Origin: a virus
Taxonomy: Duplodnaviria > Heunggongvirae > Uroviricota > Caudoviricetes
Virus record (IMG/VR): IMGVR_UViG_2718218168_000001
Location: 32,001-96,000 of that record
Reading direction: 5' to 3' (one strand)
DNA: 64,000 nucleotides
In this document: positions 1-64,000 of the stretch, one piece after another
How the letters are laid out: each line of letters begins with the position of its first letter
Position numbering within the stretch: the first letter of the stretch is position 1
Position numbers and translations under genes: made by a program
The notes under the pieces: model-generated
What the model saw: the letters and a program-made list of their open reading frames with translations, nothing else
The model's database searches: none
Told to the model about the DNA's origin: nothing

Positions 1-161
1 AGAATGCGGTGAACTGCGTGTTTGTCCTTTCTCCGGTAAAGTTGTTTGGTGATCATGAAGTAGTTGGCAATAACGCCCGGTATATCCCTGGTACTGATAC
101 AGGCAGTGTGCTGTTCAATTGCCTCGATCATCTCTTCACGGGTGACTAATGACGTTCTCAT
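1..161 (-). CDS. Antirepressor (Ant-like), N-terminal part only; gene runs off the window start
   Basis: ATG at 161 overlaps the icd-like stop (ATGA). 53 open codons (MRTSLVTREEMIEAIEQHTAC...) resemble the N-terminus of the ant ORF at 48010-49044. Too short in-window for the ORF track. Confidence 0.55.
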   Translation of the reverse strand, partial: MRTSLVTREEMIEAIEQHTACISTRDIPGVIANYFMITKQLYRRKDKHAVHRI

Positions 162-379
162 AGTCCCTCCTGAGCAGAAGCGTTAACAGGGAGGCACCAG
201 TAACTGAGAGAATTGCGCGAATCGGTAGAAAAGCGGGCAGAGAAAATACAGGGAGCATCCGGAAGCTGAGAACGTGCCTCATCTTCTGTCGGTGCAATAA
301 CGAAGTGATAGTGACGTTTTTGGCAGGAGTAAAAGCGCCAGATAAATTCAGAATGAGCAGGGGTAGGGATAGTAGCCAC
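158..379 (-). CDS. icd: Icd-like cell-division interference protein, immunity-region copy 1
   Basis: 73 aa with EFIWRFYSC...TEDEARSQLPD...FSARFST; close paralog of the ORF at 49019-49261; same coupling to a downstream ant-like gene. Confidence 0.65.
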   Translation of the reverse strand: MATIPTPAHSEFIWRFYSCQKRHYHFVIAPTEDEARSQLPDAPCIFSARFSTDSRNSLSYWCLPVNASAQEGL

Positions 380-419
380 AATGGCAGCCTCCTTTTGCTA
401 ATTTAAGGAGCTACCGCGT

Positions 420-530
420 GAGGTCTCAATCTCAATGGCGGTAGCACTGACTGGGTTGAGACTACCGGCGCAAAAGGGAACCGGCCTGCCTTTCGGCAGC
501 CCAGCCAGCACTACCATTGATCTCTGAGCT
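420..530 (-). ncRNA. Putative c4-like antisense RNA region (copy 1)
   Basis: Leader upstream of icd with hairpins (ggtag...ctacc; ctgcc-tttc-ggcag) and motif TTGAGAC (456-462) complementary to direct repeats GTCTCAATC at 423-431 and 612-620. Ends not determined. Confidence 0.3.
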
Positions 531-719
531 AAACGCTACGTATGGCTGTGCGATGGCATGACACAAAAAAAGACGCTTTTGGCGTCTGTGTCGCCTTTTG
601 CATTATCCGGGGTCTCAATCCCGGCACCCGTTTTAATGAGGTGCCTGATAAGCATAAACCGAAAATGCCACAAGGCGCAAGAGGTCAGGTTCAATGTAAC
701 ATCGGTAGCTAAAAAACAC

Positions 720-736
720 AATTTATTAGAGCAAAT
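720..736 (-). promoter_or_regulatory. C1-repressor-type operator
   Basis: aatttattagagcaaat; reverse complement matches ATTGCTCTAATAAATTT at about 15 of 17; upstream of the c4/icd/ant-like module. Confidence 0.6.
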
Positions 737-738
737 AT

Positions 739-2223
739 TCATTCATTAAGCCATGCCAGAGCTTCATCAACCTGCGCTTCGTCTTCGACGCTAAGCACTT
801 CATCCTGGGGAACATAATCCGCCAGCATAGCGAAACAATATGTATCCCAATGGTCTGGTGAGTGCAGGTTGAGTTTTTTCTTCATATCCTCCTTACTCAT
901 CACCTTCCATTGACCTGCGGAGTTAATCCCTACAGGGATTTTCGACGCTTCCTCAATAGTTTCATTACCCTTATCCAGTCTCATACGACCAGATTTTACG
1001 GCCTCTGCGGCTTGAACATTGGCATAAGCACGTTTATCAAAGTACAGGCTCTTATCTTCACGGCTATGCATCTTTTTACCCCAGCGTATACGCTGTACGG
1101 TAATACCATAATACTCGTACATCAGATCCGCCGTTGCTTTACCCAGGCCATCGCCGTCTATCGCTATGGTGATATTGGGGAATCGCTCAGGATTACATTC
1201 TGCGAAAATTTTGGCGGCAAGCTGCGTTTCTGTAACGTCTGTGTATTCCAGCATTCGATAGTTGATTACACGGCGTTTATTTCGCTGGCCGGACACCATC
1301 ATGATATTGATAACGGACTTATCCCGTCCCGTACCACCAGCAACGTCCACACATGCAAGCCAGCCCCATCCTTTGGCAATCTTGACTTTCCGCCGCGTTG
1401 CACGTTCAACCTCATCACGTCCAAGAAGGAAGCCATCCTGTGATTTAGGGAATAGGCCGCGTACCTTAATCATGTACATAGGGTTATCACGCCCGCCGTA
1501 CTCCGCCAGCTTCATTTTGATAAATGCTGGCGTTACCAACGGTGATTCCTCACTGTTAAGCGTGATCGCCGTATAAACGCCATCAGGGTTACCAGGACGC
1601 TTGGCCAGTTTATGGTGTGTATCGTAGAAATAGCCGCTTGGGCGTGTAGGCTGTGACAGCAATAAGATGCGGTTATCCTGTCCGGTAAGAGCACCGGTGA
1701 TGATACCGAAAGCTCTATCACTGACACCGGAGGCTTCATCGATAATATACAGAAGATGATCTGCGTGTTCACCGGCGAGAGCTTCTTCACTTCCCAGACG
1801 AAAGCCCTTCGGTACTACAGTCCATACACCTTTACCAGTAATCTCATAGAAAGCGGTTTCTGTCAGAACAAAATAATCAGCAAGCCATGGGAAACGGCTG
1901 GTGGCAGTAGCCCAGTTTATCTTGATGTACTTGAATATACCGGTCATTACCTGCTGAATTTTGTTCGCAACGATAATGGCACGGGCACCTGGATACATGA
2001 TTATGAACAACATGATCATGATAGAAGTCATGTCTGATTTCCCGGTACCGTGACCAGACGAAACAGATGTCTTGCTACCCTGTTCCTGCACAGACTCAAT
2101 AATCAGATCCTGCTGCCAGGTAGGTGTTTTGCCGAACAAAACATCAGCGGCAGCAATCCAGTCATAACGATATAGCGCCACCAGCTCGCGCCAACGTGGA
2201 TCCGTTACGCAACTTCTGGCCAT
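739..2223 (-). CDS. pacB: Terminase large subunit (PacB-like)
   Basis: 494 aa; Walker-A-like [11 protein letters not shown]; C-terminal nuclease-like region; directly downstream of and overlapping pacA. Confidence 0.85.
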
Positions 2224-3416
2224 TAATCATCATCCCCGTATAGCTTGCGGGTAACTTCTTCGTCTTCCTCCTCGTCTTCGTCCAGGTCTTGTTCCAGCCA
2301 TGGGTCGTTTGATACACCTTCAGTATCAACATCTCCATAACCGCCTGTATCAACGATATCGGCGATTTCTTCCCTACGCTGCTCAATCCACAATGCGGCA
2401 TCGGCGCGGCGGTTGGCGGCCCGTTCTCGCGCAACTTTGTCCAGATCTTCAAGAGAAGGACCACCGACGGCAGTTTGCCTTTCCTCATCATCGGTATTGG
2501 TCTTAGGAGCACGCAGATCGGCTTTGATTTGCTCCAGCATCAGGGGCGGCACTTTCCCGCCATGCGCCTCGATAAATTCAGCTGCTTCCAGCACTGACCA
2601 GTTATTTTCACGCTTTCGTTCGTATGCCAGCTTAACAATGCCAGCTTGCCCCATAGACAAAGCGTGCTTTTCCGCCTCCCGGCTTTCTTTTCGATAGTTA
2701 TTCCGGATGCTGTAAATGGTGTTGATCAGACTGCTTATCTGCGCGGAACAGCTGTTTAGCATGCTCGCGATACGGTATTCAGGCGGAGTACCTTCATCAT
2801 CGGCTTTTTGCTGATCGCGCATTTCCTGCACCAGGCGAATACACGTATCCCTGGCGTTCTCCAGCATAAGGAGATGAGAAAGAGACTTTTCCAGAAGAGT
2901 GGTTTCCAGAACATCGGCCCCGGACCGACGCAACATAGCGCGCGCGGCCTTCCGCGCTTCAACGTTATCTATCAGGTAATCGCCAGCTTCGAATTCAAAG
3001 CGTTCACCATCATCATCCAGGGTGTCGCGTTCCAGGCGATCACGCAAGGTCCGGTGGGCACGGGTGATCACGTCATGATCATCAGAACGATCATTTATGC
3101 GCTTATTTTGGCGCTTCGCATTCTCGACTGCGACACTGACAATGGCATTAACCCTTTGTTTTTCTGCTATTTCAGCCGCAATGTGATCACCGGAATGTTG
3201 ATCATTAGAGTGATCAATGATCATGCTTTTTAGTGGCTTCCTGACTGGCTTATTTGGCTTGCGGCTGTCCGTAGTCCTGGTGTCTTCTTTGAAGGCACGG
3301 AGATAACGACGTGCGGTATTAGGGTTAAGATTAAACTCGGCGGCATACTGTGCGATGGTGTAACCACCATCTCGCGCCAGGCGAGCAAAATTCTTCTTGT
3401 GATCGTCCCAGGTCAC
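2223..3416 (-). CDS. pacA: Terminase small subunit / pac-recognition protein (PacA-like)
   Basis: 397 aa; N-terminal HTH-like region, acidic C-terminus; gene body carries the clustered TGATCA pac-type repeats. Confidence 0.8.
3064..3223. other. pac packaging site: two clusters of TGATCA-type hexamers (3 + 4 GATC sites) inside pacA
   Basis: GATC at 3065, 3077, 3089 and TGATCA at 3184, 3199, 3211, 3218; two clusters about 100 bp apart, the P1 pac layout of Dam-methylatable hexamers. Confidence 0.7.
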
Positions 3417-3451
3417 TTATGCTTCCTTTCGTAAAAACTCTTTTTGACGCG

Positions 3452-3472
3452 AGGGTAACGAAAGTCACATGT
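3452..3472 (-). promoter_or_regulatory. Possible late-promoter-like element upstream of pacA
   Basis: Minus strand reads ACATGT-GACTTTCGT-TACCCT; shares GTGACTTTC with the element at 38895-38915 but has a poor -10. Confidence 0.3.
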
Positions 3473-3501
3473 CAAAAGGCCCGGAACGGGCAAGCAATCA
3501 A

Positions 3502-3954
3502 TCAGATACGTGCGGATGTGGCATTACCGTAATGACGGTGCTGACGGGCCACCTTATTGAAAAGTTGACGCGCCATTACCCAAGGCTGGTGCTCCCGGCG
3601 TTCCTTTTCGTCCTGCGTCATATAGAGTTCGTTCTGGAGTTTTTCATCAAACCGGCGCGGAGCGCGGCTACGGCGAAAGAATTCAGGATTCAGAGAGTGG
3701 ATCTGAAATCTACGTGGGCGTGTACTGTCATCTATCAAAACAGACGAATACTTAGACACAGCGATAGCCTTTAAGCGCAGATAAACATCGCGCTTATCGA
3801 CATCCAGATGCGGGTATTCCTTTTCAAGAATTGCTGCGAGTTCTTTCGCTGATAGAAGAGATTTAGTGCGGATCATGTAATCCGCAATCTCGTACGATGT
3901 TATTCGTGAGTGATTTATTTCCATGAAGTGGCGTCCCTGCCAGTTAAGTAACAT
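3502..3954 (-). CDS. lpa: Late promoter activator-like protein (Lpa position)
   Basis: 150 aa; sits between a C1-type operator and pacA, the place P1 gene 10 (lpa) occupies; assignment by position and size only. Confidence 0.5.
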   Translation of the reverse strand: MLLNWQGRHFMEINHSRITSYEIADYMIRTKSLLSAKELAAILEKEYPHLDVDKRDVYLRLKAIAVSKYSSVLIDDSTRPRRFQIHSLNPEFFRRSRAPRRFDEKLQNELYMTQDEKERREHQPWVMARQLFNKVARQHRHYGNATSARI

Positions 3955-4026
3955 CCTGTCACCTACTGATTAGCCCATGTCAACTAATCAACGTGGAATA
4001 TAATACCCTCGATTAAAGAAATAGCA

Positions 4027-4043
4027 ATATATTAGAGCAATTT
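4027..4043 (-). promoter_or_regulatory. C1-repressor-type operator upstream of the lpa-like gene
   Basis: atatattagagcaattt; reverse complement AAATTGCTCTAATATAT; overlaps a second partial half-site (atagcaat). Confidence 0.6.
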
Positions 4044-5086
4044 TATCTAACACTCGACGAATGACTTGTGATAACGCCCACTCCAAGCGCGTAATCAAAG
4101 AACAATCGTTGATGCATCGCCAACCTACCGTGCGTCTTCTCCCAATTATCGCGGTCACGCTCAATATCACGCTGGCATGACTGGCACAGAGGAATTGCGT
4201 AAATGTCATGCGCGCATAATCGACTATGACGAACGATATAAGGCGTAATGTGAGCGCCAGCTCCCGCAGCTCCACACCCACAGCATGGACGGGAAGCAAC
4301 AAAGTCCATGTACTCAGGTAATTTTAGCGATTGCAGTTTTGGTATTTTGAAATGCGCCATGCCAGGGTCGGAGTCAACATCCACAGGGCATACTTTTGCA
4401 CGCATCGGCGCGGCGCGTTCTTCCATCATCTGAACATATGCTGTAGCGCGATCGTCATACGGGCGAATATCCGCCTCTTTCAGAGGTCCGCTATCCTGCG
4501 GAGTAGCCTTCATCTTATTTATTGATATGCGGCAGACTTCTTCCGGCATCAGGTGCATCATGTTGCGCATGAAAGCCCACCAGCACAGCTCCTGAATACT
4601 TAAATCATGGCTATTTGAAAGGCCCATTTCCTGACGGGCGACATCCAGTATCCAGTTAACGCGATTATTGTGCAGCGTTTCTTTCAGCTCATTAAAACCA
4701 CGCATCCGATAATGGTTATCGTGATGCCAGCACAACAACACCGCGCTATTGTCTCGTTCAGCGTGGACAATATGATTGTCACACCAACTACGATCTGCGG
4801 CCTGGCATTGACCCTCTTTCCTACGCAACCACGCCACCAGCGCGTCAATTCCACCAATACGGCGAAACAGTTCATCGCTGTTAAAAAACGGCTGCAACGC
4901 CTCATTTGTTGCCATGGTTTGCTCGGTAACAACGAGGCCGTCTTCCATGTGCTCGATTAACTCACGCGGCACCGGCTCCATAATAAATTTACGGCCAGCC
5001 TCCACCAGCTTTCTGACCTCCTGATCCACTTTGAACGTGGCGAGGCCAAGCTCTTTCTGTACAAAGGGAGTAATTACGGCTTTCAC
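4043..5086 (-). CDS. Cysteine-rich protein of unknown function (PdcB position; zinc-binding or HNH-like C-terminus)
   Basis: 347 aa; C-terminal [12 protein letters not shown]...C..C...CQSCQ cluster; follows phd-doc-pdcA-like genes. Confidence 0.45.
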
Positions 5087-5113
5087 ATCACACCTTTAAT
5101 CACTGATTGGGCT

Positions 5114-5293
5114 TTATCTGCTGCCCGGCATTCTCTGTTTAAGCACAACCATTTCCTGACGGCATAACACAGCAATAGCGGTCCTGACTCCAATTTGCTT
5201 ACCAACCAGGTATTGCTTTACCTTGCGGCGACTCACGCCATCAAGAAGCATCTTTAACGCTTCACGGGACAATTTGTTGTATTTGCGTGCCAT
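5114..5293 (-). CDS. Small basic protein (PdcA position)
   Basis: 59 aa from an ATG 4 nt after the doc stop (MARKYNKLSREALKMLLDG...); basic, possibly DNA-binding. Confidence 0.4.
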   Translation of the reverse strand: MARKYNKLSREALKMLLDGVSRRKVKQYLVGKQIGVRTAIAVLCRQEMVVLKQRMPGSR

Positions 5294-5297
5294 TAAT

Positions 5298-5678
5298 CTA
5301 CTCCGCAGAACCATACAATCTACGTAACGTGGCGGCGACAGAAGATACAGATATCTCGCCAGTCGCAGCCCCTACGGTAAGGTCTGCCAGTTCAGGTGAA
5401 TCAAATACCTGCACCCCGTTACGGCGTAGAAATAACAGCGCACTGTTTAGCGCGGTACGCTTATTGGCATCATTGAATATATGCCCTCTCGCCGTAGCCA
5501 CCAGGTAGGTGGCGGAGACTTCGAAAAGGTCGGTGATCTCTTCGTAGGCAACTCTGGCCTGAACTCTCCCGATAATGGCCTCTGCCCTACCCGGATCTGA
5601 CATTCCCGGCAGGCCGCCGTAGCGGTTTATATTCGCATCATGAAGCGCAATAAGTTCTTCCGGTGATATATGCCTCAT
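5298..5678 (-). CDS. doc: Doc toxin (Fic/Doc family, death on curing)
   Basis: 126 aa; [17 protein letters not shown]...[11 protein letters not shown]; matches my recollection of P1 Doc almost residue for residue. Confidence 0.92.
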
Positions 5679-5899
5679 TATCGGTTAACCAGTTCCTTGT
5701 TGGTGGAGTCCAGGGTGTCAAACAGGGATGCAAATTCAGCATCCAGCGCCGCTTTTTTGTAGGTTTCAAAAGTAGCCTTGCTGACAATTACTGCTGGCTC
5801 ACGGCCTCTGCGGGTGATTTCAACCTCTTCCCCTGCTTCAACATTATTGAGCACTTCGCTAAGGTTGCCGCGCGCGGTACGGAAGTTAATGGATTGCAT
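5678..5899 (-). CDS. phd: Phd antitoxin
   Basis: 73 aa from [16 protein letters not shown]...; matches P1 Phd; stop overlaps the doc start. Confidence 0.9.
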
Positions 5900-5904
5900 A
5901 AACA

Positions 5905-5932
5905 CCTCGTGTACTCGTTATGTGTACACAAT
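5905..5932 (-). promoter_or_regulatory. phd-doc promoter/operator region with GTGTAC palindromes
   Basis: Perfect palindrome TGTGTACACA at 5921-5930 and a second GTGTAC at 5908-5913, just upstream of phd. Confidence 0.4.
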
Positions 5933-6043
5933 TATAAACTTCACAAGCATAAAGCACCAGCACTTTGCAGCTTAAATCACCGGACAATCGTCAAACTCCC
6001 CACTTCGGGCATCATTGATGAAATGATGTGGTCACACCAAACT

Positions 6044-6508
6044 TTAATCTTCAAGGTCTGCTTCTGATACCACTGTATAACCCAGAAATATTTTAATCTC
6101 ATCCCACAATCCCATGATCTTGCCTTCATACTCTGATGGTTCTCTTACAATTACTGAATCTGGGGGAGAGTGAGCCTCTAATTCAGTTATGATCTCATGG
6201 CAAAGATTATGTTTGTAATATTGTTTTAGTTTCTCTCGAATAGGTTTTGGCGCACTTTCAATAGTTTCTTTTGCGGCATTTAGTGAAAGAATTATATTAC
6301 TTGCGTCATTAACATCCCAGTCTGATCCAGCTTTTCCTGTTGCTATTTTATTTGCCCTATCAGCAAAGTTTATCAATGCTTCACTATAAAATTTTTCCTT
6401 ATCGAATAATCCAAGATTTTTACTTGTGCGCAAACTAATAAAAGCAGCTATTGCTGACCCAAATGCCGCAATAGCTGATGCCCAATCGGGATTGATATGA
6501 AGAAACAT
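6044..6508 (-). CDS. Hypothetical protein with N-terminal hydrophobic helix (low-GC accessory gene)
   Basis: 154 aa; WASAIAAFGSAIAAFISL segment; AT-rich codon usage unlike neighbours. Confidence 0.5.
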   Translation of the reverse strand: MFLHINPDWASAIAAFGSAIAAFISLRTSKNLGLFDKEKFYSEALINFADRANKIATGKAGSDWDVNDASNIILSLNAAKETIESAPKPIREKLKQYYKHNLCHEIITELEAHSPPDSVIVREPSEYEGKIMGLWDEIKIFLGYTVVSEADLED

Positions 6509-6592
6509 GCTATCTCTACCTAATGCCAGATCTTTAACCTAGAAATATTGTATCAGTAGTTATGGCTTTGCCACCAGTAATGCGATTTTTTC

Positions 6593-7252
6593 CTAGTTGT
6601 CATTGCCCCCTACCAGCGGCAATAAAGCCCTGGCCATCTTATGAACCAATAGTGCATCAATAATGCCAAGCGTATGCCCCGGGTTAATGTTTAATGCCGC
6701 CTCAAGGTGACACCTTTCCAGGCCACTTTTCTCGGCTTGTTTATGATGGTCTGGCTTAATAACGTCGCCCAAAACACGGCTAATTCTTTCTCGTAATTGC
6801 TGGGTGCCAGCACACTTGATCGCTGTATCGTGGAGACGGTTAACCAGTTCGCGATAAACATGCGGCTTAATGCGGATACGTTCACCGGTGACGCCCTTTC
6901 CTGGCCCTGGCACCGAACTATCCGGAATATCCGGATAGTTGCCAGCCTCGTAAGCTACCCGCAGCCAGTGCATGAATGTTTCAGTAGACACACAACCACA
7001 GTCCACATCGATTTTTCCGCGTTGCTGTTCCAGCCACTGCTCAAAGTTCAATCTACACGTATTACTTTCATGTTGCTCTTTTTGTCTTAAGGCCAGCACC
7101 TGTTGGGCCAGTTCCAGAACGATACCGGGTGACGCTAACCTCTCAAATTCCAATAAATAGTTTGCGTCAGGATGACAAGTAGCCTCGCCTGCAAAAAATA
7201 CCAATTGCTGTAAGTATGCTGTCGTTAGAGTAGTCATTTCTTTTTGCGCCAT
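6593..7252 (-). CDS. Hypothetical protein
   Basis: 219-aa ORF, normal GC, no motif recognised. Confidence 0.5.
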   Translation of the reverse strand: MAQKEMTTLTTAYLQQLVFFAGEATCHPDANYLLEFERLASPGIVLELAQQVLALRQKEQHESNTCRLNFEQWLEQQRGKIDVDCGCVSTETFMHWLRVAYEAGNYPDIPDSSVPGPGKGVTGERIRIKPHVYRELVNRLHDTAIKCAGTQQLRERISRVLGDVIKPDHHKQAEKSGLERCHLEAALNINPGHTLGIIDALLVHKMARALLPLVGGNDN

Positions 7253-7608
7253 TTCTTTTCACATTCCTTAGTCCATTTTTCAATGTTCATTTTGGCAATA
7301 TCAGTCATTCCATCACCTAAGAAATACTTTTTCCGGTACGTCTTGCACTTAAACCACACTACAACAGCCACCAGCCAGAAAATAAAAGGCCATACAGCAA
7401 TACCAACTCCAGCCGCGATAAAGCCCAATAGCCATAAATGAAGCTCTCCAACTTCTGTTTGCGGCAATATTCTTAAAGAATTAAACAGCAGACTGAAGGA
7501 ATGGTCGTATGCATTGGCGGTATAAGACATGCAATCCATATAATTAAAGTCATAGCCTGCGGCTGCCGCCCATAATGGGCGGTCAAGAAAATGTTTTAGT
7601 GTCATCAT
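7234..7608 (-). CDS. Small membrane protein with two predicted TM helices and a lysine-rich tail (low-GC)
   Basis: 124 aa; LHLWLLGFIAAGVGIAVWPFIFWLVAVVVWF; C-terminal KKWRKKK. Confidence 0.5.
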   Translation of the reverse strand: MMTLKHFLDRPLWAAAAGYDFNYMDCMSYTANAYDHSFSLLFNSLRILPQTEVGELHLWLLGFIAAGVGIAVWPFIFWLVAVVVWFKCKTYRKKYFLGDGMTDIAKMNIEKWTKECEKKWRKKK

Positions 7609-7614
7609 ATAAAT

Positions 7615-7995
7615 TTAAGGTTCAGACCAGTTATCTTCAATAGCAATGCTTAATCTTTGTAGCCATTCTGCTAATTTCAGCATTGCTTCTCTTTCGCTTA
7701 AACCACGAGGAAAATCATCAAGCGAAATTGTTGGCTTGAAGCCCCCGTAATTATCCATTTCAACAGTCAGATTTTGCTCCAGCACGGTATTCCTTACGCG
7801 GCTATTGTGCCGAAGCAAATATACTGAACGTGATTTATTGGTTTTATGGTCAAACTGATATTCGGTAAGTATCATCTGGCTTTTGCCATGACTATTACCT
7901 CTCCACATACTTACCTCACTTAATAAAACAACTCCATACGTAGTTGATGATTTTTCCCCACGTAATATAAATATGCACTCCAGCAGAAAAACCAA
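7615..7995 (-). CDS. Hypothetical protein (low-GC), start uncertain
   Basis: 126-aa ORF; an internal Met (MWRGNSHGK...) is an alternative start; ends 7 nt before the membrane-protein gene. Confidence 0.4.
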   Translation of the reverse strand: MVFLLECIFILRGEKSSTTYGVVLLSEVSMWRGNSHGKSQMILTEYQFDHKTNKSRSVYLLRHNSRVRNTVLEQNLTVEMDNYGGFKPTISLDDFPRGLSEREAMLKLAEWLQRLSIAIEDNWSEP

Positions 7996-8086
7996 AACCT
8001 ACAATTACTGAAAAAATCAAAACATTTACTTTTGACATTATAAAATTTCTCTCGTTGCCGTAGGTGATAGCACCATAATTTCTAAT

Positions 8087-8338
8087 TTAGTGAGTTAGCA
8101 GTTCCATTTTTTCGATGATTTCCGCATGAGCATCATCGTTGTCAACACTTAACTCGTTTAATGCCTCTCGCACTACATCAACTTCTTCTGGTTGGAAGAA
8201 GTCATCTCGGTAGTCACCAAATAGAACCGAAACAAGCCTGCCACCAGCAACATCAAGATTGGCGCTAACAGGTGGCTCTTTACCATCCTCAAATTCGACT
8301 ACAAAAGTTAATTTCCCCATCGTTACCACCAGCGACAA
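8087..8338 (-). CDS. Hypothetical small acidic protein
   Basis: 83-aa ORF in the same operon direction. Confidence 0.4.
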   Translation of the reverse strand: MSLVVTMGKLTFVVEFEDGKEPPVSANLDVAGGRLVSVLFGDYRDDFFQPEEVDVVREALNELSVDNDDAHAEIIEKMELLTH

Positions 8339-8402
8339 ATTGAATACAAACCCAGTGCTGCCGCCATCACAATTCCTACCGTTGCGAATGCTTCAGGCCA
8401 GC

Positions 8403-9245
8403 TCATTGACCTGCCTCCTGGGGAGGTTCTGGTAGCAGCATCCAGAACAAGGCGTTCCCTAACCACGATAAAGTGCCGTCGCTCAACTCCACGTATTCCC
8501 CTTGCACCTGTCCTGCCATATACTCACCGTGCTTTGAATAAATTAAAATCCAATCATCTTGAGCGGGCATTCGCTCACTACAGCTTATCCAACCATCCGG
8601 AGTTACCGGATAGTTGCCATTCACAAGGTCAGCTCGAACATATAGCGTGTCATCATGGTGCTGATTGTGGCTGCACCACGTTAATTCGCTTAACTCGCCA
8701 TCTTCTGGCCATACTCCAGCTGTTTGCAGCCAGATATGGGCTGGCGCATCCTGGCAAGGTGTATTAACTGGAAACTTGTAAGTTTGGCTTACAGGTTGGC
8801 TACCCTGAAGCATGGCAGCGTGGCAGGCATACTCAACGCCCTTAACTGCATCTGCGCAGTAGTTATAGCGATTGCATTCCACTAATTTCCGTTTGAGTTT
8901 TTCAATTGCCTGCGCGACATCAGCCTGTATTACAGGAACTGGCGGAGTGGTATATAGTTTTCGGCATTTGTTTATCCAACCGGCATGGTCAGGCGTGTCT
9001 GTAAAGCGCAAATCGTTTTCGTAGCCCTCACGACTACGTTCTTTCCATTCCGTCCACGGAACACCGCTATTCCAAGTGGGGCGAGTGCAGGACTGATACA
9101 GAACAGGTTCAGCTTCCAGCGCTGCCAGAGCAATCCGTGCCAGTTCTTCCGCTTCTTCTGCTGGCAGTACAACGTTGCTACCAGGTCCGTATGTTTCGCG
9201 CCACTGCTTGATTGTCAGCAGTCGCTCTTTGGTAATAGTGGTCAT
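8403..9245 (-). CDS. DUF551-like prophage protein
   Basis: 280 aa; C-terminal DGWISCSERMP...WILIYSKHGEY resembles the DUF551 signature common in lambdoid early-region genes. Confidence 0.5.
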   Translation of the reverse strand: MTTITKERLLTIKQWRETYGPGSNVVLPAEEAEELARIALAALEAEPVLYQSCTRPTWNSGVPWTEWKERSREGYENDLRFTDTPDHAGWINKCRKLYTTPPVPVIQADVAQAIEKLKRKLVECNRYNYCADAVKGVEYACHAAMLQGSQPVSQTYKFPVNTPCQDAPAHIWLQTAGVWPEDGELSELTWCSHNQHHDDTLYVRADLVNGNYPVTPDGWISCSERMPAQDDWILIYSKHGEYMAGQVQGEYVELSDGTLSWLGNALFWMLLPEPPQEAGQ

Positions 9246-9451
9246 TTGTTAATCCTCAAAACTTTATGCCCGGGCGCAAAAGCACGCGTTTTGTCTTTGC
9301 TTATTCGCCAGCCATCCTTGCGCGCCTCTTTTGCACAACCAGACCATGACGTACCGATATACTCACCGAAGTCTGGCACTGGATATACACCTTCCGTACA
9401 CTGGCGGCAGTCACAATAGAGATGCATGGTGTAACTTGCGGCAATAGCCAT
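9242..9451 (-). CDS. Small cysteine-rich protein
   Basis: 69 aa from MAIAASYTMHLYCDCRQC...; strong SD (AAAGGAGAG) upstream; ATG 1 nt after the upstream stop. Confidence 0.5.
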   Translation of the reverse strand: MAIAASYTMHLYCDCRQCTEGVYPVPDFGEYIGTSWSGCAKEARKDGWRISKDKTRAFAPGHKVLRINK

Positions 9452-9452
9452 A

Positions 9453-10214
9453 TCACTCTCCTTTGATGCGAATGCCAGCGGCGCGTGGCACATTAACTTC
9501 CACGATGCGCACAGTTGGTTTGTACATCTCAATCGCTGTCAGCCAGTCAGCGCCGGTCATATGCTTTTCTGCATCGCCATTAGTCCATTGAACCGGCACA
9601 CCAATAGCTTTCATCGCAATTTCTATTTCCCCGGCAATGGCGCTTTTCCCGCAACCAGTAAAACCAGAGACAACGACAAGAACTTCGCCTTTGGCTGGTT
9701 TTATTTCCCGTGCTTCCAGTTCTGCAATGCGCTTCTCTGCGGCTTCCAGCTTCTCGCGCATATCGTCAACGTACTCGACCAGAGATCCGCCAGCAGGAAT
9801 TTCGCACTCCTCGACCAGTTGGAAGTAGATATCAGCTGCGGCCCGTGTGTTGCTATGCCTGGCGTCGCCTATCTCACCTTCGCGAAGAGCATCGCGTTCG
9901 GCGGTAAGATTGGCTATTTTGCTGTCTTTGCCTTCCAGCTCAACGCGCAGCCTCCCAACCGTAAGCGCAATATCCTCGTTCTCCTGGTCGCGGCGTTTGA
10001 TGTATTGCTGGTTTCTTTCCCGTTCATCCAACAATGCCAGCGCGATATCTGGCGAAAAGTGCTTCATAAAATCGTTAAGCGCATTAATTCGCTGATCGAA
10101 AGGCATTACAGGTGCTTCACCGGCAATTTTTGTTTTTTCAGCGATTTCACGAAGCTTTTGATAATCAATCTGGCTCACTGGTTGCCTCCTTTGCGGAGTT
10201 GCGCTTCGATGCAT
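9453..10214 (-). CDS. Ead/Ea22-like protein with coiled-coil and C-terminal P-loop-like motif; start uncertain
   Basis: 253 aa; central coiled coil; C-terminal VVVSGFTGCGKSAIAGE; the 40-nt overlap with the upstream ORF suggests a later start. Confidence 0.45.
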   Translation of the reverse strand: MHRSATPQRRQPVSQIDYQKLREIAEKTKIAGEAPVMPFDQRINALNDFMKHFSPDIALALLDERERNQQYIKRRDQENEDIALTVGRLRVELEGKDSKIANLTAERDALREGEIGDARHSNTRAAADIYFQLVEECEIPAGGSLVEYVDDMREKLEAAEKRIAELEAREIKPAKGEVLVVVSGFTGCGKSAIAGEIEIAMKAIGVPVQWTNGDAEKHMTGADWLTAIEMYKPTVRIVEVNVPRAAGIRIKGE

Positions 10215-32222: not shown

Positions 32223-33011
32223 ATGCTGGAAAAAGACTACCAGTTATCCGCATATAAAAAATTGGCCGCCGCCGGTGGGATGAAAACACCTGGTGCCATA
32301 ACATCGGCACGAAACTGTGCTAACACAGCAAAACTGCTTGCAGAAGAATTGACCGGATTAATTCTGGATACAATTGTCTATCCCGACACTATTACCTGCT
32401 ATGTTTCAACGATAAGAACAACCACAACCGGCTTAACGAACATTGGAGAACTGGCAACTAAGCACGCGGACCTGTTGGCTGGTTATGCAGATCTGTCAAT
32501 GCTGCTTCAACTCGATATTGGTTGGGATGTTTACTGCCGTGCTAATGAGCGAGAAGTTTCAGAACTGCCGATCTCTATTGCCATTGGTGATGTGAATATT
32601 ACTAAATCGCTTGAGGACGCTGTTAACGCGCTTAATACATCAAGTTTAGTCGCTGCTATGGGGGAGATTAACCAGACCCTTAACACTGGCTCAGTAAGCT
32701 CGTCAGGCTCTGGTTCAGGCGGCGGCACTGCCACTCCCCCACCAACACTAACAGAAGAGCAAATTGAATCTCTGAAAGTAGCAACTGAACAGTTTGGGGT
32801 TGTTTTCAACCAGACAACAGCGCCCACAACTGCGTTACAACAGCAGTATGAACGAGCGAATGAAAGCGCCAACGTAGCCATAACTGCTTATGGCCATGCT
32901 ATCGGTACCGCGCTTGCGGAAGCATCAGCAAATAAGGCCAGCACAGCCAGCGCAGTTGCTGCTTTGGTTCCTGATTCTGTTCTTGATGAATTAAACAAAG
33001 CGGCACAGTAA
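32223..33011 (+). CDS. Hypothetical Thr/Ser/Ala-rich protein
   Basis: 263 aa from MLEKDYQLS...; low-complexity SSSGSGSGGGTATPPPT linker. Confidence 0.45.
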   Translation: MLEKDYQLSAYKKLAAAGGMKTPGAITSARNCANTAKLLAEELTGLILDTIVYPDTITCYVSTIRTTTTGLTNIGELATKHADLLAGYADLSMLLQLDIGWDVYCRANEREVSELPISIAIGDVNITKSLEDAVNALNTSSLVAAMGEINQTLNTGSVSSSGSGSGGGTATPPPTLTEEQIESLKVATEQFGVVFNQTTAPTTALQQQYERANESANVAITAYGHAIGTALAEASANKASTASAVAALVPDSVLDELNKAAQ

Positions 33012-33050
33012 CAAAGGACTTCATTGATAATTTTTCTTCAGGAGGAAGAC

Positions 33051-33467
33051 ATGTCATTCTTTTCTACGTTAAAAACAGCTTTGTCTTTGAAGGAGAAACT
33101 TGCTGCTACTGGTGTTCTTGTTCTGATTTGCGCACTTGTTGGTGCTGGGTTTGCATGGGAACGTCATCAGCTAAAGCAAGCCATAGAGAAAATTGGCAGT
33201 CTTGATCAGGCTGTTAAGGAACGTGATAAGTCAATAATGGATCTTAACCAGACCATTGAGACGATGAACAAAGCAGAGCAACATTTTCACAGCCAGGAAG
33301 TGAAAAATGAATCAGAGCAAGCCAAGTATGCTGACAGGCAAATGGAACGAAAAGCTGAAGTTCAGAAACAACTGGTTGCGGCGGGTAATGTTCGCCAGCG
33401 CATTCCTGCTGACACTCAGCGGTTGCTCCGGGAGTCGATCAGCGAATTTAACGCCGACAAAGGTTAA
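33051..33467 (+). CDS. i-spanin (Rz-like)
   Basis: 139 aa from MSFFS... with strong SD (AGGAGG); one N-terminal TM helix then coiled coil. Confidence 0.6.
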   Translation: MSFFSTLKTALSLKEKLAATGVLVLICALVGAGFAWERHQLKQAIEKIGSLDQAVKERDKSIMDLNQTIETMNKAEQHFHSQEVKNESEQAKYADRQMERKAEVQKQLVAAGNVRQRIPADTQRLLRESISEFNADKG

Positions 33468-33633
33468 CCACCCTGCCCCCAAAAGTGCATTTATGTGCAG
33501 GATGCCGGAGTTTAGCAGTGAATATTTTGATGATCTGCCAGCGTATATCCTCGATACAGAAACGATGCTGATGGGGATTAACAGGAAGAATCGCAACGTT
33601 AATGATTACAACCGCGCTATCAGCGGTAACTAA
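33388..33633 (+). CDS. o-spanin (Rz1-like lipoprotein), overlapping the i-spanin in another frame
   Basis: MFASAFLLTLSGCSGS lipobox (LSGC); starts inside the Rz-like gene and extends past its stop. Confidence 0.55.
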   Translation: MFASAFLLTLSGCSGSRSANLTPTKVNHPAPKSAFMCRMPEFSSEYFDDLPAYILDTETMLMGINRKNRNVNDYNRAISGN

Positions 33634-33644
33634 AAGGGATTTTT

Positions 33645-34037
33645 ATGTCTGATAAAGTAACAGTTAAGCAAACTATCAACAAAGCGACTTCAATCTACAA
33701 AATTGAGCACATCACTGTTGGCAAGCCAGGATCTGAACAATACCGTCATGCTTTCGAGCTTGCCGCTCAGCTTGGTTTAAAACACCCGGATTGCATTGAG
33801 CATGTATTTCCGACCTATGCTGATGAGCAATGTACTCATGTTCTTACCGAAGAGGATTTTTTCAGCACTGAAGAACGAGAAGGCGTTGATCGCTGCATTG
33901 GTGTGATTTGCTCTTCAGTGAGTTATGAGTTATTCCCTAATGTCCATGAAAATGGTGGTATTGGATACCAATTCCTGTACGAAGGCGATGAGCTTAAATG
34001 TTATGAACATGGTCTTCTTATCGAAAGCGTAGAATAA
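33645..34037 (+). CDS. Hypothetical protein
   Basis: 130-aa ORF after the spanin pair. Confidence 0.45.
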   Translation: MSDKVTVKQTINKATSIYKIEHITVGKPGSEQYRHAFELAAQLGLKHPDCIEHVFPTYADEQCTHVLTEEDFFSTEEREGVDRCIGVICSSVSYELFPNVHENGGIGYQFLYEGDELKCYEHGLLIESVE

Positions 34038-34079
34038 TACCCTTCCTTCCAACCGGCTATGTTGGCCGGTTTATTCAAC

Positions 34080-34150
34080 TTATCCACAGCATAGATCCAA
34101 TAAACAGATCCCAAAGAGAACCTAGGAAGATCCAAAGAAGATCCCGGATC
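34080..34150. other. Plasmid origin elements: DnaA box plus five GATC sites
   Basis: TTATCCACA at 34080-34088; GATC at 34094, 34107, 34129, 34140, 34147; immediately upstream of the iteron array. Confidence 0.7.
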
Positions 34151-34191
34151 GCTGTAAGCCGCGCCGTTCATGGCCTGAAACGGGATCAACA

Positions 34192-34290
34192 TTGACTATA
34201 CGCGATTTTATGTTGACTGTGTGCGATTTTATGTTGACTGCACGCGATTTATTGTTGACTATACGCGACAGAAACGTTGACTGTACGCGA
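34192..34290 (+). repeat. Origin iterons: five direct repeats at about 21-bp spacing
   Basis: TTGACT(A/G)T(A/G)(C/T)GCGA at 34192, 34213, 34234, 34255, 34277. Confidence 0.8.
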
Positions 34291-34371
34291 TTTTAGAGCC
34301 TGAATATTCACAGCTGTTGATAACAGTCATCTAAATTAACGCCAGGCCGCGCCACACATGGAGAAACCACG

Positions 34372-35256
34372 ATGCCGGAAGAAAGTAAAGGCTTCCTTAG
34401 CGTTGAAGAAGTTGCAGGAAATACAGGAGAAATCCACAGCCTGAAGCCCAATAACAACAGCACTATACAACCTATCGCTTTGTTGCGCTTAGGTGTGTTT
34501 GTGCCAACCTTAAAATCTACCAATGTGGCACTACGTCGCGGATCGTCAGTTACTACAAACACAACGAACGCAACCGAAGAACTATCAAGCCTTAAAATTG
34601 TTGAGCAGGAAGGCTATGAGGGAATTGAAATTCATGGCCCACGCCTGGATATGGATACTGATTTTAAGGTGTGGGTGGGCATAACCTCCGCGTTGTTTGA
34701 CTACGCACCTGATGATGACGGCATAATCACCCTGCCATTCTCCGAGTTTGCCGATCGATGCGGCTATCCACGTAAGCGCCTTTCAAAGGCGTTCCGTAAA
34801 AGTATTGATGACTCTCTGACACGCATTCAGCAGACAGTTGTCAAATTCCGCTTCCCGGCGGCAAAAGGTCATCTCAATAACATTAACGTCAACTTGTTGG
34901 CATATAGCAGCCTGAATACCGAGCTTGATGTTATCGAGATCCAGCCGCAGAAACAGCTATCTGAACTTTACTATGTTGACTATAAGCGAATCCTGAAGCT
35001 GAAGATGCTGGATAAGCTCGGGCGCAAAGAGACGGCCAAGGTACTGTATACATTCTTTGAGGCTCTACCCGCCAACCCGGCACCTGTCAGCATTGAGCGC
35101 CTTAGAGCAAGGCTTAATCTCAAATCATCCGTTAGCGTGCAAAATAGCGTTATCAGAAAAGCCATGAAAGATTTGGAAGCTATTGAATATCTTAAATTTT
35201 CAGAAATAAAAAACGGCAGGAAAATCGGCTTCCAGATCCATAAGCGCAATCCATAA
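34372..35256 (+). CDS. repA: Iteron-binding replication initiator RepA; start uncertain
   Basis: 294-aa ORF flanked by iteron arrays in P1-type origin/control layout. Confidence 0.75.
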   Translation: MPEESKGFLSVEEVAGNTGEIHSLKPNNNSTIQPIALLRLGVFVPTLKSTNVALRRGSSVTTNTTNATEELSSLKIVEQEGYEGIEIHGPRLDMDTDFKVWVGITSALFDYAPDDDGIITLPFSEFADRCGYPRKRLSKAFRKSIDDSLTRIQQTVVKFRFPAAKGHLNNINVNLLAYSSLNTELDVIEIQPQKQLSELYYVDYKRILKLKMLDKLGRKETAKVLYTFFEALPANPAPVSIERLRARLNLKSSVSVQNSVIRKAMKDLEAIEYLKFSEIKNGRKIGFQIHKRNP

Positions 35257-35258
35257 TA

Positions 35259-35514
35259 TTGACTATATGCGATAGCGAGAAGTTGACTATAGGCGACATT
35301 CGTTGACGCTGGTGGATTTTTGCTGGCGTCAATATTCTGCAAGTCGCTATTGAGATGGCTTTTAGGGTCATTTCATCGCGTATAGTCAACGTTTCTCCCG
35401 ACAATATCTTACATAGTCGATCTTTGGTGGAGTTAAATCGACTACAGTCAACTTTTGACTGTAGTCACATCGCGCATAGTCAACTATTCACATTAACTTT
35501 CGCGCATAGTCAAC
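35259..35514. repeat. Downstream iteron array (incA-like copy-control locus), mixed orientation
   Basis: Forward iterons at 35259, 35283, degenerate 35303; reverse iterons (cgcgtatagtcaac type) at 35376, 35438, 35470, 35500. Confidence 0.7.
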
Positions 35515-35548
35515 ATTTGCGCGGTTCTCATCAAGCAGTGGTATTGAT

Positions 35549-36358
35549 ATGCAAGAAGAGAAACAACACTACCTCTACGTTCTGGTGCCGGAGAATGGAG
35601 ATACTTTTAAAATCGGCATTTCATGTGGTCCATTGGCACGGTTTAAAGGGCTACAAGTGAGTCCCGATTTTGCGCTTTCACGGGTCTATCGTGGTACGCG
35701 TTTGGCAATAGTTAATCTTGAGCGGGCTTTACACGCAACCTTTTTCCCCTGGAATGCGCCGTGGGAGAAAAGCGCTGGTGGCGGGCATACTGAATGGTTT
35801 ACACGAGAGTGTCTTGATAAGGTTTTGGCTCATATCGAATATCTAAATGATATGTGGGGAGGGATTCTCGAGCGCATTAAGTCGAATGATTTACTTCAGC
35901 GTCCAGTAGATGCTGCCCGCTCTTTCGAAAAAGAGCTGGATGTTACTTCTATCGTGACTTTCAAAGATGACGCAGGAATGAGGGACGTGGCTTATGTCTC
36001 CATATCTGGCTATGAACCGGACGCGATCCGCGCTCAATGTGAATTGCTGAAAGCAATGTTTATGCTTCGGACTAAATATTCCTGGGAGACAAGGCGGGTG
36101 TGCTTCCCTATGGAAGAGTTAACCGCCACCATTGATTCCCAGCTTTACCACGATAATCCAGAGAAGTTTTTTAGCCTTTTAGCCGGTAATGGGCTTAACT
36201 GTGTGTCCGGGCTGGGGCGAAGTAGAATCCAACATGCCTCGCTCTTCGGTCCCTTCTTTTACGATCGACACGGGTACTTTGAGGCTGAACTTCCGGCGCT
36301 TACGCGTGCTATAGATACTATCGATTTCGAACGATTATTCGCTGCTCTTAGCAAATAA
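35549..36358 (+). CDS. T5orf172-domain (GIY-YIG-superfamily-like) protein inserted between iterons and parA
   Basis: 269 aa; N-terminal YLYVLVPENGDTFKIGIS...LHATFFPW...GGGHTEWF; own terminator downstream. Confidence 0.5.
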   Translation: MQEEKQHYLYVLVPENGDTFKIGISCGPLARFKGLQVSPDFALSRVYRGTRLAIVNLERALHATFFPWNAPWEKSAGGGHTEWFTRECLDKVLAHIEYLNDMWGGILERIKSNDLLQRPVDAARSFEKELDVTSIVTFKDDAGMRDVAYVSISGYEPDAIRAQCELLKAMFMLRTKYSWETRRVCFPMEELTATIDSQLYHDNPEKFFSLLAGNGLNCVSGLGRSRIQHASLFGPFFYDRHGYFEAELPALTRAIDTIDFERLFAALSK

Positions 36359-36365
36359 CACTGAT

Positions 36366-36387
36366 GCCCCTGAACGGGGCTTTTTTG
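36366..36387 (+). terminator. Intrinsic terminator
   Basis: gcccc-tgaac-ggggc hairpin followed by TTTTTT. Confidence 0.7.
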
Positions 36388-36526
36388 TGCCCTCCTTGTA
36401 ACTCTCAATCGTGCAAAATGAACCAAACATGCAGAGAATGCTATGTACAAGCATCTGTGCATACATTATTATTTTATGCAGCATTTTTAATTAAATTCAA
36501 AAATACAGCATAAAGGATGGCTTTCG

Positions 36527-37723
36527 ATGAGTGATTCCAGCCAGCTTCACAAGGTTGCTCAAAGAGCAAACAGAATGCTCAATGTTCTGACTGAACAAGT
36601 ACAGTTGCAAAAGGATGAGCTACACGCGAACGAGTTTTACCAGGTCTATGCGAAAGCGGCACTGGCAAAATTGCCTCTACTGACTCGAGCGAACGTTGAC
36701 TATGCCGTGAGTGAAATGGAAGAAAAGGGTTATGTTTTCGATAAACGCCCTGCTGGCTCTTCAATGAAATATGCGATGTCAATTCAGAACATCATTGACA
36801 TATATGAACATCGCGGAGTGCCAAAATACCGGGATCGCTACAGCGAAGCGTATGTGATTTTCATCTCCAATCTTAAAGGCGGTGTGTCAAAAACTGTATC
36901 GACGGTTTCTCTGGCGCATGCAATGCGTGCTCACCCTCATCTTCTGATGGAAGATTTAAGGATTCTGGTTATTGACCTTGATCCGCAATCTTCAGCAACG
37001 ATGTTTTTAAGCCATAAACACTCTATTGGTATCGTAAACGCAACATCTGCACAGGCTATGTTGCAGAATGTAAGCCGTGAAGAGCTGTTAGAGGAGTTTA
37101 TTGTTCCTTCTGTTGTACTTGGGGTTGACGTTATGCCTGCGTCGATTGACGATGCCTTTATTGCATCCGATTGGAGAGAGCTGTGCAATGAGCATCTACC
37201 GGGTCAGAACATCCATGCTGTCCTGAAAGAAAATGTGATTGATAAGCTGAAGAGCGATTATGACTTTATCCTCGTTGATAGTGGTCCTCACCTTGACGCC
37301 TTCCTGAAAAATGCTTTGGCCTCGGCCAATATACTGTTTACACCTCTGCCGCCTGCAACGGTTGATTTCCACTCATCGCTTAAATACGTTGCCCGCCTTC
37401 CTGAGTTGGTGAAACTCATTTCGGATGAAGGCTGCGAGTGCCAGCTTGCGACTAACATTGGTTTTATGTCCAAGTTGAGTAACAAGGCAGACCATAAGTA
37501 TTGCCATAGCCTGGCTAAAGAAGTGTTCGGTGGGGATATGCTTGATGTCGTCCTCCCTCGCCTTGACGGTTTTGAACGCTGCGGCGAGTCTTTTGACACT
37601 GTTATTTCAGCTAACCCGGCAACGTATGTTGGTAGTGCTGATGCATTGAAGAACGCGCGAATTGCCGCGGAAGATTTTGCTAAAGCAGTTTTTGACCGTA
37701 TTGAATTTATCAGATCTAACTGA
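36527..37723 (+). CDS. parA: Partition ATPase ParA (type Ia, with N-terminal HTH domain)
   Basis: 398 aa; deviant Walker A KGGVSKT; upstream palindromic operator region. Confidence 0.9.
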   Translation: MSDSSQLHKVAQRANRMLNVLTEQVQLQKDELHANEFYQVYAKAALAKLPLLTRANVDYAVSEMEEKGYVFDKRPAGSSMKYAMSIQNIIDIYEHRGVPKYRDRYSEAYVIFISNLKGGVSKTVSTVSLAHAMRAHPHLLMEDLRILVIDLDPQSSATMFLSHKHSIGIVNATSAQAMLQNVSREELLEEFIVPSVVLGVDVMPASIDDAFIASDWRELCNEHLPGQNIHAVLKENVIDKLKSDYDFILVDSGPHLDAFLKNALASANILFTPLPPATVDFHSSLKYVARLPELVKLISDEGCECQLATNIGFMSKLSNKADHKYCHSLAKEVFGGDMLDVVLPRLDGFERCGESFDTVISANPATYVGSADALKNARIAAEDFAKAVFDRIEFIRSN

Positions 37724-37739
37724 GGAGTAAGAAACCCCC

Positions 37740-38741
37740 ATGTCAAAGAAAAACAGACCAACAATTGGGCGAACCCTTAATCCTTCAATATTAAGCGGAT
37801 TTGATAGTTCTTCAGCCTCTGGCGATCGAGTCGAGCAGGTATTCAAGTTATCAACTGGTCGCCAGGCCACATTTATTGAAGAGGTAATACCTCCGAACCA
37901 GGTAGAAAGCGATACCTTTGTTGATCAGCATAACAACGGGCGTGACCAGGCATCTCTTACGCCAAAATCATTAAAAAGTATCCGAAGCACTATTAAGCAT
38001 CAGCAATTTTACCCTGCAATAGGTGTTAGACGGGCTACAGGGAAAATTGAAATTTTGGATGGTTCCCGGCGTCGAGCTTCTGCCATCTTAGAGAACGTAG
38101 GGTTGCGGGTTTTAGTCACGGACCAGGAGATCAGCGTTCAGGAAGCGCAAAATTTAGCGAAAGACGTTCAGACAGCATTGCAGCACAGCATTCGAGAAAT
38201 AGGTCTGCGTTTGATGCGAATGAAAAATGATGGGATGAGTCAGAAGGATATTGCAGCCAAAGAAGGGCTGTCTCAGGCGAAGGTCACGCGTGCTCTCCAG
38301 GCAGCGAGTGCTCCGGAAGAATTAGTCGCCCTTTTCCCTGTGCAGTCGGAATTAACCTTTTCGGACTACAAAACGCTTTGTGCTGTTGGCGACGAAATGG
38401 GGAACAAGAATTTAGAGTTTGATCAGCTTATTCAAAACATATCCCCGGAAATAAACGACATCTTATCCATTGAAGAAATGGCCGAAGATGAAGTTAAAAA
38501 TAAAATCCTGCGCTTGATAACAAAGGAAGCCTCACTACTCACGGATAAAGGTTCTAAAGATAAGTCCGTAGTTACTGAATTATGGAAATTTGAGGACAAG
38601 GATCGCTTTGCAAGGAAGCGCGTGAAAGGCCGTGCATTTTCTTATGAGTTTAATCGACTTTCAAAAGAGCTACAGGAAGAACTCGACAGGATGATTGGGC
38701 ATATCCTTAGAAAGAGCCTCGATAAAAAGCCGAAGCCTTAA
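37740..38741 (+). CDS. parB: Partition protein ParB
   Basis: 333 aa; ParB/Spo0J-like region (ILDGSRRRASAI); followed by parS. Confidence 0.9.
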   Translation: MSKKNRPTIGRTLNPSILSGFDSSSASGDRVEQVFKLSTGRQATFIEEVIPPNQVESDTFVDQHNNGRDQASLTPKSLKSIRSTIKHQQFYPAIGVRRATGKIEILDGSRRRASAILENVGLRVLVTDQEISVQEAQNLAKDVQTALQHSIREIGLRLMRMKNDGMSQKDIAAKEGLSQAKVTRALQAASAPEELVALFPVQSELTFSDYKTLCAVGDEMGNKNLEFDQLIQNISPEINDILSIEEMAEDEVKNKILRLITKEASLLTDKGSKDKSVVTELWKFEDKDRFARKRVKGRAFSYEFNRLSKELQEELDRMIGHILRKSLDKKPKP

Positions 38742-38744
38742 ACT

Positions 38745-38830
38745 TTCGCCATTCAAATTTCACTATTAACCTACTGTTTTTAAAGTAAATCCATCTAAAA
38801 TTTCAAGGTGAAATCGCCACGATTTCACCT
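38745..38830. other. parS centromere (box A heptamers ATTTCAC and box B hexamers TCGCCA)
   Basis: TCGCCA (38745), ATTTCAC (38756), GTGAAAT-TCGCCA-cg-ATTTCAC (38807-38827) with an AT-rich spacer. Confidence 0.8.
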
Positions 38831-38894
38831 TGGATTTTACCTTCCGCCCCTACTCCCGAAAAAAATAAAAAAATTGCTTGTCACGAGAAAGTCA

Positions 38895-38915
38895 ACAAGT
38901 GACTTTCAATAAAAT
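38895..38915 (+). promoter_or_regulatory. Late-promoter-like element (ACAAGT-N9-TAAAAT)
   Basis: acaagt gactttcaa taaaat, upstream of the capsid-like gene. Confidence 0.5.
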
Positions 38916-38966
38916 CTCTTCCGAAAAGGGATTCACACAAGTGCCTTGTGTTTAAGGAAGAGTAAA

Positions 38967-40673
38967 TTGAGTAACTTACGCGAATACCAGAATCGTATTG
39001 CAGATATCGCAAAACGCTCTAAAGCTGTGCTTGGCTGGGCAAGCACTGCGCAGTTCGGTACTGATAACCAATTCATTAAAGATGATGCCGCGCGTGCCGC
39101 ATCTATCCTTGAAGCTGCACGTAAAGACCCGGTTTTTGCGGGTATCTCTGATAATGCCACCGCTCAAATCGCTACAGCGTGGGCAAGTGCACTGGCTGAC
39201 TACGCCGCAGCACATAAATCTATGCCGCGTCCGGAAATTCTGGCCTCCTGCCACCAGACGCTGGAAAACTGCCTGATTGAGTCCACCCGCAATAGCATGG
39301 ATGCCACTAATAAAGCGATGCTGGAATCCGTCGCAGCAGAGATGATGAGCGTTTCTGACGGTGTTATGCGTCTGCCTTTATTCCTCGCGATGATCCTGCC
39401 TGTTCAGTTGGGGGCAGCTACCGCTGATGCGTGTACCTTCATTCCGGTTACGCGTGACCAGTCCGACATCTATGAAGTCTTTAACGTGGCAGGTTCCTCT
39501 TTTGGTTCTTATGCTGCTGGTGATGTTCTGGACATGCAATCCGTCGGTGTGTACAGCCAGTTACGTCGCCGCTATGTGCTGGTGGCAAGCTCCGATGGCA
39601 CCAGCAAAACCGCAACCTTCAAGATGGAAGACTTCGAAGGCCAGAATGTACCAATCCGAAAAGGTCGCACTAACATCTACGTTAACCGTATTAAGTCTGT
39701 TGTTGATAACGGTTCCGGCAGCCTACTTCACTCGTTTACTAATGCTGCTGGTGAGCAAATCACTGTTACCTGCTCTCTGAACTACAACATTGGTCAGATT
39801 GCCCTGTCGTTCTCCAAAGCGCCGGATAAAGGCACTGAGATCGCAATTGAGACGGAAATCAATATTGAAGCCGCTCCTGAGCTGATCCCGCTGATCAACC
39901 ACGAAATGAAGAAATACACCCTGTTCCCAAGCCAGTTCGTTATCGCGGCTGAGCACACGGTACAGGCGGCGTATGAAGCACAGCGTGAATTTGGTCTGGA
40001 CCTGGGTTCCCTACAGTTCCGCACCCTGAAGGAATACCTGTCTCATGAACAGGATATGCTGCGTCTTCGCATCATGATCTGGCGTACTCTTGCGACCGAC
40101 ACCTTTGACATCGCTCTGCCGGTTAACCAGTCCTTTGATGTATGGGCAACCATCATTCGTGGCAAATTCCAGACTGTATATCGCGACATTATTGAGCGCG
40201 TTAAATCTTCTGGTGCGATGGGGATGTTTGCTGGTGCTGATGCAGCATCTTTCTTCAAACAGTTGCCGAAGGATTTCTTCCAGCCAGCCGAAGACTATAT
40301 CCAGACTCCGTATGTTCACTTCATCGGTACCCTGTTCGGTAACGTGAAAGTGTACGAAGTACCTGCTGGTATTTGTAAGAACTTAACGACAGAGAACATT
40401 CAGTTCAGCTCGATGGATGTGCTGTGCTACGTCCGTGATGAAAATCCGGGTAAAGCAGGCTTCGTGACTGGTGATGCTGTCCCGGCCATCCCGTTCCAGC
40501 ATCCGACCACTCCGGCGCTGGTCAACCGTACCACGCTGTGGGGTTCGGCTATCAACGATATGCACCCACGCAACGGCGCTGATTACTTCACTCGTGTAAC
40601 GCTGACAATGGCCAAAAAAGGCGGGCTTAACTTCATAAGCGGCGACACGATTGATGCCGGTGACTCTGAGTAA
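38967..40673 (+). CDS. Putative major head protein precursor (gene-23 position next to parB)
   Basis: About 568 aa from a TTG preceded by SD aaggaagag (ORF track starts at 38946); identity by position and size, followed by a stabilising hairpin. Confidence 0.5.
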   Translation: MSNLREYQNRIADIAKRSKAVLGWASTAQFGTDNQFIKDDAARAASILEAARKDPVFAGISDNATAQIATAWASALADYAAAHKSMPRPEILASCHQTLENCLIESTRNSMDATNKAMLESVAAEMMSVSDGVMRLPLFLAMILPVQLGAATADACTFIPVTRDQSDIYEVFNVAGSSFGSYAAGDVLDMQSVGVYSQLRRRYVLVASSDGTSKTATFKMEDFEGQNVPIRKGRTNIYVNRIKSVVDNGSGSLLHSFTNAAGEQITVTCSLNYNIGQIALSFSKAPDKGTEIAIETEINIEAAPELIPLINHEMKKYTLFPSQFVIAAEHTVQAAYEAQREFGLDLGSLQFRTLKEYLSHEQDMLRLRIMIWRTLATDTFDIALPVNQSFDVWATIIRGKFQTVYRDIIERVKSSGAMGMFAGADAASFFKQLPKDFFQPAEDYIQTPYVHFIGTLFGNVKVYEVPAGICKNLTTENIQFSSMDVLCYVRDENPGKAGFVTGDAVPAIPFQHPTTPALVNRTTLWGSAINDMHPRNGADYFTRVTLTMAKKGGLNFISGDTIDAGDSE

Positions 40674-40733
40674 TCAGGGGAAGTTCTCCGTTTAACATAG
40701 CGCCCCCGTGCGGGGCGCATAACAGGGAAAGTT

Positions 40734-42323
40734 ATGTCTCAATATTCAATTCAACAGTCATTAGGTAATGCATCCGGCGTCGCGGTTAGCCCGATCAATG
40801 CCGATGCGACGTTATCTACCGGTGTTGCATTAAATAGCAGCTTGTGGGCTGGTATTGGCGTATTTGCGCGTGGCAAGCCGTTTACTGTTCTTGCGGTTAC
40901 TGAGTCCAATTACGAAGATGTTCTCGGCGAACCGCTGAAGCCGTCTTCCGGCCCACAGTTCGAACCAATTCGCCATGTATACGAAGCTATTCAGCAAACG
41001 TCTGGTTATGTTGTTCGCGCTGTTCCGGATGATGCGAAGTTCCCGATTATTATGTTCGATGAATCAGGCGAACCGGCTTACAGTGCGTTGCCATACGGTT
41101 CTGAAATTGAACTTGATAGTGGCGAAGCCTTTGCTATCTACGTTGATGATGGTGATCCGTGTATTTCACCTACCCGTGAGTTAACCATCGAAACGGCAAC
41201 AGCGGACAGCGCGGGTAATGAACGCTTCCTCTTAAAACTGACCCAGACGACTTCGCTCGGTGTGGTAACGACCCTGGAGACACACACTGTGTCTTTGGCG
41301 GAAGAAGCGAAAGATGACATGGGCCGCTTGTGTTATCTGCCTACGGCTCTGGAAGCCCGTTCTAAATATCTGCGCGCGGTTGTTAATGAAGAGCTGATTT
41401 CGACGGCGAAAGTAACAAACAAAAAATCGTTGGCGTTCACTGGCGGTACCAACGGCGATCAGTCGAAAATCTCCACCGAAGCCTACCTGCGTGCGGTTAA
41501 GGTGCTGAACAATGCGCCGTACATGTACACCGCTGTTCTCGGCCTGGGTTGCTATGACAATGCGGCGATCACCGCGTTAGGTAATATCTGTTCTGATCGC
41601 CTGATTGATGGCTTCTTTGATGTCAAACCGACATTGACGTACACGGAAGCGATCTCTGCTGTTGAAGATACCGGTTTACTTGGTACCGATTATGTAAGCT
41701 GTGCTGTCTATCACTTCCCGTTCTCCTGCAAAGACAAATGGACCCAATCCCGTGTTGTCTTCGGTCTGTCTGGCGCGGCGTATGCGGCGAAAGCTCGTGG
41801 CGTTAAGAAAAACTCCGATGTCGGCGGTTGGCATTACTCACCGGCTGGTGAAGAACGTGCCGTCATTGCTCGTGCATCACTTCAGCCGCTGTATCCTGAA
41901 GACACCCCGGACGAAGAAGCTATGGTCAAGGGCCGACTCAATAAAGTATCTGTAGGTACTTCGGGCCAGATGATCATCGATGATGCTTTAACTTGCTGCA
42001 CGCAGGATAACTATCTGCACTTCCAGCACGTCCCATCCCTGATGAATGCAATCAGCCGTTTCTTTGTCCAGTTAGCCCGACAGATGAAGCATAGCCCGGA
42101 CGGTATTACTGCGGTTGGCCTGACTAAAGGGATGACCAAACTTTTAGATCGCTTTGTCGCCTCCGGCGCTCTGGTGGCTCCTCGTGATCCTGATGCTGAC
42201 GGTACAGAACCGTATGTGCTGAAAGTTACGCAGGCGGAATTCGATAAATGGGAAGTAGTCTGGGCCTGCTGCCCGACTGGCGTAGCCCGTCGTATCCAGG
42301 GCGTACCGCTGCTTATTAAGTAA
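40734..42323 (+). CDS. Putative tail sheath protein (by position and size)
   Basis: 529-aa ORF after the capsid-like gene; no diagnostic motif checked. Confidence 0.4.
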   Translation: MSQYSIQQSLGNASGVAVSPINADATLSTGVALNSSLWAGIGVFARGKPFTVLAVTESNYEDVLGEPLKPSSGPQFEPIRHVYEAIQQTSGYVVRAVPDDAKFPIIMFDESGEPAYSALPYGSEIELDSGEAFAIYVDDGDPCISPTRELTIETATADSAGNERFLLKLTQTTSLGVVTTLETHTVSLAEEAKDDMGRLCYLPTALEARSKYLRAVVNEELISTAKVTNKKSLAFTGGTNGDQSKISTEAYLRAVKVLNNAPYMYTAVLGLGCYDNAAITALGNICSDRLIDGFFDVKPTLTYTEAISAVEDTGLLGTDYVSCAVYHFPFSCKDKWTQSRVVFGLSGAAYAAKARGVKKNSDVGGWHYSPAGEERAVIARASLQPLYPEDTPDEEAMVKGRLNKVSVGTSGQMIIDDALTCCTQDNYLHFQHVPSLMNAISRFFVQLARQMKHSPDGITAVGLTKGMTKLLDRFVASGALVAPRDPDADGTEPYVLKVTQAEFDKWEVVWACCPTGVARRIQGVPLLIK

Positions 42324-42332
42324 GGGAATACA

Positions 42333-43148
42333 ATGAGCAAAAACTTTTTTCAATCCGGGGCATTTTTGGGGAATGGACTGTCCCGTTTCGCTTTGAACTC
42401 TGATCCTGTGCAGCTGATGGAGTCTGCCCGAGCAAGCGCACAACCGCCAGCAGATCCGATTATTAATAATAATCCGGAACCGGCGGCACAGATTAACGAG
42501 AACGTTCCACCTGACCAGGCTCCTGAGCAAATCCTGGAAGGGAAAGAAGGTAAAGAATGGACCGTTGAACAGGCGCACCAGATGATTCTGGAAGCTGCAA
42601 ATCGAAGTGCTATGCAGAATGCGTTGAGTGATGCGGCCGACGCCGTTTTCGCCTGGGCTGATAGCGGTGATCTGACTTTCGACTCCCTTGATGGTTTCGT
42701 TCAGGCTATCGCGGGTATCTCTGACGACGACGACACCGAAGTTACAGAAGAACAGGACGATGCCTATAACGAAGCATGGGCAAATGTTGCTGACTTCCTC
42801 GCAGCATGCGGTGTAGATGATGACCTGATCGAAGCACTGGCCGACGATGAAGACGACGACGCAGCTGCTGATGTTGGTTCCGCTATCGCTGGTTTGGATA
42901 GCGACGACCGCGACGAACTGGAAGCGGCGTTCGTTGTTGCTGGAACTTCTGATGAAATGCTGACTGAAGCATTTAAGAAGGTTGTTCGTAATGGTGAGAT
43001 CAAACTCATCCGTAAACGCCTGCGTAAAAAACGTCTGACTGCGGCTCAAAAATCGGCGCTGAAAAAAGCACGCCGTAAAGCCCAGACCGGCGCGGCAAAA
43101 CTGGCCCGCAAAAAGTCAATGAAACTGCGCCGTAAGCGCCTCGGCTAA
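42333..43148 (+). CDS. Acidic protein with highly basic C-terminal tail
   Basis: 271 aa; Asp/Glu-rich core; C-terminal RKRLRKKRLTAAQKSALKKARRKAQ. Confidence 0.5.
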   Translation: MSKNFFQSGAFLGNGLSRFALNSDPVQLMESARASAQPPADPIINNNPEPAAQINENVPPDQAPEQILEGKEGKEWTVEQAHQMILEAANRSAMQNALSDAADAVFAWADSGDLTFDSLDGFVQAIAGISDDDDTEVTEEQDDAYNEAWANVADFLAACGVDDDLIEALADDEDDDAAADVGSAIAGLDSDDRDELEAAFVVAGTSDEMLTEAFKKVVRNGEIKLIRKRLRKKRLTAAQKSALKKARRKAQTGAAKLARKKSMKLRRKRLG

Positions 43149-43183
43149 AGGAGGAGGCCGGAGAACTCCGGCCTTTAACTTGA

Positions 43184-43765
43184 ATGGCACCTATACCTTA
43201 TGGGGTTTACAGCCAGGCTGACGGTGTATCGCCATTTCTGAAAGTTACTTTAACGAACTCTCAGTACCAGGTTACCGGATATATCAGCCAGGGGGCGGCA
43301 ATGAACATGGCCCAGAATTGGGAAGCACCTTTTACTGGTATGTCCATGGGTTCTGTTGCTGGTGCCTTCAGTGGTTTTGCGCAGGTTGGTACTGAAACAA
43401 CGTCGGTGGCCCGTTGGAACAGCTTAATGGTTTGGGAGGGGGGAACACCGCCGACTTTCACGCTGCCAGTAACTTTCATCGCTTTGTTTGACCCATTCAC
43501 GGAGGTTTCAGGAGCTATCGCCGCATTGTCAGCGATGATTAGCCCGGAACTTAAAGATGCCAGTATTGGTGGTCGAATCCCGGAGCGTGTGACGCTAAAC
43601 ATTGGTCGCCGGATCAACATCATTGATGTCGCTATCCAGGACATAAGTTTCGATCTCGATGCACCCAGGGACAGCAATGGGCATTTCCTGAAAAACACCG
43701 TCAACCTCCAGTTGACCGGTTCTTCGATATATAACAGCTCCGATATTGTTCGGGCGTTCCAGTAA
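43184..43765 (+). CDS. Hypothetical structural-module protein
   Basis: 193-aa ORF. Confidence 0.45.
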   Translation: MAPIPYGVYSQADGVSPFLKVTLTNSQYQVTGYISQGAAMNMAQNWEAPFTGMSMGSVAGAFSGFAQVGTETTSVARWNSLMVWEGGTPPTFTLPVTFIALFDPFTEVSGAIAALSAMISPELKDASIGGRIPERVTLNIGRRINIIDVAIQDISFDLDAPRDSNGHFLKNTVNLQLTGSSIYNSSDIVRAFQ

Positions 43766-43776
43766 AAGGATTTTAT

Positions 43777-44286
43777 ATGGGGCACAATAACACTAAGGGA
43801 AACCGTAAATTTATTAAGGGCCGCTATACTGCCAACGCGGCCAAAGGCGAACGACTGGTATCTTCTGAATTCCAGCTCACTTTTGCAGGCCATGAAGATA
43901 TCAGCGTACTGGTTCGCACGTCGCAAATTCCTGAAATGACCCGCGAGGATGTGGAGGACTATGGTCCGAATGGTGTGAAGTTCAACCAGCACGGTCCAAT
44001 CCGTAACTCCGGGGAAATCCAGGTCCAGTGCGTGGAGACTATCGAAGGCGATATTCTTCAGTTCATTAAAGATCGCATTGCGGCGAAGGACTATGTTGAT
44101 ATCACGATGGCTGCGACCCCTGAATCCAAATCTTCCGGGGTTAACGCTGTGACAAAAGCTGCTACAACAATTGAAATGTTGGACTGCAAAATCTACAGTG
44201 ATGCAATCGACTTTAGTACCGAAGATGTGACTGCCGCTGTGCGTCCGTCACTTCGTATCGTTTACAACTGGATTGAGTGGGATTAA
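43777..44286 (+). CDS. Hypothetical structural-module protein
   Basis: 169-aa ORF followed by an intrinsic terminator. Confidence 0.45.
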   Translation: MGHNNTKGNRKFIKGRYTANAAKGERLVSSEFQLTFAGHEDISVLVRTSQIPEMTREDVEDYGPNGVKFNQHGPIRNSGEIQVQCVETIEGDILQFIKDRIAAKDYVDITMAATPESKSSGVNAVTKAATTIEMLDCKIYSDAIDFSTEDVTAAVRPSLRIVYNWIEWD

Positions 44287-44305
44287 GAGTCACCCCTTGT
44301 ATTTT

Positions 44306-44330
44306 AAAGCTCCTACGGGAGCTTTTTTGT
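44306..44330 (+). terminator. Intrinsic terminator
   Basis: aagctcc-tacg-ggagctt hairpin plus TTTTTT. Confidence 0.75.
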
Positions 44331-44369
44331 GCTTAAATTATGCCGGTATAGCGAAATTTTGAGCATATT

Positions 44370-44666
44370 ATGGAAATTGATTTTTCATACTCTCCTGAAA
44401 CGATAGAACGAAGATTCGAAATAATTGGATGCAAAACTATTTCAGAGGAGCATTATTGGATTCTCTATGATGCCAATACATGGTTATGTGCCTTAGCAGA
44501 ATGTCGGCCATCGTTATGTGCAGGGGAGGGAGGACTTCGACATAAGGTGCTGGCTACACTTGAAGTGAACACGTTACGATATTGGTGTGTCGAAATACTT
44601 AGGGATAACAAAGAATTACATTTATTATTGCTGAATAAGTGTGCGCCTCTGCGCAGGAAAGCATAA
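44370..44666 (+). CDS. Hypothetical small protein (possible moron)
   Basis: 98-aa ORF after a terminator, in an AT-rich stretch. Confidence 0.35.
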   Translation: MEIDFSYSPETIERRFEIIGCKTISEEHYWILYDANTWLCALAECRPSLCAGEGGLRHKVLATLEVNTLRYWCVEILRDNKELHLLLLNKCAPLRRKA

Positions 44667-44832
44667 GAAAACCCAACCGCCATACTGGAATTATCAGAAG
44701 AATATGTGCGGAAAGTTATAGCTAGCTATTGAAAAGCTAAAGTAGATCGGTTAGATTTACCTTACTCATCTACCATGCGTAGAAAGAGCGATCGAACCCG
44801 ATACATAGCAATATGTGTCGGGTTCAGCTTTT

Positions 44833-45312
44833 TTATGTCCCAAGTGCTCTTTTTCTGCTTTGTTTGAGTGTTCTGATTTTACTGTCATAGGTTACAACAT
44901 AGGCTGTTTTGAGAAGCCAATAGTCTCTACGTGCGGATAGCACAACAACGTAGTTTTCACACTCGTTCCAGATTACCCACTCTTCAGTTGGTCCTCGTCT
45001 TTCAGACCAACATGATATATCGCAATGGTCATAATTCCTTATCATATGCGCGATCCAGCGGATCCGCTTACACCGTTCAAGATCAGGTATTCGTTCTTCT
45101 TCTATTTTTCCCTCTGATACTAAATGCCAAAATCCGAACTCTTTCCCATCATATTCCGGTGAATAACGTAATCGAACAGGGAGACCCTTAAACGTTATAT
45201 TAGAGATTAAAATATCTTCTCTAACAACATCATATACATCGTCTATATACTCTTGCCAACTTCCATTGAAGTACAATAAATCTGGCATTTGAAGCATCAG
45301 CGAGCCTCCCAC
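44833..45312 (-). CDS. Hypothetical protein, second gene of a low-GC cassette
   Basis: 159-aa ORF (start may be an internal Met); overlaps upstream gene by 16 nt; AT-rich. Confidence 0.45.
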   Translation of the reverse strand: MGGSLMLQMPDLLYFNGSWQEYIDDVYDVVREDILISNITFKGLPVRLRYSPEYDGKEFGFWHLVSEGKIEEERIPDLERCKRIRWIAHMIRNYDHCDISCWSERRGPTEEWVIWNECENYVVVLSARRDYWLLKTAYVVTYDSKIRTLKQSRKRALGT

Positions 45313-46001
45313 ACGAAAATATTAAATTTACTTTCTGTTGGAAGAGTGCTTTTTAGTAACTCCCTGTTTGTATGTGATTTTATCCTGTTTATGACTTGGA
45401 TTTTTCCCGCGTTGCTATTCATTCCTCGATGAACGTAGCCTAACGCACCAATGAAAAGATCCGTTAGCTGCAATTGTTGCACTTCATGAGATCGTATATG
45501 TTGAATTCTGTTTATCGACTCATGATTGTAATCATAGCGATCATTGTGAAGAACTCCTCTTAATTTCTCAATTTTTTCAATACCTAAAGTATCTTTTATA
45601 TCTAGGTAGATATTGTATGTGTTGTTACTTTCTATTATGTTTTTTAAGACATAAAAAAACATCTTATAATAGAAAGTATTGTGATCTTGATGGAATCGAG
45701 CATGGTCCAGTTGCTCTTTATCAGGAACAACAACACCTCTAAAGCGCAATGCTGGGTTGCTGAAGAAGTAATCTACGACCTCTAAGTAAAATTCAACTTT
45801 GGACGCAGATACTTTAGTCCACTTGATTTCGAAATCAGGTTTTAAATTGTGTTTTAATTTTAATCCCTTGATGTCTCTAGCAATTTTTTTTGTGATAGTG
45901 CCAGGACACCAAAGCGCACCCAATACCATGACTTTATTATGATCATTTAGTAGGTGACAGGATTCATCGCAGAATACATTAAATGTTCTTCGGTTCAACA
46001 T
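45297..46001 (-). CDS. DUF3800-like protein, first gene of a low-GC cassette
   Basis: 234 aa; N-terminal FNVFCDESCH resembles the DUF3800 (y)DESG start; AT-rich. Confidence 0.45.
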   Translation of the reverse strand: MLNRRTFNVFCDESCHLLNDHNKVMVLGALWCPGTITKKIARDIKGLKLKHNLKPDFEIKWTKVSASKVEFYLEVVDYFFSNPALRFRGVVVPDKEQLDHARFHQDHNTFYYKMFFYVLKNIIESNNTYNIYLDIKDTLGIEKIEKLRGVLHNDRYDYNHESINRIQHIRSHEVQQLQLTDLFIGALGYVHRGMNSNAGKIQVINRIKSHTNRELLKSTLPTESKFNIFVWEAR

Positions 46002-46152
46002 GTTAACTCCACTTATTGTTAGGTAGAATTGTCCGTTAGTTGTTTATTAATTGCAATAATGGGACGTTCTGATTTGCTAACTACGTCATCTTACCAGGAC
46101 GCCTATGAGTTTTCCTCATGGCAAACTAGAGGTGTTGAAAGTATGCATGGTT

Positions 46153-46169
46153 ATAATTAGAGCAATCTA
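46153..46169 (-). promoter_or_regulatory. C1-operator-like site between repL and the low-GC cassette
   Basis: ataattagagcaatcta; reverse complement AGATTGCTCTAATTAT. Confidence 0.45.
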
Positions 46170-47015
46170 TCACCCTCTGAATCCTACCGGTATACCCCAT
46201 TGTTCGTTATCTTTATTTTTGGCTAATACCGCATTAAGTGCTTCGTTTACCGTCATGCAATGCGGTAGATTATCGAAGTTTGATATCCAGCCAATATCAG
46301 GAGAACGCTTGTTCTTCAGGTAAGCATATTTCCGCGCTGCCGCCTCTACTTTCTGCTTGAACTCATGTTTTTGAGCGCGTTTTTTGGATAACCGCAGATT
46401 GTCAGCCTTTGCTTTTGCCTCAGCGATCCATGAAGTCAGTTTTTTGAGGCTGGTCGTTCCGGTACCGCCGGAAACTGATCTTTTTGTTTTTTTAATTTGT
46501 GACTTCTTATTCTTTATTGCCACGTCATCCTGACAGGGGGAGGGGGTATCATTTTGACATGGGGGTGTGGATAAAAAATTAAATAAAGCCAATGTCTTAG
46601 CGAGAACAGCTTTAACCTTGGTTGCCGCTGAAGAGATCTTTAATTTGCTTTCAATCAGCGCATTTTTGGCTTGTTGTGCGAAGGCCAAAAAGGATGGTGT
46701 AAACCGGTACAGGTTAGCGCGACGTTCACGGTGATCGCCGATAACAATCTCTACAGACAGAATTCCTTTGTTTACAGCTTCACGGAATGCACGAACGACG
46801 GTTGATTGGCTATAACCAGTTTCTGCCGCGATCAGGCGGTGAGGCTTGTGAATGAAGTATTCACTGGTTGTTGCCGCGAGATTTGCACATTGCGACAGGA
46901 TATGCCCGGCGCTACGGGATAGACCGGAGTGTGTTACAAAGCAGGCCAATTCATAGCCAGAAAAAGTAAAATCGCTCATCGTTATACAGCTCAGGAAAGT
47001 GACTTTAGCCAGCAT
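46170..47015 (-). CDS. repL: Lytic replication initiator RepL
   Basis: 281 aa; HTH-like YSQSTVVRAFREAVNKGIL; directly downstream of kilA. Confidence 0.7.
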   Translation of the reverse strand: MLAKVTFLSCITMSDFTFSGYELACFVTHSGLSRSAGHILSQCANLAATTSEYFIHKPHRLIAAETGYSQSTVVRAFREAVNKGILSVEIVIGDHRERRANLYRFTPSFLAFAQQAKNALIESKLKISSAATKVKAVLAKTLALFNFLSTPPCQNDTPSPCQDDVAIKNKKSQIKKTKRSVSGGTGTTSLKKLTSWIAEAKAKADNLRLSKKRAQKHEFKQKVEAAARKYAYLKNKRSPDIGWISNFDNLPHCMTVNEALNAVLAKNKDNEQWGIPVGFRG

Positions 47016-47044
47016 TACAATGCTGGTGGTTCTTACTACGTCTG

Positions 47045-47845
47045 TTAGCGCGTTGCCGCGACAGGTACCAGCACACCAGCATCAAGCAATCGCTTCATCA
47101 GCCACTGCTGACCTTTGCCGGTTATACGAGTCGTGAAAGAAATCCTGCTTCCATTGCTTGTATCGATCACGGTTTCTTTAAGGGTGAAATACCCACGGGA
47201 TATGTATTCTTGTTTGGGGACGTTCCTGCGTTCACCGGTTGCGATCAGAATTCCGTTATCACGCAACCAGGTGAAGAGATAGTTTTGGCCCAGGCCGAGC
47301 ACTTTGGCATAGTTGCCGATTAGAACCCCGCTGGCGGTAGCAACGCGTTCGGCGAATTCGACTTTAGGTGCATCCATCAGCATTTTTTGCTCCAGCCGTT
47401 GCTTTTGCTCTGCCAGGTCAGCAGCCAAACGGAGAGCTTCTGGGAGGCTCTTCGGAATAGCAGGTTGTAATCTTCCGGCTCGATAGTCGATAAATGTCTG
47501 GTTTACCTTCAGCCGAAACGCGGGAGAAATCCAGCCTGCGTACTCCACTGCGAGCAATTCATGGGCAAAAGTGCCGCCGCCACGGCCTTCGAACGAAACT
47601 ATGCAATTCTGCATAGTTTCTTTTTCAAGCTCTTCGATGAGCTGTTTGGCTGACAGCGTTCTTAGCCATTGAGCTGGCGCTTTATGGGCACCGAGTCCGC
47701 TCGCTCTGTGTAGAGCATTAAGGTTGTAACGGCCAGCGCGGTCGGTCGTAATTTCAACACCACAAATAACAGGCAGAGTGGTTGAAGGATCGACATTTTG
47801 ATGAAGGTTTGATATATTCATATCCGCATTGAATGTTTGTTGCAT
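47045..47845 (-). CDS. kilA: KilA (KilA-N plus KilAC-type C-terminal domain)
   Basis: 266 aa; C-terminal half paralogous to the ant C-terminus (KVEFAERVATASGVLIGNYAKVLG...). Confidence 0.75.
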   Translation of the reverse strand: MQQTFNADMNISNLHQNVDPSTTLPVICGVEITTDRAGRYNLNALHRASGLGAHKAPAQWLRTLSAKQLIEELEKETMQNCIVSFEGRGGGTFAHELLAVEYAGWISPAFRLKVNQTFIDYRAGRLQPAIPKSLPEALRLAADLAEQKQRLEQKMLMDAPKVEFAERVATASGVLIGNYAKVLGLGQNYLFTWLRDNGILIATGERRNVPKQEYISRGYFTLKETVIDTSNGSRISFTTRITGKGQQWLMKRLLDAGVLVPVAATR

Positions 47846-47915
47846 TTTTTCTCCAAATTTGCATCAACCTTCAATCACCAGCTCGAAATGGTGATTCTTT
47901 GCACTTAGAAAACGA

Positions 47916-47932
47916 AATTTATTAGAGCAAAT
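47916..47932 (-). promoter_or_regulatory. C1-repressor-type operator upstream of kilA-repL
   Basis: aaatttattagagcaaa; reverse complement TTTGCTCTAATAAATTT (16/17). Confidence 0.7.
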
Positions 47933-48009
47933 TTTTCTAACTCGATCCAGATCGGGTTGGACGATCTGTTCAGAAACCTGCCAGTTTGCTGGCAGGTTTT
48001 TTTCTTTTG

Positions 48010-49044
48010 TTAACCTATTGCTACTGGTTTTAACAAACCAGCATCAAGTAGCTTGCGAGTTAACCACTGCTGGCCTTTACCCGTTAATTGGGGCGTCAGC
48101 CGTATCTGGTAGCCATTTTCATCATCCAGCACCACTTCTTTCACCGTGAAATACCCGGCGTTGATGTACTGTTGGCGCGGTACGTTTTTGCGCGCACCAA
48201 AAGCCATGAGAATGCCGTTCTGGCGCAACCATGAGAAAAGGGTGTTTTGCTTAAGTCCAACGACCTTTGCAAAGTTCCCGATCAGGATTCCATTGGCCAC
48301 TGATACCCGGTCGGCAAAATCGACTTTAGGGGCTGCGGCCACCAGCTGTTGTTCCAACTGCATTTTCTGTTCTGCTAACTCGGCAGCCAGGCGTAGGGCT
48401 TCTGGTAATGTCTGGGGGATCGATGGGGTAGGGGAGTTTGCCTGCTGTAATTCTTCCAGTTTGTCGATCAGCGAACGGCGGACCGCTTTTGACTCGCGCG
48501 CGGCAACTCGCAGGGCTTGTTTGTAGGTCATTGTTATAATATCTATTTCTGCGCCGTTTTTTTGACCTACGAAAATTTCGTAGGTTTCTCCTTCAAGTTC
48601 ATCCTTAACTCTGGCAATGAAATCATTATTGCGAACTGGTTTTTCGCTACATAATTTCCGTGCCTCATTGACCATCTTCAACAATGTTTGGCTGTCGATT
48701 GTGTCTCCGATGTTGGGGATGACATTCACGGCTGGTGTTGGCGTAGCTGACGTAACAGGTGCTGGTTTTTCAATATTCAAATTTTTACCGGTCACTCTGT
48801 GTGCCTCCTTTCTCATTTCTGCTACCACTGTTGCGTAACGTAGACGTCCTTGTTCAATCAAATAATCCCTGATCTCGGCTATCAGTAGCTTGTTGATCAC
48901 AGCCTTATCTGTTCGGGTATAAAAACGTCTGGTTATCATGAAATAGTTGGCAATTGCGCCGGGGATCTCCCGTGTCGGCATACAGGTTGTATGCAGGGCG
49001 ATCGCTTCGGCTATTTCATTACGGGTGACGAGAGGTTTTTTCAT
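48010..49044 (-). CDS. ant: Antirepressor Ant (KilAC-type C-terminal domain)
   Basis: About 345 aa from MKKPLVTRNEIAEAIALHT...; start lies inside the 3' end of icd; the longer ORF-track N-terminus is probably not translated. Confidence 0.7.
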   Translation of the reverse strand: MKKPLVTRNEIAEAIALHTTCMPTREIPGAIANYFMITRRFYTRTDKAVINKLLIAEIRDYLIEQGRLRYATVVAEMRKEAHRVTGKNLNIEKPAPVTSATPTPAVNVIPNIGDTIDSQTLLKMVNEARKLCSEKPVRNNDFIARVKDELEGETYEIFVGQKNGAEIDIITMTYKQALRVAARESKAVRRSLIDKLEELQQANSPTPSIPQTLPEALRLAAELAEQKMQLEQQLVAAAPKVDFADRVSVANGILIGNFAKVVGLKQNTLFSWLRQNGILMAFGARKNVPRQQYINAGYFTVKEVVLDDENGYQIRLTPQLTGKGQQWLTRKLLDAGLLKPVAIG

Positions 49045-49261
49045 AAATCCCCTGAACGTCGGCAGAGAAGGGGAGGTTCCAGTAACTAAGTGAATTGCGC
49101 GAGTTAGTTGAAAAACGGGCAGTAAAAATGCAGGGGCCATCAGGCAATTGAGAGCGTGCTTCGTCTTCTGTTGCTGCGATGACGAAGTGATAGTGGTGTT
49201 TTTTACAGGAATAGAAACGCCAGATGAATTCTTGGTGTGCGCAAGGATTGGCATTAACCAT
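49019..49261 (-). CDS. icd: Icd-like cell-division interference protein, immunity-region copy 2
   Basis: 80 aa; QEFIWRFYSCKKHHYHFVIAATEDEARSQLPDGPCIFTARFST. Confidence 0.7.
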   Translation of the reverse strand: MVNANPCAHQEFIWRFYSCKKHHYHFVIAATEDEARSQLPDGPCIFTARFSTNSRNSLSYWNLPFSADVQGIYEKTSRHP

Positions 49262-49319
49262 AGTTACGGCCTCACAATCAGGTTTAACAACCTGCTACCC
49301 GCTGCTAAACAGGTGGCAG

Positions 49320-49410
49320 GACGTGACGGGGTTAGCAGACTGGCGATTGTGAAACCAGCAGGCCGAAGCCTCCCCATCACGCCCCACCATAATTTGGGCG
49401 TAACGCGGTT
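49320..49410 (-). ncRNA. Putative c4-like antisense RNA region (copy 2)
   Basis: GTTAGCAG (49331-49338) is complementary to CTGCTAAAC direct repeats at 49302-49310 and 49481-49489; ends not determined. Confidence 0.35.
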
Positions 49411-49577
49411 TTACGGACACAAAAATACCGCAATATCGGATATCTGCGGCTGTCCGCACAATCATTCAGGCTGCTAAACCCGGTCGCAGAATTTGCTACG
49501 ACGGCGAAACTATAAGCCTGAACGATTAAAAGGTCAATATGATGCGAAAAGATAGCATTCACGACTTAAAAATACAA

Positions 49578-49592
49578 ATTTATTAGAGCAGA
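49578..49592 (-). promoter_or_regulatory. C1-repressor-type operator upstream of c4-icd-ant
   Basis: aatttattagagcag; reverse complement CTGCTCTAATAAATT. Confidence 0.6.
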
Positions 49593-49873
49593 TGAGTGTC
49601 GTGCAATAGAAGTATTATTTGTGATGAAAAATAATGCAGAGGGATATTGTTACTTTAAGATGGATATCAATAGTCGATACATAAATTAAGTTAGCAATAA
49701 ACTATTAACTTAAGAAATAATGCAGATGGTGAACTTGTCTCTGACTTTTCAGCTATACACAATAAGTTAGGGGTTGCTTATAAAAAGTTGATTAATTGAT
49801 ATAAGTCAATGGGAGTATTCTTGTTTACTTTCCGTTCTCGTGGTAACTTCTCGCCGGTTTTTGTTTTTCTTGG

Positions 49874-50395
49874 ATGATTCTTATGTCTAAAAAGTATACT
49901 TTATGCGCTCTTGTTGTATCTGCAATTCTTCTTTCTGGGTGTCAATCTAGCGGTGCTGATTATGCTGCCGATGTTTATGATACCGCTCAATTGAATTCGA
50001 AGCAGGAAACAAAGACAGTCAATATTATCTCTGTGCTTCCAGCTAAAGTGAAAGTTGATAATAAAGCTAATAAAGAAGCGGCACAGACATTTGGTGCGGT
50101 ACTGGGAGCTGTTGCTGGGGGCGTTGCCGGTTATAATGTTAAAGGCACATCGACACTGGGTGCTGTAGCTGGCGGTACTGGTGGTGCGGCTCTTGGTGCA
50201 GCGGCTGGTTCTTTGGTTAGTGATAAAACAATTGTTGAAGGTGTTTCACTGACTTATAAAGAAGGAACTAAGGTGTTCACTTCAACTCAAGTTGGTAAAG
50301 CATGCCAGTTTACAACGGGGCTTGCTGTGCTTATTTCAACTAAAGATAATGAAACTCGAATTCAGCCAAATGCTACTTGTCCAGAAAAGAAATAA
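49874..50395 (+). CDS. Lipoprotein with glycine-zipper region
   Basis: 173 aa; lipobox LLSGC; GAVLGAVAGGVAGY...GAVAGGTGGAALGAAAGS; AT-rich. Confidence 0.6.
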   Translation: MILMSKKYTLCALVVSAILLSGCQSSGADYAADVYDTAQLNSKQETKTVNIISVLPAKVKVDNKANKEAAQTFGAVLGAVAGGVAGYNVKGTSTLGAVAGGTGGAALGAAAGSLVSDKTIVEGVSLTYKEGTKVFTSTQVGKACQFTTGLAVLISTKDNETRIQPNATCPEKK

Positions 50396-50398
50396 TTT

Positions 50399-50938
50399 AT
50401 GAATAAAATTATTTTATTTCTAATCTTTTCTACGTTTAGTGTAGGCAATGCCTTGGCTAACTCGTTGCAAAGTCAAATTGCTGCTATTGCTCAAGCGGAA
50501 AATGAAGGGCGAGCTAAAGAGCAGCAAGCTGAGGATGCCAGAAAAGAACTTATTCGCCAACAAGCACAAGCTGAACGTATTAGAAGAGAAAAAGCAGCAT
50601 CTGCCGCTGCTGCACGCGAAAAACAGCGTGTTGCTGCAGAAAATGAACGTAGAGCAAAACGAGAAGCCGAGCTAGCAAATGACAAGAAGCGAGATCAAGC
50701 TTATGAGGATGAGCTTCGCAAGCTGCAACTCGAAAGCATGAAACTCGAACTGCAAGCAAAAGCGGCTCGTGTCCAGCGAGAAAACGATTTTATAGAGCAG
50801 GAGTTGAAGGAGAGAGCAGCTAAGACAGATGTAATTCAGTCTGAGGCTGATGCAAATAGAAATATTTCTACAGGAAGTAAAGATTTACTGCAAAGCGAAG
50901 GAAAAGCTAGAGAGAAGAAAGCTAGCAGTTGGTGGTAG
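50399..50938 (+). CDS. Secreted charged coiled-coil protein
   Basis: 179 aa; signal-peptide-like N-terminus (LFLIFSTFSVGNALA) then Lys/Arg/Glu-rich helical repeats. Confidence 0.55.
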   Translation: MNKIILFLIFSTFSVGNALANSLQSQIAAIAQAENEGRAKEQQAEDARKELIRQQAQAERIRREKAASAAAAREKQRVAAENERRAKREAELANDKKRDQAYEDELRKLQLESMKLELQAKAARVQRENDFIEQELKERAAKTDVIQSEADANRNISTGSKDLLQSEGKAREKKASSWW

Positions 50939-50994
50939 TAATCACTACGATTGCGAGCATACTGTCACAAATGACAACTCGTAGAATCTGTTAA

Positions 50995-52208
<1,214 letters not shown>

Positions 52209-52222
52209 ATTAAGGAGCAAGG

Positions 52223-53104
52223 ATGCTTTTACCTCTTTTCCCGCTACCATCGCGGCCAACTGAATTGATCCAGTTCCGTCAGCCAAATATTGCTGATGCA
52301 ATGCGTTTCAACTCGATAACACCGGAGGAACAAGAACAACAGACAACGGCATATTTGAAAGCCTTGCTGGCTGAACCCGCGAAACATGATCCCCTGACAT
52401 GGACGGCGCAGGACCGGATTACCGCGTTATGGTGGATATTTACCGGCTCCCGTGAAACACCGGTCGAAACATTCACCTACACCTGTAAACATTGCGGTAA
52501 AGAGCATTATTACGATTGCGATATGAATGCTCTGGCTGAAGATATCCAGGTCCTGGAAGTGGAACCGTTCATTGACGATATTGAGGTGTCTGTAGAGGGC
52601 GTGCCTTATCAATGGCGTATCGTGCCGCTTGATGGTTGGGCAATGGAAATGCTGGAGATGCGCCGTGCAGCATTGCCACCTGAAGACGGCGCGGAATTCA
52701 AAGAAGCGATCGTTGATTTGCGTTTTTGGGAATTCGCTTATCAGTGTGAACTTTATAACGATGTTAGCGGTACTCGTGAAGAGCAGGCTGAGCGTCGTTA
52801 TGAAACGATCAAACGGATGGCCATTGATACTGAATTTATGAAGCTGGCGGCACACATCCGGCTGGCTCATGAAAAGCTCGAACATGGTTTACCGTGCTAC
52901 ATCGATAAAGGCGAAATGCGTCTTCGTCTCCCGCCGCACAAATGCCCAAACCAGGATACAAAGGAGTCCACAGAGGGTGCGTATACCCGTCTGTGGGTGC
53001 CCTTTCGGGCTACCGACTTCATTCCACAGGTGGGGATTGAAAAGCTATCAGACCTTAGTGTCCAACCTGGTTTTGTATGGGGGTATACCGATTCAGGACG
53101 CTGA
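52223..53104 (+). CDS. Hypothetical tail-assembly protein upstream of sit
   Basis: 293-aa ORF; CxxC...CxxC cluster (CKHCGKEHYYDCD). Confidence 0.4.
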   Translation: MLLPLFPLPSRPTELIQFRQPNIADAMRFNSITPEEQEQQTTAYLKALLAEPAKHDPLTWTAQDRITALWWIFTGSRETPVETFTYTCKHCGKEHYYDCDMNALAEDIQVLEVEPFIDDIEVSVEGVPYQWRIVPLDGWAMEMLEMRRAALPPEDGAEFKEAIVDLRFWEFAYQCELYNDVSGTREEQAERRYETIKRMAIDTEFMKLAAHIRLAHEKLEHGLPCYIDKGEMRLRLPPHKCPNQDTKESTEGAYTRLWVPFRATDFIPQVGIEKLSDLSVQPGFVWGYTDSGR

Positions 53105-53185
53105 AAGGCTCACTGAATCCTATGCGTTTTTCCTGTTGGAGAAACTGGAAGAAAAACTTAAACCGAAGCGGTAGGCGATAAGATC

Positions 53186-56100
53186 ATGGAAAGAAAAAAC
53201 GCCAACATTGACGATGTGATAAGGACGGTTGAAACCGCCAGCGCAAAAGAGCTGGAAGAGCTTGCAGGTATTCGGGAAGCCGTTGAAGATTTGAAAGGGG
53301 GGCGAGTTGCTACAGTTGATCCTGTCTCTCGCAGTGTGTCGGCATTAAATCGCACAATCGAAAATTCCCGGCCAGACTTTGTGGCCAATGCGCCATCAGT
53401 GGACCCTATTGTTGAGGCAATGAAACGGCTTAATTTAGGGGACGTTTCTCGTGTAGTTCAGGAGGATGTTGCTCTACAGGAACCGCAGGCCAAATCAACT
53501 ACGCGAAAGGGTAAAAAACGACGCAAGAAGGCTATAACAGAAGATGTAAAGGCGCAACGGACCGAAGCAGCCGAACACGCTCGCGAAATGTTCGGTCAAA
53601 AAGGCGGTGCGCAAAAAAGCCAAAACCAACGCGATGCGCGTGGTCGTTTTATTGGAAAGTCAGGGAGTAAGGCCGCAGCGGAAGATGCCCGTGCTGAACG
53701 TGCTGAAAAGGCCAGGCGCAAAGAGGATGATGAGCGTCTAAATGCTGAATCAGGTTTATTAAAAAAACTGTCAAAAGTAGCTGAAGGCATAGGTAACCCT
53801 TCAGAGACTCGTGCCGTCGATGCGTTAGGTTATGCCGTTGCTGGTCCATTGTGGGCAGCAGGGAAGGAGCTTGGCGGGATATCAAAAGAAGTTGGTGGAT
53901 CGCTTAATGGTGCCAGAAAGTCTATTGCCGATGTGATTCGTGGCAATGACGATAACAGCCGTAGAAAAGGTTTTTTTAGGCGTAAATCGCAAAATAGTGC
54001 CGATGTCGTTCAGGTTAACACCCAAAAACGGACGGTTCAGGAACTTCAGGAGCAGACCAGCGAAATTAAAGAGGGCAATGACAAGATTCTCAGCGCCCTT
54101 GATCAGATAGCCAAAAACACCGGGAAAAAGAAGGGCGGCTTGCTGTCCAAACTATTTAGCCTGTTAGGGAAGGGGGCCGGTGGCGTCGCGTCGTTGTTAA
54201 TGGGGCGTGGCATGCTGAAAAAAGCTGGAGCACTCGCTTTTGGCGCTCTGGGGGCAAAGAAACTTGTAGGAATGCTACGCGGTGGTGGCAAGAAGACTCT
54301 CGCCCATGAAGGCGGAGATTTGGCTGCCCGGGCAGCAGGTAAACTTGGATTAAAGGCAGTTGGTAAAGGGGCGTTACGCGCAATTCCCCTAGTCGGCACA
54401 GTGGCTGGAGGTATTTATGATGCGGTAACCGGTTGGAATGATACAGAAGCGCAACGTCGAGCGTTTGGGCTTAAATCAGGACAAGATCCATCATTCCAGC
54501 AAAAAGCCGCTTATACGTTAGCTAATGTTCTTGATATGGGGGGACTGGTATCTGGTATTAGCAGCGCCATTGGTGAGGTTCTCAAATCACTTGGATTTGA
54601 GGATATCGGCAATATGTTGCAATCATTTTCGACGGAAAGTATTGCCCTGGCCATTGATAGTGGGATTACCAACTTAGAAACATATATTTCTAACCTTGGC
54701 GACACCATTTCTACCAAGTTCGATGATTACACAGCAAAGATTGGTGATGCTGTTTCAGCATGGTTTAGCGATACATCTAATAAGCTGCTTGAAAAGCTGG
54801 ATGCCATCAAAGACTTCTTTACTGTCGATAACCTGAAACAGGTTTTCAGTGATGCAATTGATAGTGCAATTGATTTCATTAAGAACCCAGGGAAACACAT
54901 TAAAGAGGCGGCTGGTAATATTTGGGATGGGGTTAAAAATTTACCAGGTAAAGCATTAGATGCAGCGGTTGATGCCGTTAAAAATACCCCTGCGGCAATG
55001 ATTGTATCAAAAATACCCAATCCGATCGGCGAGGCTAATGCGAAAGAAATCACTCCAGAGTTAAAAGCTCCGGTTAATAGCCACCAGGGGACATCTGATT
55101 CTAAAACTGAATCCGATGCCAAACAGACTAATATTGCTGCCCGCGTGATAAATGCGGCTCTGGATATGGCGAAAGATAGCAATAAAACAGTTAAAGAAAC
55201 TGCTAATCAGATTATCAATGCAAATGCCGTAGAAACGGGCAATAGCGCGTTGCAGAAAATTGATAAAGCTATTGGTCAAAATAGCTCGTCATCATCCTCG
55301 CTTAATACCACTGGCACCAGGAATGACATTCAGAAAGCTGCGGATACCTATAATAATGGCAACTTGGATGTAAAAGTCGGAAGTCTTGGCGCTGAAGGTA
55401 AGGCAAATCTCGATAAGTTGGCTCCGTATTTTGCTGAACTAGAGAATAAATATGGCCTTCCTGAAGGTACTCTTTACGCGATCGCTGCAACTGAATCTGG
55501 TGGTGATCCTAACGCAAAATCTACGCTTACAAGATCACCAAATGGAAAGCTAAGTGGTGGCGCTCTCGGAATGTTCCAGTTTACGAGCGTTGCTCGTGAG
55601 GAAACTGGATTATCCCGGGAAGATTCTTTTAATCCGGAAAAATCGGCAGAAGCTGCGGCTCTTCTCATGAGCAAGTATCTGAAGCAAGCCAATGGAGACT
55701 TAAACGAGGCCATCACTGCATATAACGCTGGGTTTGGCACTATCAATAAGTGGAAAAAAGGCACAGGTGACTTATCGAAAGAAAACCGTGAGTACGCGAT
55801 CAAGGTCAATACTCATCGTGCTCGCTATTTAGGTGGTGAAATCTATACACCTGGAGCAGGAGCACAGGGTGGGGCGCAATATGGAGTGAGGGGACCACTG
55901 CCTGATAACGCTGTTATCGATCAGTCTACTGGCCTGGCGTTTACCCCTGGTGATAGCCCGTTTGAGAAAGGCGGTCTGGTAGACAAAATCGGCAATGCTG
56001 TTGGCGTTAACGATCTGGTCAACAAATTCATGAATGGCCGGGGTATGCGTCGGGAAGTCGTTCAGGGAACGCTCGAAGAACGTGCACGAGGGAAGGGGAC

Positions 56101-56608
56101 CGCAACAGCAGCTGGCAATGTGTATGTTGATACTCCGATGCCAGTTGAAGAGGCGCGTCCGGTGGCCAGCAACTCAAGTTACTTTGACCAACTCGGCGCA
56201 CAAATGGGGATTGATGGACTATTCGATAAACTCCGCAACTCGCCGGGGATGCGGAAAAATAATGCGCTTGAACCAGCCTCCACGTCCCAGGTGACGACTG
56301 CCGCCAACGATTTGCAGCAACCAACCGGTCGTATGCAGATAGACGGACAGGTTATTAGTGACCTTGGCGGCTCCGGTGCCAAGCCGACAATGCAGTTGGC
56401 TGATAATACCGTTTCACTTGATGGTGAAACGAAGCGGCTGTTTGCGCAGATGACCTCATTGCTTGCCAGGATTGAAGAGCACACCAAAGACTCGGCGAAA
56501 GGCCAGGGAACTGTCGTAAAGGTCAGCACGCCTCAGCCGGGCGTTATGCGCACGGTACCACTGTCAATTGATGATCCGTTGATGAATGACTACGCGAGAG
56601 TTGATTGA
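53186..56608 (+). CDS. sit: Tape-measure-like structural protein with lytic transglycosylase domain (Sit-like)
   Basis: 1140 aa; Ala/Gly/Lys-rich repeats; SLT-type region AIAATESGGDPNAKS...GALGMFQF...AYNAG. Confidence 0.85.
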   Translation: MERKNANIDDVIRTVETASAKELEELAGIREAVEDLKGGRVATVDPVSRSVSALNRTIENSRPDFVANAPSVDPIVEAMKRLNLGDVSRVVQEDVALQEPQAKSTTRKGKKRRKKAITEDVKAQRTEAAEHAREMFGQKGGAQKSQNQRDARGRFIGKSGSKAAAEDARAERAEKARRKEDDERLNAESGLLKKLSKVAEGIGNPSETRAVDALGYAVAGPLWAAGKELGGISKEVGGSLNGARKSIADVIRGNDDNSRRKGFFRRKSQNSADVVQVNTQKRTVQELQEQTSEIKEGNDKILSALDQIAKNTGKKKGGLLSKLFSLLGKGAGGVASLLMGRGMLKKAGALAFGALGAKKLVGMLRGGGKKTLAHEGGDLAARAAGKLGLKAVGKGALRAIPLVGTVAGGIYDAVTGWNDTEAQRRAFGLKSGQDPSFQQKAAYTLANVLDMGGLVSGISSAIGEVLKSLGFEDIGNMLQSFSTESIALAIDSGITNLETYISNLGDTISTKFDDYTAKIGDAVSAWFSDTSNKLLEKLDAIKDFFTVDNLKQVFSDAIDSAIDFIKNPGKHIKEAAGNIWDGVKNLPGKALDAAVDAVKNTPAAMIVSKIPNPIGEANAKEITPELKAPVNSHQGTSDSKTESDAKQTNIAARVINAALDMAKDSNKTVKETANQIINANAVETGNSALQKIDKAIGQNSSSSSSLNTTGTRNDIQKAADTYNNGNLDVKVGSLGAEGKANLDKLAPYFAELENKYGLPEGTLYAIAATESGGDPNAKSTLTRSPNGKLSGGALGMFQFTSVAREETGLSREDSFNPEKSAEAAALLMSKYLKQANGDLNEAITAYNAGFGTINKWKKGTGDLSKENREYAIKVNTHRARYLGGEIYTPGAGAQGGAQYGVRGPLPDNAVIDQSTGLAFTPGDSPFEKGGLVDKIGNAVGVNDLVNKFMNGRGMRREVVQGTLEERARGKGTATAAGNVYVDTPMPVEEARPVASNSSYFDQLGAQMGIDGLFDKLRNSPGMRKNNALEPASTSQVTTAANDLQQPTGRMQIDGQVISDLGGSGAKPTMQLADNTVSLDGETKRLFAQMTSLLARIEEHTKDSAKGQGTVVKVSTPQPGVMRTVPLSIDDPLMNDYARVD

Positions 56609-56964
56609 TGGCCAACAATAACGAAATTGATCCTTTGCTGACGCTGGAGTTATCCGGCGTAAAAACGTATGAGTCCCAGGAGGAGGCCTGGGGCGCTCGT
56701 TTATATGAGTGGCTAAACACTTATCAGGGTGAGGTATACGGGGATCCGTCATGGGGCAATGTTTTACCGCAGTTTAAACACGAACCGACCAACTTGTCGC
56801 ATGTTCAAATTGCGGTTGAGGCAATGCTGTTGCAAAAACTGACGGTAGATTTACCTGACATACCGATTTCTGGCTTGTCAGTAGCCGAGGGAGATGCTTT
56901 TGATAAGTTGAAAATATCCATTCGTATCAGGGATATAACTATCACACAGGACGTGGTGCTATGA
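56605..56964 (+). CDS. Baseplate wedge protein (gp25/GPW-like)
   Basis: 119 aa; GEVYGDPSWGNVLPQF resembles the gp25/W-family core motif. Confidence 0.5.
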   Translation: MMANNNEIDPLLTLELSGVKTYESQEEAWGARLYEWLNTYQGEVYGDPSWGNVLPQFKHEPTNLSHVQIAVEAMLLQKLTVDLPDIPISGLSVAEGDAFDKLKISIRIRDITITQDVVL

Positions 56965-58394
56965 GTAAAACAACACCGACTAAAGACAGTATTCGTGCAG
57001 AGTTTGAAGAGCTTGTCGAGAAAGATTCATTCTGGTCGAAGTTTGTCGGCTCTCAATTTGTCTCGATGCTGACATTGTTTATTACCCAGATTGTCTACAG
57101 GTGCTTTCAGTATGCCGATGCGGCGCTGGCTGAAGGCTTTATATCGACCGCGACGCGGCGTTCCTCTATCCTGGCTGCGGCAGAAACGAACAGTTATGTT
57201 GGTACCAAGCCAACACCGTCATCGGGGATGATTGAGATCACCGCCACAAGTGAAGATGCCCCAGCGGTAATCCCCAAAAACATGCCTTTAATATCTGACG
57301 ACCAGTACCCTTACATGACTATGGATGTATGCAGGTTGGTTGACGGCACCGGTACGGTAGAAGTGGCACAGTTGGAAATCCAGGAGGTGACATATACCGT
57401 TACGGCAGCCAAAGAATTTCTGGAAGTCGTGTTATCAAAGGCTCTTACTGCTGTCTGCTATAAGCTGGAAGTATTCGTGACGACCGATGGGAAGACCACG
57501 CAGTGGTCTTCCAGCACTATGTTCCGGTTAGCCGGTAGTAAAAGCCAGGTCTACGTTGAGTTTTATAAACCATCCGAGCAGTTGGGGGTTCGATTCGGCG
57601 ATGGGCTAATTGGGCAAATACCGCCAGAAGGTTCGACAATTACGCTTAAGGTATGGTGCACCAACGGCGATATAACCCTGGTTGCTGGCCAAAACCTGAC
57701 GCCTGTCGATTCTGCGGCTGATTTAGCTAATTTGATTTCAGTTAAGACAACGACACCTATAACCGCAGGTACCGATGCTGAAACAACGGAGATCACACGT
57801 AACCGTGCACAATATTACCTTGCCTATGATGATCAGGTCGTATGGGGCGGGGACTATACGTATTTTCTGGTTCGTAACATCCCGGGGCTGTCCTGGGTAA
57901 AGGCATGGGGCGAAGGCCAGCAAGAGAAATTAGATGGTGCTTATAATGTTCAGAATATCAATAAGATATTTATTTCAGGATGGCATCCGAATAAAAGTCA
58001 GTCAGAGCTTGAAGAAATGATCCTGACCGCCTTTAAGAAGGTGCCGAATGAGTTGAACAAGAAATTCTCGTATAAAGAGGTCAGAAAACTACCATTTAAG
58101 ATAACCATCACCGGACGGATATCGGCAAGCCTGACCATTGAGAATGTGACCGATGAGCTGAAGTCGGCACTGGAAACAAAATTTGGGCGCGATTCAACTT
58201 TCTTTGATCCGAACCGCGTCGGAAAGTACATCCTGATTAAGAAAAAAGACGTTTGGGCGTTTATCGAAACGCTGGGTTATTTCCGCGACTTTTATCTGGA
58301 ATTTGTCGAGTGGAATGAGTCCAACGGCTTTTACGATTTCGTTTATCTGGATACAGAAAACTCCACCTTTAATATTTCGTATGAGGAGGAGTGA
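56961..58394 (+). CDS. Baseplate protein (J/gp6-like by position)
   Basis: 477-aa ORF following the W-like gene, the conserved W-J-I order. Confidence 0.45.
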   Translation: MSKTTPTKDSIRAEFEELVEKDSFWSKFVGSQFVSMLTLFITQIVYRCFQYADAALAEGFISTATRRSSILAAAETNSYVGTKPTPSSGMIEITATSEDAPAVIPKNMPLISDDQYPYMTMDVCRLVDGTGTVEVAQLEIQEVTYTVTAAKEFLEVVLSKALTAVCYKLEVFVTTDGKTTQWSSSTMFRLAGSKSQVYVEFYKPSEQLGVRFGDGLIGQIPPEGSTITLKVWCTNGDITLVAGQNLTPVDSAADLANLISVKTTTPITAGTDAETTEITRNRAQYYLAYDDQVVWGGDYTYFLVRNIPGLSWVKAWGEGQQEKLDGAYNVQNINKIFISGWHPNKSQSELEEMILTAFKKVPNELNKKFSYKEVRKLPFKITITGRISASLTIENVTDELKSALETKFGRDSTFFDPNRVGKYILIKKKDVWAFIETLGYFRDFYLEFVEWNESNGFYDFVYLDTENSTFNISYEEE

Positions 58395-59230
58395 TGCAGC
58401 GTTCCTGGTTTAATAACCGGCTTACATCAGCTAAGCAAAAGTCATTGCTCTATAAATCATTGGCTGATTTGGTTCAGTCAATGATGGACACCTTTGTTGA
58501 CCCATGGTTGGAGCGAATTACCAACCGGAAGTCTATTTTCTCCATGAGCAAGGAGGATCTGGAGACCAGGACAAATGAACTTGGCCAGTTCTTTACTATC
58601 AGAACCTCGAACTCATCTTCCGTTCCGATGTTGTTACAACAGCGGCTTGATGAGATCCACTTTAAGGGAACTGAACGTCCTATAAACCAGACAATTTACC
58701 GCGAATTTAACGGTATTTCTGTTTTATGGGATCCGATATATGCACCGGTGGACCTTGAGCGTCATCCCTATGGCACAGTTCTAATACCAGAAAGCACACT
58801 GGAGACTACCGGCGGCACATTCGGCGAGATGTTTCTGACTTCCAGAGGGATGATCAGTATTCCCATAAACGACCTGGCCCGGACAATGGGTATTACTGGC
58901 ACGATAGATCAGTCCGCAATTACAGAAGAAATTCTCAGAAAGTTTAATCAGTTCGTAAAGCCTCTACTGCCACTGCATATAGTGTTTGATGGGCTTACGC
59001 TCTATTTGTCGGTTGTTTTAAATGAACAGGCCGACATGATCACTTTGAACGAGATTTCTGATACCGAAAAAGCATTCTGCTGGTTTGAAACTTCGGATAC
59101 AACTTCGCTTACTGGAGTTACGTCGATTAGCGCCCCGATCACCGCAACGCCTGGTGGCACTATTGTGAAAGCGACACCTACGTTTGATCGCACACGCGCA
59201 GATGATTTGTTGCTGGATAGCGACGCCTGA
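58391..59230 (+). CDS. Baseplate protein (I-like by position)
   Basis: 279-aa ORF between the J-like gene and the tail-fibre operon. Confidence 0.4.
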   Translation: MMQRSWFNNRLTSAKQKSLLYKSLADLVQSMMDTFVDPWLERITNRKSIFSMSKEDLETRTNELGQFFTIRTSNSSSVPMLLQQRLDEIHFKGTERPINQTIYREFNGISVLWDPIYAPVDLERHPYGTVLIPESTLETTGGTFGEMFLTSRGMISIPINDLARTMGITGTIDQSAITEEILRKFNQFVKPLLPLHIVFDGLTLYLSVVLNEQADMITLNEISDTEKAFCWFETSDTTSLTGVTSISAPITATPGGTIVKATPTFDRTRADDLLLDSDA

Positions 59231-59257
59231 CAATCACCCCGTCCGTAGGGCGGGGTG

Positions 59258-59278
59258 ACAAGTTACTTCTCTTACAAT
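59258..59278 (+). promoter_or_regulatory. Late-promoter-like element (ACAAGT-N9-TACAAT) for the tail-fibre operon
   Basis: acaagt tacttctct tacaat, after hairpin caccccg...cggggtg. Confidence 0.5.
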
Positions 59279-59308
59279 GAGGCTTCACAACATTGATTAG
59301 GGAAAATC

Positions 59309-59743
59309 ATGTCTGACGTCTCAACAAACCTCTATAAGAGTCAGTTGTTGGACTATTACTATCAGCGGCGCGCTGAATCGTCCATTAACAAAGGCTCTCG
59401 ATTTTTAATCAGCAAGGCCGTTTTCGGTACCAGTTCACTGGTTACTAAGAAAGGAGATGGCACTTATGAGATTGGAGAACTGCCAAAGGCTTTCGATCTG
59501 GCAGAACTGACCAGTCAATTTTGCACCATCAACCTCGTCCCAACCTACTCAGGCGGGATAATTACTGTCCGAATGGACCTTGATCAAAGCCAGTTGCAGG
59601 AAGGGAAAAACTACCCATTCAACACTCTGGTTGTTCTGGATAACGAGAACAAGCCAATCGCCATTATTTGTGTCCAGGAAGACTCGCTGTATGTGGGCAA
59701 AACATATACCGCAGTTATGGCCATAAACACGACAACAGCATAA
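59309..59743 (+). CDS. Tail-fibre-operon protein (R position)
   Basis: 144-aa ORF immediately upstream of S. Confidence 0.5.
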   Translation: MSDVSTNLYKSQLLDYYYQRRAESSINKGSRFLISKAVFGTSSLVTKKGDGTYEIGELPKAFDLAELTSQFCTINLVPTYSGGIITVRMDLDQSQLQEGKNYPFNTLVVLDNENKPIAIICVQEDSLYVGKTYTAVMAINTTTA

Positions 59744-59754
59744 GGATATGCTTG

Positions 59755-62673
59755 ATGAATGACGTTACAGTTGTTACATCAGTTACTTACCCATCACCCG
59801 AGTCGTTGGCTCTGGTGGCTGATGTGCAATACCACGAACCATATCTGTCAGCCGCGCTAAACCGAAAATTCAGGGGGATTGTTGACCCGGGATTTTATGC
59901 CGGTTTCTTACCTAAGCCTGGCGGTGGGATGAACCTGTTAATCACCTCAGTGGATGGTGATAAAACCGCAGGCGCGGCGTCGGTGGATATTGGTGAATTC
60001 TACCAGGTAACTATTCAGCATCGTAAGGATATTTCTCTTGCACTTAGCGCAGGTAAGAAATATGCAATTGTGCTGAAGGGAAGATATCTCCTTGGAGAGG
60101 ATACCTATCAGGTTAATACAGCGTCACATATTCATGCGGCTGAATTTGTTACCAGAACCTATACCGATTCATATCAGTTGGGAGATGGGGAACTGCTTGT
60201 TTGTACGGTGAATATCCCTGCTGGCGTATCTGCCATTACCCAGGAGATGATTGATACATCCGAGCGTATTAACCGCACGATCGGCATTGATATTTCAGAC
60301 TCTGTAACCAGTACCAGAAGTGATGTTGCGGCAAGTTCGCTGGCGGTTAAAAAAGCCTACGATCTGGCAAAAAGCAAGTATACGGCGCAGGATGCAAGCA
60401 CAACGCAAAAGGGATTAGTTCAGCTCAGTAGCGAAACTAACAGCGACAGCGAAACAATGGCGGCGACCCCTAAAGCCGTTAAGTCTGTAAAAGATCTTGC
60501 TGATACCAAAGCGCCAATAGAAAGCCCGAGTCTGACAGGAACGCCAACCGCGCCGACGGCAGCGCAAGGTACAAACAGCACGCAGATCGCAAATACAGCC
60601 TTTGTTAAGGAAGCTATAACTGCACTTATCAACGGTGCGCCTGGCACACTGGATACGCTGAAAGAAATAGCGGCTGCGATCAATAACGACCCGAATTTCA
60701 GCACAACTATCAACAATGCCCTGGCTCTCAAAGCGCCTTTGGCAAGCCCTGCATTAACGGGTGTCCCTACTGCGCCGACCGCCGCACAGGGCACAAATAA
60801 TACGCAGATTGCTACGACCGCTTATGTAAGAGCTGCCATATCCGCATTGGTTGGTTCATCACCAGAAGCTCTTGATACCCTGAATGAGCTTGCCGCAGCA
60901 CTTGGCAATGACCCGAACTTTGCGACAACAATGACAAATGCGCTGGCAGGCAAACAGCCTCTGGATGCAACTTTAACCGCGCTCGCTGGCCTTGCGACTG
61001 GTGCAAACAAACTGCCTTATTTCACTGGTAAGGATACGGTAGCTCAGACTGATTTAACGTCAGTCGGTCGCGATATTCTGGCTAAAACAAGCACACTGGC
61101 CGTTATCCAATACCTTGGTTTAAGAGAACTCGGTACCAGCGGTGAAAAGATCCCCCTGTTGAGCACGGCTAACACATGGAGTGCACGCCAGACTTTCAAC
61201 GGCGGGATCACCGGGGCGCTGACAGGGAACGCCGACACCGCGACGAAATTAAAAACAGCCAGAAACATTAATGGCGTCAGGTTCGATGGTTCTGGTGACA
61301 TTAATATCAATACTCTGGTATCGCGCGGTCGCGTAACGGCCCTGGAGGCGAATGCACAGGGAACATCCGGGATTCAGCTGTATGAGGCATACAACAATGG
61401 CTACCCTTCCCCCTATGGCAATGTGCTTCACCTTAAAGGTGCCACCGCTGCTGGCGAAGGTGAGTTATTCATTGGCTGGAGTGGCACGAGCGGTGCCCAT
61501 GCGCCCGTACATATCCGTTCGCGGCGGGATACTGATTCTGCCAACTGGTCTGAATGGGCGCAGGTCTATACGTCAAAAGATTCAATTCCCGGCGTCAATG
61601 CCAAAGGGGATCAGGATACCTCTGGTAATGCGGCTACAGCGACCAAGTTGCAGACAGCATGTACTATCAACGGTGTCTCGTTTGATGGTTCTAAAAATAT
61701 TGAGCTAACGGTTGAAAATTTAAATCTTGAGCGAACAGTAGAATTAGCCGCTGGGTCATTGCAGAAAAATCAGAACGGCGCGGATATTCCTGGAAAAGAT
61801 ACCTTCACTAAAAATATTGGTGCATGTCGCGCTTTTCACAGTTCTATTAGTACAGGTGCAGGGAACTGGACAACGGCACAATTGATTGAATGGCTGGATT
61901 CTCAAGGGGCATTCAATCACCCATACTGGATGTGCAAATGTTCATGGTCGTACGGCAATAATAAAATTATAACCGATACTGGCTGTGGAACTATTCATCT
62001 TGCAGGTTGCGTTATTGAGGTTATGGGTAATAAAGGTGCCATGACCATCCGTGTAACAACACCAAGCACTTCCAGCGGTGGCGGAATCACTAACGCTCAA
62101 TTCACTTATATTAATCATGGTGATGCTTACGCTCCTGGCTGGCGACGAGACTACAACACGAAAAACCTGCAACCTGCATTTGCTTTAGGGCAGACAGGAA
62201 ACAGGGTTGCAAATGATAAAGCTGTTGGCTGGAACTGGAATAGCGGTGTTTATGATGCAGACCTAAAAGGCGCATCAACATTAATTCTTCATTTCAATAT
62301 GAACGCGGGTAGCTGCCCGGCTGTACAATTACGCGTGAATTATAAGAACGGCGGTATTTATTATCGTTCAGCGCGTGATGGTTATGGATTTGAGGCTGAC
62401 TGGTCAGAGTTTTACACCACAACCCGCAAACCCTCTGCGGGGGATGTTGGTGCATATACGCAGGCAGAATGTAACTCAAGGTTTATTACAGGTATTCGCC
62501 TGGGCGGTCTGTCATCTGTCCAGACATGGAATGGCCCCGGCTGGTCTGACAGGTCAGGTTATGTCGTTACGGGTTCAGTTAACGGGAACCGTGATGAATT
62601 AATTGATACAACACAGGCAAGGCCAATTCAGTATTGCATTAATGGGACGTGGTATAACGCGGGGAGTATTTAA
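59755..62673 (+). CDS. S: Tail fibre protein S (constant part plus variable part in current orientation)
   Basis: About 972 aa from MNDVTVVTSV... (ORF track starts at 59668); repeated ...TGTPTAPTAAQGTN(S/N)TQIA(N/T)TA(F/Y)V... blocks; contains a cix-like site. Confidence 0.85.
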   Translation: MNDVTVVTSVTYPSPESLALVADVQYHEPYLSAALNRKFRGIVDPGFYAGFLPKPGGGMNLLITSVDGDKTAGAASVDIGEFYQVTIQHRKDISLALSAGKKYAIVLKGRYLLGEDTYQVNTASHIHAAEFVTRTYTDSYQLGDGELLVCTVNIPAGVSAITQEMIDTSERINRTIGIDISDSVTSTRSDVAASSLAVKKAYDLAKSKYTAQDASTTQKGLVQLSSETNSDSETMAATPKAVKSVKDLADTKAPIESPSLTGTPTAPTAAQGTNSTQIANTAFVKEAITALINGAPGTLDTLKEIAAAINNDPNFSTTINNALALKAPLASPALTGVPTAPTAAQGTNNTQIATTAYVRAAISALVGSSPEALDTLNELAAALGNDPNFATTMTNALAGKQPLDATLTALAGLATGANKLPYFTGKDTVAQTDLTSVGRDILAKTSTLAVIQYLGLRELGTSGEKIPLLSTANTWSARQTFNGGITGALTGNADTATKLKTARNINGVRFDGSGDININTLVSRGRVTALEANAQGTSGIQLYEAYNNGYPSPYGNVLHLKGATAAGEGELFIGWSGTSGAHAPVHIRSRRDTDSANWSEWAQVYTSKDSIPGVNAKGDQDTSGNAATATKLQTACTINGVSFDGSKNIELTVENLNLERTVELAAGSLQKNQNGADIPGKDTFTKNIGACRAFHSSISTGAGNWTTAQLIEWLDSQGAFNHPYWMCKCSWSYGNNKIITDTGCGTIHLAGCVIEVMGNKGAMTIRVTTPSTSSGGGITNAQFTYINHGDAYAPGWRRDYNTKNLQPAFALGQTGNRVANDKAVGWNWNSGVYDADLKGASTLILHFNMNAGSCPAVQLRVNYKNGGIYYRSARDGYGFEADWSEFYTTTRKPSAGDVGAYTQAECNSRFITGIRLGGLSSVQTWNGPGWSDRSGYVVTGSVNGNRDELIDTTQARPIQYCINGTWYNAGSI
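61103..61128. other. cix/gix/hix-like 26-bp recombination site inside S
   Basis: TTATCCAATACCTTGGTTTAAGAGAA: dyad-symmetric with central AACC-TTGGTT core. Confidence 0.6.
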
Positions 62674-62675
62674 TT

Positions 62676-63209
62676 ATGATGCACTTAAGAAATATTACAG
62701 CTGGCAACCCTAAAACAAAAGAGCAATACCAGCTAACGAAACAATTTAACATCAAATGGCTTTATACAGAGGATGGAAAAAACTGGTATGAGGAACAAAA
62801 GAATTTCCAGTATGATACGTTGAAAATGGCCTATGACCACAACGGCGTTATTATTTGTATTGAAAAGGATGTTTCAGCAATTAATCCAGAAGGCGCAAGC
62901 GTCGTTGAATTACCTGATATTACAGCAAATCGCCGGGCTGATATTTCTGGTAAATGGATGTTCAAAGATGGCGTAGTGGTAAAGCGAACTTATACCGAGG
63001 AAGAGCAGAGGCAGCAGGCGGAAAATGAAAAGCAAAGACTGCTACAGCTCGTCAGGGATAAAACCCAGCTATGGGACTCACAGCTACGGCTGGGCATCAT
63101 TTCCGACGAGAATAAACAAAAATTAACCGAGTGGATGCTCTATGCACAGAAGGTCGAATCCACAGACACCTCCAGCCTGCCAGTAACGTTTCCAGAACAA
63201 CCAGAATGA
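62676..63209 (+). CDS. U: Tail fibre assembly protein U
   Basis: 177 aa; [20 protein letters not shown]...NWYEE typical Tfa N-terminus. Confidence 0.8.
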   Translation: MMHLRNITAGNPKTKEQYQLTKQFNIKWLYTEDGKNWYEEQKNFQYDTLKMAYDHNGVIICIEKDVSAINPEGASVVELPDITANRRADISGKWMFKDGVVVKRTYTEEEQRQQAENEKQRLLQLVRDKTQLWDSQLRLGIISDENKQKLTEWMLYAQKVESTDTSSLPVTFPEQPE

Positions 63210-63212
63210 GAC

Positions 63213-63240
63213 AAGGCCCGCTACCGGGCCTTAATTTTTA
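63213..63240. terminator. Bidirectional terminator between U and U'
   Basis: aaggcccg-ctac-cgggcctt hairpin with AT-rich flanks. Confidence 0.65.
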
Positions 63241-63765
63241 TTCAGGCTTTTGTGGCCATTCGGGCTTTGCCGTATCCACACGGCTGACCATAACACTGTA
63301 GCGTTCCCAGGCTTCCAGTCGGCTACGCTCCTCATCCGTCGCCATATTCAGCCTGACAGCGCGCTCCAGTGGCTGAATAACGCTTTCCGCTTCGGAAAGT
63401 AACGCGGCCTTTTGTGATTCGGCCTGTTGTTGCTGCTCGTCTGCCGTATAAATCCGTTTAACTACAGCTCCATCCTTAAACATCCACTTTCCTGAATCAT
63501 CAGCGCGGCGGTTGGCTGTAATATCGGGAACCTCAACGACGCTAAAACCTTCAGGGTTAAGCGTTGAGGCATCTTTGGTGATGGCAACAATAATATTATT
63601 TTCGTCGTATACAATCTTTATGGTGTCGTCCTGAAAGTTATTTACTTCCTCATACCAGTTTTTACCGTTTTCGGACCATAACCAGATAACATCAAAATTC
63701 TTTGTTAGCTGATATTGTTCTTTCGTTTTAGGATTTCCTGACTTAATATTTTTTAAATGCTGCAT
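63238..63765 (-). CDS. Alternative tail fibre assembly protein U' (inverted orientation)
   Basis: 175 aa; [20 protein letters not shown]..., paralog of U on the opposite strand. Confidence 0.8.
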
Positions 63766-63768
63766 AAT

Positions 63769-64000
63769 TTACACCTGTGCGACGTTATACCATGTGCCAT
63801 TGATGTATTTTTGTATTGGTCTGAAGATGGCTTCATCATCGCCATCTACTTCACCAATGATTCTTAATCCGGTAATTGCGTGTCCGGCTTTTTCATAACG
63901 ACCACCACGCGCCATCAATTGAACAACACGCGTACCCAGGCGAACATCTTTCACATAACGGGAATCAAAGTTACCGTAATCCGAGGGGTTAACACGCCCT
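63769..64000 (-). CDS. Alternative tail fibre variable part (Sv'-like), 3' portion; 5' end beyond window
   Basis: Frame open to the window edge; C-terminus ...IQKYINGTWYNVAQV parallels the S C-terminus ...IQYCINGTWYNAGSI. Confidence 0.7.
   Translation of the reverse strand, partial: GRVNPSDYGNFDSRYVKDVRLGTRVVQLMARGGRYEKAGHAITGLRIIGEVDGDDEAIFRPIQKYINGTWYNVAQV

Follow-up and report, generated by a model that had tools for sequence, protein, structure and literature searches.

The window, by which we mean the whole 64,000-nucleotide stretch of viral DNA analyzed here, opens with a compact set of genes and RNA elements lying between its edge and the end of pacB. All are on the minus strand, and in what follows this set is called copy 1, its two reading frames being written icd' and ant'.

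1..161, minus strand: ant' (copy-1 antirepressor), 5' end of 53 codons, ATG at 159-161, continuing past the window edge
158..379, minus strand: icd', an icd-like ORF of 73 aa, GTG start (ATG in relatives)
388..398, minus strand: b2 target, reading GCAAAAGG on the transcript at 391-398; it overlaps the Shine-Dalgarno of icd' (AAGGAGG, 388-394)
423..436, minus strand: a2 target, UUGAGAC on the transcript, with a partial tandem UUGAGA before it
434..521, minus strand: C4 antisense RNA, Rfam RF01695, 75 bits (cut-off 45)
566..644, minus strand: IsrK-type leader RNA, Rfam isrK RF01394, 59 bits (cut-off 50)
652..681, minus strand: candidate constitutive promoter for the leader/c4 transcript, TTGCGC, 18 nt, TATGCT, at the position of P1 P51b
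693..735, minus strand: C1 operator and candidate C1-controlled promoter; operator TTTGCTCTAATAAATTG at 719-735, 4 nt past the pacB stop
739..2223, minus strand: pacB (large terminase), the upstream neighbor, which marks the insertion point

This layout aligned one-to-one with the annotated Oc4, P51a/b, a1, b1, c4, a2, b2, icd, and ant of P1. The icd' frame aligned with P1 icd and is named "host cell division inhibitor Icd-like protein" by PGAP in plasmids; its stop codon overlaps the ATG of ant' in an ATGA (158-161), an arrangement that amounts to translational coupling. The operator region aligned with the annotated P1 Oc4/P2c4 and contains the exact 14-nt C1-operator core TGCTCTAATAAATT at 720-733, which is also found on the minus strand at 27289-27302, 47916-47929, and 49577-49590. 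A candidate outer promoter (-35 at 716-721, -10 at 693-698) is overlapped by the operator in the manner of Op51 and P51a in P1. The P51b-like inner promoter was read directly from the sequence and placed via the P1 alignment, and fell under the threshold of the promoter scan. Both candidate promoters match the sigma-70 consensus poorly, and neither was called by the scan.

The C4 RNA of copy 1 has an acceptor-like closing stem followed by GCCA, and its minimum free energy fold (-46.4 kcal/mol, z = -5.6) has the shape of the C4 model. On the transcript, its hairpin-2 loop b' reads CCUUUUGC (plus strand 470-477) and its a' segment reads GUCUCAA (plus strand 456-462); b2 is a perfect 8-nt complement to the former and a2 a perfect 7-nt complement to the latter. 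A 39-aa ORF lying over the C4 gene (398-517, minus strand) matched the Pfam family "Ash" (PF10554, 29.1 bits, cut-off 26) and is annotated by PGAP in plasmids. We rejected it as a real gene, since it lies over the C4 RNA gene, and read it as the protein-family shadow of that RNA gene. The Ash family itself comes from the P4-type immunity region.

The leader upstream of C4 matched the isrK covariance model and has the three hairpins of that family, the last being an intrinsic terminator found by a terminator scan (stem-loop at 571-587 plus a U-run), which the earlier note on this DNA had overlooked. The leader carries a second set of the two target motifs, a1 (612-620) in a hairpin loop and b1 (594-601) single-stranded. 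Against the c4-a1b1 model (RF03163), the copy-1 leader scored 22.3 bits at 604-657, under the cut-off of 46.7.

The canonical immI module

The second module in the window, copy 2, is the immI module itself.

48010..49041, minus strand: copy-2 ant1/ant2, 343 aa, ANT domain
49019..49261, minus strand: copy-2 icd, 80 aa, 1-nt deletion in the terminal G-run
49270..49308, minus strand: copy-2 b2 and a2; b2 GAUUGUGA at 49272-49279 over the Shine-Dalgarno GAGG, a2 UUAGCAG at 49302-49308
49309..49394, minus strand: copy-2 C4 antisense RNA, Rfam RF01695, 69.6 bits (cut-off 45), fold z = -5.1
49457..49515, minus strand: copy-2 a1/b1 leader, Rfam c4-a1b1 RF03163, 54.6 bits (cut-off 46.7); a1 at 49471-49477, b1 at 49457-49463
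49509..49590, minus strand: copy-2 promoters and C1 operator Op51; core at 49577-49590, P51b-like TTGACC-17-TATAGT at 49509-49537

Because of the 1-nt deletion in its terminal G-run, copy-2 icd reaches 7 codons past the ATG of ant1. The Icd-like frames of the two copies (158-379 and 49019-49261, both minus strand) are 81% identical. The copy-2 c4 is identical to that of P7 (b' CACAAUC, a' CUGCUAA), and here too the minimum free energy fold has the shape of the C4 model.

The earlier note had proposed a pair of paralogous c4-icd-ant modules that differ in their antisense motifs, each with a C1-type operator, a structured leader, an Icd-like ORF, and an overlapping Ant-like ORF. All of these parts are present in both modules, and the proposal was upheld by the covariance-model matches and folds that the note had suggested as checks, by the alignment with the P1 sites, and by the three-way covariation described below.

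Pairing codes

Each module has two specificity determinants, a and b, rather than one. The a triplet given in the earlier note is real in both copies. In copy 1, the sole positions of GTCTCAATC are 423-431 and 612-620, with TTGAGAC at 456-462; in copy 2, GTTAGCAG lies at 49331-49338 and CTGCTAAAC at 49302-49310 and 49471-49479, with a third, unrelated match at 33510. The coordinates of these motifs were as the note gave them apart from the second copy-2 repeat, which it had placed 10 nt away at 49481-49489. The b triplet had been missed altogether, and its b2 member overlaps the icd ribosome-binding site. On the plus strand, it consists of CCTTTTGC at 391-398 and 594-601 with GCAAAAGG at 470-477 in copy 1, and of CACAATC at 49273-49279 and 49457-49463 with GATTGTG at 49345-49351 in copy 2.

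The code of copy 1 is thus GUCUCAA/UUGAGAC for a and CCUUUUGC/GCAAAAGG for b, and that of copy 2, which is of the P7 type, CUGCUAA/UUAGCAG for a and CACAAUC/GAUUGUG for b. Relative to the GCAAAAGG of the window type, b of the RCS47 type is GUCAAAGG. In both copies, C4 and its targets can form 7 bp at a and 8 bp at b, with b2 on the ribosome-binding site, and both have the second site set, a1 and b1, upstream of c4 in the same transcript.

Cognate partners form 7 to 8 contiguous pairs and cross-pairing between copy 1 and copy 2 reaches 2 to 4, and by this base-pair count the two codes are orthogonal. Contiguous-pair counts were used in place of RNAduplex energies, which, computed on loops with flanking stem bases, set cognate and non-cognate pairs only 4 to 9 kcal/mol apart and are noisy because the G+C-rich flanks pair unspecifically. 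Since the codes are orthogonal, each C4 would silence its own antirepressor only.

Covariation in related modules

We collected 85 related modules, which display 14 a/b combinations built from at least five a and at least eight b variants. In all 14 types, a1 equals a2 and both are the complement of a', and b1 equals b2 and both are the complement of b'. The repeats, whose conservation in relatives the earlier note had set as a test, are therefore both conserved and co-varying, a2/b2 with a'/b' and likewise a1/b1 with a'/b'. In unbiased MAFFT alignments, 100% of the cells paired, with compensatory changes in 8/14 and 7/15 pairs, as against 24-56% pairing in slid alignment controls. Variation was concentrated in the motif columns (24/42 versus 27/220, p = 1.6e-9). 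Eight genomes carry at least two modules, and in every case co-resident modules differ in a or b, save for one tandem duplicate. A single 7-mer triplet arises by chance in 5.7% of shuffled leaders; two triplets placed in two C4 loops, together with the covariation in relatives, are not chance.

A fourth c4 type, present in 20 leaders, escaped a blastn-short search that used three c4 queries and was recovered with Rfam. For this type, an exact 7-mer triplet search was empty, as one G-U wobble occurs among its pairings, and a wobble-tolerant scan succeeded. MAFFT alignment of the three c4 sequences alone was structurally poor, and the Rfam model was used without building one of our own.

Insertion site, distribution, and antirepressor

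The element that hosts copy 1 is closest to JL22 and RCS47, both deposited as complete genomes in a collection of phage records. In P1, the stop codons of pacB and c1 are 24 nt apart, and copy 1 belongs to a 1.7-kb insertion between those stops, that is, between the convergent pacB and c1. The earlier note had located copy 1 where P1 carries c1, which needs correction, as c1 is retained beside the insertion in JL22 and RCS47; the note's suggestion to look for c1 just past the window was apt, since it lies in both directly past the position of the window edge. Replacement of c1 by copy 1 was ruled out by its presence there in these two closest relatives, and a location of c1 elsewhere within the window by tblastn, which gave no c1 match in the window.

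Among sequences that carry pacB, 308 of 557 PLSDB plasmids and 301 of 540 complete E. coli genomes have the cassette. The pacB-c1 cassette, which neither laboratory phage (P1, P7) has, occurs in about 55% of P1-like elements. The insertion as such is already known: RCS47 has it annotated, and it is mentioned in published work. No analysis of its RNA code, or of that of D6, was found in the literature searched, which left aside the paper of Gilcrease and Casjens (2018) on the genome of D6.

The 53 visible codons of ant' are identical to the start of the 370-aa Ant of phage JL22, in which an Ant1-like N terminus is followed by an ORF6N domain and then by an ANT/KilAC region. This 370-aa protein is 99-100% identical across several loci of near-identical relatives, from which we infer that ant' is intact, the gene being cut here by the window edge. 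The truncated pseudo-module that the earlier note had named as a possible refutation does not fit the cassette, which is intact in these relatives. The 370-aa Ant' of the relatives shares 56% identity with Ant1 (ANT domain, 1.5e-31), and its C-terminal ~130 aa are nearly identical. It keeps the Ant1-specific N-terminal 83 aa, and its central ORF6N domain is unrelated to the center of Ant1. At codon 84 of JL22 Ant', outside the window, an internal AAGGAGG and ATG align with the Ant2 GTG of copy 2. Across cassettes, various ant bodies are combined with the same leaders.

Discussion

A complete second immI-type cassette is probably present in this P1-like phage-plasmid, positions 1-738 being its promoter-proximal two thirds, and it would be regulated as follows. 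Transcription would start at the weak promoter overlapped by the C1 operator or at the second promoter and enter the IsrK-type leader, which would display the decoy sites a1 and b1 before ending in its intrinsic terminator. Read-through would yield the C4 RNA, the a2/b2 targets, with b2 over the icd' Shine-Dalgarno, and icd' with the coupled ant'. By homology with P1 and P7, C4 would be cut out of this transcript, in P1/P7-type modules by RNase P. Its hairpin-2 loop b' would then pair with b2 and its junction segment a' with a2, blocking translation of icd' and with it expression of ant'. Ant' is a putative C1 antagonist, by homology, that would bind and inactivate C1. Given that in the IsrK study the short leader RNA is an activator and not a repressor, a1 and b1 may serve as a decoy, a folding aid, or an activator.

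The second cassette brings a new specificity to a mechanism already known; it is not a new mechanism. Copy 1 shares with P1/P7 immI the order of parts, the C1-operator core, the Rfam family of C4, the two loop/target pairs, b2 on the icd Shine-Dalgarno, the ATGA-type icd-ant coupling, and the nested Ant2 start. Whereas immI adjoins kilA-repL, copy 1 lies between pacB and c1 and differs in its a/b code, in the ORF6N domain of its Ant, in a leader of the IsrK type whose intrinsic terminator is clear, and in a b target over an AAGGAGG Shine-Dalgarno. In phage D6, orf83-orf82, one of two icd/anti-repressor pairs of that phage, shows 95.4% nucleotide identity to window positions 318-645, with identical C4 a'/b' loops and targets. 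However, the D6 module lies between ref-like and pmgF-like genes, and the body of its antirepressor (313 aa, Rha/Roi/KilA-like) differs from that of Ant'.

The isrK-STnc1160-orf45-anrP locus of Salmonella Gifsy-1 likewise has an isrK-model leader followed by a C4-family RNA, a small ORF, and a coupled antirepressor, and its long form arises by terminator read-through. It differs in residing in an integrated lambdoid prophage without C1 operators. Work with compensatory mutations there showed that the middle hairpin of IsrK pairs with RNA further downstream, and that this pairing governs translation of both the upstream ORF and the antirepressor coupled to it (PMC4825925). That study demonstrated trans-activation of translation by the short RNA, with AntQ expression as the output, and C4-type repression was not its frame (PMC4825925). 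Its authors describe IsrK as a structural homologue of seqA (PMC4825925), one of the elements (seqA, seqB, seqC) of P4 immunity. As proposed for copy 1, a processed small RNA of P4 (CI RNA) pairs with complementary repeats that precede and follow it on its own transcript, but in P4 the result is premature termination of transcription of the replication genes rather than translational masking of icd-ant (PMC4825925).

Since the middle of Ant', its ORF6N domain, differs from that of Ant1, its target may not be C1. The cassette could be regulated as we propose while Ant' (ORF6N-ANT) acts on another repressor or a host factor, directed as a weapon or as a signal for cross-induction at other resident prophages such as D6-like or lambdoid ones. 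This would suit a central domain unrelated to the Ant1 center, the recurrence of identical c4 loops ahead of a Rha/Roi/KilA-type antirepressor in D6, and the combination of the same leaders with different ant bodies; antirepressors that act in trans to induce other prophages are known from Salmonella Gifsy phages (PMC3121763). We nevertheless consider it unlikely, given that Ant' retains the 83 N-terminal residues specific to Ant1, an internal start of the Ant2 type, and the near-identical C-terminal ANT region, and that the cassette adjoins c1 with a C1 operator ahead of it.

In an alternative focused on icd', Icd' and C4 would form a toxin and antisense-antitoxin pair that serves to maintain the plasmid or to control the host, and ant' would be a passenger. 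The high conservation of Icd' (93-99% amino-acid identity over 80 loci), the low-copy plasmid prophage that hosts it, and the predicted direct masking of its ribosome-binding site by RNA would all fit. Yet icd' is always coupled to an intact ant', diversification of specificity is predicted by immunity and not by addiction, and P1 icd is annotated as needed for ant expression, which together make this reading very improbable. Weak promoters and an ant' only partly visible in the window might raise the suspicion that recombination left copy 1 as a non-functional remnant in decay; this is hardly credible for a cassette whose parts are all intact, with perfect complementarity at six sites and compensatory evolution, and which is intact in hundreds of plasmids and present in ~55% of P1-like elements.

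Antisense specificity has a textbook example in the c4-based heteroimmunity of P1 and P7, which was studied with one module per phage. If copy 1 functions as an immI-type cassette with its own code, a lysogen of this element would have two independently locked antirepressors and would be immune to superinfection by a phage of one c4 type or the other. On entering a lysogen with a single cassette such as P7, the same phage could express the unmatched Ant' and escape C1 repression. Such orthogonal dual immunity is the function that we infer for the pair of modules.

A broader reading, which we offer tentatively and judge somewhat less than an even bet, is that P1-like phage-plasmids maintain a combinatorial library of orthogonal C4 codes, with two to four cassettes stacked at fixed hot spots (immI, pacB-c1, and the cre-ref-mat region) for an asymmetric advantage, and that the IsrK-type leader is a decoy or anti-antisense RNA in a three-RNA switch. 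A prophage with several cassettes would then resist every phage whose code it holds, and could itself break into lysogens that have fewer cassettes by means of an antirepressor unmatched there. An advantage of this kind, if real, would explain the ~55% carriage in natural P1-like elements versus none in P1 and P7.

Through the copy-1 cassette, the IsrK system of Salmonella, the immunity of P4, and the immI of P1 are joined in one family, and the naturally co-varying a/b codes of the related modules are a ready-made set of orthogonal RNA regulators. Many natural P1-like plasmids carry resistance genes. If the second cassette works as we propose, most natural P1-like plasmids run at least two orthogonal antisense locks on antirepressors, which would shape which P1-like elements co-reside, displace, or induce each other.

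Genomic position of the cassette

The first 3.4 kb of the window were 99.4% identical to JL22 and 98.0% identical to RCS47, and the match to P1 and P7 began only at base 741, spanning pacB and pacA at ~87.5% identity. Both genes were identified as ORFs and by sequence match.

739-2223, minus strand: pacB
2223-3416, minus strand: pacA

Together, these matches and genes indicate by sequence comparison that the window is a portion of a P1-like phage-plasmid. In P1, 24 nt separate the pacB stop codon from that of c1, which identifies copy 1 (1-738, minus strand, cut by the left edge of the window) as a 1.7 kb insertion. Its operator starts 4 nt past the pacB stop. The earlier note had placed copy 1 at the site of c1 and proposed looking for c1 just beyond the window. 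There it was indeed found in the relatives JL22 and RCS47, followed by coi and imcB/A in P1-like order; c1 has thus been retained rather than replaced. It was not present elsewhere in the 64-kb window.

Leader anatomy and pairing codes

The sites annotated in the P1 RefSeq record (Oc4, two promoters, a1, b1, c4, a2, b2, icd, and ant1/ant2) were extracted and aligned with both copies, and the order of parts was the same in P1, copy 1, and copy 2, the canonical P7-type immI module at 48010-49600 on the minus strand. The leader features identified are as follows.

720-733, minus strand: exact C1-operator core TGCTCTAATAAATT, copy 1
47916-47929, minus strand: exact C1-operator core
49577-49590, minus strand: exact C1-operator core, copy 2
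434-521, minus strand: C4 antisense RNA, copy 1 (Rfam RF01695, 75 bits)
49309-49394, minus strand: C4 antisense RNA, copy 2 (Rfam RF01695, 69.6 bits)
49463-49515, minus strand: c4-a1b1 (Rfam)
566-644, minus strand: isrK (Rfam), an unexpected match
571-587, minus strand: stem-loop followed by a U-run, between b1 and C4 of copy 1 (terminator scan)

Each module thus carries an exact core of the C1-type operator that the earlier note had ascribed to it; in the window, 12 operator-like sites were found versus 0.7 expected. Two of the operator-like sites, at 27279-27302, overlap in opposite orientation, resembling a bivalent operator. The covariance model, proposed together with folding as a check on both leaders, placed both C4 RNAs above the RF01695 cut-off of 45 bits. 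Both are predicted to take the family shape of a long closing stem, a short hairpin, a large-loop hairpin, and a single-stranded junction, with z-scores of -5.6 and -5.1. Copy 2 and P7 have the same 77-nt c4 sequence, and the stem-loop and U-run of copy 1 correspond to the terminator of the isrK model.

The copy 1 motifs described from sequence were recovered exactly, with GTCTCAATC at 423-431 and 612-620 only and TTGAGAC at 456-462. For copy 2, CTGCTAAAC at 49302-49310 and its complement GTTAGCAG at 49331-49338 held, and the second repeat lies at 49471-49479 rather than 49481-49489. These differing motifs are the a set; each module also has a b set, which the earlier note had missed.

Pairing codes of the three modules
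P1: a target TTGACAG; b target GTTAGTG
Copy 2: a target TTAGCAG; b target GATTGTG
Copy 1: a target TTGAGAC; b target GCAAAAGG

In every module, C4 carries the complements of both targets, that of a in its junction segment (a') and that of b in the hairpin 2 loop (b'), and b2 overlaps the icd Shine-Dalgarno sequence in all three. Contiguous pairing was 7-8 bp for cognate and at most 5-6 bp for non-cognate combinations; between copies 1 and 2 it was 2-3 bp for a and 3-4 bp for b.

Within the copy 1 C4 RNA gene lies a 39-aa ORF (398-517, minus strand) that matches the Pfam Ash protein family (PF10554) at 29.1 bits (cut-off 26) and is named "ash family protein" by PGAP in P1-like plasmids. As a protein family, Ash may be a shadow cast by the conserved C4/CI RNA gene.

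Icd and ant genes

The icd-like ORFs of the two copies are 81% identical, and the ATGA ending that of copy 1 starts the ant-like gene at 161. The 53 of its codons that fall inside the window match JL22 exactly. In JL22 and RCS47 the gene runs to 370-371 codons, convergent with c1, and so in these relatives is not the disrupted ant of a pseudo-module. Full-length Ant' from the relatives combines an N-terminus like that of Ant1 with an ORF6N domain and, at the C-terminus, an ANT domain. It shares 56% identity with copy 2 Ant1, the last ~130 residues being nearly identical, and AAGGAGG with an ATG at codon 84 falls at the exact position of the copy 2 Ant2 start.

Three phage proteins (47045-47845, 48010-49041, and 1-161, all minus strand) share the same C-terminal ANT domain and differ in their N-terminal parts, which are KilA-N in KilA, without a Pfam domain in Ant1/2, and ORF6N in Ant'. 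At the end of copy 2 icd (49019-49050, minus strand) the window reads CAGGGGATTTATG versus CAGGGGGGTTTATG in P1, P7, and RCS47. The 1-nt loss adds 7 codons to icd, whose stop then lies 20 nt beyond the ant1 ATG with no ATGA overlap, and may weaken icd-ant1 coupling.

Upstream of copy 2, within 49600-50938 (plus strand) and where P1 has simABC, an A+T-rich stretch precedes two ORFs. One, of 173 aa, has glycine-rich repeats and a lipoprotein-type signal (LLSGC); the other is a 179-aa secreted coiled-coil-like ORF. Three tRNA genes were also present.

24753-24828, minus strand: tRNA Met-CAT
26469-26544, minus strand: tRNA Thr-TGT
26547-26622, minus strand: tRNA Asn-GTT

Conservation and covariation in relatives

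Scanning IMG/VR with copy 1 Icd returned 79 loci, most of them of the type pacB-[cassette]-c1. Seventeen lay in the cre-ref-mat region, and two had a copy 1-type leader in a canonical immI with kilA and repL downstream. In these two (recovered loci L027 and L033) the IsrK-type cassette has the code TTGGAAC/GCAAAAGG; its presence at canonical immI means that cassette families swap between loci. Loci L067-L083 define a third c4-icd-ant insertion site, in the cre-cra-ref-mat region of P1-like elements, with P1/P7-type leaders and the new b codes GTACATG, ACGAATG, and ACTTACG.

The scan loci, the window, P1, and both D6 modules gave 85 C4 modules with 14 a/b combinations. In all 14, a1 and a2 are identical and complementary to a', and b1 and b2 are identical and complementary to b', one type using a single G-U wobble. 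The repeats are therefore conserved, and co-vary, in relatives. The D6 orf83 module has the copy 1 code. The RCS47 cassette (L002, ~11590 of the locus), likewise located between pacB and c1, shares the a code of the window and differs only in b, which is GTCAAAGG instead of GCAAAAGG, so close relatives diverge exactly at a specificity determinant.

Covariation was counted in unbiased MAFFT alignments of five IsrK-type and of nine P1/P7-type leaders. All cells of the four proposed helices were paired (100%), with compensatory changes in 7 of 15 and 8 of 14 pairs; when partners were slid by 1-3 columns, 24-56% of cells paired with hardly any compensation. Variable columns made up 24 of 42 in the six motif blocks versus 27 of 220 elsewhere (p = 1.6e-9).

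Eight genomes with at least two modules were recovered, and co-resident modules always differed in a or b, save for one tandem duplicate. IMG genome 2698536372 has five C4 modules (2859-2946 and 4425-4512 of locus L007, and others in L069, L073, and L077), including the same cassette tandemly duplicated after pacB. Complete E. coli genomes have up to 6 matching places.

In PLSDB, at least 80% of pacB was found in 557 records and at least 80% of the insertion in 308; the counts for 5,426 complete E. coli genomes were 540 and 301. The cassette is therefore in about 55% of natural P1-like elements, approximately so because a few matches could stem from cassettes at other loci; P1 and P7 are without it.

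The RCS47 record annotates an "ant" gene at the copy 1 location, and passages of Venturini et al. (PMC6906374) already mention the insertion with RCS47. A study of D6-like plasmids describes another region with homology to c4 and icd (PMC6799933), and D6 itself has two icd/anti-repressor pairs. In the searchable literature we found no paper analyzing this additional C4 or its code, nor the diversity of code combinations. Copy 1 adds a new specificity and a new location to a known kind of module.

Proposed mechanism

By homology with P1 and P7, we infer that transcription would have two starting points, one behind the C1 operator and the other at a second promoter that is probably constitutive. 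Some of it would end at the leader terminator, yielding an IsrK-like RNA with a1 and b1 exposed. Read-through would produce C4 which, once processed, would pair with a2 and b2, occlude the icd' ribosome-binding site, and so prevent coupled translation of ant'.

In Gifsy-1, the middle hairpin of IsrK pairs with downstream RNA, as demonstrated by the compensatory mutations G28A/C162U and G31A/C159U, and this controls how a small ORF and, coupled to it, the antirepressor are translated (PMC4825925). Mapped onto the Rfam models, G28 and G31 would fall in the a1 loop and C162 and C159 in the a' segment of C4; the Gifsy-1 work may thus have shown pairing of a1 with a' without calling it that. It lends experimental weight to the role of the leader. 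In Gifsy-1 the short RNA activates, so a1/b1 may or may not act as a decoy.

Ant' may instead act on another target, in keeping with a middle domain unlike that of Ant1, or the cassette may chiefly control Icd. That copy 1 may be a remnant is contradicted by its conservation and compensatory evolution. We consider the two modules with different antisense motifs real, and their interpretation as antirepressor circuits of different specificity essentially right on the grounds of anatomy, RNA family membership, complementarity, covariation, and conservation; promoter use, RNA processing, repression, and the target of Ant' are predicted.

The comparison of codes across relatives is a useful comparative result. 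Because the two codes do not cross-pair, each antirepressor would be under its own lock. An element carrying both would be expected to confer immunity to two c4 types and, upon entry into a lysogen with fewer cassettes, to bring an unmatched antirepressor.

Follow-up and report, generated by a model that had tools for sequence, protein, structure and literature searches.

P1-like phage-plasmids carry eight variable low-GC regions, one of which extends from pmgT to humD (PMC9603915). In the P1 reference annotation (NC_005856; Lobocka et al., 2004), this segment reads pmgT-pmgU-pmgV-upfM/N/O-hot-lxr-humD. Similar in kind are the small ORFs of the lambdoid nin and ea regions and the Hendrix-type morons, which are likewise small modules of deviant GC content placed between conserved genes, the classical moron having a promoter and a terminator of its own. 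A further group to be considered are the single-gene membrane-anchored exclusion proteins, such as the lactococcal Sie2009-type proteins, P22 SieA and T4 Imm.

Gene content of the pmgT-humD segment

The DNA analyzed here, a stretch of 64,000 nucleotides referred to as the window, belongs to a P1-like phage-plasmid of Escherichia coli, as seen from the synteny pacA-lpa-pdcB-doc-phd, 100% identity to E. coli P1-like plasmids and 11 C1-operator-like sites versus 0.28 by chance. Its AT-rich stretch is part of the pmgT-humD 'variable region 8', located between the pap/Op88-PpmgT promoter and phd-doc on a shared strand, and otherwise collinear P1-like elements differ in the gene content of this segment. 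The segment resembles that of P1 in position, orientation, variability and low GC, but hot, lxr and most of humD are gone, with ORF154 present instead, and ORF124, ORF97, ORF40, ORF83, DUF551 and Ea22-like genes are found in place of pmgV and upfM/N/O. In a sample of 80 P1-like loci, the slot before phd holds hot-humD-phd, complete to phd, in 43, a further 13 hot-humD loci stop short of phd, and about 14 have the arrangement hot-lxr-humD; some P1-like elements carry toprim and DNA-binding cargo in the slot otherwise holding hot and humD. The features of the segment, all on the minus strand, are as follows.

5298-5678, minus: doc, after phd
5678..5905, minus: phd, conserved downstream anchor of the variable segment, with doc next
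5973..6041, minus: humD 3' remnant, the last 22 codons and stop, ...INDARSGEFDDCPVI*, directly after the ORF154 stop codon
6042..6611, minus: replacement module of 570 bp, about 37% GC; P1-like relatives align up to 6041 and again from 6612 on
6044..6508, minus: ORF154, PHROG 1779 member with an N-terminal apolar anchor helix, an all-alpha domain (predicted cytoplasmic) and an acidic tail, SEADLED
6547..6574, minus: candidate sigma-70 promoter of ORF154, GTGGCA, 16 nt, TGaTACAAT (extended -10), from a consensus scan
6593..7252, minus: ORF219, PmgT/PmgU-like, GC 48%, PHROG 21459 at E 1.5e-76; separates ORF154 from ORF124
7234..7608, minus: ORF124, PHROG 2638 member with 35 conserved N-terminal residues, one hydrophobic run of 31 residues and a basic tail at the C-terminus
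7615..7908, minus: ORF97, PHROG 1258 member, soluble, homologous to N15 gp44 and phiKO2 gp43
7916..8038, minus: ORF40, PHROG 5525 member of 40 aa with a single hydrophobic helix, 30% GC
11451..11467, minus: C1 operator (Op88/OpmgT equivalent, 2 mismatches to the consensus) with the PpmgT promoters

The variable region has been described before, and the stretch is typical mosaic cargo, not a new system. We consider it probable that it represents a promoter-distal mosaic of single-gene modules within the hypervariable pmgT-humD segment and not a three-gene system. The modules would be drawn from a pool of small 'nin/ea-type' genes common to temperate enterobacterial phages, and their low GC may mark them as foreign and often exchanged.

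The initial annotation had viewed the stretch as an AT-rich cluster of three consecutive small genes in a phage accessory slot. The low GC and the accessory slot, which is the variable region 8 already noted as low in GC (PMC9603915), stand, but the three-gene unit, the gene order and the size of one gene do not. Minus-strand ORFs are present at 6044-6508 (154 aa), 7234-7608 (124 aa) and 7615-7995 (126 aa from a TTG), and their AT-richness holds on computation, with a GC of 36.3% for ORF154, 40.5% for ORF124 and 39.8% for ORF97 against 47.3% for the window. ORF154 has a GC3 of 23.9%; the standard deviation of GC over 465-nt windows is 4.0%, and just 2.3% of these have a GC of 37.5% or less. 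The genes are not consecutive, as ORF154 and ORF124 are separated by a 219-aa ORF (6593-7252, GC 48.3%) that overlaps the end of ORF124, and on their coding strand they are located upstream of phd (5678-5905), not downstream of phd-doc. The 126-aa ORF had been over-extended: a GAGGT ribosome-binding site before the ATG at 7908, a RefSeq gene of 294 nt and the extent of PHROG 1258 all indicate a gene of 97 aa from that ATG. The TTG extension of this frame overlaps ORF40, which had been missed and which is annotated in 813R1 and an E. albertii plasmid.

ORF124 has the C-terminal KKWRKKK reported for it, but the two transmembrane helices ascribed to it are not established. There is one hydrophobic run of 31 residues (57-87, KD19 maximum 2.38), which AlphaFold2, given a 9-sequence alignment, drew as one long helix in a model too poor to use (pLDDT 58). 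A class II holin, which would have two transmembrane domains, a charged C-terminus and a gene beside that of an endolysin in a lysis cassette, was considered for ORF124 and rejected given this single 31-residue run, the N-terminal domain of 55 residues and the location in a probable early accessory operon whose surroundings contain no lysis genes.

No known domain had been recognized in these proteins, and comparison with Pfam, PADLOC, sequences of the PDB and structure libraries likewise revealed none. Single-protein and family-wide Pfam scans gave no match at the family threshold and none that was consistent across members, PADLOC-DB 2.0 gave no match for any of seven ORFs at E values up to 1, and profile searches of PDB sequences with the ORF154 and ORF97 families returned nothing significant. 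The PHROGs matched were families of unknown function alone, and a literature search found no study of these ORF families. Searches of 5850-8450 for a LexA box, Rfam RNAs, meaningful repeats and flanking direct repeats found none.

The absence of recognized domains, together with a slot that is dispensable in many P1-like elements, would be compatible with the ORFs being non-functional hitchhikers whose low GC marks decaying foreign DNA. We regard this as the least probable explanation, close to negligible. Conservation, the lack of which the initial annotation had named as refuting, is evident from full-length PHROG matches for ORF124 (PHROG 2638, E 3.2e-63), ORF97 (PHROG 1258, E 1.1e-49, the profile covering residues 1-97 of 97) and ORF40 (PHROG 5525, E 8.4e-21), and from pN/pS values of 0.12 for ORF124 versus RCS47, 0.18-0.31 for ORF97 and about 0.4 for ORF40. 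This range of 0.12-0.4 argues against decay, as do reading frames that are intact in every relative examined, families that keep 27-68% identity across genera and the confidently predicted fold of ORF154.

Promoter context and independent assortment of the small genes

Positions 11270-11491 share about 98% identity with the Op88/PpmgT region annotated in P1, and PpmgT/Op88 is by this homology the likely start of an early operon through ORF40, ORF97, ORF124 and ORF219. The genes are tightly packed, with terminator-like sites no more frequent than by chance, and internal promoters within the predicted operon are possible. Given their place downstream of a conserved C1-repressed promoter, these four genes are probably early lytic genes and not expressed in the lysogen. 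Judging from the P1 promoter homology and the gene packing, they would be transcribed from C1-repressed PpmgT and would act early after induction or infection in dispensable accessory functions, two small inner-membrane proteins among them. Compared with morons, ORF40, ORF97 and ORF124 appear to be plain operon members.

Predictions place hydrophobic helices in ORF154, ORF124 and ORF40, and the exclusion or abortive-infection role proposed for small membrane proteins of this kind is conceivable mainly for ORF154. For ORF40, ORF97 and ORF124, the C1-repressed location argues against lysogen expression, which superinfection exclusion needs.

The initial annotation had further suggested that membrane proteins are paired here with soluble partners. 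On this reading, ORF154, ORF124 and ORF97 would make up one operon-encoded system of membrane effectors with a soluble sensor, and it is true that the three share a strand, lie close together and are all AT-rich, and that ORF40, ORF97 and ORF124 are tightly packed and occur together as a block in 308 complete E. coli genomes (about 5%). This is very improbable, given that an unrelated 219-aa gene interrupts the set, that about 97% of the elements with ORF124 and ORF97 are without ORF154 (the ORF124-97-40 block is found in roughly 308 E. coli genomes, and just 9 of these also have ORF154), that ORF124 has been swapped out in a plasmid keeping the others, and that relatives in other phages are never adjacent. 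The plasmid in question is an E. albertii sister plasmid that retains ORF154, ORF97 and ORF40 and in which other small ORFs occupy the position of ORF124.

Over its full length, ORF97 shares 55-67% identity with N15 gp44 and phiKO2 gp43, uncharacterized proteins encoded in the early operon of linear plasmid-prophages, and the motif DFP...LKLA.W..R...IE is conserved; the neighbors differ, N15 gp45 and phiKO2 gp44 being unrelated to ORF124. Further relatives of ORF97 occur in mEp235 and HK225, within the nin region, and in a P22-like phage, within the ea region. In N15, phiKO2, mEp235, HK225 and P22-like phages the ORF97 relative occurs without ORF124, elsewhere ORF124 relatives occur without ORF97, and in Proteus phages relatives of both are present about 6 kb apart. 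A 79-80-aa gene upstream of distant ORF124 relatives (L005, L007) was examined as an ORF97 homologue and is not homologous. Conserved co-occurrence and adjacency of the three genes were not found across relatives, and the genes differ from one another in their phylogenetic distribution among temperate enterobacterial phages and in their sets of neighbors. They assort independently, and the pairing of membrane and soluble proteins is therefore not a conserved one. Within P1-like elements, a functional link of ORF40, ORF97 and ORF124 is possible given their co-travel in about 5% of the genomes.

Replacement of hot and humD by the ORF154 module

The junctions of the AT-rich module harboring ORF154 were mapped to 6041/6042 and 6611/6612. 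At this site other P1-like elements have about 1.37 kb of DNA that contains hot and humD and, in some cases, lxr or further genes. On one side, window positions 6041..5880 align at 94-96% to P1, RCS47 and 813R1, beginning inside humD, and the translated frame of the remnant is the HumD C-terminus. On the other side, ORF219 shares 95% identity with the P1 pmgT/pmgU region over its C-terminal half, and its very C-terminus differs from RCS47, the last few codons having been rewritten by the replacement module. This lineage has thus exchanged hot and the first 82% of humD for the 570-bp AT-rich ORF154 module. No theta remnant was found beside ORF154 in the window.

Identical copies of the 570-bp module are found in just a handful of plasmids, and ORF154 DNA is present in 9 of 5426 complete E. 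coli genomes, in every case on plasmids. ORF154 resembles a moron in its deviant composition and in lying between genes that neighbor each other in relatives. The classical moron differs in having its own promoter and terminator, as ORF154 has a weak candidate promoter and no terminator-like site after the gene. Promoter-like sites in the region are no more frequent than in shuffled sequence, and the ORF154 candidate occurs at chance frequency. ORF154 may nevertheless use this weak promoter of its own and would act alone, not with its present neighbors. The locus is a clean case of cargo replacement, with hot and humD lost and a humD scar left, and illustrates the remodeling of SOS and replication accessory genes in P1-like plasmid-prophages.

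The ORF154 family and its place beside phage theta genes

ORF154 matches the PHROG 1779 profile at E 1.5e-62, with residues 1-154 on positions 1-169 of 169, and the family alignments show conserved motifs. This is a small family confined to Enterobacterales prophages; a word-indexed protein search with ORF154 returned its own cluster only and an exhaustive search was needed, phmmer giving 21 representatives. The relatives are located in nin regions or near xis/int of phages, the homologue in PhiR26_1 being found between ren and ybcN/ninB, about 1.7 kb from PD-lambda-1. P1 Lxr was also considered as a relative of ORF154 and has no similarity to it.

The N-terminal hydrophobic helix given for ORF154 in the initial annotation is borderline in this protein alone (KD19 1.49) and becomes clear in the family, where 37 of 39 members have it at a value of at least 1.6. 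Across the 39 members the mean number of K+R rises from 0.18 ahead of the helix to 3.54 behind it (positive-inside). The AlphaFold2 model of ORF154 (pLDDT 83.4) shows a helical domain, for which no known structural relative was found in structure libraries. ORF154 is accordingly best pictured as a putative bitopic inner-membrane protein with its N-terminus out and a helical domain of roughly 125 residues, from about residue 28 to residue 154, in the cytoplasm.

The normal site of PHROG 1779 is in the variable slots flanking phage theta genes. In 23 of 35 and in 28 of 30 loci, a theta (hot-like) gene is no more than about 125 nt away from the family member; overall, theta adjoins it, on one side or the other, in 51 of 65 loci (about 78%). 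Most phages have the member in an early operon at a distance of 0-20 nt from theta, and some have an X1-theta-X2 arrangement. The converse is rare, a PHROG 1779 member accompanying theta at 6 of 80 loci in lambdoid phages and at 0 of 80 in P1-like elements. The ORFs flanking theta fall into 24 and 31 different clusters, and small membrane proteins are among the other occupants of these flanks. In Cronobacter prophages the family member is intact and the adjoining theta has decayed to 26 codons.

This strong one-way association could have a functional basis and not be due to a recombination slot used in common. One explanation would be that the ORF154 family works with the Pol III theta subunit, either phage Hot-like or host HolE, for example by tethering or modulating epsilon-theta proofreading while the phage replicates or in SOS mutagenesis. 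Besides the adjacency in 51 of 65 loci and the X1-theta-X2 cases, the intergenic gaps of 0-20 nt suggest co-translation with theta, and in P1-like elements the slot is otherwise taken by the replication and SOS-related genes hot, lxr and humD; ORF154 would then have replaced hot and humD as a member of their functional neighborhood, and host HolE could stand in wherever a phage theta is missing. We nevertheless consider such a partnership improbable. Theta loci rarely have a family member beside them (6/80 and 0/80), dozens of unrelated ORFs occupy the theta flanks, in line with a recombination hotspot, the family is retained next to truncated theta remnants and in the window without any theta, and a membrane anchor is unexpected in a replisome partner.

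Alternatively, ORF154, and possibly ORF124 or ORF40, could be a prophage-expressed membrane protein that protects the lysogen, each acting alone, through superinfection exclusion, with DNA entry blocked at the inner membrane, or through abortive infection, with the membrane disrupted after an infection is sensed. The architecture of ORF154 fits, with its N-terminal anchor and soluble domain, as do its AT-richness, its place in a cargo slot and its own candidate promoter. The Cronobacter member that is intact beside a decayed theta suggests that the gene is selected in its own right, and the proximity of the PhiR26_1 homologue to PD-lambda-1 and the small membrane proteins among other theta-flank occupants also count in favor of this explanation. 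ORF154 shares with the Sie2009-type proteins, SieA and Imm a broad design, namely about 150-170 aa, an N-terminal anchor and stand-alone occurrence as temperate-phage cargo. It has, however, no sequence or profile similarity to them and no match to PADLOC, Pfam or any known exclusion protein, and its soluble domain is predicted to face the cytoplasm, unlike the site of most Imm/Cor-type entry blockers. The usual context of the family, 0-20 nt from theta in an early lytic operon and not in a lysogeny module, implies expression during lytic growth and not in the lysogen, and ORF40 and ORF124 lie within the C1-repressed operon. Taken together, an exclusion or abortive-infection role appears unlikely, though it is the rival to the single-gene mosaic to which we give the most weight.

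For the family as a whole, we regard with almost equal reserve the possibility that PHROG 1779 comprises an uncharacterized class of inner-membrane-anchored effectors of a new helical fold, tied to the theta/epsilon module or else acting in single-gene prophage defense. It draws on the near-obligate place beside theta, the X1-theta-X2 arrangement included, which would speak for function rather than a shared slot. PHROG 1779 is in any case a small orphan family, with a confident fold without a relative, that is found beside theta in about four of five occurrences, and if the theta linkage is functional, it would provide a first handle on the reason temperate phages carry theta homologues. A HeLo or HeLo-like pore-forming domain was considered for ORF154 and dismissed, there being no profile or fold similarity. 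A Hafnia homologue of ORF154 bears, in one UniRef record, the label 'Fungal N-terminal domain-containing protein'.

Identity of the element and composition of the segment

Gene order, sequence identity to plasmids and to P1, and operator content all point clearly to a P1-like phage-plasmid (Punavirus) as the source of the window. Several 93-99 kb E. coli plasmids are 100% identical to it over 2.5 kb around ORF154-ORF40, P1, P7, RCS47, SJ46 and D6 show 94-97% identity to parts of these surroundings, and 11 C1-operator-like sites were found in the window against a chance expectation of 0.28. The features of the segment and its flank are as follows.

2223-3416, minus strand: pacA, from an ORF reading of the window; lpa and pdcB lie between pacA and doc
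5298-5678, minus strand: doc
5678-5905, minus strand: phd
5973-6041, minus strand: humD 3' remnant of 69 nt (last 22 codons, ending INDARSGEFDDCPVI and stop), directly after the ORF154 stop and before the phd promoter
6044-6508, minus strand: ORF154 (PHROG 1779)
6574-6547, minus strand: candidate sigma-70-like site (GTGGCA, 16 nt, TGaTACAAT) in the 84-nt spacer before ORF154; the region has no more sites of this kind than expected by chance
6593-7252, minus strand: ORF219, PmgT-like
7234-7608, minus strand: ORF124 (PHROG 2638)
7615-7908, minus strand: ORF97 (PHROG 1258)
7916-8038, minus strand: ORF40 (PHROG 5525)

The P1 counterpart of this segment begins at the C1-controlled promoter Op88/PpmgT, directly downstream of pap, and reads pmgT-pmgU-pmgV-upfM/N/O-hot-lxr-humD, followed by phd-doc. 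In a comparison of P1-like phage-plasmids, pmgT-humD was among eight highly variable regions, such regions being low in GC (PMC9603915), and extensive recombination is known among P1-like elements (PMC10879196).

The initial annotation had placed three consecutive AT-rich genes in an accessory slot, and this slot is indeed the described P1 pmgT-humD variable region. The three ORFs are present and their AT-richness was borne out, with a GC content of 36.3% for ORF154 (GC3 23.9%), 40.5% for ORF124 and 39.8% for ORF97 vs 47.3% for the window; a GC as low as that of ORF154 is reached by just 2.3% of 465-nt windows. The genes are not consecutive, however, as ORF219 (219 aa, normal GC of 48.3%) separates ORF154 from ORF124, and on the coding strand they lie upstream of phd-doc, not downstream. 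The supposed 126-aa frame proved to be an over-extension from a TTG that overlaps the separate, conserved hydrophobic ORF40 (40 aa, 30% GC); the real gene has 97 aa, starting at ATG 7908 after a GAGGT ribosome-binding site, as annotated in RefSeq and in line with a PHROG profile of 97 positions. Other islands with GC <=40% in the window (35101-35566, 38326-39091, 44176-46391, 49326-50666, 54551-55016 and 62576-63991) probably represent further variable regions already known from P1-like elements.

We consider it probable that the stretch is a mosaic of accessory modules, each an independent single gene, within this known variable segment. ORF40, ORF97, ORF124 and ORF219 would be dispensable early lytic genes, and ORF154 would be a membrane-anchored cargo gene that stands alone and was recently acquired in place of hot and humD. 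The segment resembles the mosaic cargo of lambdoid nin/ea regions in its behaviour. Public plasmids already contain the sequence, with its genes labelled as hypothetical proteins; what is new is the mapped exchange of hot and humD, the demonstration that the "cluster" does not form a unit, and, for PHROG 1779, a distribution linked to theta and a fold without a match.

Replacement of hot and humD

From phd as far as 6041 the window is homologous to P1, RCS47 and 813R1, this lower block starting within humD, and the homology begins again at 6612. Between these junctions the relatives hold ~1.37 kb with hot and humD, and the window holds 570 bp at ~37% GC, which encode ORF154 and alter the final codons of ORF219. 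The humD remnant marks where hot and humD were deleted and replaced, and ORF154 therefore came in by an exchange that removed hot together with 82% of humD. In a sample of 80 P1-like hot loci, 43 read hot-humD-phd and 13 more show hot-humD ending before phd, with lxr also found at ~14; in other plasmids the slot carries toprim or DNA-binding genes. The ORF154 variant occurs in 9 of 5426 complete E. coli genomes, always plasmid-borne and at least 99% identical, and the ORF124-ORF97-ORF40 block in 308.

Since the junction (6593-6611, minus strand) falls inside the PmgT-like gene, the C-terminus of ORF219 (...LPLVGGNDN and stop) differs from that of RCS47 (...LPLVAEKHEVDHANES and stop), and evidently tolerates replacement.

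The ORF154 family and its linkage to theta

ORF154 aligns along its entire length with PHROG 1779 (E 1.5e-62). Just 21 relatives emerged when 1.84 billion cluster representatives were searched exhaustively with phmmer, and a profile search added 28 clusters; all members with an organism name are hypothetical proteins of Enterobacterales (Cronobacter, Serratia, Citrobacter, Klebsiella, Enterobacter, Pantoea, Hafnia and Raoultella). Members have 150-175 aa, an N-terminal apolar helix rich in Ala/Gly/Ser, the conserved motifs RAN...G..G.DW.F..AANI, K.YF..QL, PPD and W....FF, and in one third of cases a terminal acidic tail, D.DL.D. In 37 of 39 members this helix has sufficient hydrophobicity to serve as a membrane anchor; that of ORF154 itself is shortened (KD19 1.49). 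Basic residues are scarce before the helix and frequent after it (mean 0.18 vs 3.54), which predicts an N-out, C-in topology with a cytoplasmic domain. AlphaFold2, run on a 39-sequence alignment, gave a confident all-alpha model (pLDDT 83.4, core >90) in which a single long helix, anchor and stalk, leads into a helical bundle. Nothing consistent was obtained for ORF154 from Pfam, PADLOC or PDB sequence profiles, and P1 Lxr is unrelated. The Hafnia alvei homologue P0023 is named "Fungal N-terminal domain-containing protein" in UniRef, a name suggestive of a weak profile hit to HeLo-like domains; Pfam searches with 39 members and fold searches revealed no such similarity.

Members of the family reside in lambdoid prophages, in the nin region or the distal leftward early operon near xis/int, and their sole constant partner is a phage theta (hot/holE-like) gene or a theta remnant. 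Theta lies <=126 nt upstream of the family member in 23 of 35 loci of a first set and within ~120 nt in 28 of 30 loci of a second, from IMG/VR (51/65 overall). The 159-aa subfamily is found 5-20 nt downstream of theta and the 166-170-aa subfamily ~85 nt upstream, and some phages carry paralogues on both sides (X1-theta-X2). Members flanking theta were located as follows.

L023, 4150-5483
L133/L156, one IMG/VR contig
L152-L162
L133-L148

The converse is rare, a family member being present at 6 of 80 lambdoid theta loci and at none of 80 P1-like hot loci (6/160 together). The flanks of theta are occupied by 24 downstream and 31 upstream clusters of unrelated ORFs, several coding for small membrane or secreted proteins. 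Cronobacter has intact PHROG 1779 members beside 26-codon theta remnants, and the window has an intact ORF154 without any theta. A functional partnership of the family with theta/epsilon, for which this synteny is the sole argument, is improbable. Most simply, the flanks of theta would serve as slots for cargo, and PHROG 1779 would spread through recombination that uses the conserved theta gene as its anchor; this would also explain how ORF154 came to occupy the position of hot in a P1-like element.

Protection of the lysogen by an exclusion or abortive-infection protein, chiefly ORF154, would fit its architecture and cargo status; homology to known systems is absent and the family usually sits in early operons beside theta, and we regard this explanation as unlikely. 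On features testable by sequence or structure, no membership in known defence, exclusion, holin or HeLo-like families was found.

One theta-downstream slot (L174, ~2260-2850) encodes a protein of 194 aa that starts with a hydrophobic helix of the glycine-zipper type (MELWVGSMIGGAIGAVIGHG...); it is of the same architecture class as ORF154 and without detectable sequence similarity to it. A Citrobacter farmeri prophage (L021) has two theta (hot-like) genes 4 kb apart, at 4752-4991 and 9132-9386, with a TonB-dependent receptor gene between them and a PHROG 1779 member following only one.

ORF124, ORF97 and ORF40 and their probable expression

ORF124, ORF97 and ORF40 each match a PHROG family of unknown function over their full length, and are under purifying selection among P1-like variants (pN/pS 0.12, 0.18-0.31 and ~0.4, respectively). 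This conservation contradicts the notion of non-functional DNA, to which we assign hardly any probability. ORF97 has relatives of 35-68% identity in N15 (gp44), phiKO2 (gp43), the nin regions of mEp235 and HK225, and the ea region of a P22-like Salmonella phage, in none of which an ORF124 relative adjoins. The small ORF124 family (16 clusters) is represented in Yersinia, Klebsiella, Proteus and Morganella phages, and also in an unrelated temperate phage between exonuclease and dam, where the small gene upstream is not homologous to ORF97. Proteus phages with relatives of both genes have ~6 kb between them. The E. albertii P1-like plasmid NZ_CP034163.1 (L016) keeps ORF154, ORF97 and ORF40, with ORF124 replaced by two unrelated small ORFs:

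L016, 2830-3219: 58 aa with two hydrophobic helices; ~73 aa, Cys-containing, with a signal peptide

The ORF124 slot seems to favour small envelope proteins. These co-occurrence data contradict the three genes as one unit, and the membrane-plus-soluble exclusion or abortive-infection system of the initial annotation is highly improbable. Two transmembrane helices are not demonstrable in ORF124, which has a single 31-residue hydrophobic run and a structure model too poor for use; profile searches found no domain or solved-structure relative for ORF97. ORF40, with a single hydrophobic helix, ends 8 nt ahead of ORF97; most RefSeq plasmids leave it without annotation.

At 11270-11491 the window conserves the P1 operator Op88 and the PpmgT promoters with ~98% identity. 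From there to ORF219 the genes are one-stranded and tightly packed with several overlaps, and terminator-like sites show no excess over chance. Given this arrangement, ORF40, ORF97, ORF124 and ORF219 are most likely early genes under C1 repression, expressed once the prophage is induced or a cell is infected and not in the lysogen. The ORF154-ORF40 region (5850-8450) contains neither a LexA box nor an Rfam RNA, and no repeat of significance. Directly downstream of Op88/PpmgT lies a hydrophobic mini-ORF of 28 codons (MNTAFKIIMAAIYFWLFSITFGGIVAHG; ~11285-11370, minus strand), preceded by a palindrome with a 10-bp stem (11396-11418), both identical in P1.

Follow-up and report, generated by a model that had tools for sequence, protein, structure and literature searches.

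Iteron-level anatomy of a probable p0111-type replicon, a diverged sister of P1 oriR-repA-incA, in a P1-like phage-plasmid

Control by iteron binding and handcuffing is common to the initiators of mini-F, R6K and pPS10, which belong to the same control class as that of P1, and RepFIB replicons, in which the rep gene is flanked by iterons, follow the same design. For P1 (NC_005856) and P7 (AF503408), the sequence records annotate an oriR DnaA site, five Dam sites and five incC iterons, followed by PrepA inside the iterons, repA, and nine incA iterons, of which three are direct and six inverted, the latter at about 31 bp. The curated iteron of both phages is GATGTGTGCTGGAGGGAAA.

P1-like phage-plasmids carry IncY or p0111 as alternative replicons (PMC9603915), and the same split is described in PMC11165635 and PMC10879196. 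This dichotomy is established, and routinely used in plasmid typing and in the surveillance of resistance-carrying phage-plasmids. One such element, JL22, was typed as p0111 and lysogenises MG1655 (PMC9603915), while the RepA of SJ46 was stated earlier to be 42% identical to that of P1 (PMC5241659). In the literature, p0111 is defined by its rep gene only, and the present analysis adds iteron-level anatomy. A literature search returned no paper containing both 'p0111' and 'iterons', and no experiment on the p0111 replicon, be it on binding, incompatibility, the mapping of its origin or its dependence on Dam or DnaA. An iteron map of p0111 may be absent from the open literature, which constitutes a descriptive gap rather than a discovery.

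The window analysed here is a stretch of 64,000 nucleotides from a Caudoviricetes record (IMGVR_UViG_2718218168_000001). Very probably, a P1-like phage-plasmid has its plasmid-prophage replicon at positions 34080-35515 of this window, and this replicon belongs to the p0111 (RCS47/SJ46) type, diverged from but sister to the P1 oriR-repA-incA region (IncY). This 1.5-kb module is 100% identical at the nucleotide level to the Escherichia coli plasmid pRHB25-C13_2 (CP057476.1), and 97.5-99.3% identical to the phages RCS47, phi456, SJ46, JL22 and others, with a RepA that is 100% identical to those of RCS47 and phi456 and 99.7% identical to those of SJ46 and JL22. The type was assigned via JL22, SJ46 and RCS47, whose rep gene is near-identical (99.7-100% for RepA). 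The replicon of RCS47, SJ46, JL22 and phi456, labelled p0111 in PlasmidFinder, is the same thing as that of the window, and in these elements a T5orf172 gene and then a P1-type par module likewise lie downstream. The replicon is, thus, already known and very common, and does not represent a novel replicon type. The contribution of the present analysis is descriptive in kind. It maps the iterons of the p0111 origin and control locus explicitly, delimits exactly the mosaic segment of about 2.35 kb that departs from canonical P1, points to the retention of the P1 partition incompatibility determinant, and counts how often IncY and p0111 share a genome, which is almost never. These results touch the assumption, commonly made, that elements of the IncY and p0111 types are compatible with one another.

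Origin, initiator and control iterons

The features of the replicon and of its downstream flank are given below. Iterons were scored with a weight matrix derived from the five copies of the origin, a site being called strong at 18 bits or more.

34080-34088, + strand: DnaA box TTATCCACA, perfect consensus, on the left, outer edge of the origin; aligns with the P1 DnaA boxes
34093-34152, no strand: five GATC (Dam) sites, as four AGATCC(A/C) heptamers and one GGATCGC; presumed opening and methylation-control region
34153-34189, no strand: GC-rich spacer with a GCCGCGCC block common to P1, and a sixth GATC at 34184, before iteron 1
34190-34293, + strand: five origin iterons (incC-like), 19-mers of the form (T/C)(G/A)TTGACTRYRYGCGA(TTT/CAG), 22.8-27.6 bits each
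34315-34323, - strand: second DnaA-like box TTATCAACA, one mismatch, between the iterons and repA
34372-35256, + strand: repA, open reading frame for a predicted 294-aa iteron-binding initiator (Rep3 family), preceded by a GGAGAA Shine-Dalgarno sequence
34974-34992, + strand: intragenic iteron TGTTGACTATAAGCGAATC within repA (codons YVDYKRI), 18.1 bits
35257-35275 and 35281-35299, + strand: strong direct control iterons, 21.2 and 18.4 bits
35301-35319, + strand: weak direct control iteron CGTTGACGCTGGTGGATTT, 9.6 bits
35373-35391, 35435-35453, 35467-35485 and 35497-35515, - strand: strong inverted control iterons, 18.6-20.7 bits
35404-35422, - strand: weak inverted control iteron, 8.0 bits
35549-36358, + strand: 269-aa T5orf172 / GIY-YIG-like gene in the non-P1 cassette (Pfam T5orf172; phrog_2876, of unknown function)
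36428-38828, + strand: canonical P1 partition module, with Ppar/operator, parA (36527-37723), parB (37740-38741) and parS (about 38746-38828)

The DnaA box, the five GATC sites, the five iterons phased at 21 bp and repA had all been proposed from the letters of the sequence, and each was recovered at or near its proposed place. The GATC sites start at 34094, 34107, 34129, 34140 and 34147, so that five fall within 57 bp. No other place in the 64 kb holds five GATC in 70 bp, for about 0.009 windows expected under a Poisson model. This segment shares 73% identity with the part of P1 in which the five Dam sites are annotated. The P1 and P7 records place their DnaA site at the position equivalent to 34080-34088, where P1 has two tandem boxes and the window one. 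The GCCGCGCC block of the spacer is also kept in a variant of the replicon, L005, a 91-kb E. coli contig whose RepA is 85% identical in amino acids and whose repA is 75% identical in nucleotides.

The origin iterons start at 34190, 34211, 34232, 34253 and 34275, and their spacing (21, 21, 21 and 22 bp) is the same as that of P1 iterons 14-10 and of L005, in which the core reads TTGACTRTRYGCGA and GATC heptamers are also found. On the repA side of the array, L005 carries a perfect TTATCCACA right-hand DnaA box at the place equivalent to 34315-34323, and P1 likewise has DnaA-like boxes there. In the whole window, 12 sites reach 18 bits or more with the weight matrix, and every one falls within 34190-35515; no other place in the 64 kb scores above 12.2 bits. 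When the core of the original prediction, TTGACTRTRCGCGA, is searched with up to two mismatches, it gives 13 matches against 1.47 expected, a number reached in none of 100 shuffles.

Downstream of repA, about seven further iterons in both orientations had been announced. Both orientations are indeed present, and the count becomes six strong and two weak copies (two direct plus one weak, four inverted plus one weak), to be compared with the nine of P1. The direct block, from 35257 to 35319, corresponds to P1 incA copies 9-7, and its weak third copy is conserved in L005, whose downstream region otherwise holds two direct and four inverted copies. The inverted copies, counting the weak one, are spaced by 31, 31, 32 and 30 bp, in the same layout as in L005, and this spacing of about 31 bp matches that of the six inverted incA iterons of P1.

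The iteron inside repA had been overlooked in the first reading of the sequence. In L005, it lies at the same offset (nucleotide 602) and within a 17-nt run of identity, although repA as a whole is only 75% identical between the two. A weight-matrix scan of P1 repA found no counterpart. Such a conserved iteron within repA might represent an additional control site of the p0111 lineage, one not yet described.

RepA itself, a homologue of P1 RepA, is predicted, from sequence comparison and a structural model, to be a tandem winged-helix initiator of the Rep3 family. It is 42% identical to the RepA of P1 and P7 (E 9e-71) and matches phrog_775 (E 2.6e-134). Among Pfam models, Rep3_C is matched with 27.3 bits (cut-off 21.1), and Rep3_N with 22.0 bits, 0.4 below its cut-off of 22.4, while NCBIfam contains no model matching either this RepA or that of P1, and a PDB sequence search gave chance-level matches only. 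An AlphaFold model computed from a 25-sequence alignment (mean pLDDT 76, pTM 0.71) has as its best fold matches mini-F RepE, RctB domains 2-3, R6K pi, the WH1 domain of pPS10 RepA, and TrfA. The Foldseek probability is 1.00 for RepE, pi and pPS10 WH1, with a sequence identity of just 11-15%, and global TM scores are low (0.2-0.3), as the domain orientation differs. The predicted fold is, in this respect, that of the initiators of the mini-F RepE/ori2-incC, R6K pi and pPS10 RepA systems.

With its initiator, DnaA boxes, five-GATC cluster, phased iterons and downstream control iterons, the locus falls into the P1-family architecture class. The order of its parts and its origin spacing are identical to those of P1, its control iterons are also direct then inverted, and it occupies the same slot as in P1 and P7, between upfA and parA. 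It differs from P1 by the iteron inside repA and by the additional gene that separates the control iterons from parA, and nothing resembling the PrepA hexamers annotated in P1 was recognised here. Likeness at the nucleotide level is confined to one side of the origin: the DnaA/GATC half is 71-73% identical to P1, whereas the iteron array is at background (37%).

The P1 iteron named for comparison in the original prediction proved right when set against the curated P1 and P7 sequence. The window matrix finds no site in P1 oriR-incA, and the P1 matrix finds no site above 10.7 bits in the window replicon, on a scale where most genuine P1 iterons score 18-28 bits and the two weakest incA copies 11.4-14.8. 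The comparison also holds for the P1-like record used as first comparator (OP279344), as its oriR is 98% identical to that of canonical P1. Between the two iteron types, the best register set by hand matches 8 of 16 positions and is offset from the MAFFT register, and no homology between them is claimed. Alignment thus gave unrelated iterons and a RepA at 42%, and not the near-identity to P1 that would have gone with a wrongly stated P1 iteron. The shared layout, the 42% identity of RepA and the failure of the matrices to cross-match together support the central proposal, namely a P1 organisation with a different Rep-iteron specificity.

Cassette borders, partition and co-residence with IncY

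The difference from canonical P1 is limited to about 2.35 kb (34080-36428). On the left, near-complete identity to P1 runs through the end of upfA and a terminator-like hairpin, to about 34070; beyond this border, the DnaA/GATC segment retains about 72% identity, which disappears once the iterons are reached. On the right, the sequence matches P1 (NC_005856) again from about 36424-36428, some 100 bp upstream of parA, and remains at 97-99% nucleotide identity onward. The differing cassette contains the iterons, repA, the control iterons and the T5orf172 gene. The latter is missing from P1 between incA and parA, is not a known replicon part, and has no match in PADLOC.

The partition module that follows is that of canonical P1. 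ParA is identical at 396 of 398 positions (99%), ParB is 100% identical (K02380/NC_005856), and in the parS region, which keeps both the A and the B boxes intact, the identity is 97%. Comparison with OP279344 (58% for ParA, 43% for ParB) had suggested that the whole rep-par module was foreign. This reading was rejected, as OP279344 carries a P7-type par, and tblastn identified the par of the window as canonical P1. A passage of PMC5241659, attributing this to the RCS47 paper, describes the ParA and ParB of RCS47 as P7-type. The ParB of RCS47 is that of the window and of canonical P1, and is 43% identical to that of P7, which contradicts the remark as worded in that passage.

These observations bear on a further claim of the original prediction, that of a probably different incompatibility behaviour. 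Since RepA and the iterons differ from those of P1, cross-inhibition through incA or incC with IncY elements would not be expected, and at this level the claim may stand. It does not extend to partition: parS is annotated as the incB determinant in the P1 record and, because parA, parB and parS are those of canonical P1, incB incompatibility with P1 should persist.

Co-residence was counted over a set of 5,426 complete E. coli genomes, of which 414 contain the p0111 replicon and 361 IncY, for a union of 774 obtained with a concatenated query. Both replicons occur together in only one or two genomes, whereas independence would give 27.5 (Poisson P about 4e-10). Double carriage of the same type is equally rare (362 IncY records in 361 genomes; 414 p0111 records in 414 genomes). 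This depletion is observational, and confounded by population structure, immunity and the shared par. Rare co-residence, thus, neither proves nor disproves the compatibility of the replicons, but it argues against a swap that lets IncY and p0111 elements coexist freely.

It is on these grounds unlikely that the replicon swap confers full compatibility with P1, with both kinds of P1-like element freely sharing a cell. This strong form of the original inference is also suggested in PMC11165635, and it would agree with unrelated iterons, with a RepA at 42% and with the literature keeping the two as separate replicon types. Against it stand the canonical ParA, ParB and parS, the latter being the incB of P1, and the scarcity of double carriers, which are no more frequent than same-type doubles (one genome for IncY, none for p0111). 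A tentative alternative, to which we give appreciable weight, if somewhat short of even confidence, is that the exchange of IncY for p0111 changes the Rep-iteron specificity, yet may fail to make P1-like elements compatible in practice, exclusion then being governed by partition or immunity determinants, or both. If true, the replicon polymorphism would be kept for some reason other than compatibility.

Control expected from the P1 paradigm

The P1 oriR paradigm is established knowledge, and the steps below are transferred from it, by homology, to the parts, conservation and predicted fold described above. RepA monomers would bind the five origin iterons. Together with DnaA at the flanking box or boxes, RepA would then melt the neighbouring GATC-heptamer region and load DnaB. 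Dam methylation would be required for initiation, the hemimethylated origin being presumably sequestered by SeqA. The downstream iterons would act in an incA-like manner, both by titrating RepA and by RepA-mediated pairing with the origin ('handcuffing'), holding the copy number at about 1-2.

In the same scheme, repA would be autorepressed from a promoter in or beside the iteron array, and this autorepression via the iterons is the weakest step of the proposed mechanism. A sigma-70 consensus scan found no repA promoter on the + strand. Two weak candidates were picked manually: the TTGACT of iteron 3 (34234-34239), followed after 17 nt by GACTAT (34257-34262), which overlaps iterons 3-4, and TTCACA (34307-34312), followed after 19 nt by TAAATT (34332-34337).

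Another possibility is that the module is an inactive relic and that the element is maintained by another replicon. The one point in its favour is that the literature search found no direct functional test of the module. The repA reading frame is intact, all 12 iterons show 98-100% conservation in hundreds of independent plasmids as well as in the 414 genomes, and the architecture is kept in L005 at 75% nucleotide identity. Moreover, the module precisely replaces the oriR-repA-incA of P1, instead of being added to it, and the other replicon of P1 (oriL/repL) is lytic, which also counts against a relic. This explanation is, therefore, very improbable. A functional replicon is also implied by its prevalence: the module is matched in 555 plasmid records, with at least 80% query coverage in 376 of them, and in 414 of the 5,426 genomes, on circular plasmids of roughly 90-100 kb.

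Relatives of RepA and co-variation with the iterons

The RepA cluster is tight and isolated. Among the 5,000 records counted in a plasmid search with RepA, 391 are at least 99% identical, six lie at 80-99%, and 4,603 are below 60%; a search of 5.8 billion proteins yielded few intermediates. The RepFIB/IncFIB initiators (of F, pO157 and IncFIB(K)) and the SSU5-type RepA belong to the same initiator superfamily and are 44-49% identical in RepA, a likeness judged on RepA, and too distant for the same replicon type.

Capture of an IncFIB (RepFIB) replicon from an F-type or Klebsiella plasmid is hardly credible. Several GenBank records do annotate the gene as 'RepFIB replication protein A', and RepFIB-type initiators are the next-nearest relatives (44-49%), but they are no closer than SSU5 RepA (46%) or P1 RepA (42%), and the closeness to RepFIB reference initiators expected of an IncFIB member is not found. 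Furthermore, the isolation of the RepA cluster and the homology of the DnaA/GATC-heptamer half of the origin to that of P1 argue against such a capture. A plain P1/P7 (IncY) replicon, whose iteron would have been wrongly stated, can be virtually dismissed: architecture and position between upfA and parA are identical to P1 and the left origin is 71-73% identical, but the P1-type iteron GATGTGTGCTGGAGGGAAA and the near-identical RepA that define IncY are both missing, neither matrix finds the sites of the other, and a Megablast alignment to true P1 ends after 49 bases.

Across these relatives, the divergence of the iterons tracks that of RepA: the same core is found at 85% identity (L005), a half-conserved one at 53%, and an unrelated one at 42% (P1). 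Such co-divergence is as would be expected for a cognate pair of initiator and iteron. The intermediate case is a Proteus sequence (L007), with a RepA 53% identical to that of the window; it is the nearest of the sequenced relatives that fall outside the p0111 cluster. Its iterons, TGTTGAYGCTAGNCGATTT, are also phased at 21 bp and share the outer TGTTGA and CGATTT with those of the window, while their centre differs; downstream, it carries a long 43-bp tandem array.

Iterons within and downstream of repA

Three sequence features lie within or downstream of repA in the p0111 replicon:

34974-34992: iteron TGTTGACTATAAGCGAATC within the repA coding sequence; strong (18.1 bits against a weight matrix built from the five origin iterons)
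35301-35332: third direct repeat of the control block, CGTTGACGCTGGTGGATTT; a weak copy
35439-35466: palindrome GACTACAGTCAA-CTT-TTGACTGTAGTC, made of two partial iterons placed head-to-head

The intragenic iteron recurs at the same offset in the E. coli contig L005 (3603-3621), encoding a RepA variant of 85% amino acid and 75% nucleotide identity; the two repA genes share just three stretches of 17 or more identical nucleotides, one of which contains this iteron. An intragenic iteron is also found in the Proteus relative L007 (3424-3442), whose RepA is 53% identical, and none is present in P1 repA. The site in the window may constitute an additional, putative RepA-binding control site.

The weak third direct repeat is likewise kept in L005, as CATTGACGCTGGCGGATTT. 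The window copy forms an inverted repeat with 7-bp arms (TTGACGC at 35303, GCGTCAA at 35326), and its 5' half is similar to the Proteus-type iteron, TGTTGACGCTAG. The palindrome, which overlaps the inverted iteron at 35435-53, could be a candidate site for the binding of dimeric RepA. In the Proteus relative, the region 3' of repA (L007 3831-4500) holds a long array in which a 43-bp unit, containing the iteron-like GTTGAAGCAAGACGATTT, is repeated in tandem about 11 times; this control array is much larger than that of either P1 or p0111.

The cassette gene preceding parA and the partition module

One further gene is carried by the p0111 cassette, after the control iterons and ahead of parA:

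35549-36358: T5orf172 / GIY-YIG-like gene, 269 aa; phrog_2876 (annotated as unknown function)

P1 has no counterpart of this gene, for which PADLOC returned no match. A 90% variant (L009) carries a 257-aa gene at the same slot.

Further downstream (36527-38828), ParA, ParB, and parS are all of the canonical P1 type, in a comparison covering P1 (NC_005856), P7 (AF503408) and OP279344. A passage of PMC5241659, after the RCS47 paper, describes the RCS47 par proteins as identical to those of P7; this is at odds with the RCS47 ParB sequence, which shows 100% identity to P1 ParB and 43% to P7 ParB. Conversely, par is of the P7 type in OP279344, the record entitled 'phage P1 del res del mod'. Among P1-like elements, the Rep module and the par module thus assort independently of each other.

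Naming and carriage of the p0111 replicon

Database labels for the p0111 initiator disagree, and none captures its relationship to the P1 family. GenBank/RefSeq protein names include 'RepFIB replication protein A', 'RepB family plasmid replication initiator', and 'replication helicase', and PLSDB/MOB-suite types the 100% identical plasmid CP057476.1 as 'IncHI1B'.

Among 5,426 complete E. coli genomes, p0111 is carried by 414 and IncY, the P1/P7 replicon, by 361, with only 1-2 genomes carrying both (27.5 expected). Chromosomal matches number eight for p0111 and eleven for IncY.

Follow-up and report, generated by a model that had tools for sequence, protein, structure and literature searches.

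A T5orf172-type nuclease gene at the edge of an exchangeable replicon cassette in P1-like phage-plasmids: a candidate selfish endonuclease

The window, by which we mean the whole 64-kb stretch of DNA analysed here, represents a P1-like phage-plasmid. At 34166-36424 on the + strand it carries an exchangeable replicon cassette of the p0111/RCS47 type, made up of origin iterons, repA, control iterons, a T5orf172 gene and a terminator. The origin and repA-promoter array consists of five direct iterons upstream of repA (34190-34290, + strand; core TTGACTATACGCGA) at a spacing of 21-22 bp, a layout like that of P1 incC. It is followed by repA (34372-35256, + strand), which encodes a 294-aa initiator of the Rep3 family with 42% identity to P1 RepA; in Pfam, this protein scores 27.3 bits with Rep3_C and 22.0 bits, just below the cut-off, with Rep3_N. 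Downstream of repA, an incA-like array (35257-35518) comprises two direct iteron copies (at 35259 and 35283) and then four inverted ones (at 35376, 35438, 35470 and 35500), and this direct-then-inverted order is common to P1 incA. The last iteron occupies 35500-35518, and the ATG of the nuclease gene follows 30 nt further on. To the right of the cassette, the first conserved feature is Ppar (36444-36472, + strand; -35 TGTACA, -10 TATTAT), which was located by a promoter scan and matches the annotated position of Ppar in P1. Next in the flank, outside the cassette, comes parA (36527-37723, + strand), whose product is 99.5% identical to P1 ParA, while ParB is 100% identical to its P1 counterpart. 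The replicon of the window does not qualify as canonical P1 IncY, which is defined by a P1-type RepA and 19-bp GATGTGTGCTGGAGGGAAA iterons; no such 19-bp iterons were found in the window at up to 3 mismatches. It is the type known in the literature as p0111. PLSDB (MOB-suite) types the replicon of CP057476.1, p0111 by its literature name, as IncHI1B.

The nuclease gene itself (35549-36358, + strand) is an intact ORF with an ATG start and a 269-aa product in which the motifs YLYVLV, KIGIS and GGGHTEWF are present. It sits where the first-pass annotation had placed it, between the end of the downstream iterons at 35518 and the beginning of the parA promoter at 36444. That annotation had also read a T5orf172-type N-terminal domain from these motifs, and this was borne out by a profile search: aa 8-85 match profile positions 2-87 of 101 of PF10544 (T5orf172) with 26.8 bits and an E-value of 7.6e-6, exceeding the curated gathering cut-off of 20 bits. 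Further Pfam matches, to MUG113 and Tox-URI2, were below threshold. PHROG 2876, a family of unknown function, covers the full length of the protein (E 8e-193), and phrog_681, labelled 'endonuclease', matches its nuclease end (E 1e-9). The protein is 100% identical to a protein of phage RCS47, and E. coli plasmid pRHB25-C13_2 matches the DNA at 99.9% identity. Public labels for it are 'GIY-YIG nuclease family protein', 'T5orf172 domain-containing protein', 'hypothetical protein' and, once, 'terminase small subunit'. The last of these labels is found in phage phi456 (OR339795.1, 39982-40788). The gene has its own intrinsic terminator, as had been proposed: a GCCCC-TGAAC-GGGGC hairpin with a T-run at 36366-36389 (+ strand), 8 nt past the stop codon. 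A promoter scan of the + strand from repA to the nuclease ATG gave no convincing sigma-70-like site, and no terminator was found between repA and the nuclease gene. The GC content of the gene (0.474) is about that of the window (0.473), so that composition gives no sign of a foreign origin.

Among PLSDB records, 391 contain the contiguous stretch from repA through the nuclease gene to Ppar at no less than 95% identity. The p0111-type RepA at no less than 60% identity occurs in about 398 records, and the nuclease at no less than 90% identity in 400. The gene is essentially always present within the p0111-type replicon: no gene-less allele of this type was found in PLSDB, and hence no empty homing site came to light there. 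Uniform presence in relatives, which the first-pass annotation had held to speak against an insertion, is therefore what we see within the replicon type (about 391 of 398 PLSDB records).

Beyond this type, only three further full-length homologues were found among 5.8 billion clustered proteins and 1.8 billion representatives, with about 160 other proteins having the N-terminal domain alone in common. All three full-length homologues occupy the same slot in other diverged P1-like elements. The first, L003 (Logan run ERR2144811), has a RepA 84% identical to that of the window and a nuclease 44% identical. The second, L048/L049, comes from a Salmonella assembly and is IncY-like, with a RepA 83% identical to P1 RepA and a nuclease 28-31% identical to those of the window and L003; this gene-bearing IncY-like lineage is rare, being represented by two contigs. 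The third, L050, from a faecal metagenome, has a RepA 41-48% identical to all others and a nuclease 38% identical to that of L048; iterons of the L050 type do not occur in the window. Thus, the four lineages represent three RepA/iteron types, each with a direct-then-inverted array, and in all four the nuclease gene lies between the last inverted iteron and Ppar with its ATG 19-35 nt past that iteron. The gene call of the L003 homologue (P0004) starts 41 codons early (10001-10123), with iterons translated as repeated 'AYSQH'; the conserved L003 ATG aligns with the start codon in the window. L003 also shares with the window an iteron-like site inside repA (TTGACTATAAGCGA, 1 mismatch; 34976-34989 in the window and 9613-9626, the same place, in the diverged L003), which may be an extra RepA-binding or autoregulatory site.

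In the wider family defined by the N-terminal domain, none of the three available contexts of remote relatives was linked to rep: one lies in a replication module of a phage, another in an island with integrase and resolvase, and the third is a tandem pair on a megaplasmid of Cupriavidus. The Cupriavidus pair (NZ_CP017750.1; 4953-6750 of our locus L057) consists of tandem 'GIY-YIG nuclease family protein' genes of 320 and 276 aa in a region rich in transposases; over 104 aa, the first has an N-terminal domain 34% identical to the window protein.

The window protein has an N-terminal T5orf172/GIY-YIG-like nuclease domain (aa 1-105; 35549-35863, + strand), a low-confidence linker (aa 106-125; 35864-35923, + strand), for which the full-length model drops to pLDDT values under 50 over aa 117-125, and a C-terminal domain (aa about 126-269 plus the stop codon; 35924-36358, + strand) predicted to be a winged helix and nearest to the WH1 of iteron initiators. 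The N-terminal domain is predicted to take up the alpha/beta fold of GIY-YIG nucleases and has the core residues of T5orf172: the Tyr of strand 1, the K-I-G of strand 2, the Arg of helix 1 and the Glu of E-W-F. Seven positions, Y10, K21, G23, R31, E82, W83 and F84, are invariant in the four full-length homologues and 23 diverse remote relatives, and these include the catalytic pair R31 and E82. The spacing of Y10-K21-R31-E82 parallels that of Y6-Y17-R27-E75, which we take to be the corresponding residues of I-TevI.

Folded alone, the C-terminal domain gives a compact model (pLDDT 76.5, pTM 0.72) with a helix-helix-helix-hairpin winged-helix core. Foldseek searches with this model returned 6h24_A first (E 5e-3, probability 0.99), followed by RctB and then about 20 RepE54 entries, all with weak scores; sequence searches of Pfam, NCBIfam and the PDB with the domain gave no match. 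Judging from the model, the domain is likely a winged-helix DNA-binding domain, and its resemblance to Rep-WH1 is a lead. Mimicry of RepA at the level of sequence was considered and rejected, as the domain aligned to five RepA proteins only with blastp E-values above 0.2 and an hhalign probability of 0.2%. RepA_N was not matched in Pfam scans of the protein, the predicted fold being nearer to the Rep3-type WH1. The window and L003 have the same iterons and RepA proteins that are 84% identical, yet their C-terminal domains are only 31% identical, which argues against simple iteron recognition.

Comparison with P1 (NC_005856) places the gene at the boundary of an exchanged block. The first-pass annotation was right that the P1 iterons run straight into the parA promoter: the last incA iteron and Ppar are only about 190 bp apart, and the annotation shows no gene in this interval. 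However, the notion of a discrete insertion into a P1-type replicon did not hold, since iterons, repA, iterons and gene have been replaced together (34166-36424). Homology between the window and P1 ends at 34165, about 25 bp ahead of the first iteron, and restarts at 36425, which is 67 bp past the nuclease stop codon and just before the -35 element of Ppar; between these points lie 2259 bp in the window versus 1500 bp in P1. Together with the 42% identity of the two RepA proteins, this break indicates that the whole replicon was replaced as one cassette, of which the nuclease gene is the last element. A second pair displays the same arrangement. The backbones of L003 and L048 are 96-99% identical in DNA, as are the flanks of the window/P1 pair, but the two are entirely different from the first iteron to 84 bp past the nuclease stop, with a p0111-like cassette in L003 (8831-11019) and an IncY-like cassette in L048 (6656-8944). 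Two pairs swapped at matching edges indicate that the cassette was exchanged in two separate backbone lineages, with edges that agree within about 25 bp. The gene thus lies at a boundary of recombination, as free-standing homing endonuclease genes do: the cassette breakpoint falls 67 bp past its stop codon in the comparison of the window with P1 and 84 bp past it in that of L003 with L048. The left flank of the window (31182-34165, upfB to upfA) is 94.9% identical to P1, with UpfB 88.6% identical at the protein level, and the right flank (36425-41030; par and genes 23 and 22) is 99.3% identical, a difference that points to unequal histories of the two flanks.

Within the IncY type, the gene is present or absent at a fixed locus, as is characteristic of homing genes. 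The alignment of P1 with L048 runs through repA and the incA iterons, after which P1 is without the 1-kb gene segment and has in its place 171 bp of unrelated sequence (NC_005856, locus L001, 4327-4497). This spacer has no counterpart in the other cassettes. A nuclease remnant within it was sought and rejected, as tblastn with the four homologues gave a best E-value of 0.2 and global alignment only scattered short matches; upfA was likewise dismissed as the occupant of the P1 slot, the P1 annotation placing it upstream of oriR. In PLSDB, 143 records show the P1 junction without the gene. The IncY repA and incA also occur next to a par operon of the P7 type, which encodes a ParA of 401 aa and a ParB of 321 aa, and the two parts meet precisely at the last incA iteron (NZ_CP149289.1, L054, 1145-1261; NZ_CP086409.1, L055, 3927-4043), indicating that replicon and partition modules also recombine independently of each other. 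From one backbone to another, the divergence of the two cassette types is about the same as that of the backbones. This fits nuclease-driven spread no better than a long-standing balanced polymorphism in replicon type that persists independently of the nuclease, and the latter is equally possible.

To describe selection within the replicon type we used 43 close copies from IMG/VR. The pN/pS of the nuclease gene was 0.31 (0.28 for the N-terminal and 0.33 for the C-terminal domain), compared with 0.02 for repA, 0.002 for parA and 0.055 for parB; the value of 0.31 indicates that purifying selection still acts on both nuclease domains. Premature stops occur in 7 of the 43 copies (16%): S112* (TCG to TAG), which falls in the linker, in five different genomes (L009, L010, L012, L013 and L015), W68* in L041, and Q228* in L038, which is SJ46. 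Protein clusters of shortened products have 151 members (111 aa) and 229 members (168 aa), compared to 1241 full-length members. Between the window and L003 synonymous sites are saturated, and dN was used instead. It amounts to 0.52 for the whole nuclease gene, with 0.27 in the N-terminal and 0.74 in the C-terminal domain, against 0.13 for repA, 0.07 for parA and 0.13 for gp23. By this sequence record, the nuclease gene is dispensable and fast-evolving, most so in its putative DNA-binding domain. It does not behave as a maintenance factor, because P1 does without the gene and nonsense alleles circulate. The initial suggestion of a selfish or cargo gene thus holds in part, namely for its dispensable-type behaviour (pN/pS 0.31, stops in 7 of 43 copies, presence in L048 and absence from P1).

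We propose, with a probability of roughly 45%, that the gene encodes a selfish or conflict-related site-specific endonuclease of the homing type, with a build like that of Odn (ICP1 gp88), that moves together with the replicon cassette and has no part in maintenance. The product would be a two-domain T5orf172 endonuclease of the GIY-YIG superfamily, in which a flexible linker joins the catalytic domain at the N-terminus to a winged-helix DNA-binding domain at the C-terminus. Its gene is a resident passenger at the right edge of the cassette, and P1-like phage-plasmids swap the cassette whole, through recombination in the conserved sequence on either side. Its role would probably lie in inter-element conflict, the gene being needed for neither replication nor partition. 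In a co-resident P1-like element with another cassette or without the gene, the protein would bind DNA at the iteron array or close to it and cleave in the vicinity. Such cleavage would either eliminate the rival or, upon repair from the nuclease-carrying copy, spread the gene and its linked replicon, so that the gene could act as a homing gene dragging the cassette along or as a weapon against partition-incompatible rivals. We infer nuclease activity, winged-helix DNA binding, the target and homing alike; the features that fit T5orf172 homing-type endonucleases by analogy are the intact catalytic core, the fast-evolving DNA-binding-like domain, the edge position, presence/absence and decay.

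A narrower version, in which an iteron-anchored homing endonuclease drives replicon swapping (IncY to p0111 and others) and escape from incompatibility, appears doubtful. Here, the Rep-WH1-like domain would recognise the terminal control iteron in P1-like plasmids with iterons of the matching type. The GIY-YIG domain tethered to it would cleave a few tens of bp further downstream, where the gene itself is inserted, in an allele that lacks the gene. Through repair from the nuclease-carrying element, the gene would be copied in, and co-conversion would bring the whole replicon cassette along. Binding to the terminal iteron and cutting just beyond it would explain the constant distance of 19-35 nt and the separation of the homologues between iteron types.

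Alternatively, the gene might be defence cargo directed against phages or plasmids, a nuclease that senses and cuts invading DNA to the benefit of both host and prophage, with the variable C-terminal domain as its sensor. T5orf172/Mug113 nuclease domains are found in some defence proteins, the match to phrog_681 'endonuclease' agrees with such a role, the fast divergence of the C-terminal domain (dN 0.74) is what an arms race would be expected to produce, and accessory genes are common on phage-plasmids. We nevertheless consider it unlikely. The defence association raised by the first-pass annotation found no echo in model searches, with 0 families of PADLOC-DB v2 matching at an E-value of 1 or below and no match to the NCBIfam models, and the gene stands singly, with no partner. 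Moreover, its homologues group partly by replicon type rather than by backbone, L003 and L048 sharing a backbone while their proteins are only 28% identical, and its fixed spot inside the cassette in three replicon types lies outside the known variable regions of P1-like elements (PMC9603915).

Closeness to the iterons could instead reflect domestication: the Rep-like winged helix would bind the adjacent iterons or pair with RepA, and the nuclease fold, no longer cutting, would serve a regulator that tunes copy number, handcuffing or par-operon expression, for which CapR of PLE is comparable. The position of the gene next to the last iteron in all four lineages is consistent with this, as is the predicted WH1-like fold, WH1 being the dimerisation and DNA-binding domain of Rep initiators. 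With no terminator found between repA and the gene, read-through from a RepA-controlled promoter is possible, and the T5orf172 repressor CapR provides a precedent for domestication (cited in PMC10448857). However, conservation of the catalytic Arg and Glu is strict, the gene is absent from P1, whose replication and partition are normal, 16% of sampled copies carry nonsense alleles at a pN/pS of 0.31, and the C-terminal domains of the window and L003 are only 31% identical despite the same iterons and RepA proteins 84% identical; a domesticated regulator is therefore quite improbable. The same nonsense alleles, in 7 of 43 copies, together with the shortened-product clusters with hundreds of members and a pN/pS above that of the neighbouring genes, would be consistent with a decaying relic, that is, an old selfish nuclease gene fixed in the cassette, now functionless and kept by linkage to repA alone. 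This we regard as the least probable account, since the majority of copies are intact, a pN/pS of 0.31 amounts to purifying selection in both domains, and the ORF and its catalytic residues survive divergence to 28-44% identity in four lineages.

The existence of the gene and its family label are already known from databases and its co-replacement with repA has been mentioned in passing. The earlier description did not assign it to a family or analyse its structure, distribution and evolution. Four points appear to be new with respect to the searchable literature: the conservation of the slot in three iteron types, the location of the gene at the boundary of the cassette, the evolutionary signature of a selfish gene and the prediction of an initiator-like second domain. 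Resistance genes are widely carried by P1-like phage-plasmids, whose main replicon types are two, IncY and p0111. A nuclease gene at the cassette edge in three iteron types, with a DNA-binding domain that looks like that of an initiator, offers a concrete, testable mechanism by which these elements would replace their replicons, and one that also covers competition between partition-incompatible elements. If the proposed conflict endonuclease is real, the principle of Odn, a nuclease aimed at a replication origin, would be extended from phage-satellite to plasmid-plasmid conflict; if the gene is inert, the finding amounts only to a better annotation of a common hypothetical gene.

Several known systems resemble the proposed endonuclease in part. 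Like I-TevI and the Seg proteins of phage T4, the window protein begins with a GIY-YIG domain of about 100 aa, from which a linker leads to a putative DNA-binding domain at the C-terminus, with its Arg and Glu presumably spaced similarly to the catalytic pair of I-TevI, and like theirs its gene is free-standing between conserved genes. It differs in belonging to the T5orf172 subfamily, with KIG in place of YIG, in having another DNA-binding domain and in the absence of an intron. Closer in family are the T5orf172 homing-endonuclease genes of ICP1 and other phages, which sit at the boundaries of genetic exchange (Barth, Dunham and Seed 2023, PMC10448857). These share with the window gene the nuclease family and the combination of the nuclease with a separate DNA-binding domain, and they too adjoin essential genes at the edge of an exchanged block and are often inactivated in some isolates. 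Unlike them, the window gene lies in the maintenance region of a phage-plasmid, beside iterons, and its second domain is neither of the zinc-finger kind (CapR, DUF723, DUF4397) nor RepA_N.

The setting is that of the P1 IncY and p0111 replicons (PMC9603915), with five origin iterons, a Rep3-type repA, a direct-plus-inverted control array and the same flanks, the left part of oriR on one side and Ppar-parAB on the other; in canonical IncY, unlike in the window, no gene lies between incA and Ppar. The nearest functional parallel is Odn, in which a T5orf172 domain and an initiator-like DNA-binding domain are combined in a nuclease that cleaves the origin of a satellite at its iterons and exerts selection for swapped replicons (Barth et al. 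2021, PMC8263062). The window protein likewise pairs a T5orf172 domain with a domain resembling an initiator, and in both cases swapping of replicon modules is tied to a nuclease. However, the domain of Odn is a RepA_N with detectable sequence similarity to the RepA of its target, whereas the likeness of the window protein to Rep3-WH1 is structural only and weak. The order of the domains is also reversed: the catalytic E180 suggests that the nuclease domain of Odn lies towards the C-terminus (PMC8263062), while that of the window protein is N-terminal. Finally, Odn comes from a lytic phage, whose attack is directed at a satellite, whereas the window gene lies in cis, beside the replicon of its own element.

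Follow-up and report, generated by a model that had tools for sequence, protein, structure and literature searches.

Two overlapping genes at 44833–46001, on the minus strand of a phage-plasmid, raise the question of whether they help the element to replicate, as their name in phage P1 implies, or form an acquired module of another kind. The window analysed here, a stretch of 64,000 nucleotides (positions 32,001 to 96,000 of the IMG/VR record IMGVR_UViG_2718218168_000001), comes from an element of the P1 type, and the two translationally coupled genes are rlfA and rlfB of phage P1, called rapA and rapB in P7. Over 44300–46200, at 100% coverage, the nucleotide identity is 99.9% to phage JL22, a phage-plasmid and the nearest relative in this region, 97.4% to P7 and 96.5% to P1, and the gene order kilA-repL-Orlf-rlfA-rlfB-pmgF-bplB is common to the window and P1. 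High identity and the shared slot between repL and pmgF/bplB identify the genes as orthologues of those of P1, and we saw no substantial difference between the two copies. The P1 record describes rlfA and rlfB as ‘possibly associated with lytic replication’, and the ‘replication-linked’ name has a positional basis only. The literature that we searched reports no phenotype or test of function for rlfA or rlfB, and papers merely list the genes as variable or non-essential.

The upstream gene, rlfA (45297–46001, minus strand), encodes a DUF3800 protein of 234 aa with an RNase HII/H2A-like fold, whose N-terminal region contains NVFCDESCHLL. The downstream gene, rlfB (44833–45297, minus strand), encodes a 154-aa partner that belongs to no Pfam or NCBIfam family, and its start codon and the rlfA stop share 1 nt. 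The longest open reading frame of rlfB (44833–45312, minus strand) would give 159 aa. However, translation almost certainly begins with the ATG at 45297, because a GGGAGG Shine-Dalgarno sequence lies 7 nt upstream, the ATG overlaps the rlfA stop codon in TGATG, and this choice agrees with both the annotated start in P1 and the beginning of the homologue alignment. A reading made earlier from the sequence alone had proposed two overlapping minus-strand genes of 234 and 159 aa, the first with an FCDES motif; the overlap, the first length and the motif are borne out, and the second protein almost certainly has 154 residues. That reading had also judged the genes by eye to be AT-richer than their flanks, and computation agrees: the GC content is 36.8% for the cassette (35.2% for rlfA and 39.1% for rlfB), as against 47.3% for the window, 48–52% for the tail genes and 45.2% for repL. 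Equally low GC is reached in just 0.64% of sliding windows of the same length. Two more low-GC islands were seen in the window, at about 6951–8370 and 49351–50720 (≤40% GC in 1.2-kb windows).

Comparison with P1-like elements that lack the cassette put the limits of homology at 44328 (left) and 46156 (right), the latter within the core of a C1-type operator, and the exchanged unit is therefore 44329–46155. This segment of 1827 bp carries pmgF, rlfB, rlfA and the promoter region, and has a GC content of 37.7% compared to 50.1% and 46.6% in its flanks. Its left edge lies at an intrinsic terminator 3′ of bplB (44306–44325, plus strand, with a T run), which confirms the terminator proposed here by the earlier reading. 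Within the segment, pmgF (44370–44666, plus strand) encodes 98 aa at 40% GC, and a hairpin with a 14-bp stem (44794–44825) separates the convergent rlfB and pmgF, 8 nt past the rlfB stop and with a T run on the plus strand. The cassette is present in about 15–19% of P1-like plasmids; PLSDB holds 679 records with bplB, 514 with repL and 97–100 with the cassette. Among complete E. coli genomes, 120 of 5426 carry it, almost always on plasmids, and rlfAB was not found in the plaque-forming P1-like phages RCS47, Ro157c2YLVW and phi456.

The commonest alternative between bplB and repL is a cassette encoding an 81-aa membrane protein with two transmembrane segments and the type I toxin hokD (L003:3880-4500; L018:927-1509), and an N-acetyltransferase, an Ail/Lom protein or IS421 were also seen there. 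The slot thus behaves as a cargo hotspot. That rlfA-rlfB-pmgF is variable and low in GC has been published (PMC9603915, PMC6906374). CRISPRi against rlfAB in P1 gave efficiencies of plating of 1.3 and 0.88, with no plating defect; we give this result little weight because the same screen also missed repL. Deviant GC, the segment's own terminators, variability among close relatives, alternative cargo, a predicted promoter, occurrence of the pair in unrelated mobile elements and, weakly, the CRISPRi data for dispensability together give good support to the acquired moron that the sequence-only reading had proposed. No linkage of pmgF to rlfAB was seen outside P1-like elements. Over 65 aa, PmgF shares 43% identity with the N-terminal third of a hypothetical protein of 198 aa in RCS47 (L002:2253-2849), whose gene has the position and orientation of pmgF; the P1 gene may be the truncated counterpart of a longer cargo gene.

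RlfA matches the Pfam family DUF3800 (PF12686) with 53.1 bits against a gathering cutoff of 21. Published work assigns DUF3800 to the RNase H-like domains and describes a DE and a QxxD motif in it (PMC7736814, PMC10910872), and both are conserved in RlfA, as D12-E13 near the N-terminus and Q178-L-T-D181 towards the C-terminus. In an alignment of homologues that are 52–87% identical and range from Enterobacterales to Bacteroidota and Nitrospirota, D12-E13 (in CDESCH), D134 and D137 (in YLDIKD) and Q178 and D181 (in QLTD) are invariant or nearly so. The candidate catalytic residues are D12, E13, D134 (or D137) and D181, so that the protein combines an RNase H fold with the four acidic active-site residues of an RNase H2-like nuclease. 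From the RNase HII/H2A fold and the complete acidic set, we predict that RlfA is a metal-dependent nuclease with RNA or RNA/DNA hybrids as its substrate. Its sequence identity to RNase HII and RNase H2A is only about 10%, and it differs from them by additional invariant Cys/His residues (CDESCH), the QxxD motif and an obligatory small partner.

RlfB gave no significant match to Pfam, NCBIfam or PDB sequences, either as a single sequence or with two profiles. It is labelled ‘replication protein’ in the P1 RefSeq record, a name for which we found no experimental basis, and ‘oxidoreductase’ by PGAP in many RefSeq plasmid records; none of these databases backs either name, and the PGAP annotation is therefore unsupported. 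The structural model (pLDDT 90.5) shows helices, a four-stranded antiparallel sheet and a C-terminal helix. Its weak resemblance to RNase toxins of the RelE/colicin-D type (BECR fold) is a lead only, since a Foldseek search of the model against the PDB returned no significant match. FWH...R..D..RC.RI.W is the invariant His/Arg motif of the family: in 39 diverse members, H58, R75 and W81 never vary, and F56, W57, R69, C76 and R78 hardly do. Clustering at 50% identity left 1788 representatives, among which no domain fusions were found, the few longer proteins having spurious-looking N-terminal extensions with no Pfam match. Two loci, one from the survey described below and one from Methylomonas found separately, have an intact rlfA followed by an rlfB with a single premature stop inside the most conserved motif, at W57 in one and near D72-R75 in the other (L014:8699-9170 and L041 downstream of 893).

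We then surveyed the contexts of 80 species-level loci that encode RlfA relatives. An RlfB-like sequence lay directly downstream in all 80, with a premature stop in rlfB in one; the pair stays together across many phyla. Mean pairwise identity over these loci was 59% for RlfA and 41% for RlfB, and the values for the two proteins are correlated (r = 0.46; Mantel, 0 of 999). Type I restriction-modification (R-M) genes shared the strand of the pair in 35 of the 80 loci and lay on the opposite strand in none. A separate classification of 34 loci placed the pair between hsdM/S and hsdR in 16, at the 3′ end of the hsd genes in 15 and just upstream of hsdR in three. Single loci had the pair beside MazE/PIN, a reverse transcriptase or a Piwi protein. 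Within Enterobacterales, a P4-like satellite carries it as cargo beside RhuM and SymE, and it also adjoins integrases of integrative elements. Recurrence both in R-M operons and in the cargo slots of mobile elements is the pattern of guilt by association with defence. The RhuM-SymE arrangement was seen in Citrobacter and in a P4-like satellite, where a RhuM-domain gene comes immediately before the DUF3800-RlfB pair and SymE after it (L005-L007, ~7988-10465); a RhuM-domain candidate, PDC-S05, has been reported to be protective (PMC12881386).

A transposon-sequencing study of Legionella pneumophila offers a further comparison. There, an integrase gene was non-essential, two of the four analyses scored the DUF3800 gene that follows it as essential, and the next two genes, both unannotated, were non-essential (PMC7811196, supplement, HL77S_00078-00081). 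The pattern is antitoxin-like for the DUF3800 gene; its link to the RlfA subfamily is a lead, and our protein search of this subfamily returned no L. pneumophila member.

Both proteins are matched strongly by the PADLOC models for the candidate system PDC-M04, RlfA by model A (2.2e-95) and RlfB by model B (1.1e-51), and the two genes are adjacent, on one strand and overlap by 1 nt. The PDC entries of PADLOC are unpublished, unvalidated candidate systems, some of which failed on testing, and the name PDC-M04 was absent from the literature searched. Databases or papers already had the genes, their low GC and the listing as PDC-M04, as well as the finding that their presence varies (PMC9603915). 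What is added here is that rlfAB of P1 is PDC-M04, that the RlfA-RlfB pair is kept together over a wide phylogenetic range, that it shows a same-strand association with type I R-M operons, and that the slot in P1-like plasmids alternates between rlfAB and a hok toxin cassette. The identity of the module and its accessory, mobile nature are secure. The earlier suggestion that the cassette might serve exclusion or abortive infection gains support, because of the PDC-M04 matches and the type I R-M linkage.

From the genomic contexts, we infer a conflict role for the module, be it defence, exclusion or addiction, as their best reading. The explanation that we prefer, to which we would give an even chance of being correct, is that rlfAB is a widespread, mobile accessory nuclease module that works in conflict and has no replication function. 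The genes in P1 would then be one copy of a horizontally mobile, tightly coupled pair lodged in the variable repL-bplB slot. The role of the pair would be defence against phages or other mobile elements, or their exclusion, and it would be built in the manner of a toxin-antitoxin or abortive-infection system, with RlfB as the growth-arresting effector and RlfA either restraining RlfB or cooperating with it. Nuclease activity, substrate, toxic partner, trigger and protective phenotype are all properties that we infer for such a module. That RlfB is the toxic partner is a guess, made from four weak points: the gene order, the weak fold match, the two nonsense alleles of rlfB beside an intact rlfA and the Legionella transposon data. 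Defence or addiction is likelier than replication because of the PDC-M04 identity, the constancy of the pair, its same-strand link with R-M genes and its alternation with hok.

The same pair could instead serve post-segregational killing, stabilising the plasmid prophage, its carrier element or an R-M operon rather than stopping phages. The slot it occupies holds hok, the classic plasmid-stabilising type I toxin, in most P1-like plasmids, the genes are coupled with the smaller and toxin-like rlfB second, the pair often lies beside other toxin-antitoxin genes and within R-M operons that are themselves addictive, and the Legionella pattern is antitoxin-like. Against this, P1 already has phd/doc, and RlfA is a conserved enzyme in which we found no DNA-binding antitoxin domain. 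We consider addiction as the main function unlikely; it overlaps heavily with the preferred explanation because many toxin-antitoxin pairs also defend. Classification as a type II toxin-antitoxin pair was rejected, as the upstream gene encodes a 234-aa enzyme-like protein without a DNA-binding domain, and a toxin-antitoxin-like logic of another type may apply.

Known systems offer partial parallels to the conflict module that we favour. Type VII retrons (reverse transcriptase plus DUF3800) and the TPR-DUF3800 genes next to Cas12a2 and Cas12a3 also use DUF3800 as an accessory or effector domain in immune loci (PMC7736814, PMC10910872, PMC13594972). The rlfAB locus differs from these in having no reverse transcriptase, CRISPR array or TPR domain, and RlfA keeps the Q of QxxD that retron-type DUF3800 lacks. 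A type VII retron was rejected for this locus, with no reverse transcriptase reading frame between bplB and kilA, and an Rfam scan of 43500–47200 at E-values up to 1 found no DUF3800-associated RNA motif or any other match. The anticodon nuclease PrrC sits inside hsd operons. PrrC/RloC and the rlfAB pair share the habit of sitting inside type I R-M loci, the latter lying between hsdM/S and hsdR in 16 of the 80 loci; however, there is no similarity in sequence or domains, and the P1 copy has no hsd neighbours. That anti-restriction proteins might trigger rlfAB, as they do PrrC, is pure conjecture.

A more specific version of the conflict role, which we regard as distinctly unlikely in all its parts together, has RlfAB as a guard module with a mechanism of a new kind. 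RlfA with its RNase HII fold would curb a RelE/colicin-D-like RlfB until a nucleic-acid cue appeared; the cue might be an RNA/DNA hybrid from the replication of an invader, or, as for PrrC, the loss of type I R-M function when anti-restriction proteins strike. Once captured by P1, the module would have come under C1-linked control and would exclude rival phages or plasmids during induction.

Regulation is the main complication for reading the cassette as a prophage-borne defence. A C1-operator-like 17-mer, ATTGCTCTAATTATAAC (46150–46166, minus strand), lies 4 nt past the repL stop and matches the C1 operator consensus at 12 of 17 positions, the five mismatches being in the right half. A consensus search allowing up to three mismatches missed it. 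Nevertheless, the site proposed earlier at the repL 3′ end is confirmed by a sequence identical to that of Orlf (formerly Op55) in the P1 annotation and by its 11-base core, which occurs five times in the window compared to 0.06 expected. About 94 bp downstream of the site lies the −35 element of a predicted sigma-70 promoter (46028–46056, minus strand; TTGCAA, 17 nt, GACAAT). It corresponds to the PrlfA prediction in the P1 record and agrees with the consensus at 8 of 12 positions, under the threshold of our promoter scan; a GGAG Shine-Dalgarno sequence for rlfA follows at 46007–46010. The genes lie downstream of the C1-controlled kilA-repL operon, from which no terminator separates them, and rlfAB was reported among the early genes of P1vir infection, induced together with early replication genes. 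The C1 operator, if working, could link expression of rlfAB to induction or lytic growth rather than to the quiescent prophage. The complication arises from these features together: the upstream operon, the missing terminator, the nearby C1 site and early-gene expression.

These features would suit a role in lytic replication, in which RlfA would process the oriL transcript or R-loop inside repL, or remove primers, and so boost replication with RlfB as a cofactor. The genes lie directly downstream of repL and oriL, RlfA has the fold of RNase HII, expression accompanies that of early replication genes, and the P1 annotators chose the name accordingly. We hold this role to be very unlikely. About 80% of P1-like plasmids whose repL is near-identical lack the cassette (about 100 plasmid records with the cassette against 514 with repL), as do plaque-forming P1-like phages, and elsewhere the pair occurs away from any RepL, in R-M operons, in a satellite and in integrative elements. 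Its deviant GC speaks for a foreign origin, and the CRISPRi result, for the little that it weighs, shows no plating defect. The earlier caution that these might be conserved replication-linked rlf genes of P1 is thus right as to the name but not as to conservation among P1-like elements.

It is equally improbable that the pair is a counter-defence or host-takeover factor of early lytic growth, degrading host or rival RNA, RNA/DNA hybrids or defence nucleic acids such as retron msDNA: the adjoining C1-type operator, co-expression with early genes, the nuclease fold of RlfA and the recurrence of DUF3800 domains beside retrons and CRISPR effectors would agree with this, but the chromosomal pair is embedded on the same strand in host R-M operons, an odd spot for an anti-defence gene, and neither protein matches a known anti-defence family.

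Phage P1 is a much-used laboratory phage in which rlfA and rlfB carry a positional name with no function attached. If the module proved to have no phenotype, the outcome would be a corrected annotation only. If, on the other hand, RlfA were a guard of RlfB, this would be the first function for DUF3800, a domain repeatedly found next to 11 orphan RNA motifs, retrons and Cas12a2/a3. As a conflict module that can be handled in E. coli, rlfAB would offer an easy model for this unexplained domain.

What the first reader, a model, noticed from the sequence alone, without database searches (positions are those of the whole stretch)
49874..50938. Lipoprotein plus secreted coiled-coil protein divergently transcribed from the immunity region
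An AT-rich pair, a glycine-zipper lipoprotein (lipobox LLSGC) and a signal-peptide-bearing Lys/Arg/Glu-rich helical protein, opens the plus-strand operon leading to the tail genes. Envelope-targeted proteins next to an immunity region are candidates for superinfection exclusion (P1 sim genes are periplasmic) or for envelope remodelling.
Basis: inference. Interest (0 to 1): 0.5.

Follow-up and report, generated by a model that had tools for sequence, protein, structure and literature searches.

The report
Phage-borne copy of yfgH–yfgI envelope operon
The two genes are real and are a phage-carried version of a conserved bacterial outer-membrane operon (yfgH–yfgI), sitting exactly where phage P1 keeps its superinfection-exclusion (sim) genes, so they are a reasonable but untested exclusion or envelope-hardening candidate that is already catalogued in phage P7.

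Summary
Window 49874-50395 encodes an outer-membrane lipoprotein and 50399-50938 a secreted, all-helical charged protein. They lie in an AT-rich 1.4-kb cassette, divergent from the c4-icd-ant immunity operon.

The window is a P7-type P1-like phage-plasmid (99.9% to RCS47). The genes are P7 upf50.5 and upf50.0, which are xenologues of the E. coli core operon yfgH-yfgI. YfgH is a SlyB-family glycine-zipper lipoprotein that stabilises the outer membrane. YfgI is DUF5384 and is uncharacterised.

The cassette replaces P1 simABC exactly, between the C1 operator of c4 and the late promoter LPsit. The tail genes therefore have their own promoter.

DUF5384 genes always follow a yfgH-like gene (59 of 59 loci). 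Copies on mobile elements form their own clade under strong purifying selection. That clade also occurs as end-of-prophage cargo in an unrelated P2-tailed prophage of E. coli and Salmonella.

All alternative cassettes in the sim slot encode exported proteins.

Best reading (about 0.5): an envelope module expressed in the lysogen that works like host YfgH. A dedicated Sim-like exclusion role is plausible (about 0.3) but has no direct evidence. Interest is modest.

The parts
49576..49592 (-). C1 repressor operator Op(c4)/Oc4. It marks the left edge of the exchangeable cassette.
   Evidence: It matches the C1 operator consensus with 2 mismatches. It is annotated at the same place in P7 and P1. 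Homology to P1 ends at 49590.
49591..50966 (.). Exchangeable 'sim-slot' cassette of 1376 bp and 40.3% GC. It has no similarity to P1, which holds simA-simB-simC here.
   Evidence: blastn of the window against P1 matches only 48900-49590 and 50967-51700.
49593..49873 (+). AT-rich leader (32% GC) with a candidate promoter: -35 TTGTTT at 49821-49826, a 17-nt spacer, and a TG-extended -10 TGgTAACTT at 49841-49849. A palindrome ATTGA-N6-TCAAT at 49795-49810 lies just upstream. The SD-like GGATGA is at 49872-49877.
   Evidence: The sequence was read. The -35, extended -10 and palindrome are shared with the divergent allele-2 cassette. The consensus scan found no + strand promoter at its threshold, so the promoter is inferred, not shown.
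49874..50395 (+). yfgH-like outer-membrane lipoprotein gene (P7 upf50.5). It is a SlyB-family glycine-zipper 2TM protein. The probable true start is 49883 and the lipid-modified Cys codon is at 49940-49942.
   Evidence: The family profile matches SlyB 7OJF at E 1.2e-9 over the full length. The top Foldseek hit is SlyB at E 8e-7. It is 100% identical to P7 Upf50.5.
50399..50938 (+). yfgI-like secreted protein gene (P7 upf50.0, DUF5384). It has a cleavable signal peptide and about 159 residues of continuous helix with a conserved C-terminal half. It is probably translationally coupled to the upstream gene (3-nt gap).
   Evidence: Pfam PF17358 at E 3e-43, homologues, the AF2 model, composition, and 99.4% identity to P7 Upf50.0.
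50968..50987 (+). Late promoter LPsit (-22 element and -10 TAGAAT). It marks the right edge of the cassette and drives pmgC-tub-pmgB-sit.
   Evidence: Position transferred from the P7 and P1 GenBank annotation. Homology to P1 resumes at 50967.
49309..49394 (-). Context only: C4 antisense RNA of the immI immunity operon (c4-icd-ant), transcribed divergently from the pair.
   Evidence: Rfam RF01695 at 69.6 bits, E 6e-13.

Best explanation
The pair is a mobile-element lineage of the conserved two-gene envelope module yfgH-yfgI. It was swapped as a cassette into the 'sim slot' of a P7-type P1-like phage-plasmid.

Shown:
- Gene 1 is a Sec/Lol-exported lipoprotein of the SlyB/YfgH family. It has a periplasmic beta domain plus a glycine-zipper helical hairpin.
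- Gene 2 is a signal-peptide-bearing protein of about 159 residues that is essentially all helix (DUF5384/YfgI).
- The two genes are always adjacent and co-oriented across Proteobacteria.
- Copies on mobile elements form their own old clade under strong purifying selection, with the same site-by-site constraint pattern as chromosomal copies.

Inferred:
- The cassette is transcribed from its own sigma-70-type promoter in the lysogen, independently of the late tail operon downstream.
- The lipoprotein assembles, like SlyB and as proposed for host YfgH, into oligomeric rings in the outer membrane. These rings enclose lipid and outer-membrane-protein patches and stabilise the membrane.
- The helical partner, about 23 nm long if fully extended, works with it in the periplasm.
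- The net effect is lysogenic conversion of the envelope: a tougher or remodelled outer membrane. Reduced entry of foreign phages or other agents is a possible consequence rather than the demonstrated purpose.
For: - Identity: 99.9% nt to RCS47 and 98.7% to P7, where the genes are upf50.5 and upf50.0.
- Host homologues: chromosomal yfgH-yfgI next to guaA is found in 5419 of 5426 complete E. coli genomes, at about 69% nt identity.
- SlyB-family membership: profile vs PDB 7OJF E 1.2e-9 over the full length. Foldseek top hit is 7ojf at E 8e-7.
- Host YfgH function: outer-membrane localised, induced by outer-membrane biogenesis defects, stabilises outer-membrane proteins, and pulls down BamA, LptD, OmpF/C/A and LamB (bioRxiv 10.64898/2025.12.22.696046).
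- Obligate pairing: 59 of 59 DUF5384 loci have a yfgH-like gene directly upstream on the same strand.
- Separate mobile-element clade.
- Selection: dN/dS 0.04-0.18 with synonymous sites near saturation. Per-region variability is the same in mobile-element and chromosomal copies.
- Other carriers of this clade: a P2-tailed prophage at three different integration sites in E. coli and Salmonella, always at the tail-fibre end. More distant relatives of the pair lie on a 7.5-kb ColE1 plasmid beside an LPS phosphoethanolamine transferase and on a Vibrio plasmid.
- Own transcription unit: LPsit lies downstream of the pair. A conserved -35 / TG-extended -10 lies upstream.
Against: - There are no expression data. 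The promoter is weak by consensus and was not picked up by the scan.
- Nearly every E. coli already has chromosomal yfgHI, so a plain second copy seems a small benefit.
- The slot's other occupants (Sim, a Sit-like secreted protein, and a nuclease-like gene) suggest that the slot is selected for exclusion or defence rather than housekeeping.
- The AlphaFold monomer of the lipoprotein has low confidence (mean pLDDT 57).
- Ring formation and any H-I contact were not modelled.
- YfgI has no known function.
Confidence: 0.5

Rival explanations
1. The pair is a dedicated superinfection-exclusion or anti-phage module that functionally replaces Sim. The outer-membrane ring-forming lipoprotein and its periplasm-length helical partner would block adsorption or the trans-envelope DNA-injection step of incoming P1-like or other phages. 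This would be a host lipoprotein family co-opted for exclusion, as TraT was by F plasmids.
For: - It occupies exactly the P1 simABC slot, bounded by Oc4 and LPsit.
- All three non-homologous cassette types in the slot encode signal-peptide proteins.
- One of them, full-length SimA, carries a 47-aa segment that is 49% identical to the injection/tape-measure protein Sit.
- The allele-2 cassette is accompanied by a DUF559/REase-like gene with weak PADLOC hits.
- The two yfgHI alleles in the slot are saturated at synonymous sites, while the window's backbone flanks are 95-97% identical to P1. This fits cassette exchange rather than divergence in place.
- In the P2-tailed prophage the pair sits next to the tail-fibre genes. 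From established knowledge, that is where receptor-blocking lipoproteins such as Cor are found.
- Host YfgH binds outer-membrane proteins that serve as phage receptors.
- The TraT precedent is from PMC11733297.
Against: - No homology to Sim, Cor, Llp or any PADLOC model.
- No similarity to Sit.
- The proteins are highly conserved with host orthologues, and the mobile-element clade shows no accelerated evolution.
- The family also rides on non-phage elements.
- The P1 receptor is LPS, not an outer-membrane protein (established knowledge).
- No phenotype has been reported (one search returned nothing; none was mentioned in what was read).
Confidence: 0.3
2. The pair is a virulence or serum-resistance type of conversion gene, like TraT, Bor or Iss. 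The surface-reaching lipoprotein would protect the lysogen from complement, bile or antimicrobial peptides in the animal host.
For: - Weak, sub-threshold resemblance to TraT: Pfam 23.1 bits against a cut-off of 31, and Foldseek ranks 2-4.
- Carried by phage-plasmids of human and animal E. coli and Salmonella.
- A relative on a small plasmid lies beside an LPS phosphoethanolamine transferase.
- The S. Typhi yfgHI orthologues (srgIL) are SdiA-regulated (PMC11619404).
Against: - The TraT similarity is not significant (E 0.2-0.3).
- The family is also found in environmental and insect-associated bacteria.
- No phenotype data exist.
- This overlaps with, rather than excludes, the best explanation.
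Confidence: 0.1
3. The pair belongs to the late morphogenetic operon, as tail or virion components or assembly factors, as some database records label it.
For: It is co-directional with pmgC-tub-pmgB-sit. The phage phi456 record labels the two genes 'minor tail protein' and 'tail tip protein'.
Against: - Both proteins carry export signals, one with a lipobox.
- The late promoter lies downstream of them.
- P1 and other Punavirus relatives lack them entirely and still make virions.
- The homologues are core chromosomal envelope genes.
Confidence: 0.03
4. The pair is neutral hitch-hiking DNA with no selected function in the phage.
For: The AT-rich cassette lies in a known hypervariable region of P1-like phage-plasmids (PMC9603915).
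Against: - Both genes are intact, and dN/dS is 0.04-0.18 across old mobile-element lineages.
- About 187 of roughly 505 close P1-like plasmids in PLSDB carry it.
- It is retained in a second phage family.
Confidence: 0.05

Closest known systems
E. coli yfgH-yfgI operon (YfgH outer-membrane integrity lipoprotein; YfgI/DUF5384)
   Same: - Same two-gene order, spacing and lengths.
- Mature YfgH is 73% identical and YfgI 49% identical to the K-12 proteins.
- Same lipobox, glycine zipper, Cys144/Cys169 pair and conserved C-terminal half of YfgI.
   Different: - Carried on a phage-plasmid in the sim slot rather than next to guaA.
- Belongs to a separate clade restricted to mobile elements.
- Different upstream region, so probably different regulation.
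- The middle of YfgI is 71% different.
SlyB (PhoPQ-regulated glycine-zipper lipoprotein; cryo-EM structures 7OJF/7OJG)
   Same: - Lipoprotein with a beta domain plus a glycine-zipper helical hairpin.
- Full-length profile match at E 1.2e-9 and top fold hit.
- The proposed mechanism is modelled on SlyB rings.
   Different: - Only about 25% identity.
- SlyB has no DUF5384 partner.
- Host YfgH and SlyB do not cross-complement and have different suppressors (preprint).
Phage P1 SimA/SimB/SimC superinfection exclusion
   Same: - Identical genomic slot between Oc4 and LPsit.
- Same orientation.
- Exported proteins.
   Different: - No sequence similarity.
- Sim's exclusion phenotype is experimentally known (cited in PMC8546580), whereas this pair has none reported.
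TraT surface-exclusion lipoprotein of F-like plasmids (9FS5, 9FSM, 9E2V)
   Same: - Outer-membrane lipoprotein with a helical membrane domain.
- Forms oligomeric rings.
- A chromosomal family co-opted by mobile elements (PMC11733297).
- Weak sequence and fold resemblance.
   Different: - Below the Pfam threshold and Foldseek E 0.2-0.3, so not a member.
- TraT is about 225 aa, is a decamer with an extracellular ring, and has no helical partner gene.
Receptor-masking phage lipoproteins (T5 Llp; Cor of phi80/N15/HK022) and outer-membrane morons (lambda Bor, Lom)
   Same: Small envelope proteins encoded by temperate phages and expressed in lysogens. They often lie near tail-fibre genes, as the pair does in the P2-tailed prophage. 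The properties of Llp, Cor, Bor and Lom are from established knowledge, not tested here.
   Different: - No homology was detected in the PHROG or Pfam searches.
- This is a two-gene module with a core chromosomal counterpart.

Membership tests
YfgH / SlyB-family glycine-zipper outer-membrane lipoprotein | Signal peptide with lipobox and invariant Cys; +2 residue not Asp (outer-membrane sorting) | tested here: met
   The sequence reads ...AILLSGC|QSS, with Cys23 invariant in 42 homologues. Lipidation itself was not tested.
YfgH / SlyB-family glycine-zipper outer-membrane lipoprotein | Glycine-zipper (GxxxG/A) two-helix hairpin flanked by beta-strand domain; homology to SlyB/YfgH over the full length | tested here: met
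   - The profile of 42 sequences matches SlyB 7OJF at E 1.2e-9 over residues 9-162.
- Foldseek gives 7ojf at E 8e-7, probability 1.00.
- The model's secondary-structure order is beta, helix, helix, beta.
- Pfam PF05433 alone is sub-threshold (18.2 bits against a cut-off of 24.2).
- Identity to E. coli YfgH is 66-73%.
YfgH / SlyB-family glycine-zipper outer-membrane lipoprotein | Oligomeric ring in the outer membrane; stabilises the outer membrane under stress | not testable with these tools
The phenotype needs experiments.
DUF5384 / YfgI | Match to Pfam PF17358 above the gathering score | tested here: met
   147.8 bits against a cut-off of 25, E 3e-43, covering residues 39-179.
DUF5384 / YfgI | Encoded immediately downstream of a yfgH-like lipoprotein gene on the same strand | tested here: met
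   There is a 3-nt gap in the window. The same arrangement holds in 59 of 59 loci from genome contigs and in all mobile-element loci examined.
P1 Sim superinfection-exclusion system | Sequence homology to SimA, SimB or SimC | tested here: not met
   There is no nucleotide similarity between the cassettes. The P1 locus has no yfgH or yfgI HMM hit.
P1 Sim superinfection-exclusion system | Location between the C1 operator of c4 and LPsit/pmgC, transcribed away from immI; exported product | tested here: met
P1 Sim superinfection-exclusion system | Blocks superinfecting P1 after adsorption | not testable with these tools
   This needs phage infection assays.
TraT surface-exclusion / complement-resistance lipoprotein (PF05818) | Pfam match above the gathering score; TraT fold | tested here: not met
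   Pfam scores 23.1 bits against a cut-off of 31. Foldseek to 9e2v, 9fsm and 9fs5 gives E 0.18-0.29 and TM about 0.2. No TraT chain appears in the profile search of the PDB at E up to 1.
Known anti-phage defence systems (PADLOC-DB) | Match to any PADLOC protein model | tested here: not met
   There are no hits at E up to 0.1 for either protein.

The most novel reading that the evidence does not exclude
The phage-borne YfgH/YfgI pair is a new kind of envelope-level superinfection-exclusion or anti-phage system. A SlyB-like outer-membrane ring, with a rod-like helical partner about as long as the periplasm is wide, would cage receptors or obstruct the trans-periplasmic injection path. It would have been co-opted from a core envelope-stress operon and would be interchangeable with Sim in the same slot of P1-like phage-plasmids. 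If so, the 'sim slot' would be a dedicated hotspot of non-homologous injection blockers, including a secreted mimic of the Sit protein.
Probability: 0.25. Interest if true: 0.7.

Novelty: new member of a known kind. Interest (0 to 1): 0.35.

Why it matters
- P1-like phage-plasmids are common in clinical and farm E. coli and Salmonella and spread resistance genes. About a third of the close P1 relatives in PLSDB carry this cassette, so whatever it does to the envelope affects many strains.
- It offers a natural gain-of-function handle on yfgH-yfgI. That operon is a core envelope module whose lipoprotein has only just been characterised and whose partner YfgI has no known role.
- If the pair excludes phages, it would be a second example, after TraT, of a housekeeping outer-membrane lipoprotein family recruited by mobile elements for exclusion.
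- If it only hardens the membrane, it is an ordinary lysogenic-conversion moron.

Tried and rejected
- **'A third phage family carries the pair' (phage TL-2011b): rejected.** The first 3.5 kb of that stretch is 99.2% identical to the K-12 chromosome from pdeF to yfgI, so it is host flank of a prophage. The same artefact explains dozens of IMG/VR hits at 47% identity that lie about 0.5 kb from contig ends.
- **TraT membership: rejected.** It is sub-threshold in Pfam and not significant by fold.
- **PADLOC: no hits. NCBIfam: nothing meaningful.**
- **The PHROG label 'DNA methyltransferase' for the lipoprotein: rejected as a mis-annotation.**
- **Similarity of either protein to the injection protein Sit: none.**
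- **Sequence search of the PDB with the YfgI profile: nothing.** A fold search on a single long helix was judged uninformative and was not run.
- **Consensus promoter and terminator scan: no + strand promoter or post-gene terminator at its thresholds.** The promoter proposed here rests only on conservation between two alleles.
- **Literature searches.** DUF5384, upf50.0, upf50.5 and PF17358 returned nothing. The P1 genome paper (tried under the id PMC523184) is not held.
- **Domain fusions that might link YfgI to a function.** 316 representative clusters were found, and almost all those listed are stand-alone proteins of 150-230 aa. One 409-aa protein has an unrelated coiled N-terminal extension, and two have an extra C-terminal transmembrane helix.
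- **A test for faster evolution of exposed regions in the mobile-element clade: negative.**
Full report
**What is there**

The window around the finding is a P1-like phage-plasmid. Bases 49500-51100 are 99.9% identical to Escherichia phage RCS47 and 98.7% to phage P7. On the minus strand lie repL, kilA, ant1/2 and icd, followed by:
- the C4 antisense RNA (Rfam 69.6 bits, 49309-49394);
- its a1/b1 targets (49463-49515);
- a C1 operator at 49576-49592.

On the plus strand come the two ORFs of the finding, then pmgC, tub, pmgB and the 1140-aa sit gene. In P7 the two ORFs are annotated upf50.5 ('outer membrane lipoprotein of unknown function') and upf50.0 ('membrane protein of unknown function'), each with a signal peptide. 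The window proteins are 100% and 99.4% identical to them.

**The observation**

ORF1 (49874-50395):
- It has a classical lipoprotein signal peptide (…AILLSGC|QSS, Gln at +2).
- It has a run of GxxxG/A motifs between residues 70 and 112, and two further conserved cysteines at 144 and 169.
- The second ATG (49883) is the likelier start. It is preceded by GGATGA, as in the related cassettes, and gives the family's usual 170-171 aa.

ORF2 (50399-50938):
- It starts 3 nt after ORF1 and has an AXA signal-peptidase site.
- It is 41% charged.
- AlphaFold models it as one uninterrupted helix (residues 3-178, mean pLDDT 87.6).

The cassette is AT-rich (40.3% GC; leader 32.2%) against 47-48% around it. 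The description is therefore accurate.

The one correction concerns the tail operon. The late promoter LPsit, annotated in both P1 and P7, lies between ORF2 and pmgC, at window 50968-50987. The pair is therefore its own unit upstream of the tail operon, not the operon's first genes.

**What the genes are**

A blastn of the pair against 5426 complete E. coli genomes hits 5419 of them at about 69% identity. [quoted passage not shown]
- ORF2 matches Pfam DUF5384 at 147.8 bits.
- A profile of 42 ORF1 homologues matches the solved SlyB structure (7OJF/7OJG) over its whole length at E 1.2e-9.
- The AlphaFold monomer has low confidence (pLDDT 57). Even so, it has the SlyB order of elements, and Foldseek puts SlyB first (E 8e-7). 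TraT structures follow at non-significant E 0.2-0.3.
- The weak Pfam TraT hit (23.1 bits, cut-off 31) is below threshold. This is a SlyB/YfgH-family protein, not a TraT.

**What is known about the host proteins**

A December 2025 preprint (bioRxiv 10.64898/2025.12.22.696046) reports the following for E. coli YfgH:
- it is located in the outer membrane;
- it is strongly induced when LPS or outer-membrane-protein biogenesis is disturbed;
- it is needed for SDS/EDTA tolerance, and mild overexpression rescues outer-membrane-protein levels;
- it co-purifies with BamA, LptD, OmpF/C/A, LamB and TonB-dependent receptors;
- it is predicted to form SlyB-like rings.

Earlier genetic-interaction work linked yfgH to lptD and to outer-membrane integrity (PMC3219608). 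YfgI is essentially uncharacterised; the only report is a nalidixic-acid sensitivity (PMC3536626). In S. Typhi the orthologues (srgIL) are SdiA-regulated and are absent from S. Typhimurium (PMC11619404). No paper in the library mentions DUF5384 or upf50.0/50.5.

**The slot**

Aligning the window to P1 shows homology up to 49590 (inside the C1 operator) and again from 50967 (at LPsit). The 1376 bp in between have no counterpart. P1 has simA, simB and simC there, with predicted sigma-70 promoters.

This 'simABC' region is one of eight recognised hypervariable, low-GC regions of P1-like phage-plasmids (PMC9603915). At least four kinds of content occupy the slot:
- **(i) P1 type:** simA' (52 aa) + simB + simC.
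- **(ii) Full-length simA type:** a 215-aa and a 158-aa ORF, both with signal peptides (phage vB_EcoM-Ro157c2YLVW).
- **(iii) The present cassette.**
- **(iv) Allele 2:** a second yfgHI-like allele, 84-87% identical in protein, followed by a 419-aa DUF559/REase-like protein.

SimC also has a signal peptide, so every version encodes exported proteins.

In PLSDB, about 505 plasmids encode PmgC at 90% identity or more. Of these:
- about 167 carry this lipoprotein at 95% or more;
- 20 carry allele 2;
- 140 carry SimC;
- at least 84 carry the full-length 215-aa ORF.

The yfgHI-type cassette is thus the commonest single occupant. Among complete E. coli genomes, 181 of 5426 carry it.

**A conserved two-gene module with a mobile lineage**

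A scan of one genome per species for DUF5384 returned 59 loci. They came from Enterobacterales, Pasteurellaceae, Vibrionaceae, Aeromonadales, Pseudomonas, Shewanella, Nitrosomonas and Acetobacteraceae. In all 59 a yfgH-like gene lies directly upstream on the same strand. Only the Escherichia/Citrobacter group has guaA next door.

A neighbour-joining tree of the concatenated mature proteins groups four copies into one clade:
- the window copy;
- allele 2;
- a copy on an IS-rich E. coli island;
- a copy in a prophage.

This clade is separate from the guaA-linked Escherichia/Citrobacter genes and nearer to the Pantoea and Xenorhabdus copies.

Within the clade, dN/dS is 0.04-0.18 and synonymous sites are close to saturation. 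This holds even between the two alleles that sit in the same slot, while the window's own backbone flanks are 95-97% identical to P1. The alleles are therefore old and were exchanged as cassettes rather than diverging in place.

Region-by-region variability is the same in mobile and chromosomal copies. Variability is high in the signal peptide, the hairpin tip and the middle of YfgI, and low elsewhere. The mobile proteins therefore seem to be under the same functional constraints as the host ones.

**Other carriers**

The prophage copy belongs to a myovirus with P2-type tail genes. The pair always sits at the tail-fibre end of the prophage, and at two of the three sites an ORF6N-domain gene lies alongside it. 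The prophage is found at three different integration sites:
- next to yecD in E. coli;
- next to ompW/yciE in E. coli;
- next to yecA in S. Typhimurium.

This shows that the pair is phage cargo, not host flank.

More distant relatives of the pair, outside the mobile clade in the tree, also ride on non-phage elements:
- a 7.5-kb ColE1-type plasmid beside a CptA-like LPS phosphoethanolamine transferase, where yfgI is interrupted by a stop;
- a Vibrio parahaemolyticus plasmid with conjugation genes.

By contrast, the 'phage' TL-2011b copy is an artefact. That part of the record is 99.2% identical to the K-12 chromosome. The many IMG/VR hits at 47% identity near contig ends are the same kind of prophage-boundary spill-over.

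**How it most likely works**

Shown:
- export signals and SlyB-family homology;
- obligate pairing of the two genes;
- purifying selection;
- independence from LPsit;
- cassette exchange into the sim slot.

Inferred:
- Transcription in the lysogen from a weak promoter. Its elements are -35 TTGTTT at 49821-49826 and TG-extended -10 TAACTT at 49844-49849, preceded by a small palindrome. These are shared with allele 2 although the rest of the leader has diverged. The consensus scan did not report this promoter.
- Assembly of the lipoprotein into rings that enclose lipid and outer-membrane-protein patches, as solved for SlyB and proposed for YfgH.
- Co-operation with the helical partner.

On the partner: its N-terminal half is a variable E/R/K/A-rich spacer with almost no hydrophobic residues. 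Its C-terminal 85 residues are conserved from E. coli to Haemophilus and end in WW or WF. A few distant homologues add a transmembrane helix at that end.

My best reading, at about 0.5, is lysogenic conversion of the envelope using the host-like activity. The main rival, at about 0.3, is that the module has been selected in this slot as an exclusion or anti-phage device. The slot argument is real but indirect:
- Sim excludes superinfecting P1 (cited in PMC8546580).
- The full-length SimA homologue carries a Sit-like segment.
- Allele 2 travels with a nuclease-like gene.

The two readings are not exclusive, because extra YfgH-like rings around receptor proteins could themselves lower phage entry. 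Virion-component and neutral-DNA readings are unlikely (see the rival explanations).

**Novelty and verdict**

The genes themselves have been deposited and described as YfgH/YfgI-like since the P7 genome record, and the variability of the sim region is published. This analysis adds four points:
- the strict H-I pairing;
- the separate mobile clade shared by two unrelated temperate phage families;
- the census of slot occupants, all of them exported proteins;
- the removal of false 'phage' occurrences.

No function has been shown for the phage copy. It is a new member of a known kind, of modest interest, with a clear and cheap experimental test.

Noticed in passing
L074:1690-2337 (phage vB_EcoM-Ro157c2YLVW, sim slot); compare window 53186-56608 (sit) and P1 simA (L002:3059-3217): P1 'SimA' (52 aa) is 93% identical to the first 41 residues of a 215-aa secreted protein found in the same slot of other P1-like elements. 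P1 simA therefore looks like a truncated remnant. Residues 122-168 of the full-length protein are 49% identical (E 6e-9) to Sit residues 937-979, and more weakly similar to Sit 1007-1051. This could be a periplasmic decoy of the injection/tape-measure protein. At least 84 PLSDB plasmids carry the full-length form.
   Followed up: partly
L013:4889-6148 (IncY P1-like plasmid pLR-25_1, between the allele-2 yfgI-like gene and pmgC): A 419-aa protein with a DUF559/REase_MTES_1575 nuclease-like domain and weak PADLOC hits (PDC-S37, Hhe) sits in the sim slot next to the second yfgHI allele. This suggests the slot also collects defence-type genes.
   Followed up: partly
L009:1-3534 (GenBank JQ011317 / NC_019445, phage TL-2011b); IMG/VR loci L102-L158: The deposited 'complete genome' of phage TL-2011b includes about 3.5 kb of host chromosome (pdeF-yfgG-yfgH-yfgI, 99.2% identical to K-12). 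Dozens of IMG/VR prophage contigs of about 40 kb likewise end just past a yfgI-like gene that is about 47% identical to the query, the level of host YfgI. They were not aligned to the chromosome, but they look like the same boundary spill-over. A family of prophages appears to integrate beside yfgI/guaA, and its boundaries are over-called.
   Followed up: yes
window 49874-50395 and its RefSeq counterparts (NC_050152, NC_042128, NC_031129, NC_019445): PHROG 1277 is labelled 'DNA methyltransferase' although it is the YfgH-like lipoprotein family. The wrong name has been copied into RefSeq phage annotations. The phi456 record calls the two genes 'minor tail protein' and 'tail tip protein'.
   Followed up: yes
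L011 (E. coli plasmid pYLMB10c, 7538 bp) and L022 (Acinetobacter sp. contig, 7665 bp): A small mobilizable ColE1-type plasmid carries a yfgH-like gene (78.5% identical in the mature protein). It also carries a yfgI-like gene interrupted by an in-frame stop and a truncated CptA-like LPS phosphoethanolamine transferase, so it is effectively an envelope-modification mini-plasmid. A contig from an Acinetobacter assembly carries an identical pair.
   Followed up: partly
L003, L073, L075/L076 (P2-tailed prophage in E. coli and S. Typhimurium): The same prophage type carries the yfgHI-like pair at its tail-fibre end at three different chromosomal sites. At two of them (L073, L075/L076) an ORF6N-domain gene lies alongside it. 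The module is a moron comparable in position to other tail-fibre-adjacent cargo.
   Followed up: partly
proteins P0305, P0336, P0331 (DUF5384 relatives): Two distant YfgI homologues have an extra C-terminal transmembrane helix after the conserved W-containing end, which hints that this end lies near a membrane. One 409-aa protein has a long repeat-rich coiled N-terminal extension.
   Followed up: no
window 49421-49502 (-): There is a sub-threshold Rfam match to isrK (43.7 bits, gathering score 50). It overlaps the c4 a1/b1 target region and is probably the known relationship between the isrK family and the P1-type c4/ant leader.
   Followed up: no

Follow-up and report, generated by a model that had tools for sequence, protein, structure and literature searches.

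The window (the whole 64,000-nt stretch of DNA analysed here) belongs to a P1-like (Punavirus) phage-plasmid of E. coli, and P1, P7 and RCS47 are collinear with it at 97–98% identity. A search of the phage, plasmid and complete E. coli collections with window positions 58000–64000 returned best matches that were only 96.6% identical. The right end of the window carries the R-S-U tail-fibre operon, which is transcribed from the late promoter LPs and is followed by an oppositely oriented chaperone gene and the end of a second, silent fibre cassette (Table 1). The P1 features used for comparison throughout were taken from the GenBank annotation and from two papers (PMC6906374; bioRxiv 10.1101/2022.07.24.501295). 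Positional names are applied unless P1 nomenclature is indicated, so that Sv and U denote the cassette joined in frame to the constant part Sc, and Sv' and U' denote the silent one.

Table 1 Features of the tail-fibre region, in window coordinates
Feature	Position	Strand	Basis or remark
Late promoter LPs of the R-S-U operon	59260–59278	+	Aligned with LPs as annotated in P1 and P7
Gene R, tail-fibre structure or assembly protein, 144 aa	59309–59743	+	143/144 identical to P1 gpR
Gene S as assembled, 972 aa, Sc plus in-frame variable part	59755–62673	+	ORF; Pfam Phage_fiber_2, E = 4e-30
Sc, constant N-terminal portion of S as far as the crossover point	59755–61115	+	Boundary according to P1/P7 annotation
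cixR, 26-bp Cin crossover site, TTATCCAATACCTTGGTTTAAGAGAA	61103–61128	+	26/26 match to cixR as annotated in P1 and P7
C-segment terminal inverted repeat, left arm, 199 nt	61105–61303	+	Partner at window-equivalent 65454–65652
In-frame variable part, Sv by position, Sv' in P1 nomenclature	61116–62673	+	517/518 aa identical to P1 Sv'
Left arm of the second, internal inverted repeat, 119 nt, 87%	61588–61706	+	Contig L007 11834–11952 and 14928–15046
U by position, U' in P1 nomenclature, assembly chaperone, 177 aa	62676–63209	+	Caudo_TAP, E = 7e-37; 174/177 identical to P1 U'
Terminator-like hairpin	63213–63242	+	Terminator scan
U' by position, U in P1 nomenclature, silent-cassette chaperone, 175 aa	63238–63765	-	Caudo_TAP, E = 6e-37; 168/175 identical to P1 U
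3' end of the silent, promoterless Sv', last 76 codons and stop	63769–64000	-	Frame open to the window edge

LPs lies outside the invertible segment and consists of a -22 box (59260–59268) and a -10 box, TACAAT (59273–59278); both boxes are identical to those of P1 and P7, with one mismatch in the spacer. The functional unit begins here, at LPs, R and Sc, rather than at 61103, where the initial annotation had placed the start of the region. Neither R nor the 76-aa fragment of Sv' was assigned to a family in the Pfam search of the window proteins; PF26881 is given for the gene identical to R in a public contig, L007, described below. The exact 972-aa S protein is present on 68 public contigs, and over its first 518 residues the fibre shares 97% identity with P1 S. 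The in-frame variable part shows a weak Pfam match to gp37_C and is probably the receptor-binding end of the expressed fibre.

The 26-bp dyad site within S had initially been likened to the Cin, Gin and Hin crossover sites, and it proved to be cixR of P1 itself. It is built of an outer half-site, TTATCCAATACC, a TT core (61115–61116) and an inner half-site, GGTTTAAGAGAA, the two half-sites forming an imperfect dyad with 8/12 matching positions around the core. With up to 3 mismatches allowed, the 26-mer has 1 match in the window against 0 expected from shuffles. The site is in frame within S, where codon 454 (Leu) contains the crossover dinucleotide. Downstream of S, the gene order described in the initial annotation (U, an inverted U' and an inverted Sv'-like ORF open to the edge) is all seen in the window sequence. 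The two Caudo_TAP chaperone genes are convergent, one standing behind each variable part, and their proteins are 56% identical; the terminator-like hairpin, AAGGCCCG-CTAC-CGGGCCTT followed by AATTTTTATT, sits between them. The minus-strand frame of Sv' runs from 63999 down to the stop at 63769–63771, giving 76 sense codons with no earlier stop. The related but distinct C-termini of the variable parts, also recognised earlier, are NGTWYNAGSI in S and NGTWYNVAQV in Sv', and the two regions share 38% identity across 71 aa. Additionally, the internal inverted repeat encodes a motif, GNAATATKLQTACTINGVSFDGSK, that is common to both variable parts.

The sequence past the window end was read from the public contig CDDKXL010000002.1 (GCA_974498345.1), designated L007, which was reached via the exact S protein. 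This contig shows 0 mismatches over 14,246 nt to the last part of the window (49755–64000), and it is assumed to be the source of the window or a clone of that source; cixL, cin and the greater part of Sv' lie beyond the window and were read from this contig. P1 cixL is matched exactly by an inverted site at L007 15875–15900, which corresponds to window-equivalent positions 65629–65654, 1.63 kb past the window end. Read from the outside inwards, cixR and cixL both have TT as the core, and no further cix or quasi-cix sites were found beyond these two in 22.9 kb when the conserved 17-mer was searched with up to 3 mismatches. The cin gene (L007 15892–16452, minus strand; window-equivalent 65646–66206) encodes a 186-aa serine invertase, and its 3' end overlaps cixL. 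The protein contains the Resolvase (PF00239) and HTH_7 (PF02796) domains and an N-terminal YVRVST motif, and it is identical to P1 Cin at 185/186 residues, the sole substitution being M51I. By sequence comparison, the 5' end of cin is identical at 77/81 positions to the enhancer annotated in P1. The inverted second site and the serine recombinase that had been expected "just beyond 64000" are both present in L007, at a distance of 1.6–2.2 kb.

The arms of the terminal inverted repeat, found by a repeat search at L007 11351–11549 and 15700–15898, are 97% complementary. A location of cixL at ~65371 with 636-nt arms, predicted from P1 and NZ_CP122833, was ruled out, the segment being 270 bp longer and the arms 199 nt. 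The silent copy is not truncated: in L007, Sv' is open from cixL to its stop over about 628 codons (a protein of about 623 aa). Truncation had also been considered on account of the differing Sv' gene calls between loci (493 aa vs 609 aa), and it was rejected, as the translation is open in all loci and the calls differ because the gene caller picked different start codons. The naming of the in-frame cassette as S/U in the initial annotation needed correction. In P1 nomenclature this cassette is Sv'/U', and the window is accordingly in the C(-) state.

In-silico inversion of the 4,526-bp segment at the cix cores kept the reading frame and produced a 1,077-aa S' ORF with a prefix of 513 aa shared with S. 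With a single change (Ala for Thr), this predicted protein was found exactly on 20 public contigs. The contigs with the flipped-type protein have the flipped gene order adjoining the same cin. The Ala variant is that of the sister loci L004–L006 and L009; the window's own Thr variant (VETRAF) of the flipped protein was not found in the public contig collection. Moreover, flipping L006 reproduces L011 and flipping L008 reproduces L012, with 0 mismatches over 9,648 nt in each pair; compared unflipped, these loci show about 3,000 mismatches. These exact-flip pairs are sister loci, and both orientations are seen at the level of public assemblies in otherwise identical DNA. The window copy differs from flipped L011 by 1 SNP before a downstream indel, and the complete plasmid NZ_CP026938.2 carries the same segment on the opposite strand at 99.8% identity. 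Judging from the mismatches that distinguish the repeat arms, the exchange took place within a 64-nt interval (window 61112–61175) that includes the cix core.

The tail-fibre region almost certainly comprises the left two-thirds of a P1-like phage-plasmid's Cin/cix invertible C-segment and, next to it, the fixed portion of the tail-fibre operon reading into it. The Cin/cix switch present here is the already known textbook system of phage P1. Since the inversion of the P1 C-segment has been known from the early 1980s, and since the sites, the invertase and one cassette are essentially P1-identical, the locus carries little weight as a discovery.

Other explanations of the same data were also considered. 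The switch could be frozen, with an inactive invertase or enhancer and only the assembled S/U form being made; such a state would be in line with the M51I substitution in Cin, with the 4 changes in 81 nt of the enhancer region, with a 196-kb contig whose two copies are in the same orientation, and with the description of P1-like plasmids that have a truncated cin or a degraded C-segment (PMC6906374). We nevertheless consider it very improbable, given that cin is full length with its catalytic motif, that both cix sites are those of P1, and that elements sharing this cin region are found in both orientations, some pairs being identical over 9.6 kb once flipped. The silent cassette, without a stop in its entire length, likewise speaks against long disuse. 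A slightly smaller probability still is assigned to RecA-dependent homologous recombination between the 199-nt inverted repeats, instead of Cin acting at the cix cores, as the origin of the flips among public assemblies. Inverted repeats of ~200 nt are substrates for such recombination, and a breakpoint narrowed only to 64 nt is, taken alone, compatible with it. However, in both exact-flip pairs this interval is the outermost third of the repeat, core included, and the locus has a 99%-identical Cin and P1-identical cix sites exactly at the boundaries. In addition, inversion in P1 is Cin-dependent according to the literature cited in PMC6906374 and bioRxiv 10.1101/2022.07.24.501295.

The chance appears negligible that the locus works like Min of p15B, a multiple-inversion system in which several tail-fibre ends are shuffled through more than two crossover sites. 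P1-like plasmids with Min-like invertases and p15B-like fibres do exist (PMC6906374), and the mosaic silent cassette would suit such a system, but the 17-mer search with up to 3 mismatches gave only two cix-like sites in the 22.9 kb, the locus holds no more than two cassettes and two chaperone genes, and the invertase, with 185/186 residues of P1 Cin, is Cin.

[quoted passage not shown] LPs, R and Sc are outside the segment, with Sc reading through cixR into whichever promoterless variable end faces it, and each variable end has its own chaperone gene behind it. Cin, encoded just past the far end of the segment by a gene whose 3' end overlaps cixL and whose 5' end would contain the enhancer, would exchange strands at the 2-bp cores of the inverted pair of 26-bp cix sites and so flip the 4,526-bp segment. 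The in-frame fusion of Sc with Sv/U would give the 972-aa fibre assembled here, and that with Sv'/U' would give the 1,077-aa fibre (positional names). With Sc joined to either variable end, we propose that lysogen populations would therefore release virions with two receptor specificities. Fis-assisted Cin catalysis, the flipping rate and the host ranges are expected here from the biology of P1 and Mu, and the host-range consequence would follow from homology to P1, for which both the Cin/cix mechanism and its host-range role have been described (PMC6906374; bioRxiv 10.1101/2022.07.24.501295).

P1 (AF234172 / NC_005856) has the same layout, LPs-R-Sc-cixR-[Sv U / U' Sv']-cixL-cin, with both cix sites identical. 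At the same time, the P1 reference is assembled in the orientation opposite to the C(-) state of the window, and its C-segment is 4,256 bp with terminal inverted repeats of 636 nt, compared to 4,526 bp and 199 nt here. P7 (AF503408) and RCS47 are in the window orientation and are collinear over 1–4979 of window 59000–64000 at about 92% identity. Their terminal repeats are short, at 198 nt, and their cix sites are identical to those here. In P7, however, U is split into Ua and Ub, and the silent Sv' is 447 aa compared to about 623 aa here.

Among the related invertase systems, Min of p15B has a P1-related backbone with tail-fibre ends swapped by a Cin-like invertase, as here. p15B has six crossover sites and many arrangements, unlike the two sites and two cassettes of the present locus. 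The Salmonella Hin/hix system employs an invertase of the same family, 26-bp sites with a 2-bp core and a Fis-dependent enhancer. Hin flips a promoter, whereas in the present system the end of a coding sequence and a chaperone gene would be exchanged behind a fixed promoter. The G-segment of Mu, with Gin/gix, is the same kind of switch and is served by a serine invertase of the same family. Mu DNA is 90% identical to window 61757–63768, which covers the 3' part of Sv, U and U'; the match overlaps S, U, U' and S' of Mu, and the annotation of P1 likewise records similarity to Mu for a portion of its cin region. Mu and the present locus differ in host phage, in Sc and in the sequences of the sites (gix in Mu), and the literature cited in bioRxiv 10.1101/2022.07.24.501295 reports only partial Mu/P1 cross-complementation.

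By sequence, the silent cassette is a mosaic distinct from P1 Sv. It matches P1 Sv only in the first ~60 aa, in a 41-aa motif and in the last 75 aa (87%). Its last 307 aa are 96.7% identical to the fibre of a Mu-like Yersinia phage, and the N-terminal part shares about 70% identity with P2-like fibres. We regard the chances as evenly balanced that this lineage swapped the K-12-type P1 Sv for the 623-aa mosaic and now toggles between the P1 S' specificity and a second specificity, with no fibre for rough K-12-type LPS and with the 199-nt repeats as a by-product of the swap. For the P1 S' fibre, transduction of E. coli O3 and of Shigella flexneri 2a and 5a has been reported, with a requirement for the O-antigen (bioRxiv 10.1101/2022.07.24.501295).

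The orientation in which such a locus happens to be assembled decides which tail fibre is called full-length, and the silent cassette is then called a truncated "phage tail protein". Both fusion proteins should therefore be weighed when host range is predicted for P1-like phage-plasmids, elements that can carry resistance genes. The variant silent cassette is a further example of modular tail-fibre tip exchange among P1-, Mu- and P2-like phages.

The 26-bp dyad site inside the tail-fibre gene S, which the initial annotation had likened to Cin/Gin/Hin crossover sites, proved to match the cixR annotated in P1 and P7 at 26/26 positions. Its half-sites agree at 8/12 positions around a TT core; at ≤3 mismatches it occurred once in 64 kb, and shuffled sequence gave zero matches. 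The described order of S, U, inverted U' and an inverted Sv'-like frame open to the edge was present in the window, and so were the two related but distinct C-termini, NGTWYNAGSI for S and NGTWYNVAQV for the silent frame, with the last ~70 residues 38% identical. The two Caudo_TAP proteins were 56% identical. Both boxes of the late promoter LPs, 5' of R, were conserved. A GC-rich hairpin, CACCCCGTCCGTAGGGCGGGGTG, at 59235-59257 lies directly 3' of gene 16 and abuts LPs upstream; it is conserved in P1 and P7 apart from a single change in the loop.

Features of the tail-fibre region and other loci (window coordinates unless stated; L007, public locus identical to the window end)
Feature	Position	Strand	Remarks
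L007	111517-134435 of contig CDDKXL010000002.1		GCA_974498345.1
C4 antisense RNA locus	434-521, 566-644	-	Rfam; at window start, adjoins isrK-like RNA
tRNA, anticodon CAT	24753-24828	-	called Met
tRNA Thr (TGT)	26469-26544	-	
tRNA Asn (GTT)	26547-26622	-	
C4 antisense RNA locus	49309-49394, 49463-49515	-	Rfam; a1/b1 target sites typical of P1 ImmI region
Baseplate protein, 477 aa	56961-58394		bplA in P7 record; weak Gp6-like Pfam match
S, 972 aa	59755-62673	+	contains the 26-mer; Pfam Phage_fiber_2 tail-fibre repeats, E = 4e-30
26-mer TTATCCAATACCTTGGTTTAAGAGAA	61103-61128		
Caudo_TAP chaperone gene, 177 aa	62676-63209	+	3' of S
Hairpin with T-run	63213-63242		between the two chaperone genes
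Caudo_TAP gene, 175 aa	63238-63765	-	convergent with 177-aa gene
Silent fibre-end frame	stop codon 63769-63771 to window edge	-	76 codons, no stop; C-terminus NGTWYNVAQV
Silent Sv' cassette	L007 14015-15887 = 63769-65641	-	mosaic
Inverted partner site TTCTCTTAAACCAAGGTTTAGGATTG	L007 15875-15900 = 65629-65654		identical to P1 cixL
Invertase gene, 186 aa	L007 15892-16452	-	Resolvase and HTH_7 domains

Judged by its sequence, the window comes from a P1-like (Punavirus) phage-plasmid and runs in the opposite direction to the map of the P1 record. Positions 1-50000, with matched genes including pacA/B, ban, dmt, genes 23 and 22, and parAB, were collinear with RCS47, JL22, SJ46 and P1 at 97-98% identity, and sit, bplB, bplA and gene 16 were encoded at 53186-59230. 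The annotated tail-fibre operon/C-segment of P7 and RCS47 matched positions 1-4979 of window 59000-64000 at ~92% identity. Against the P1 reference, 61105-63980 matched the plus strand and Sc, the constant part of S, the minus strand; the segment thus has the opposite orientation to that in the deposited P1 genome, and the P7 and RCS47 records agree with the window. The initial cassette naming had to be corrected: the variable part in frame with Sc is P1 Sv' (517/518 aa identical), the supposed U is P1 U' (174/177 identical) and the supposed U' is P1 U (168/175 identical). In P1 terms, the segment is assigned to the C(-) state.

Outside the tail-fibre region, Rfam found two C4 antisense RNA loci. 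The query covering positions 1-25000, which include the first of them, matched many Stx-converting phages; this may point to a second antirepressor control module, of lambdoid type. Many RefSeq plasmid records call the 477-aa baseplate protein "bleomycin hydrolase", and newer records have "baseplate J/gp47 family protein"; the former label seems to be a misannotation that has propagated.

The exact 972-aa S protein is recorded on 68 public contigs, among them that of L007, which had zero mismatches to window 49755-64000 over 14,246 nt (L007 coordinate + 49754 = window coordinate). The silent frame, which starts ...ILNLGLRELGTSGEK..., is open there beyond the window edge and up to the far boundary, with ~628 codons in total. 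The 186-aa invertase was identical to P1 Cin at 185/186 residues; its gene overlaps the outer half of the cixL-identical site, and its 5' end matched the enhancer annotated in P1 at 77/81 positions. The second site and invertase, expected just beyond 64000, were thus present in L007 but at a greater distance (1.6-2.2 kb), with cin at 65646-66206 on the minus strand. The lack of an inverted site or recombinase, or a truncated S' copy, had been named as evidence against a switch; the inverted cixL, the serine recombinase and the untruncated Sv' in L007 decide these points in its favour. Lacking its own start codon, the minus-strand silent cassette gene next to cin is called as 431, 493, 504 or 609 aa in the public loci L004-L013; for the silent orientation, protein databases therefore contain "phage tail proteins" with arbitrary N-terminal truncations.

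Flipping was assessed on public assemblies in place of reads. In-silico inversion of L007 between the core dinucleotides flipped 4,526 bp, kept the frame and gave a 1,077-aa fusion sharing its first 513 residues with S. The window's own version (Thr in VETRAF) was not in the public collection searched; the version with Ala, carried by sister loci L004-L006 and L009, had an exact match on 20 E. coli contigs with the flipped order S'-U'-(U)-(Sv)-cin and an unchanged neighbourhood. Two pairs of loci, L006/L011 and L008/L012, had 0 mismatches each in 9,648 nt after in-silico inversion, against ~3,000 uninverted, and the window's own copy differed from L011 by one SNP up to a downstream indel. In complete plasmid NZ_CP026938.2, the segment is 99.8% identical and on the opposite strand relative to the flanks. 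Both arrangements thus occur in nature. A frozen switch, no longer flipping, is unlikely given these isogenic flipped pairs, the intact cin and cix sites and the open silent frame. Five repeat-arm mismatches confine the exchange in both pairs to window 61112-61175 (64 nt), which includes the cix core (61115|61116). This mapping is also compatible with RecA-mediated recombination within the 199-nt repeats, but that explanation is not needed, as Cin and the cix sites are already present at the boundaries. A p15B-type multi-site inversion system is excluded by the count of two cix-like sites, no further ones being found in the 22.9 kb of L007. The observed elements are therefore confirmed and the invertible tail-fibre interpretation is supported, the switch system itself being already known.

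Contig CDDKXL010000002.1 (196,389 bp) carries two element copies, L006 and L007, 98,221 bp apart and with the same C-segment orientation. Across 22.9 kb, 1 SNP and 5 single-base indels separate them, and alongside these, sit, lydB and darA are called as split or shortened genes in one or the other copy; two indel sites, 51586 and 53297, lie inside the window, where sit is intact (1,140 aa). The contig resembles a plasmid dimer or a concatemeric assembly, with errors of the long-read type.

By alignment, the silent cassette is not P1 Sv. P1 S matched it only at the first ~60 residues after the site, a 41-residue motif and the last 75 residues (87% identical), whereas its ~480 central residues are unrelated to P1 Sv; consequently, segment length (4,526 bp against 4,256 bp in P1) and terminal repeat length (199 nt against 636 nt in P1; P7 arms, 198 nt) differ. 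No phage record covering 80% of the cassette was found. Over the last 307 aa, the cassette was 96.7% identical to a fibre of the Mu-like Yersinia phage vB_YpM_39; the N-terminal part resembled P2-like fibres at ~70% identity. This is modular exchange of fibre tips of an ordinary kind, and dozens of public assemblies already contain the allele. The segment has a second, internal inverted repeat (119 nt, 87% complementary; window 61588-61706 and L007 14928-15046), which encodes a motif common to both variable parts, GNAATATKLQTACTINGVSFDGSK; recombination there would yield hybrid fibre ends.

The fixed promoter, R and Sc lead across cixR into one of two cassettes, which lack promoters and carry one chaperone gene each; the sites at both ends of the segment are identical to the P1 sites, and an almost P1-identical Cin is encoded alongside. 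By analogy with P1, Mu and Hin, Cin would cut the 2-bp cores with a stagger and then rotate the strands, with stimulation from Fis that is bound to the enhancer within cin. Slow inversion would give mixed virions from lysogens, not from lytic bursts, and the two fibres would bind different surface receptors. According to a preprint (bioRxiv 10.1101/2022.07.24.501295), the P1 S' fibre mediates transduction of Shigella flexneri 2a and 5a and of E. coli O3 and needs O-antigen; P1 S' is the best guide to the specificity of the in-frame cassette.
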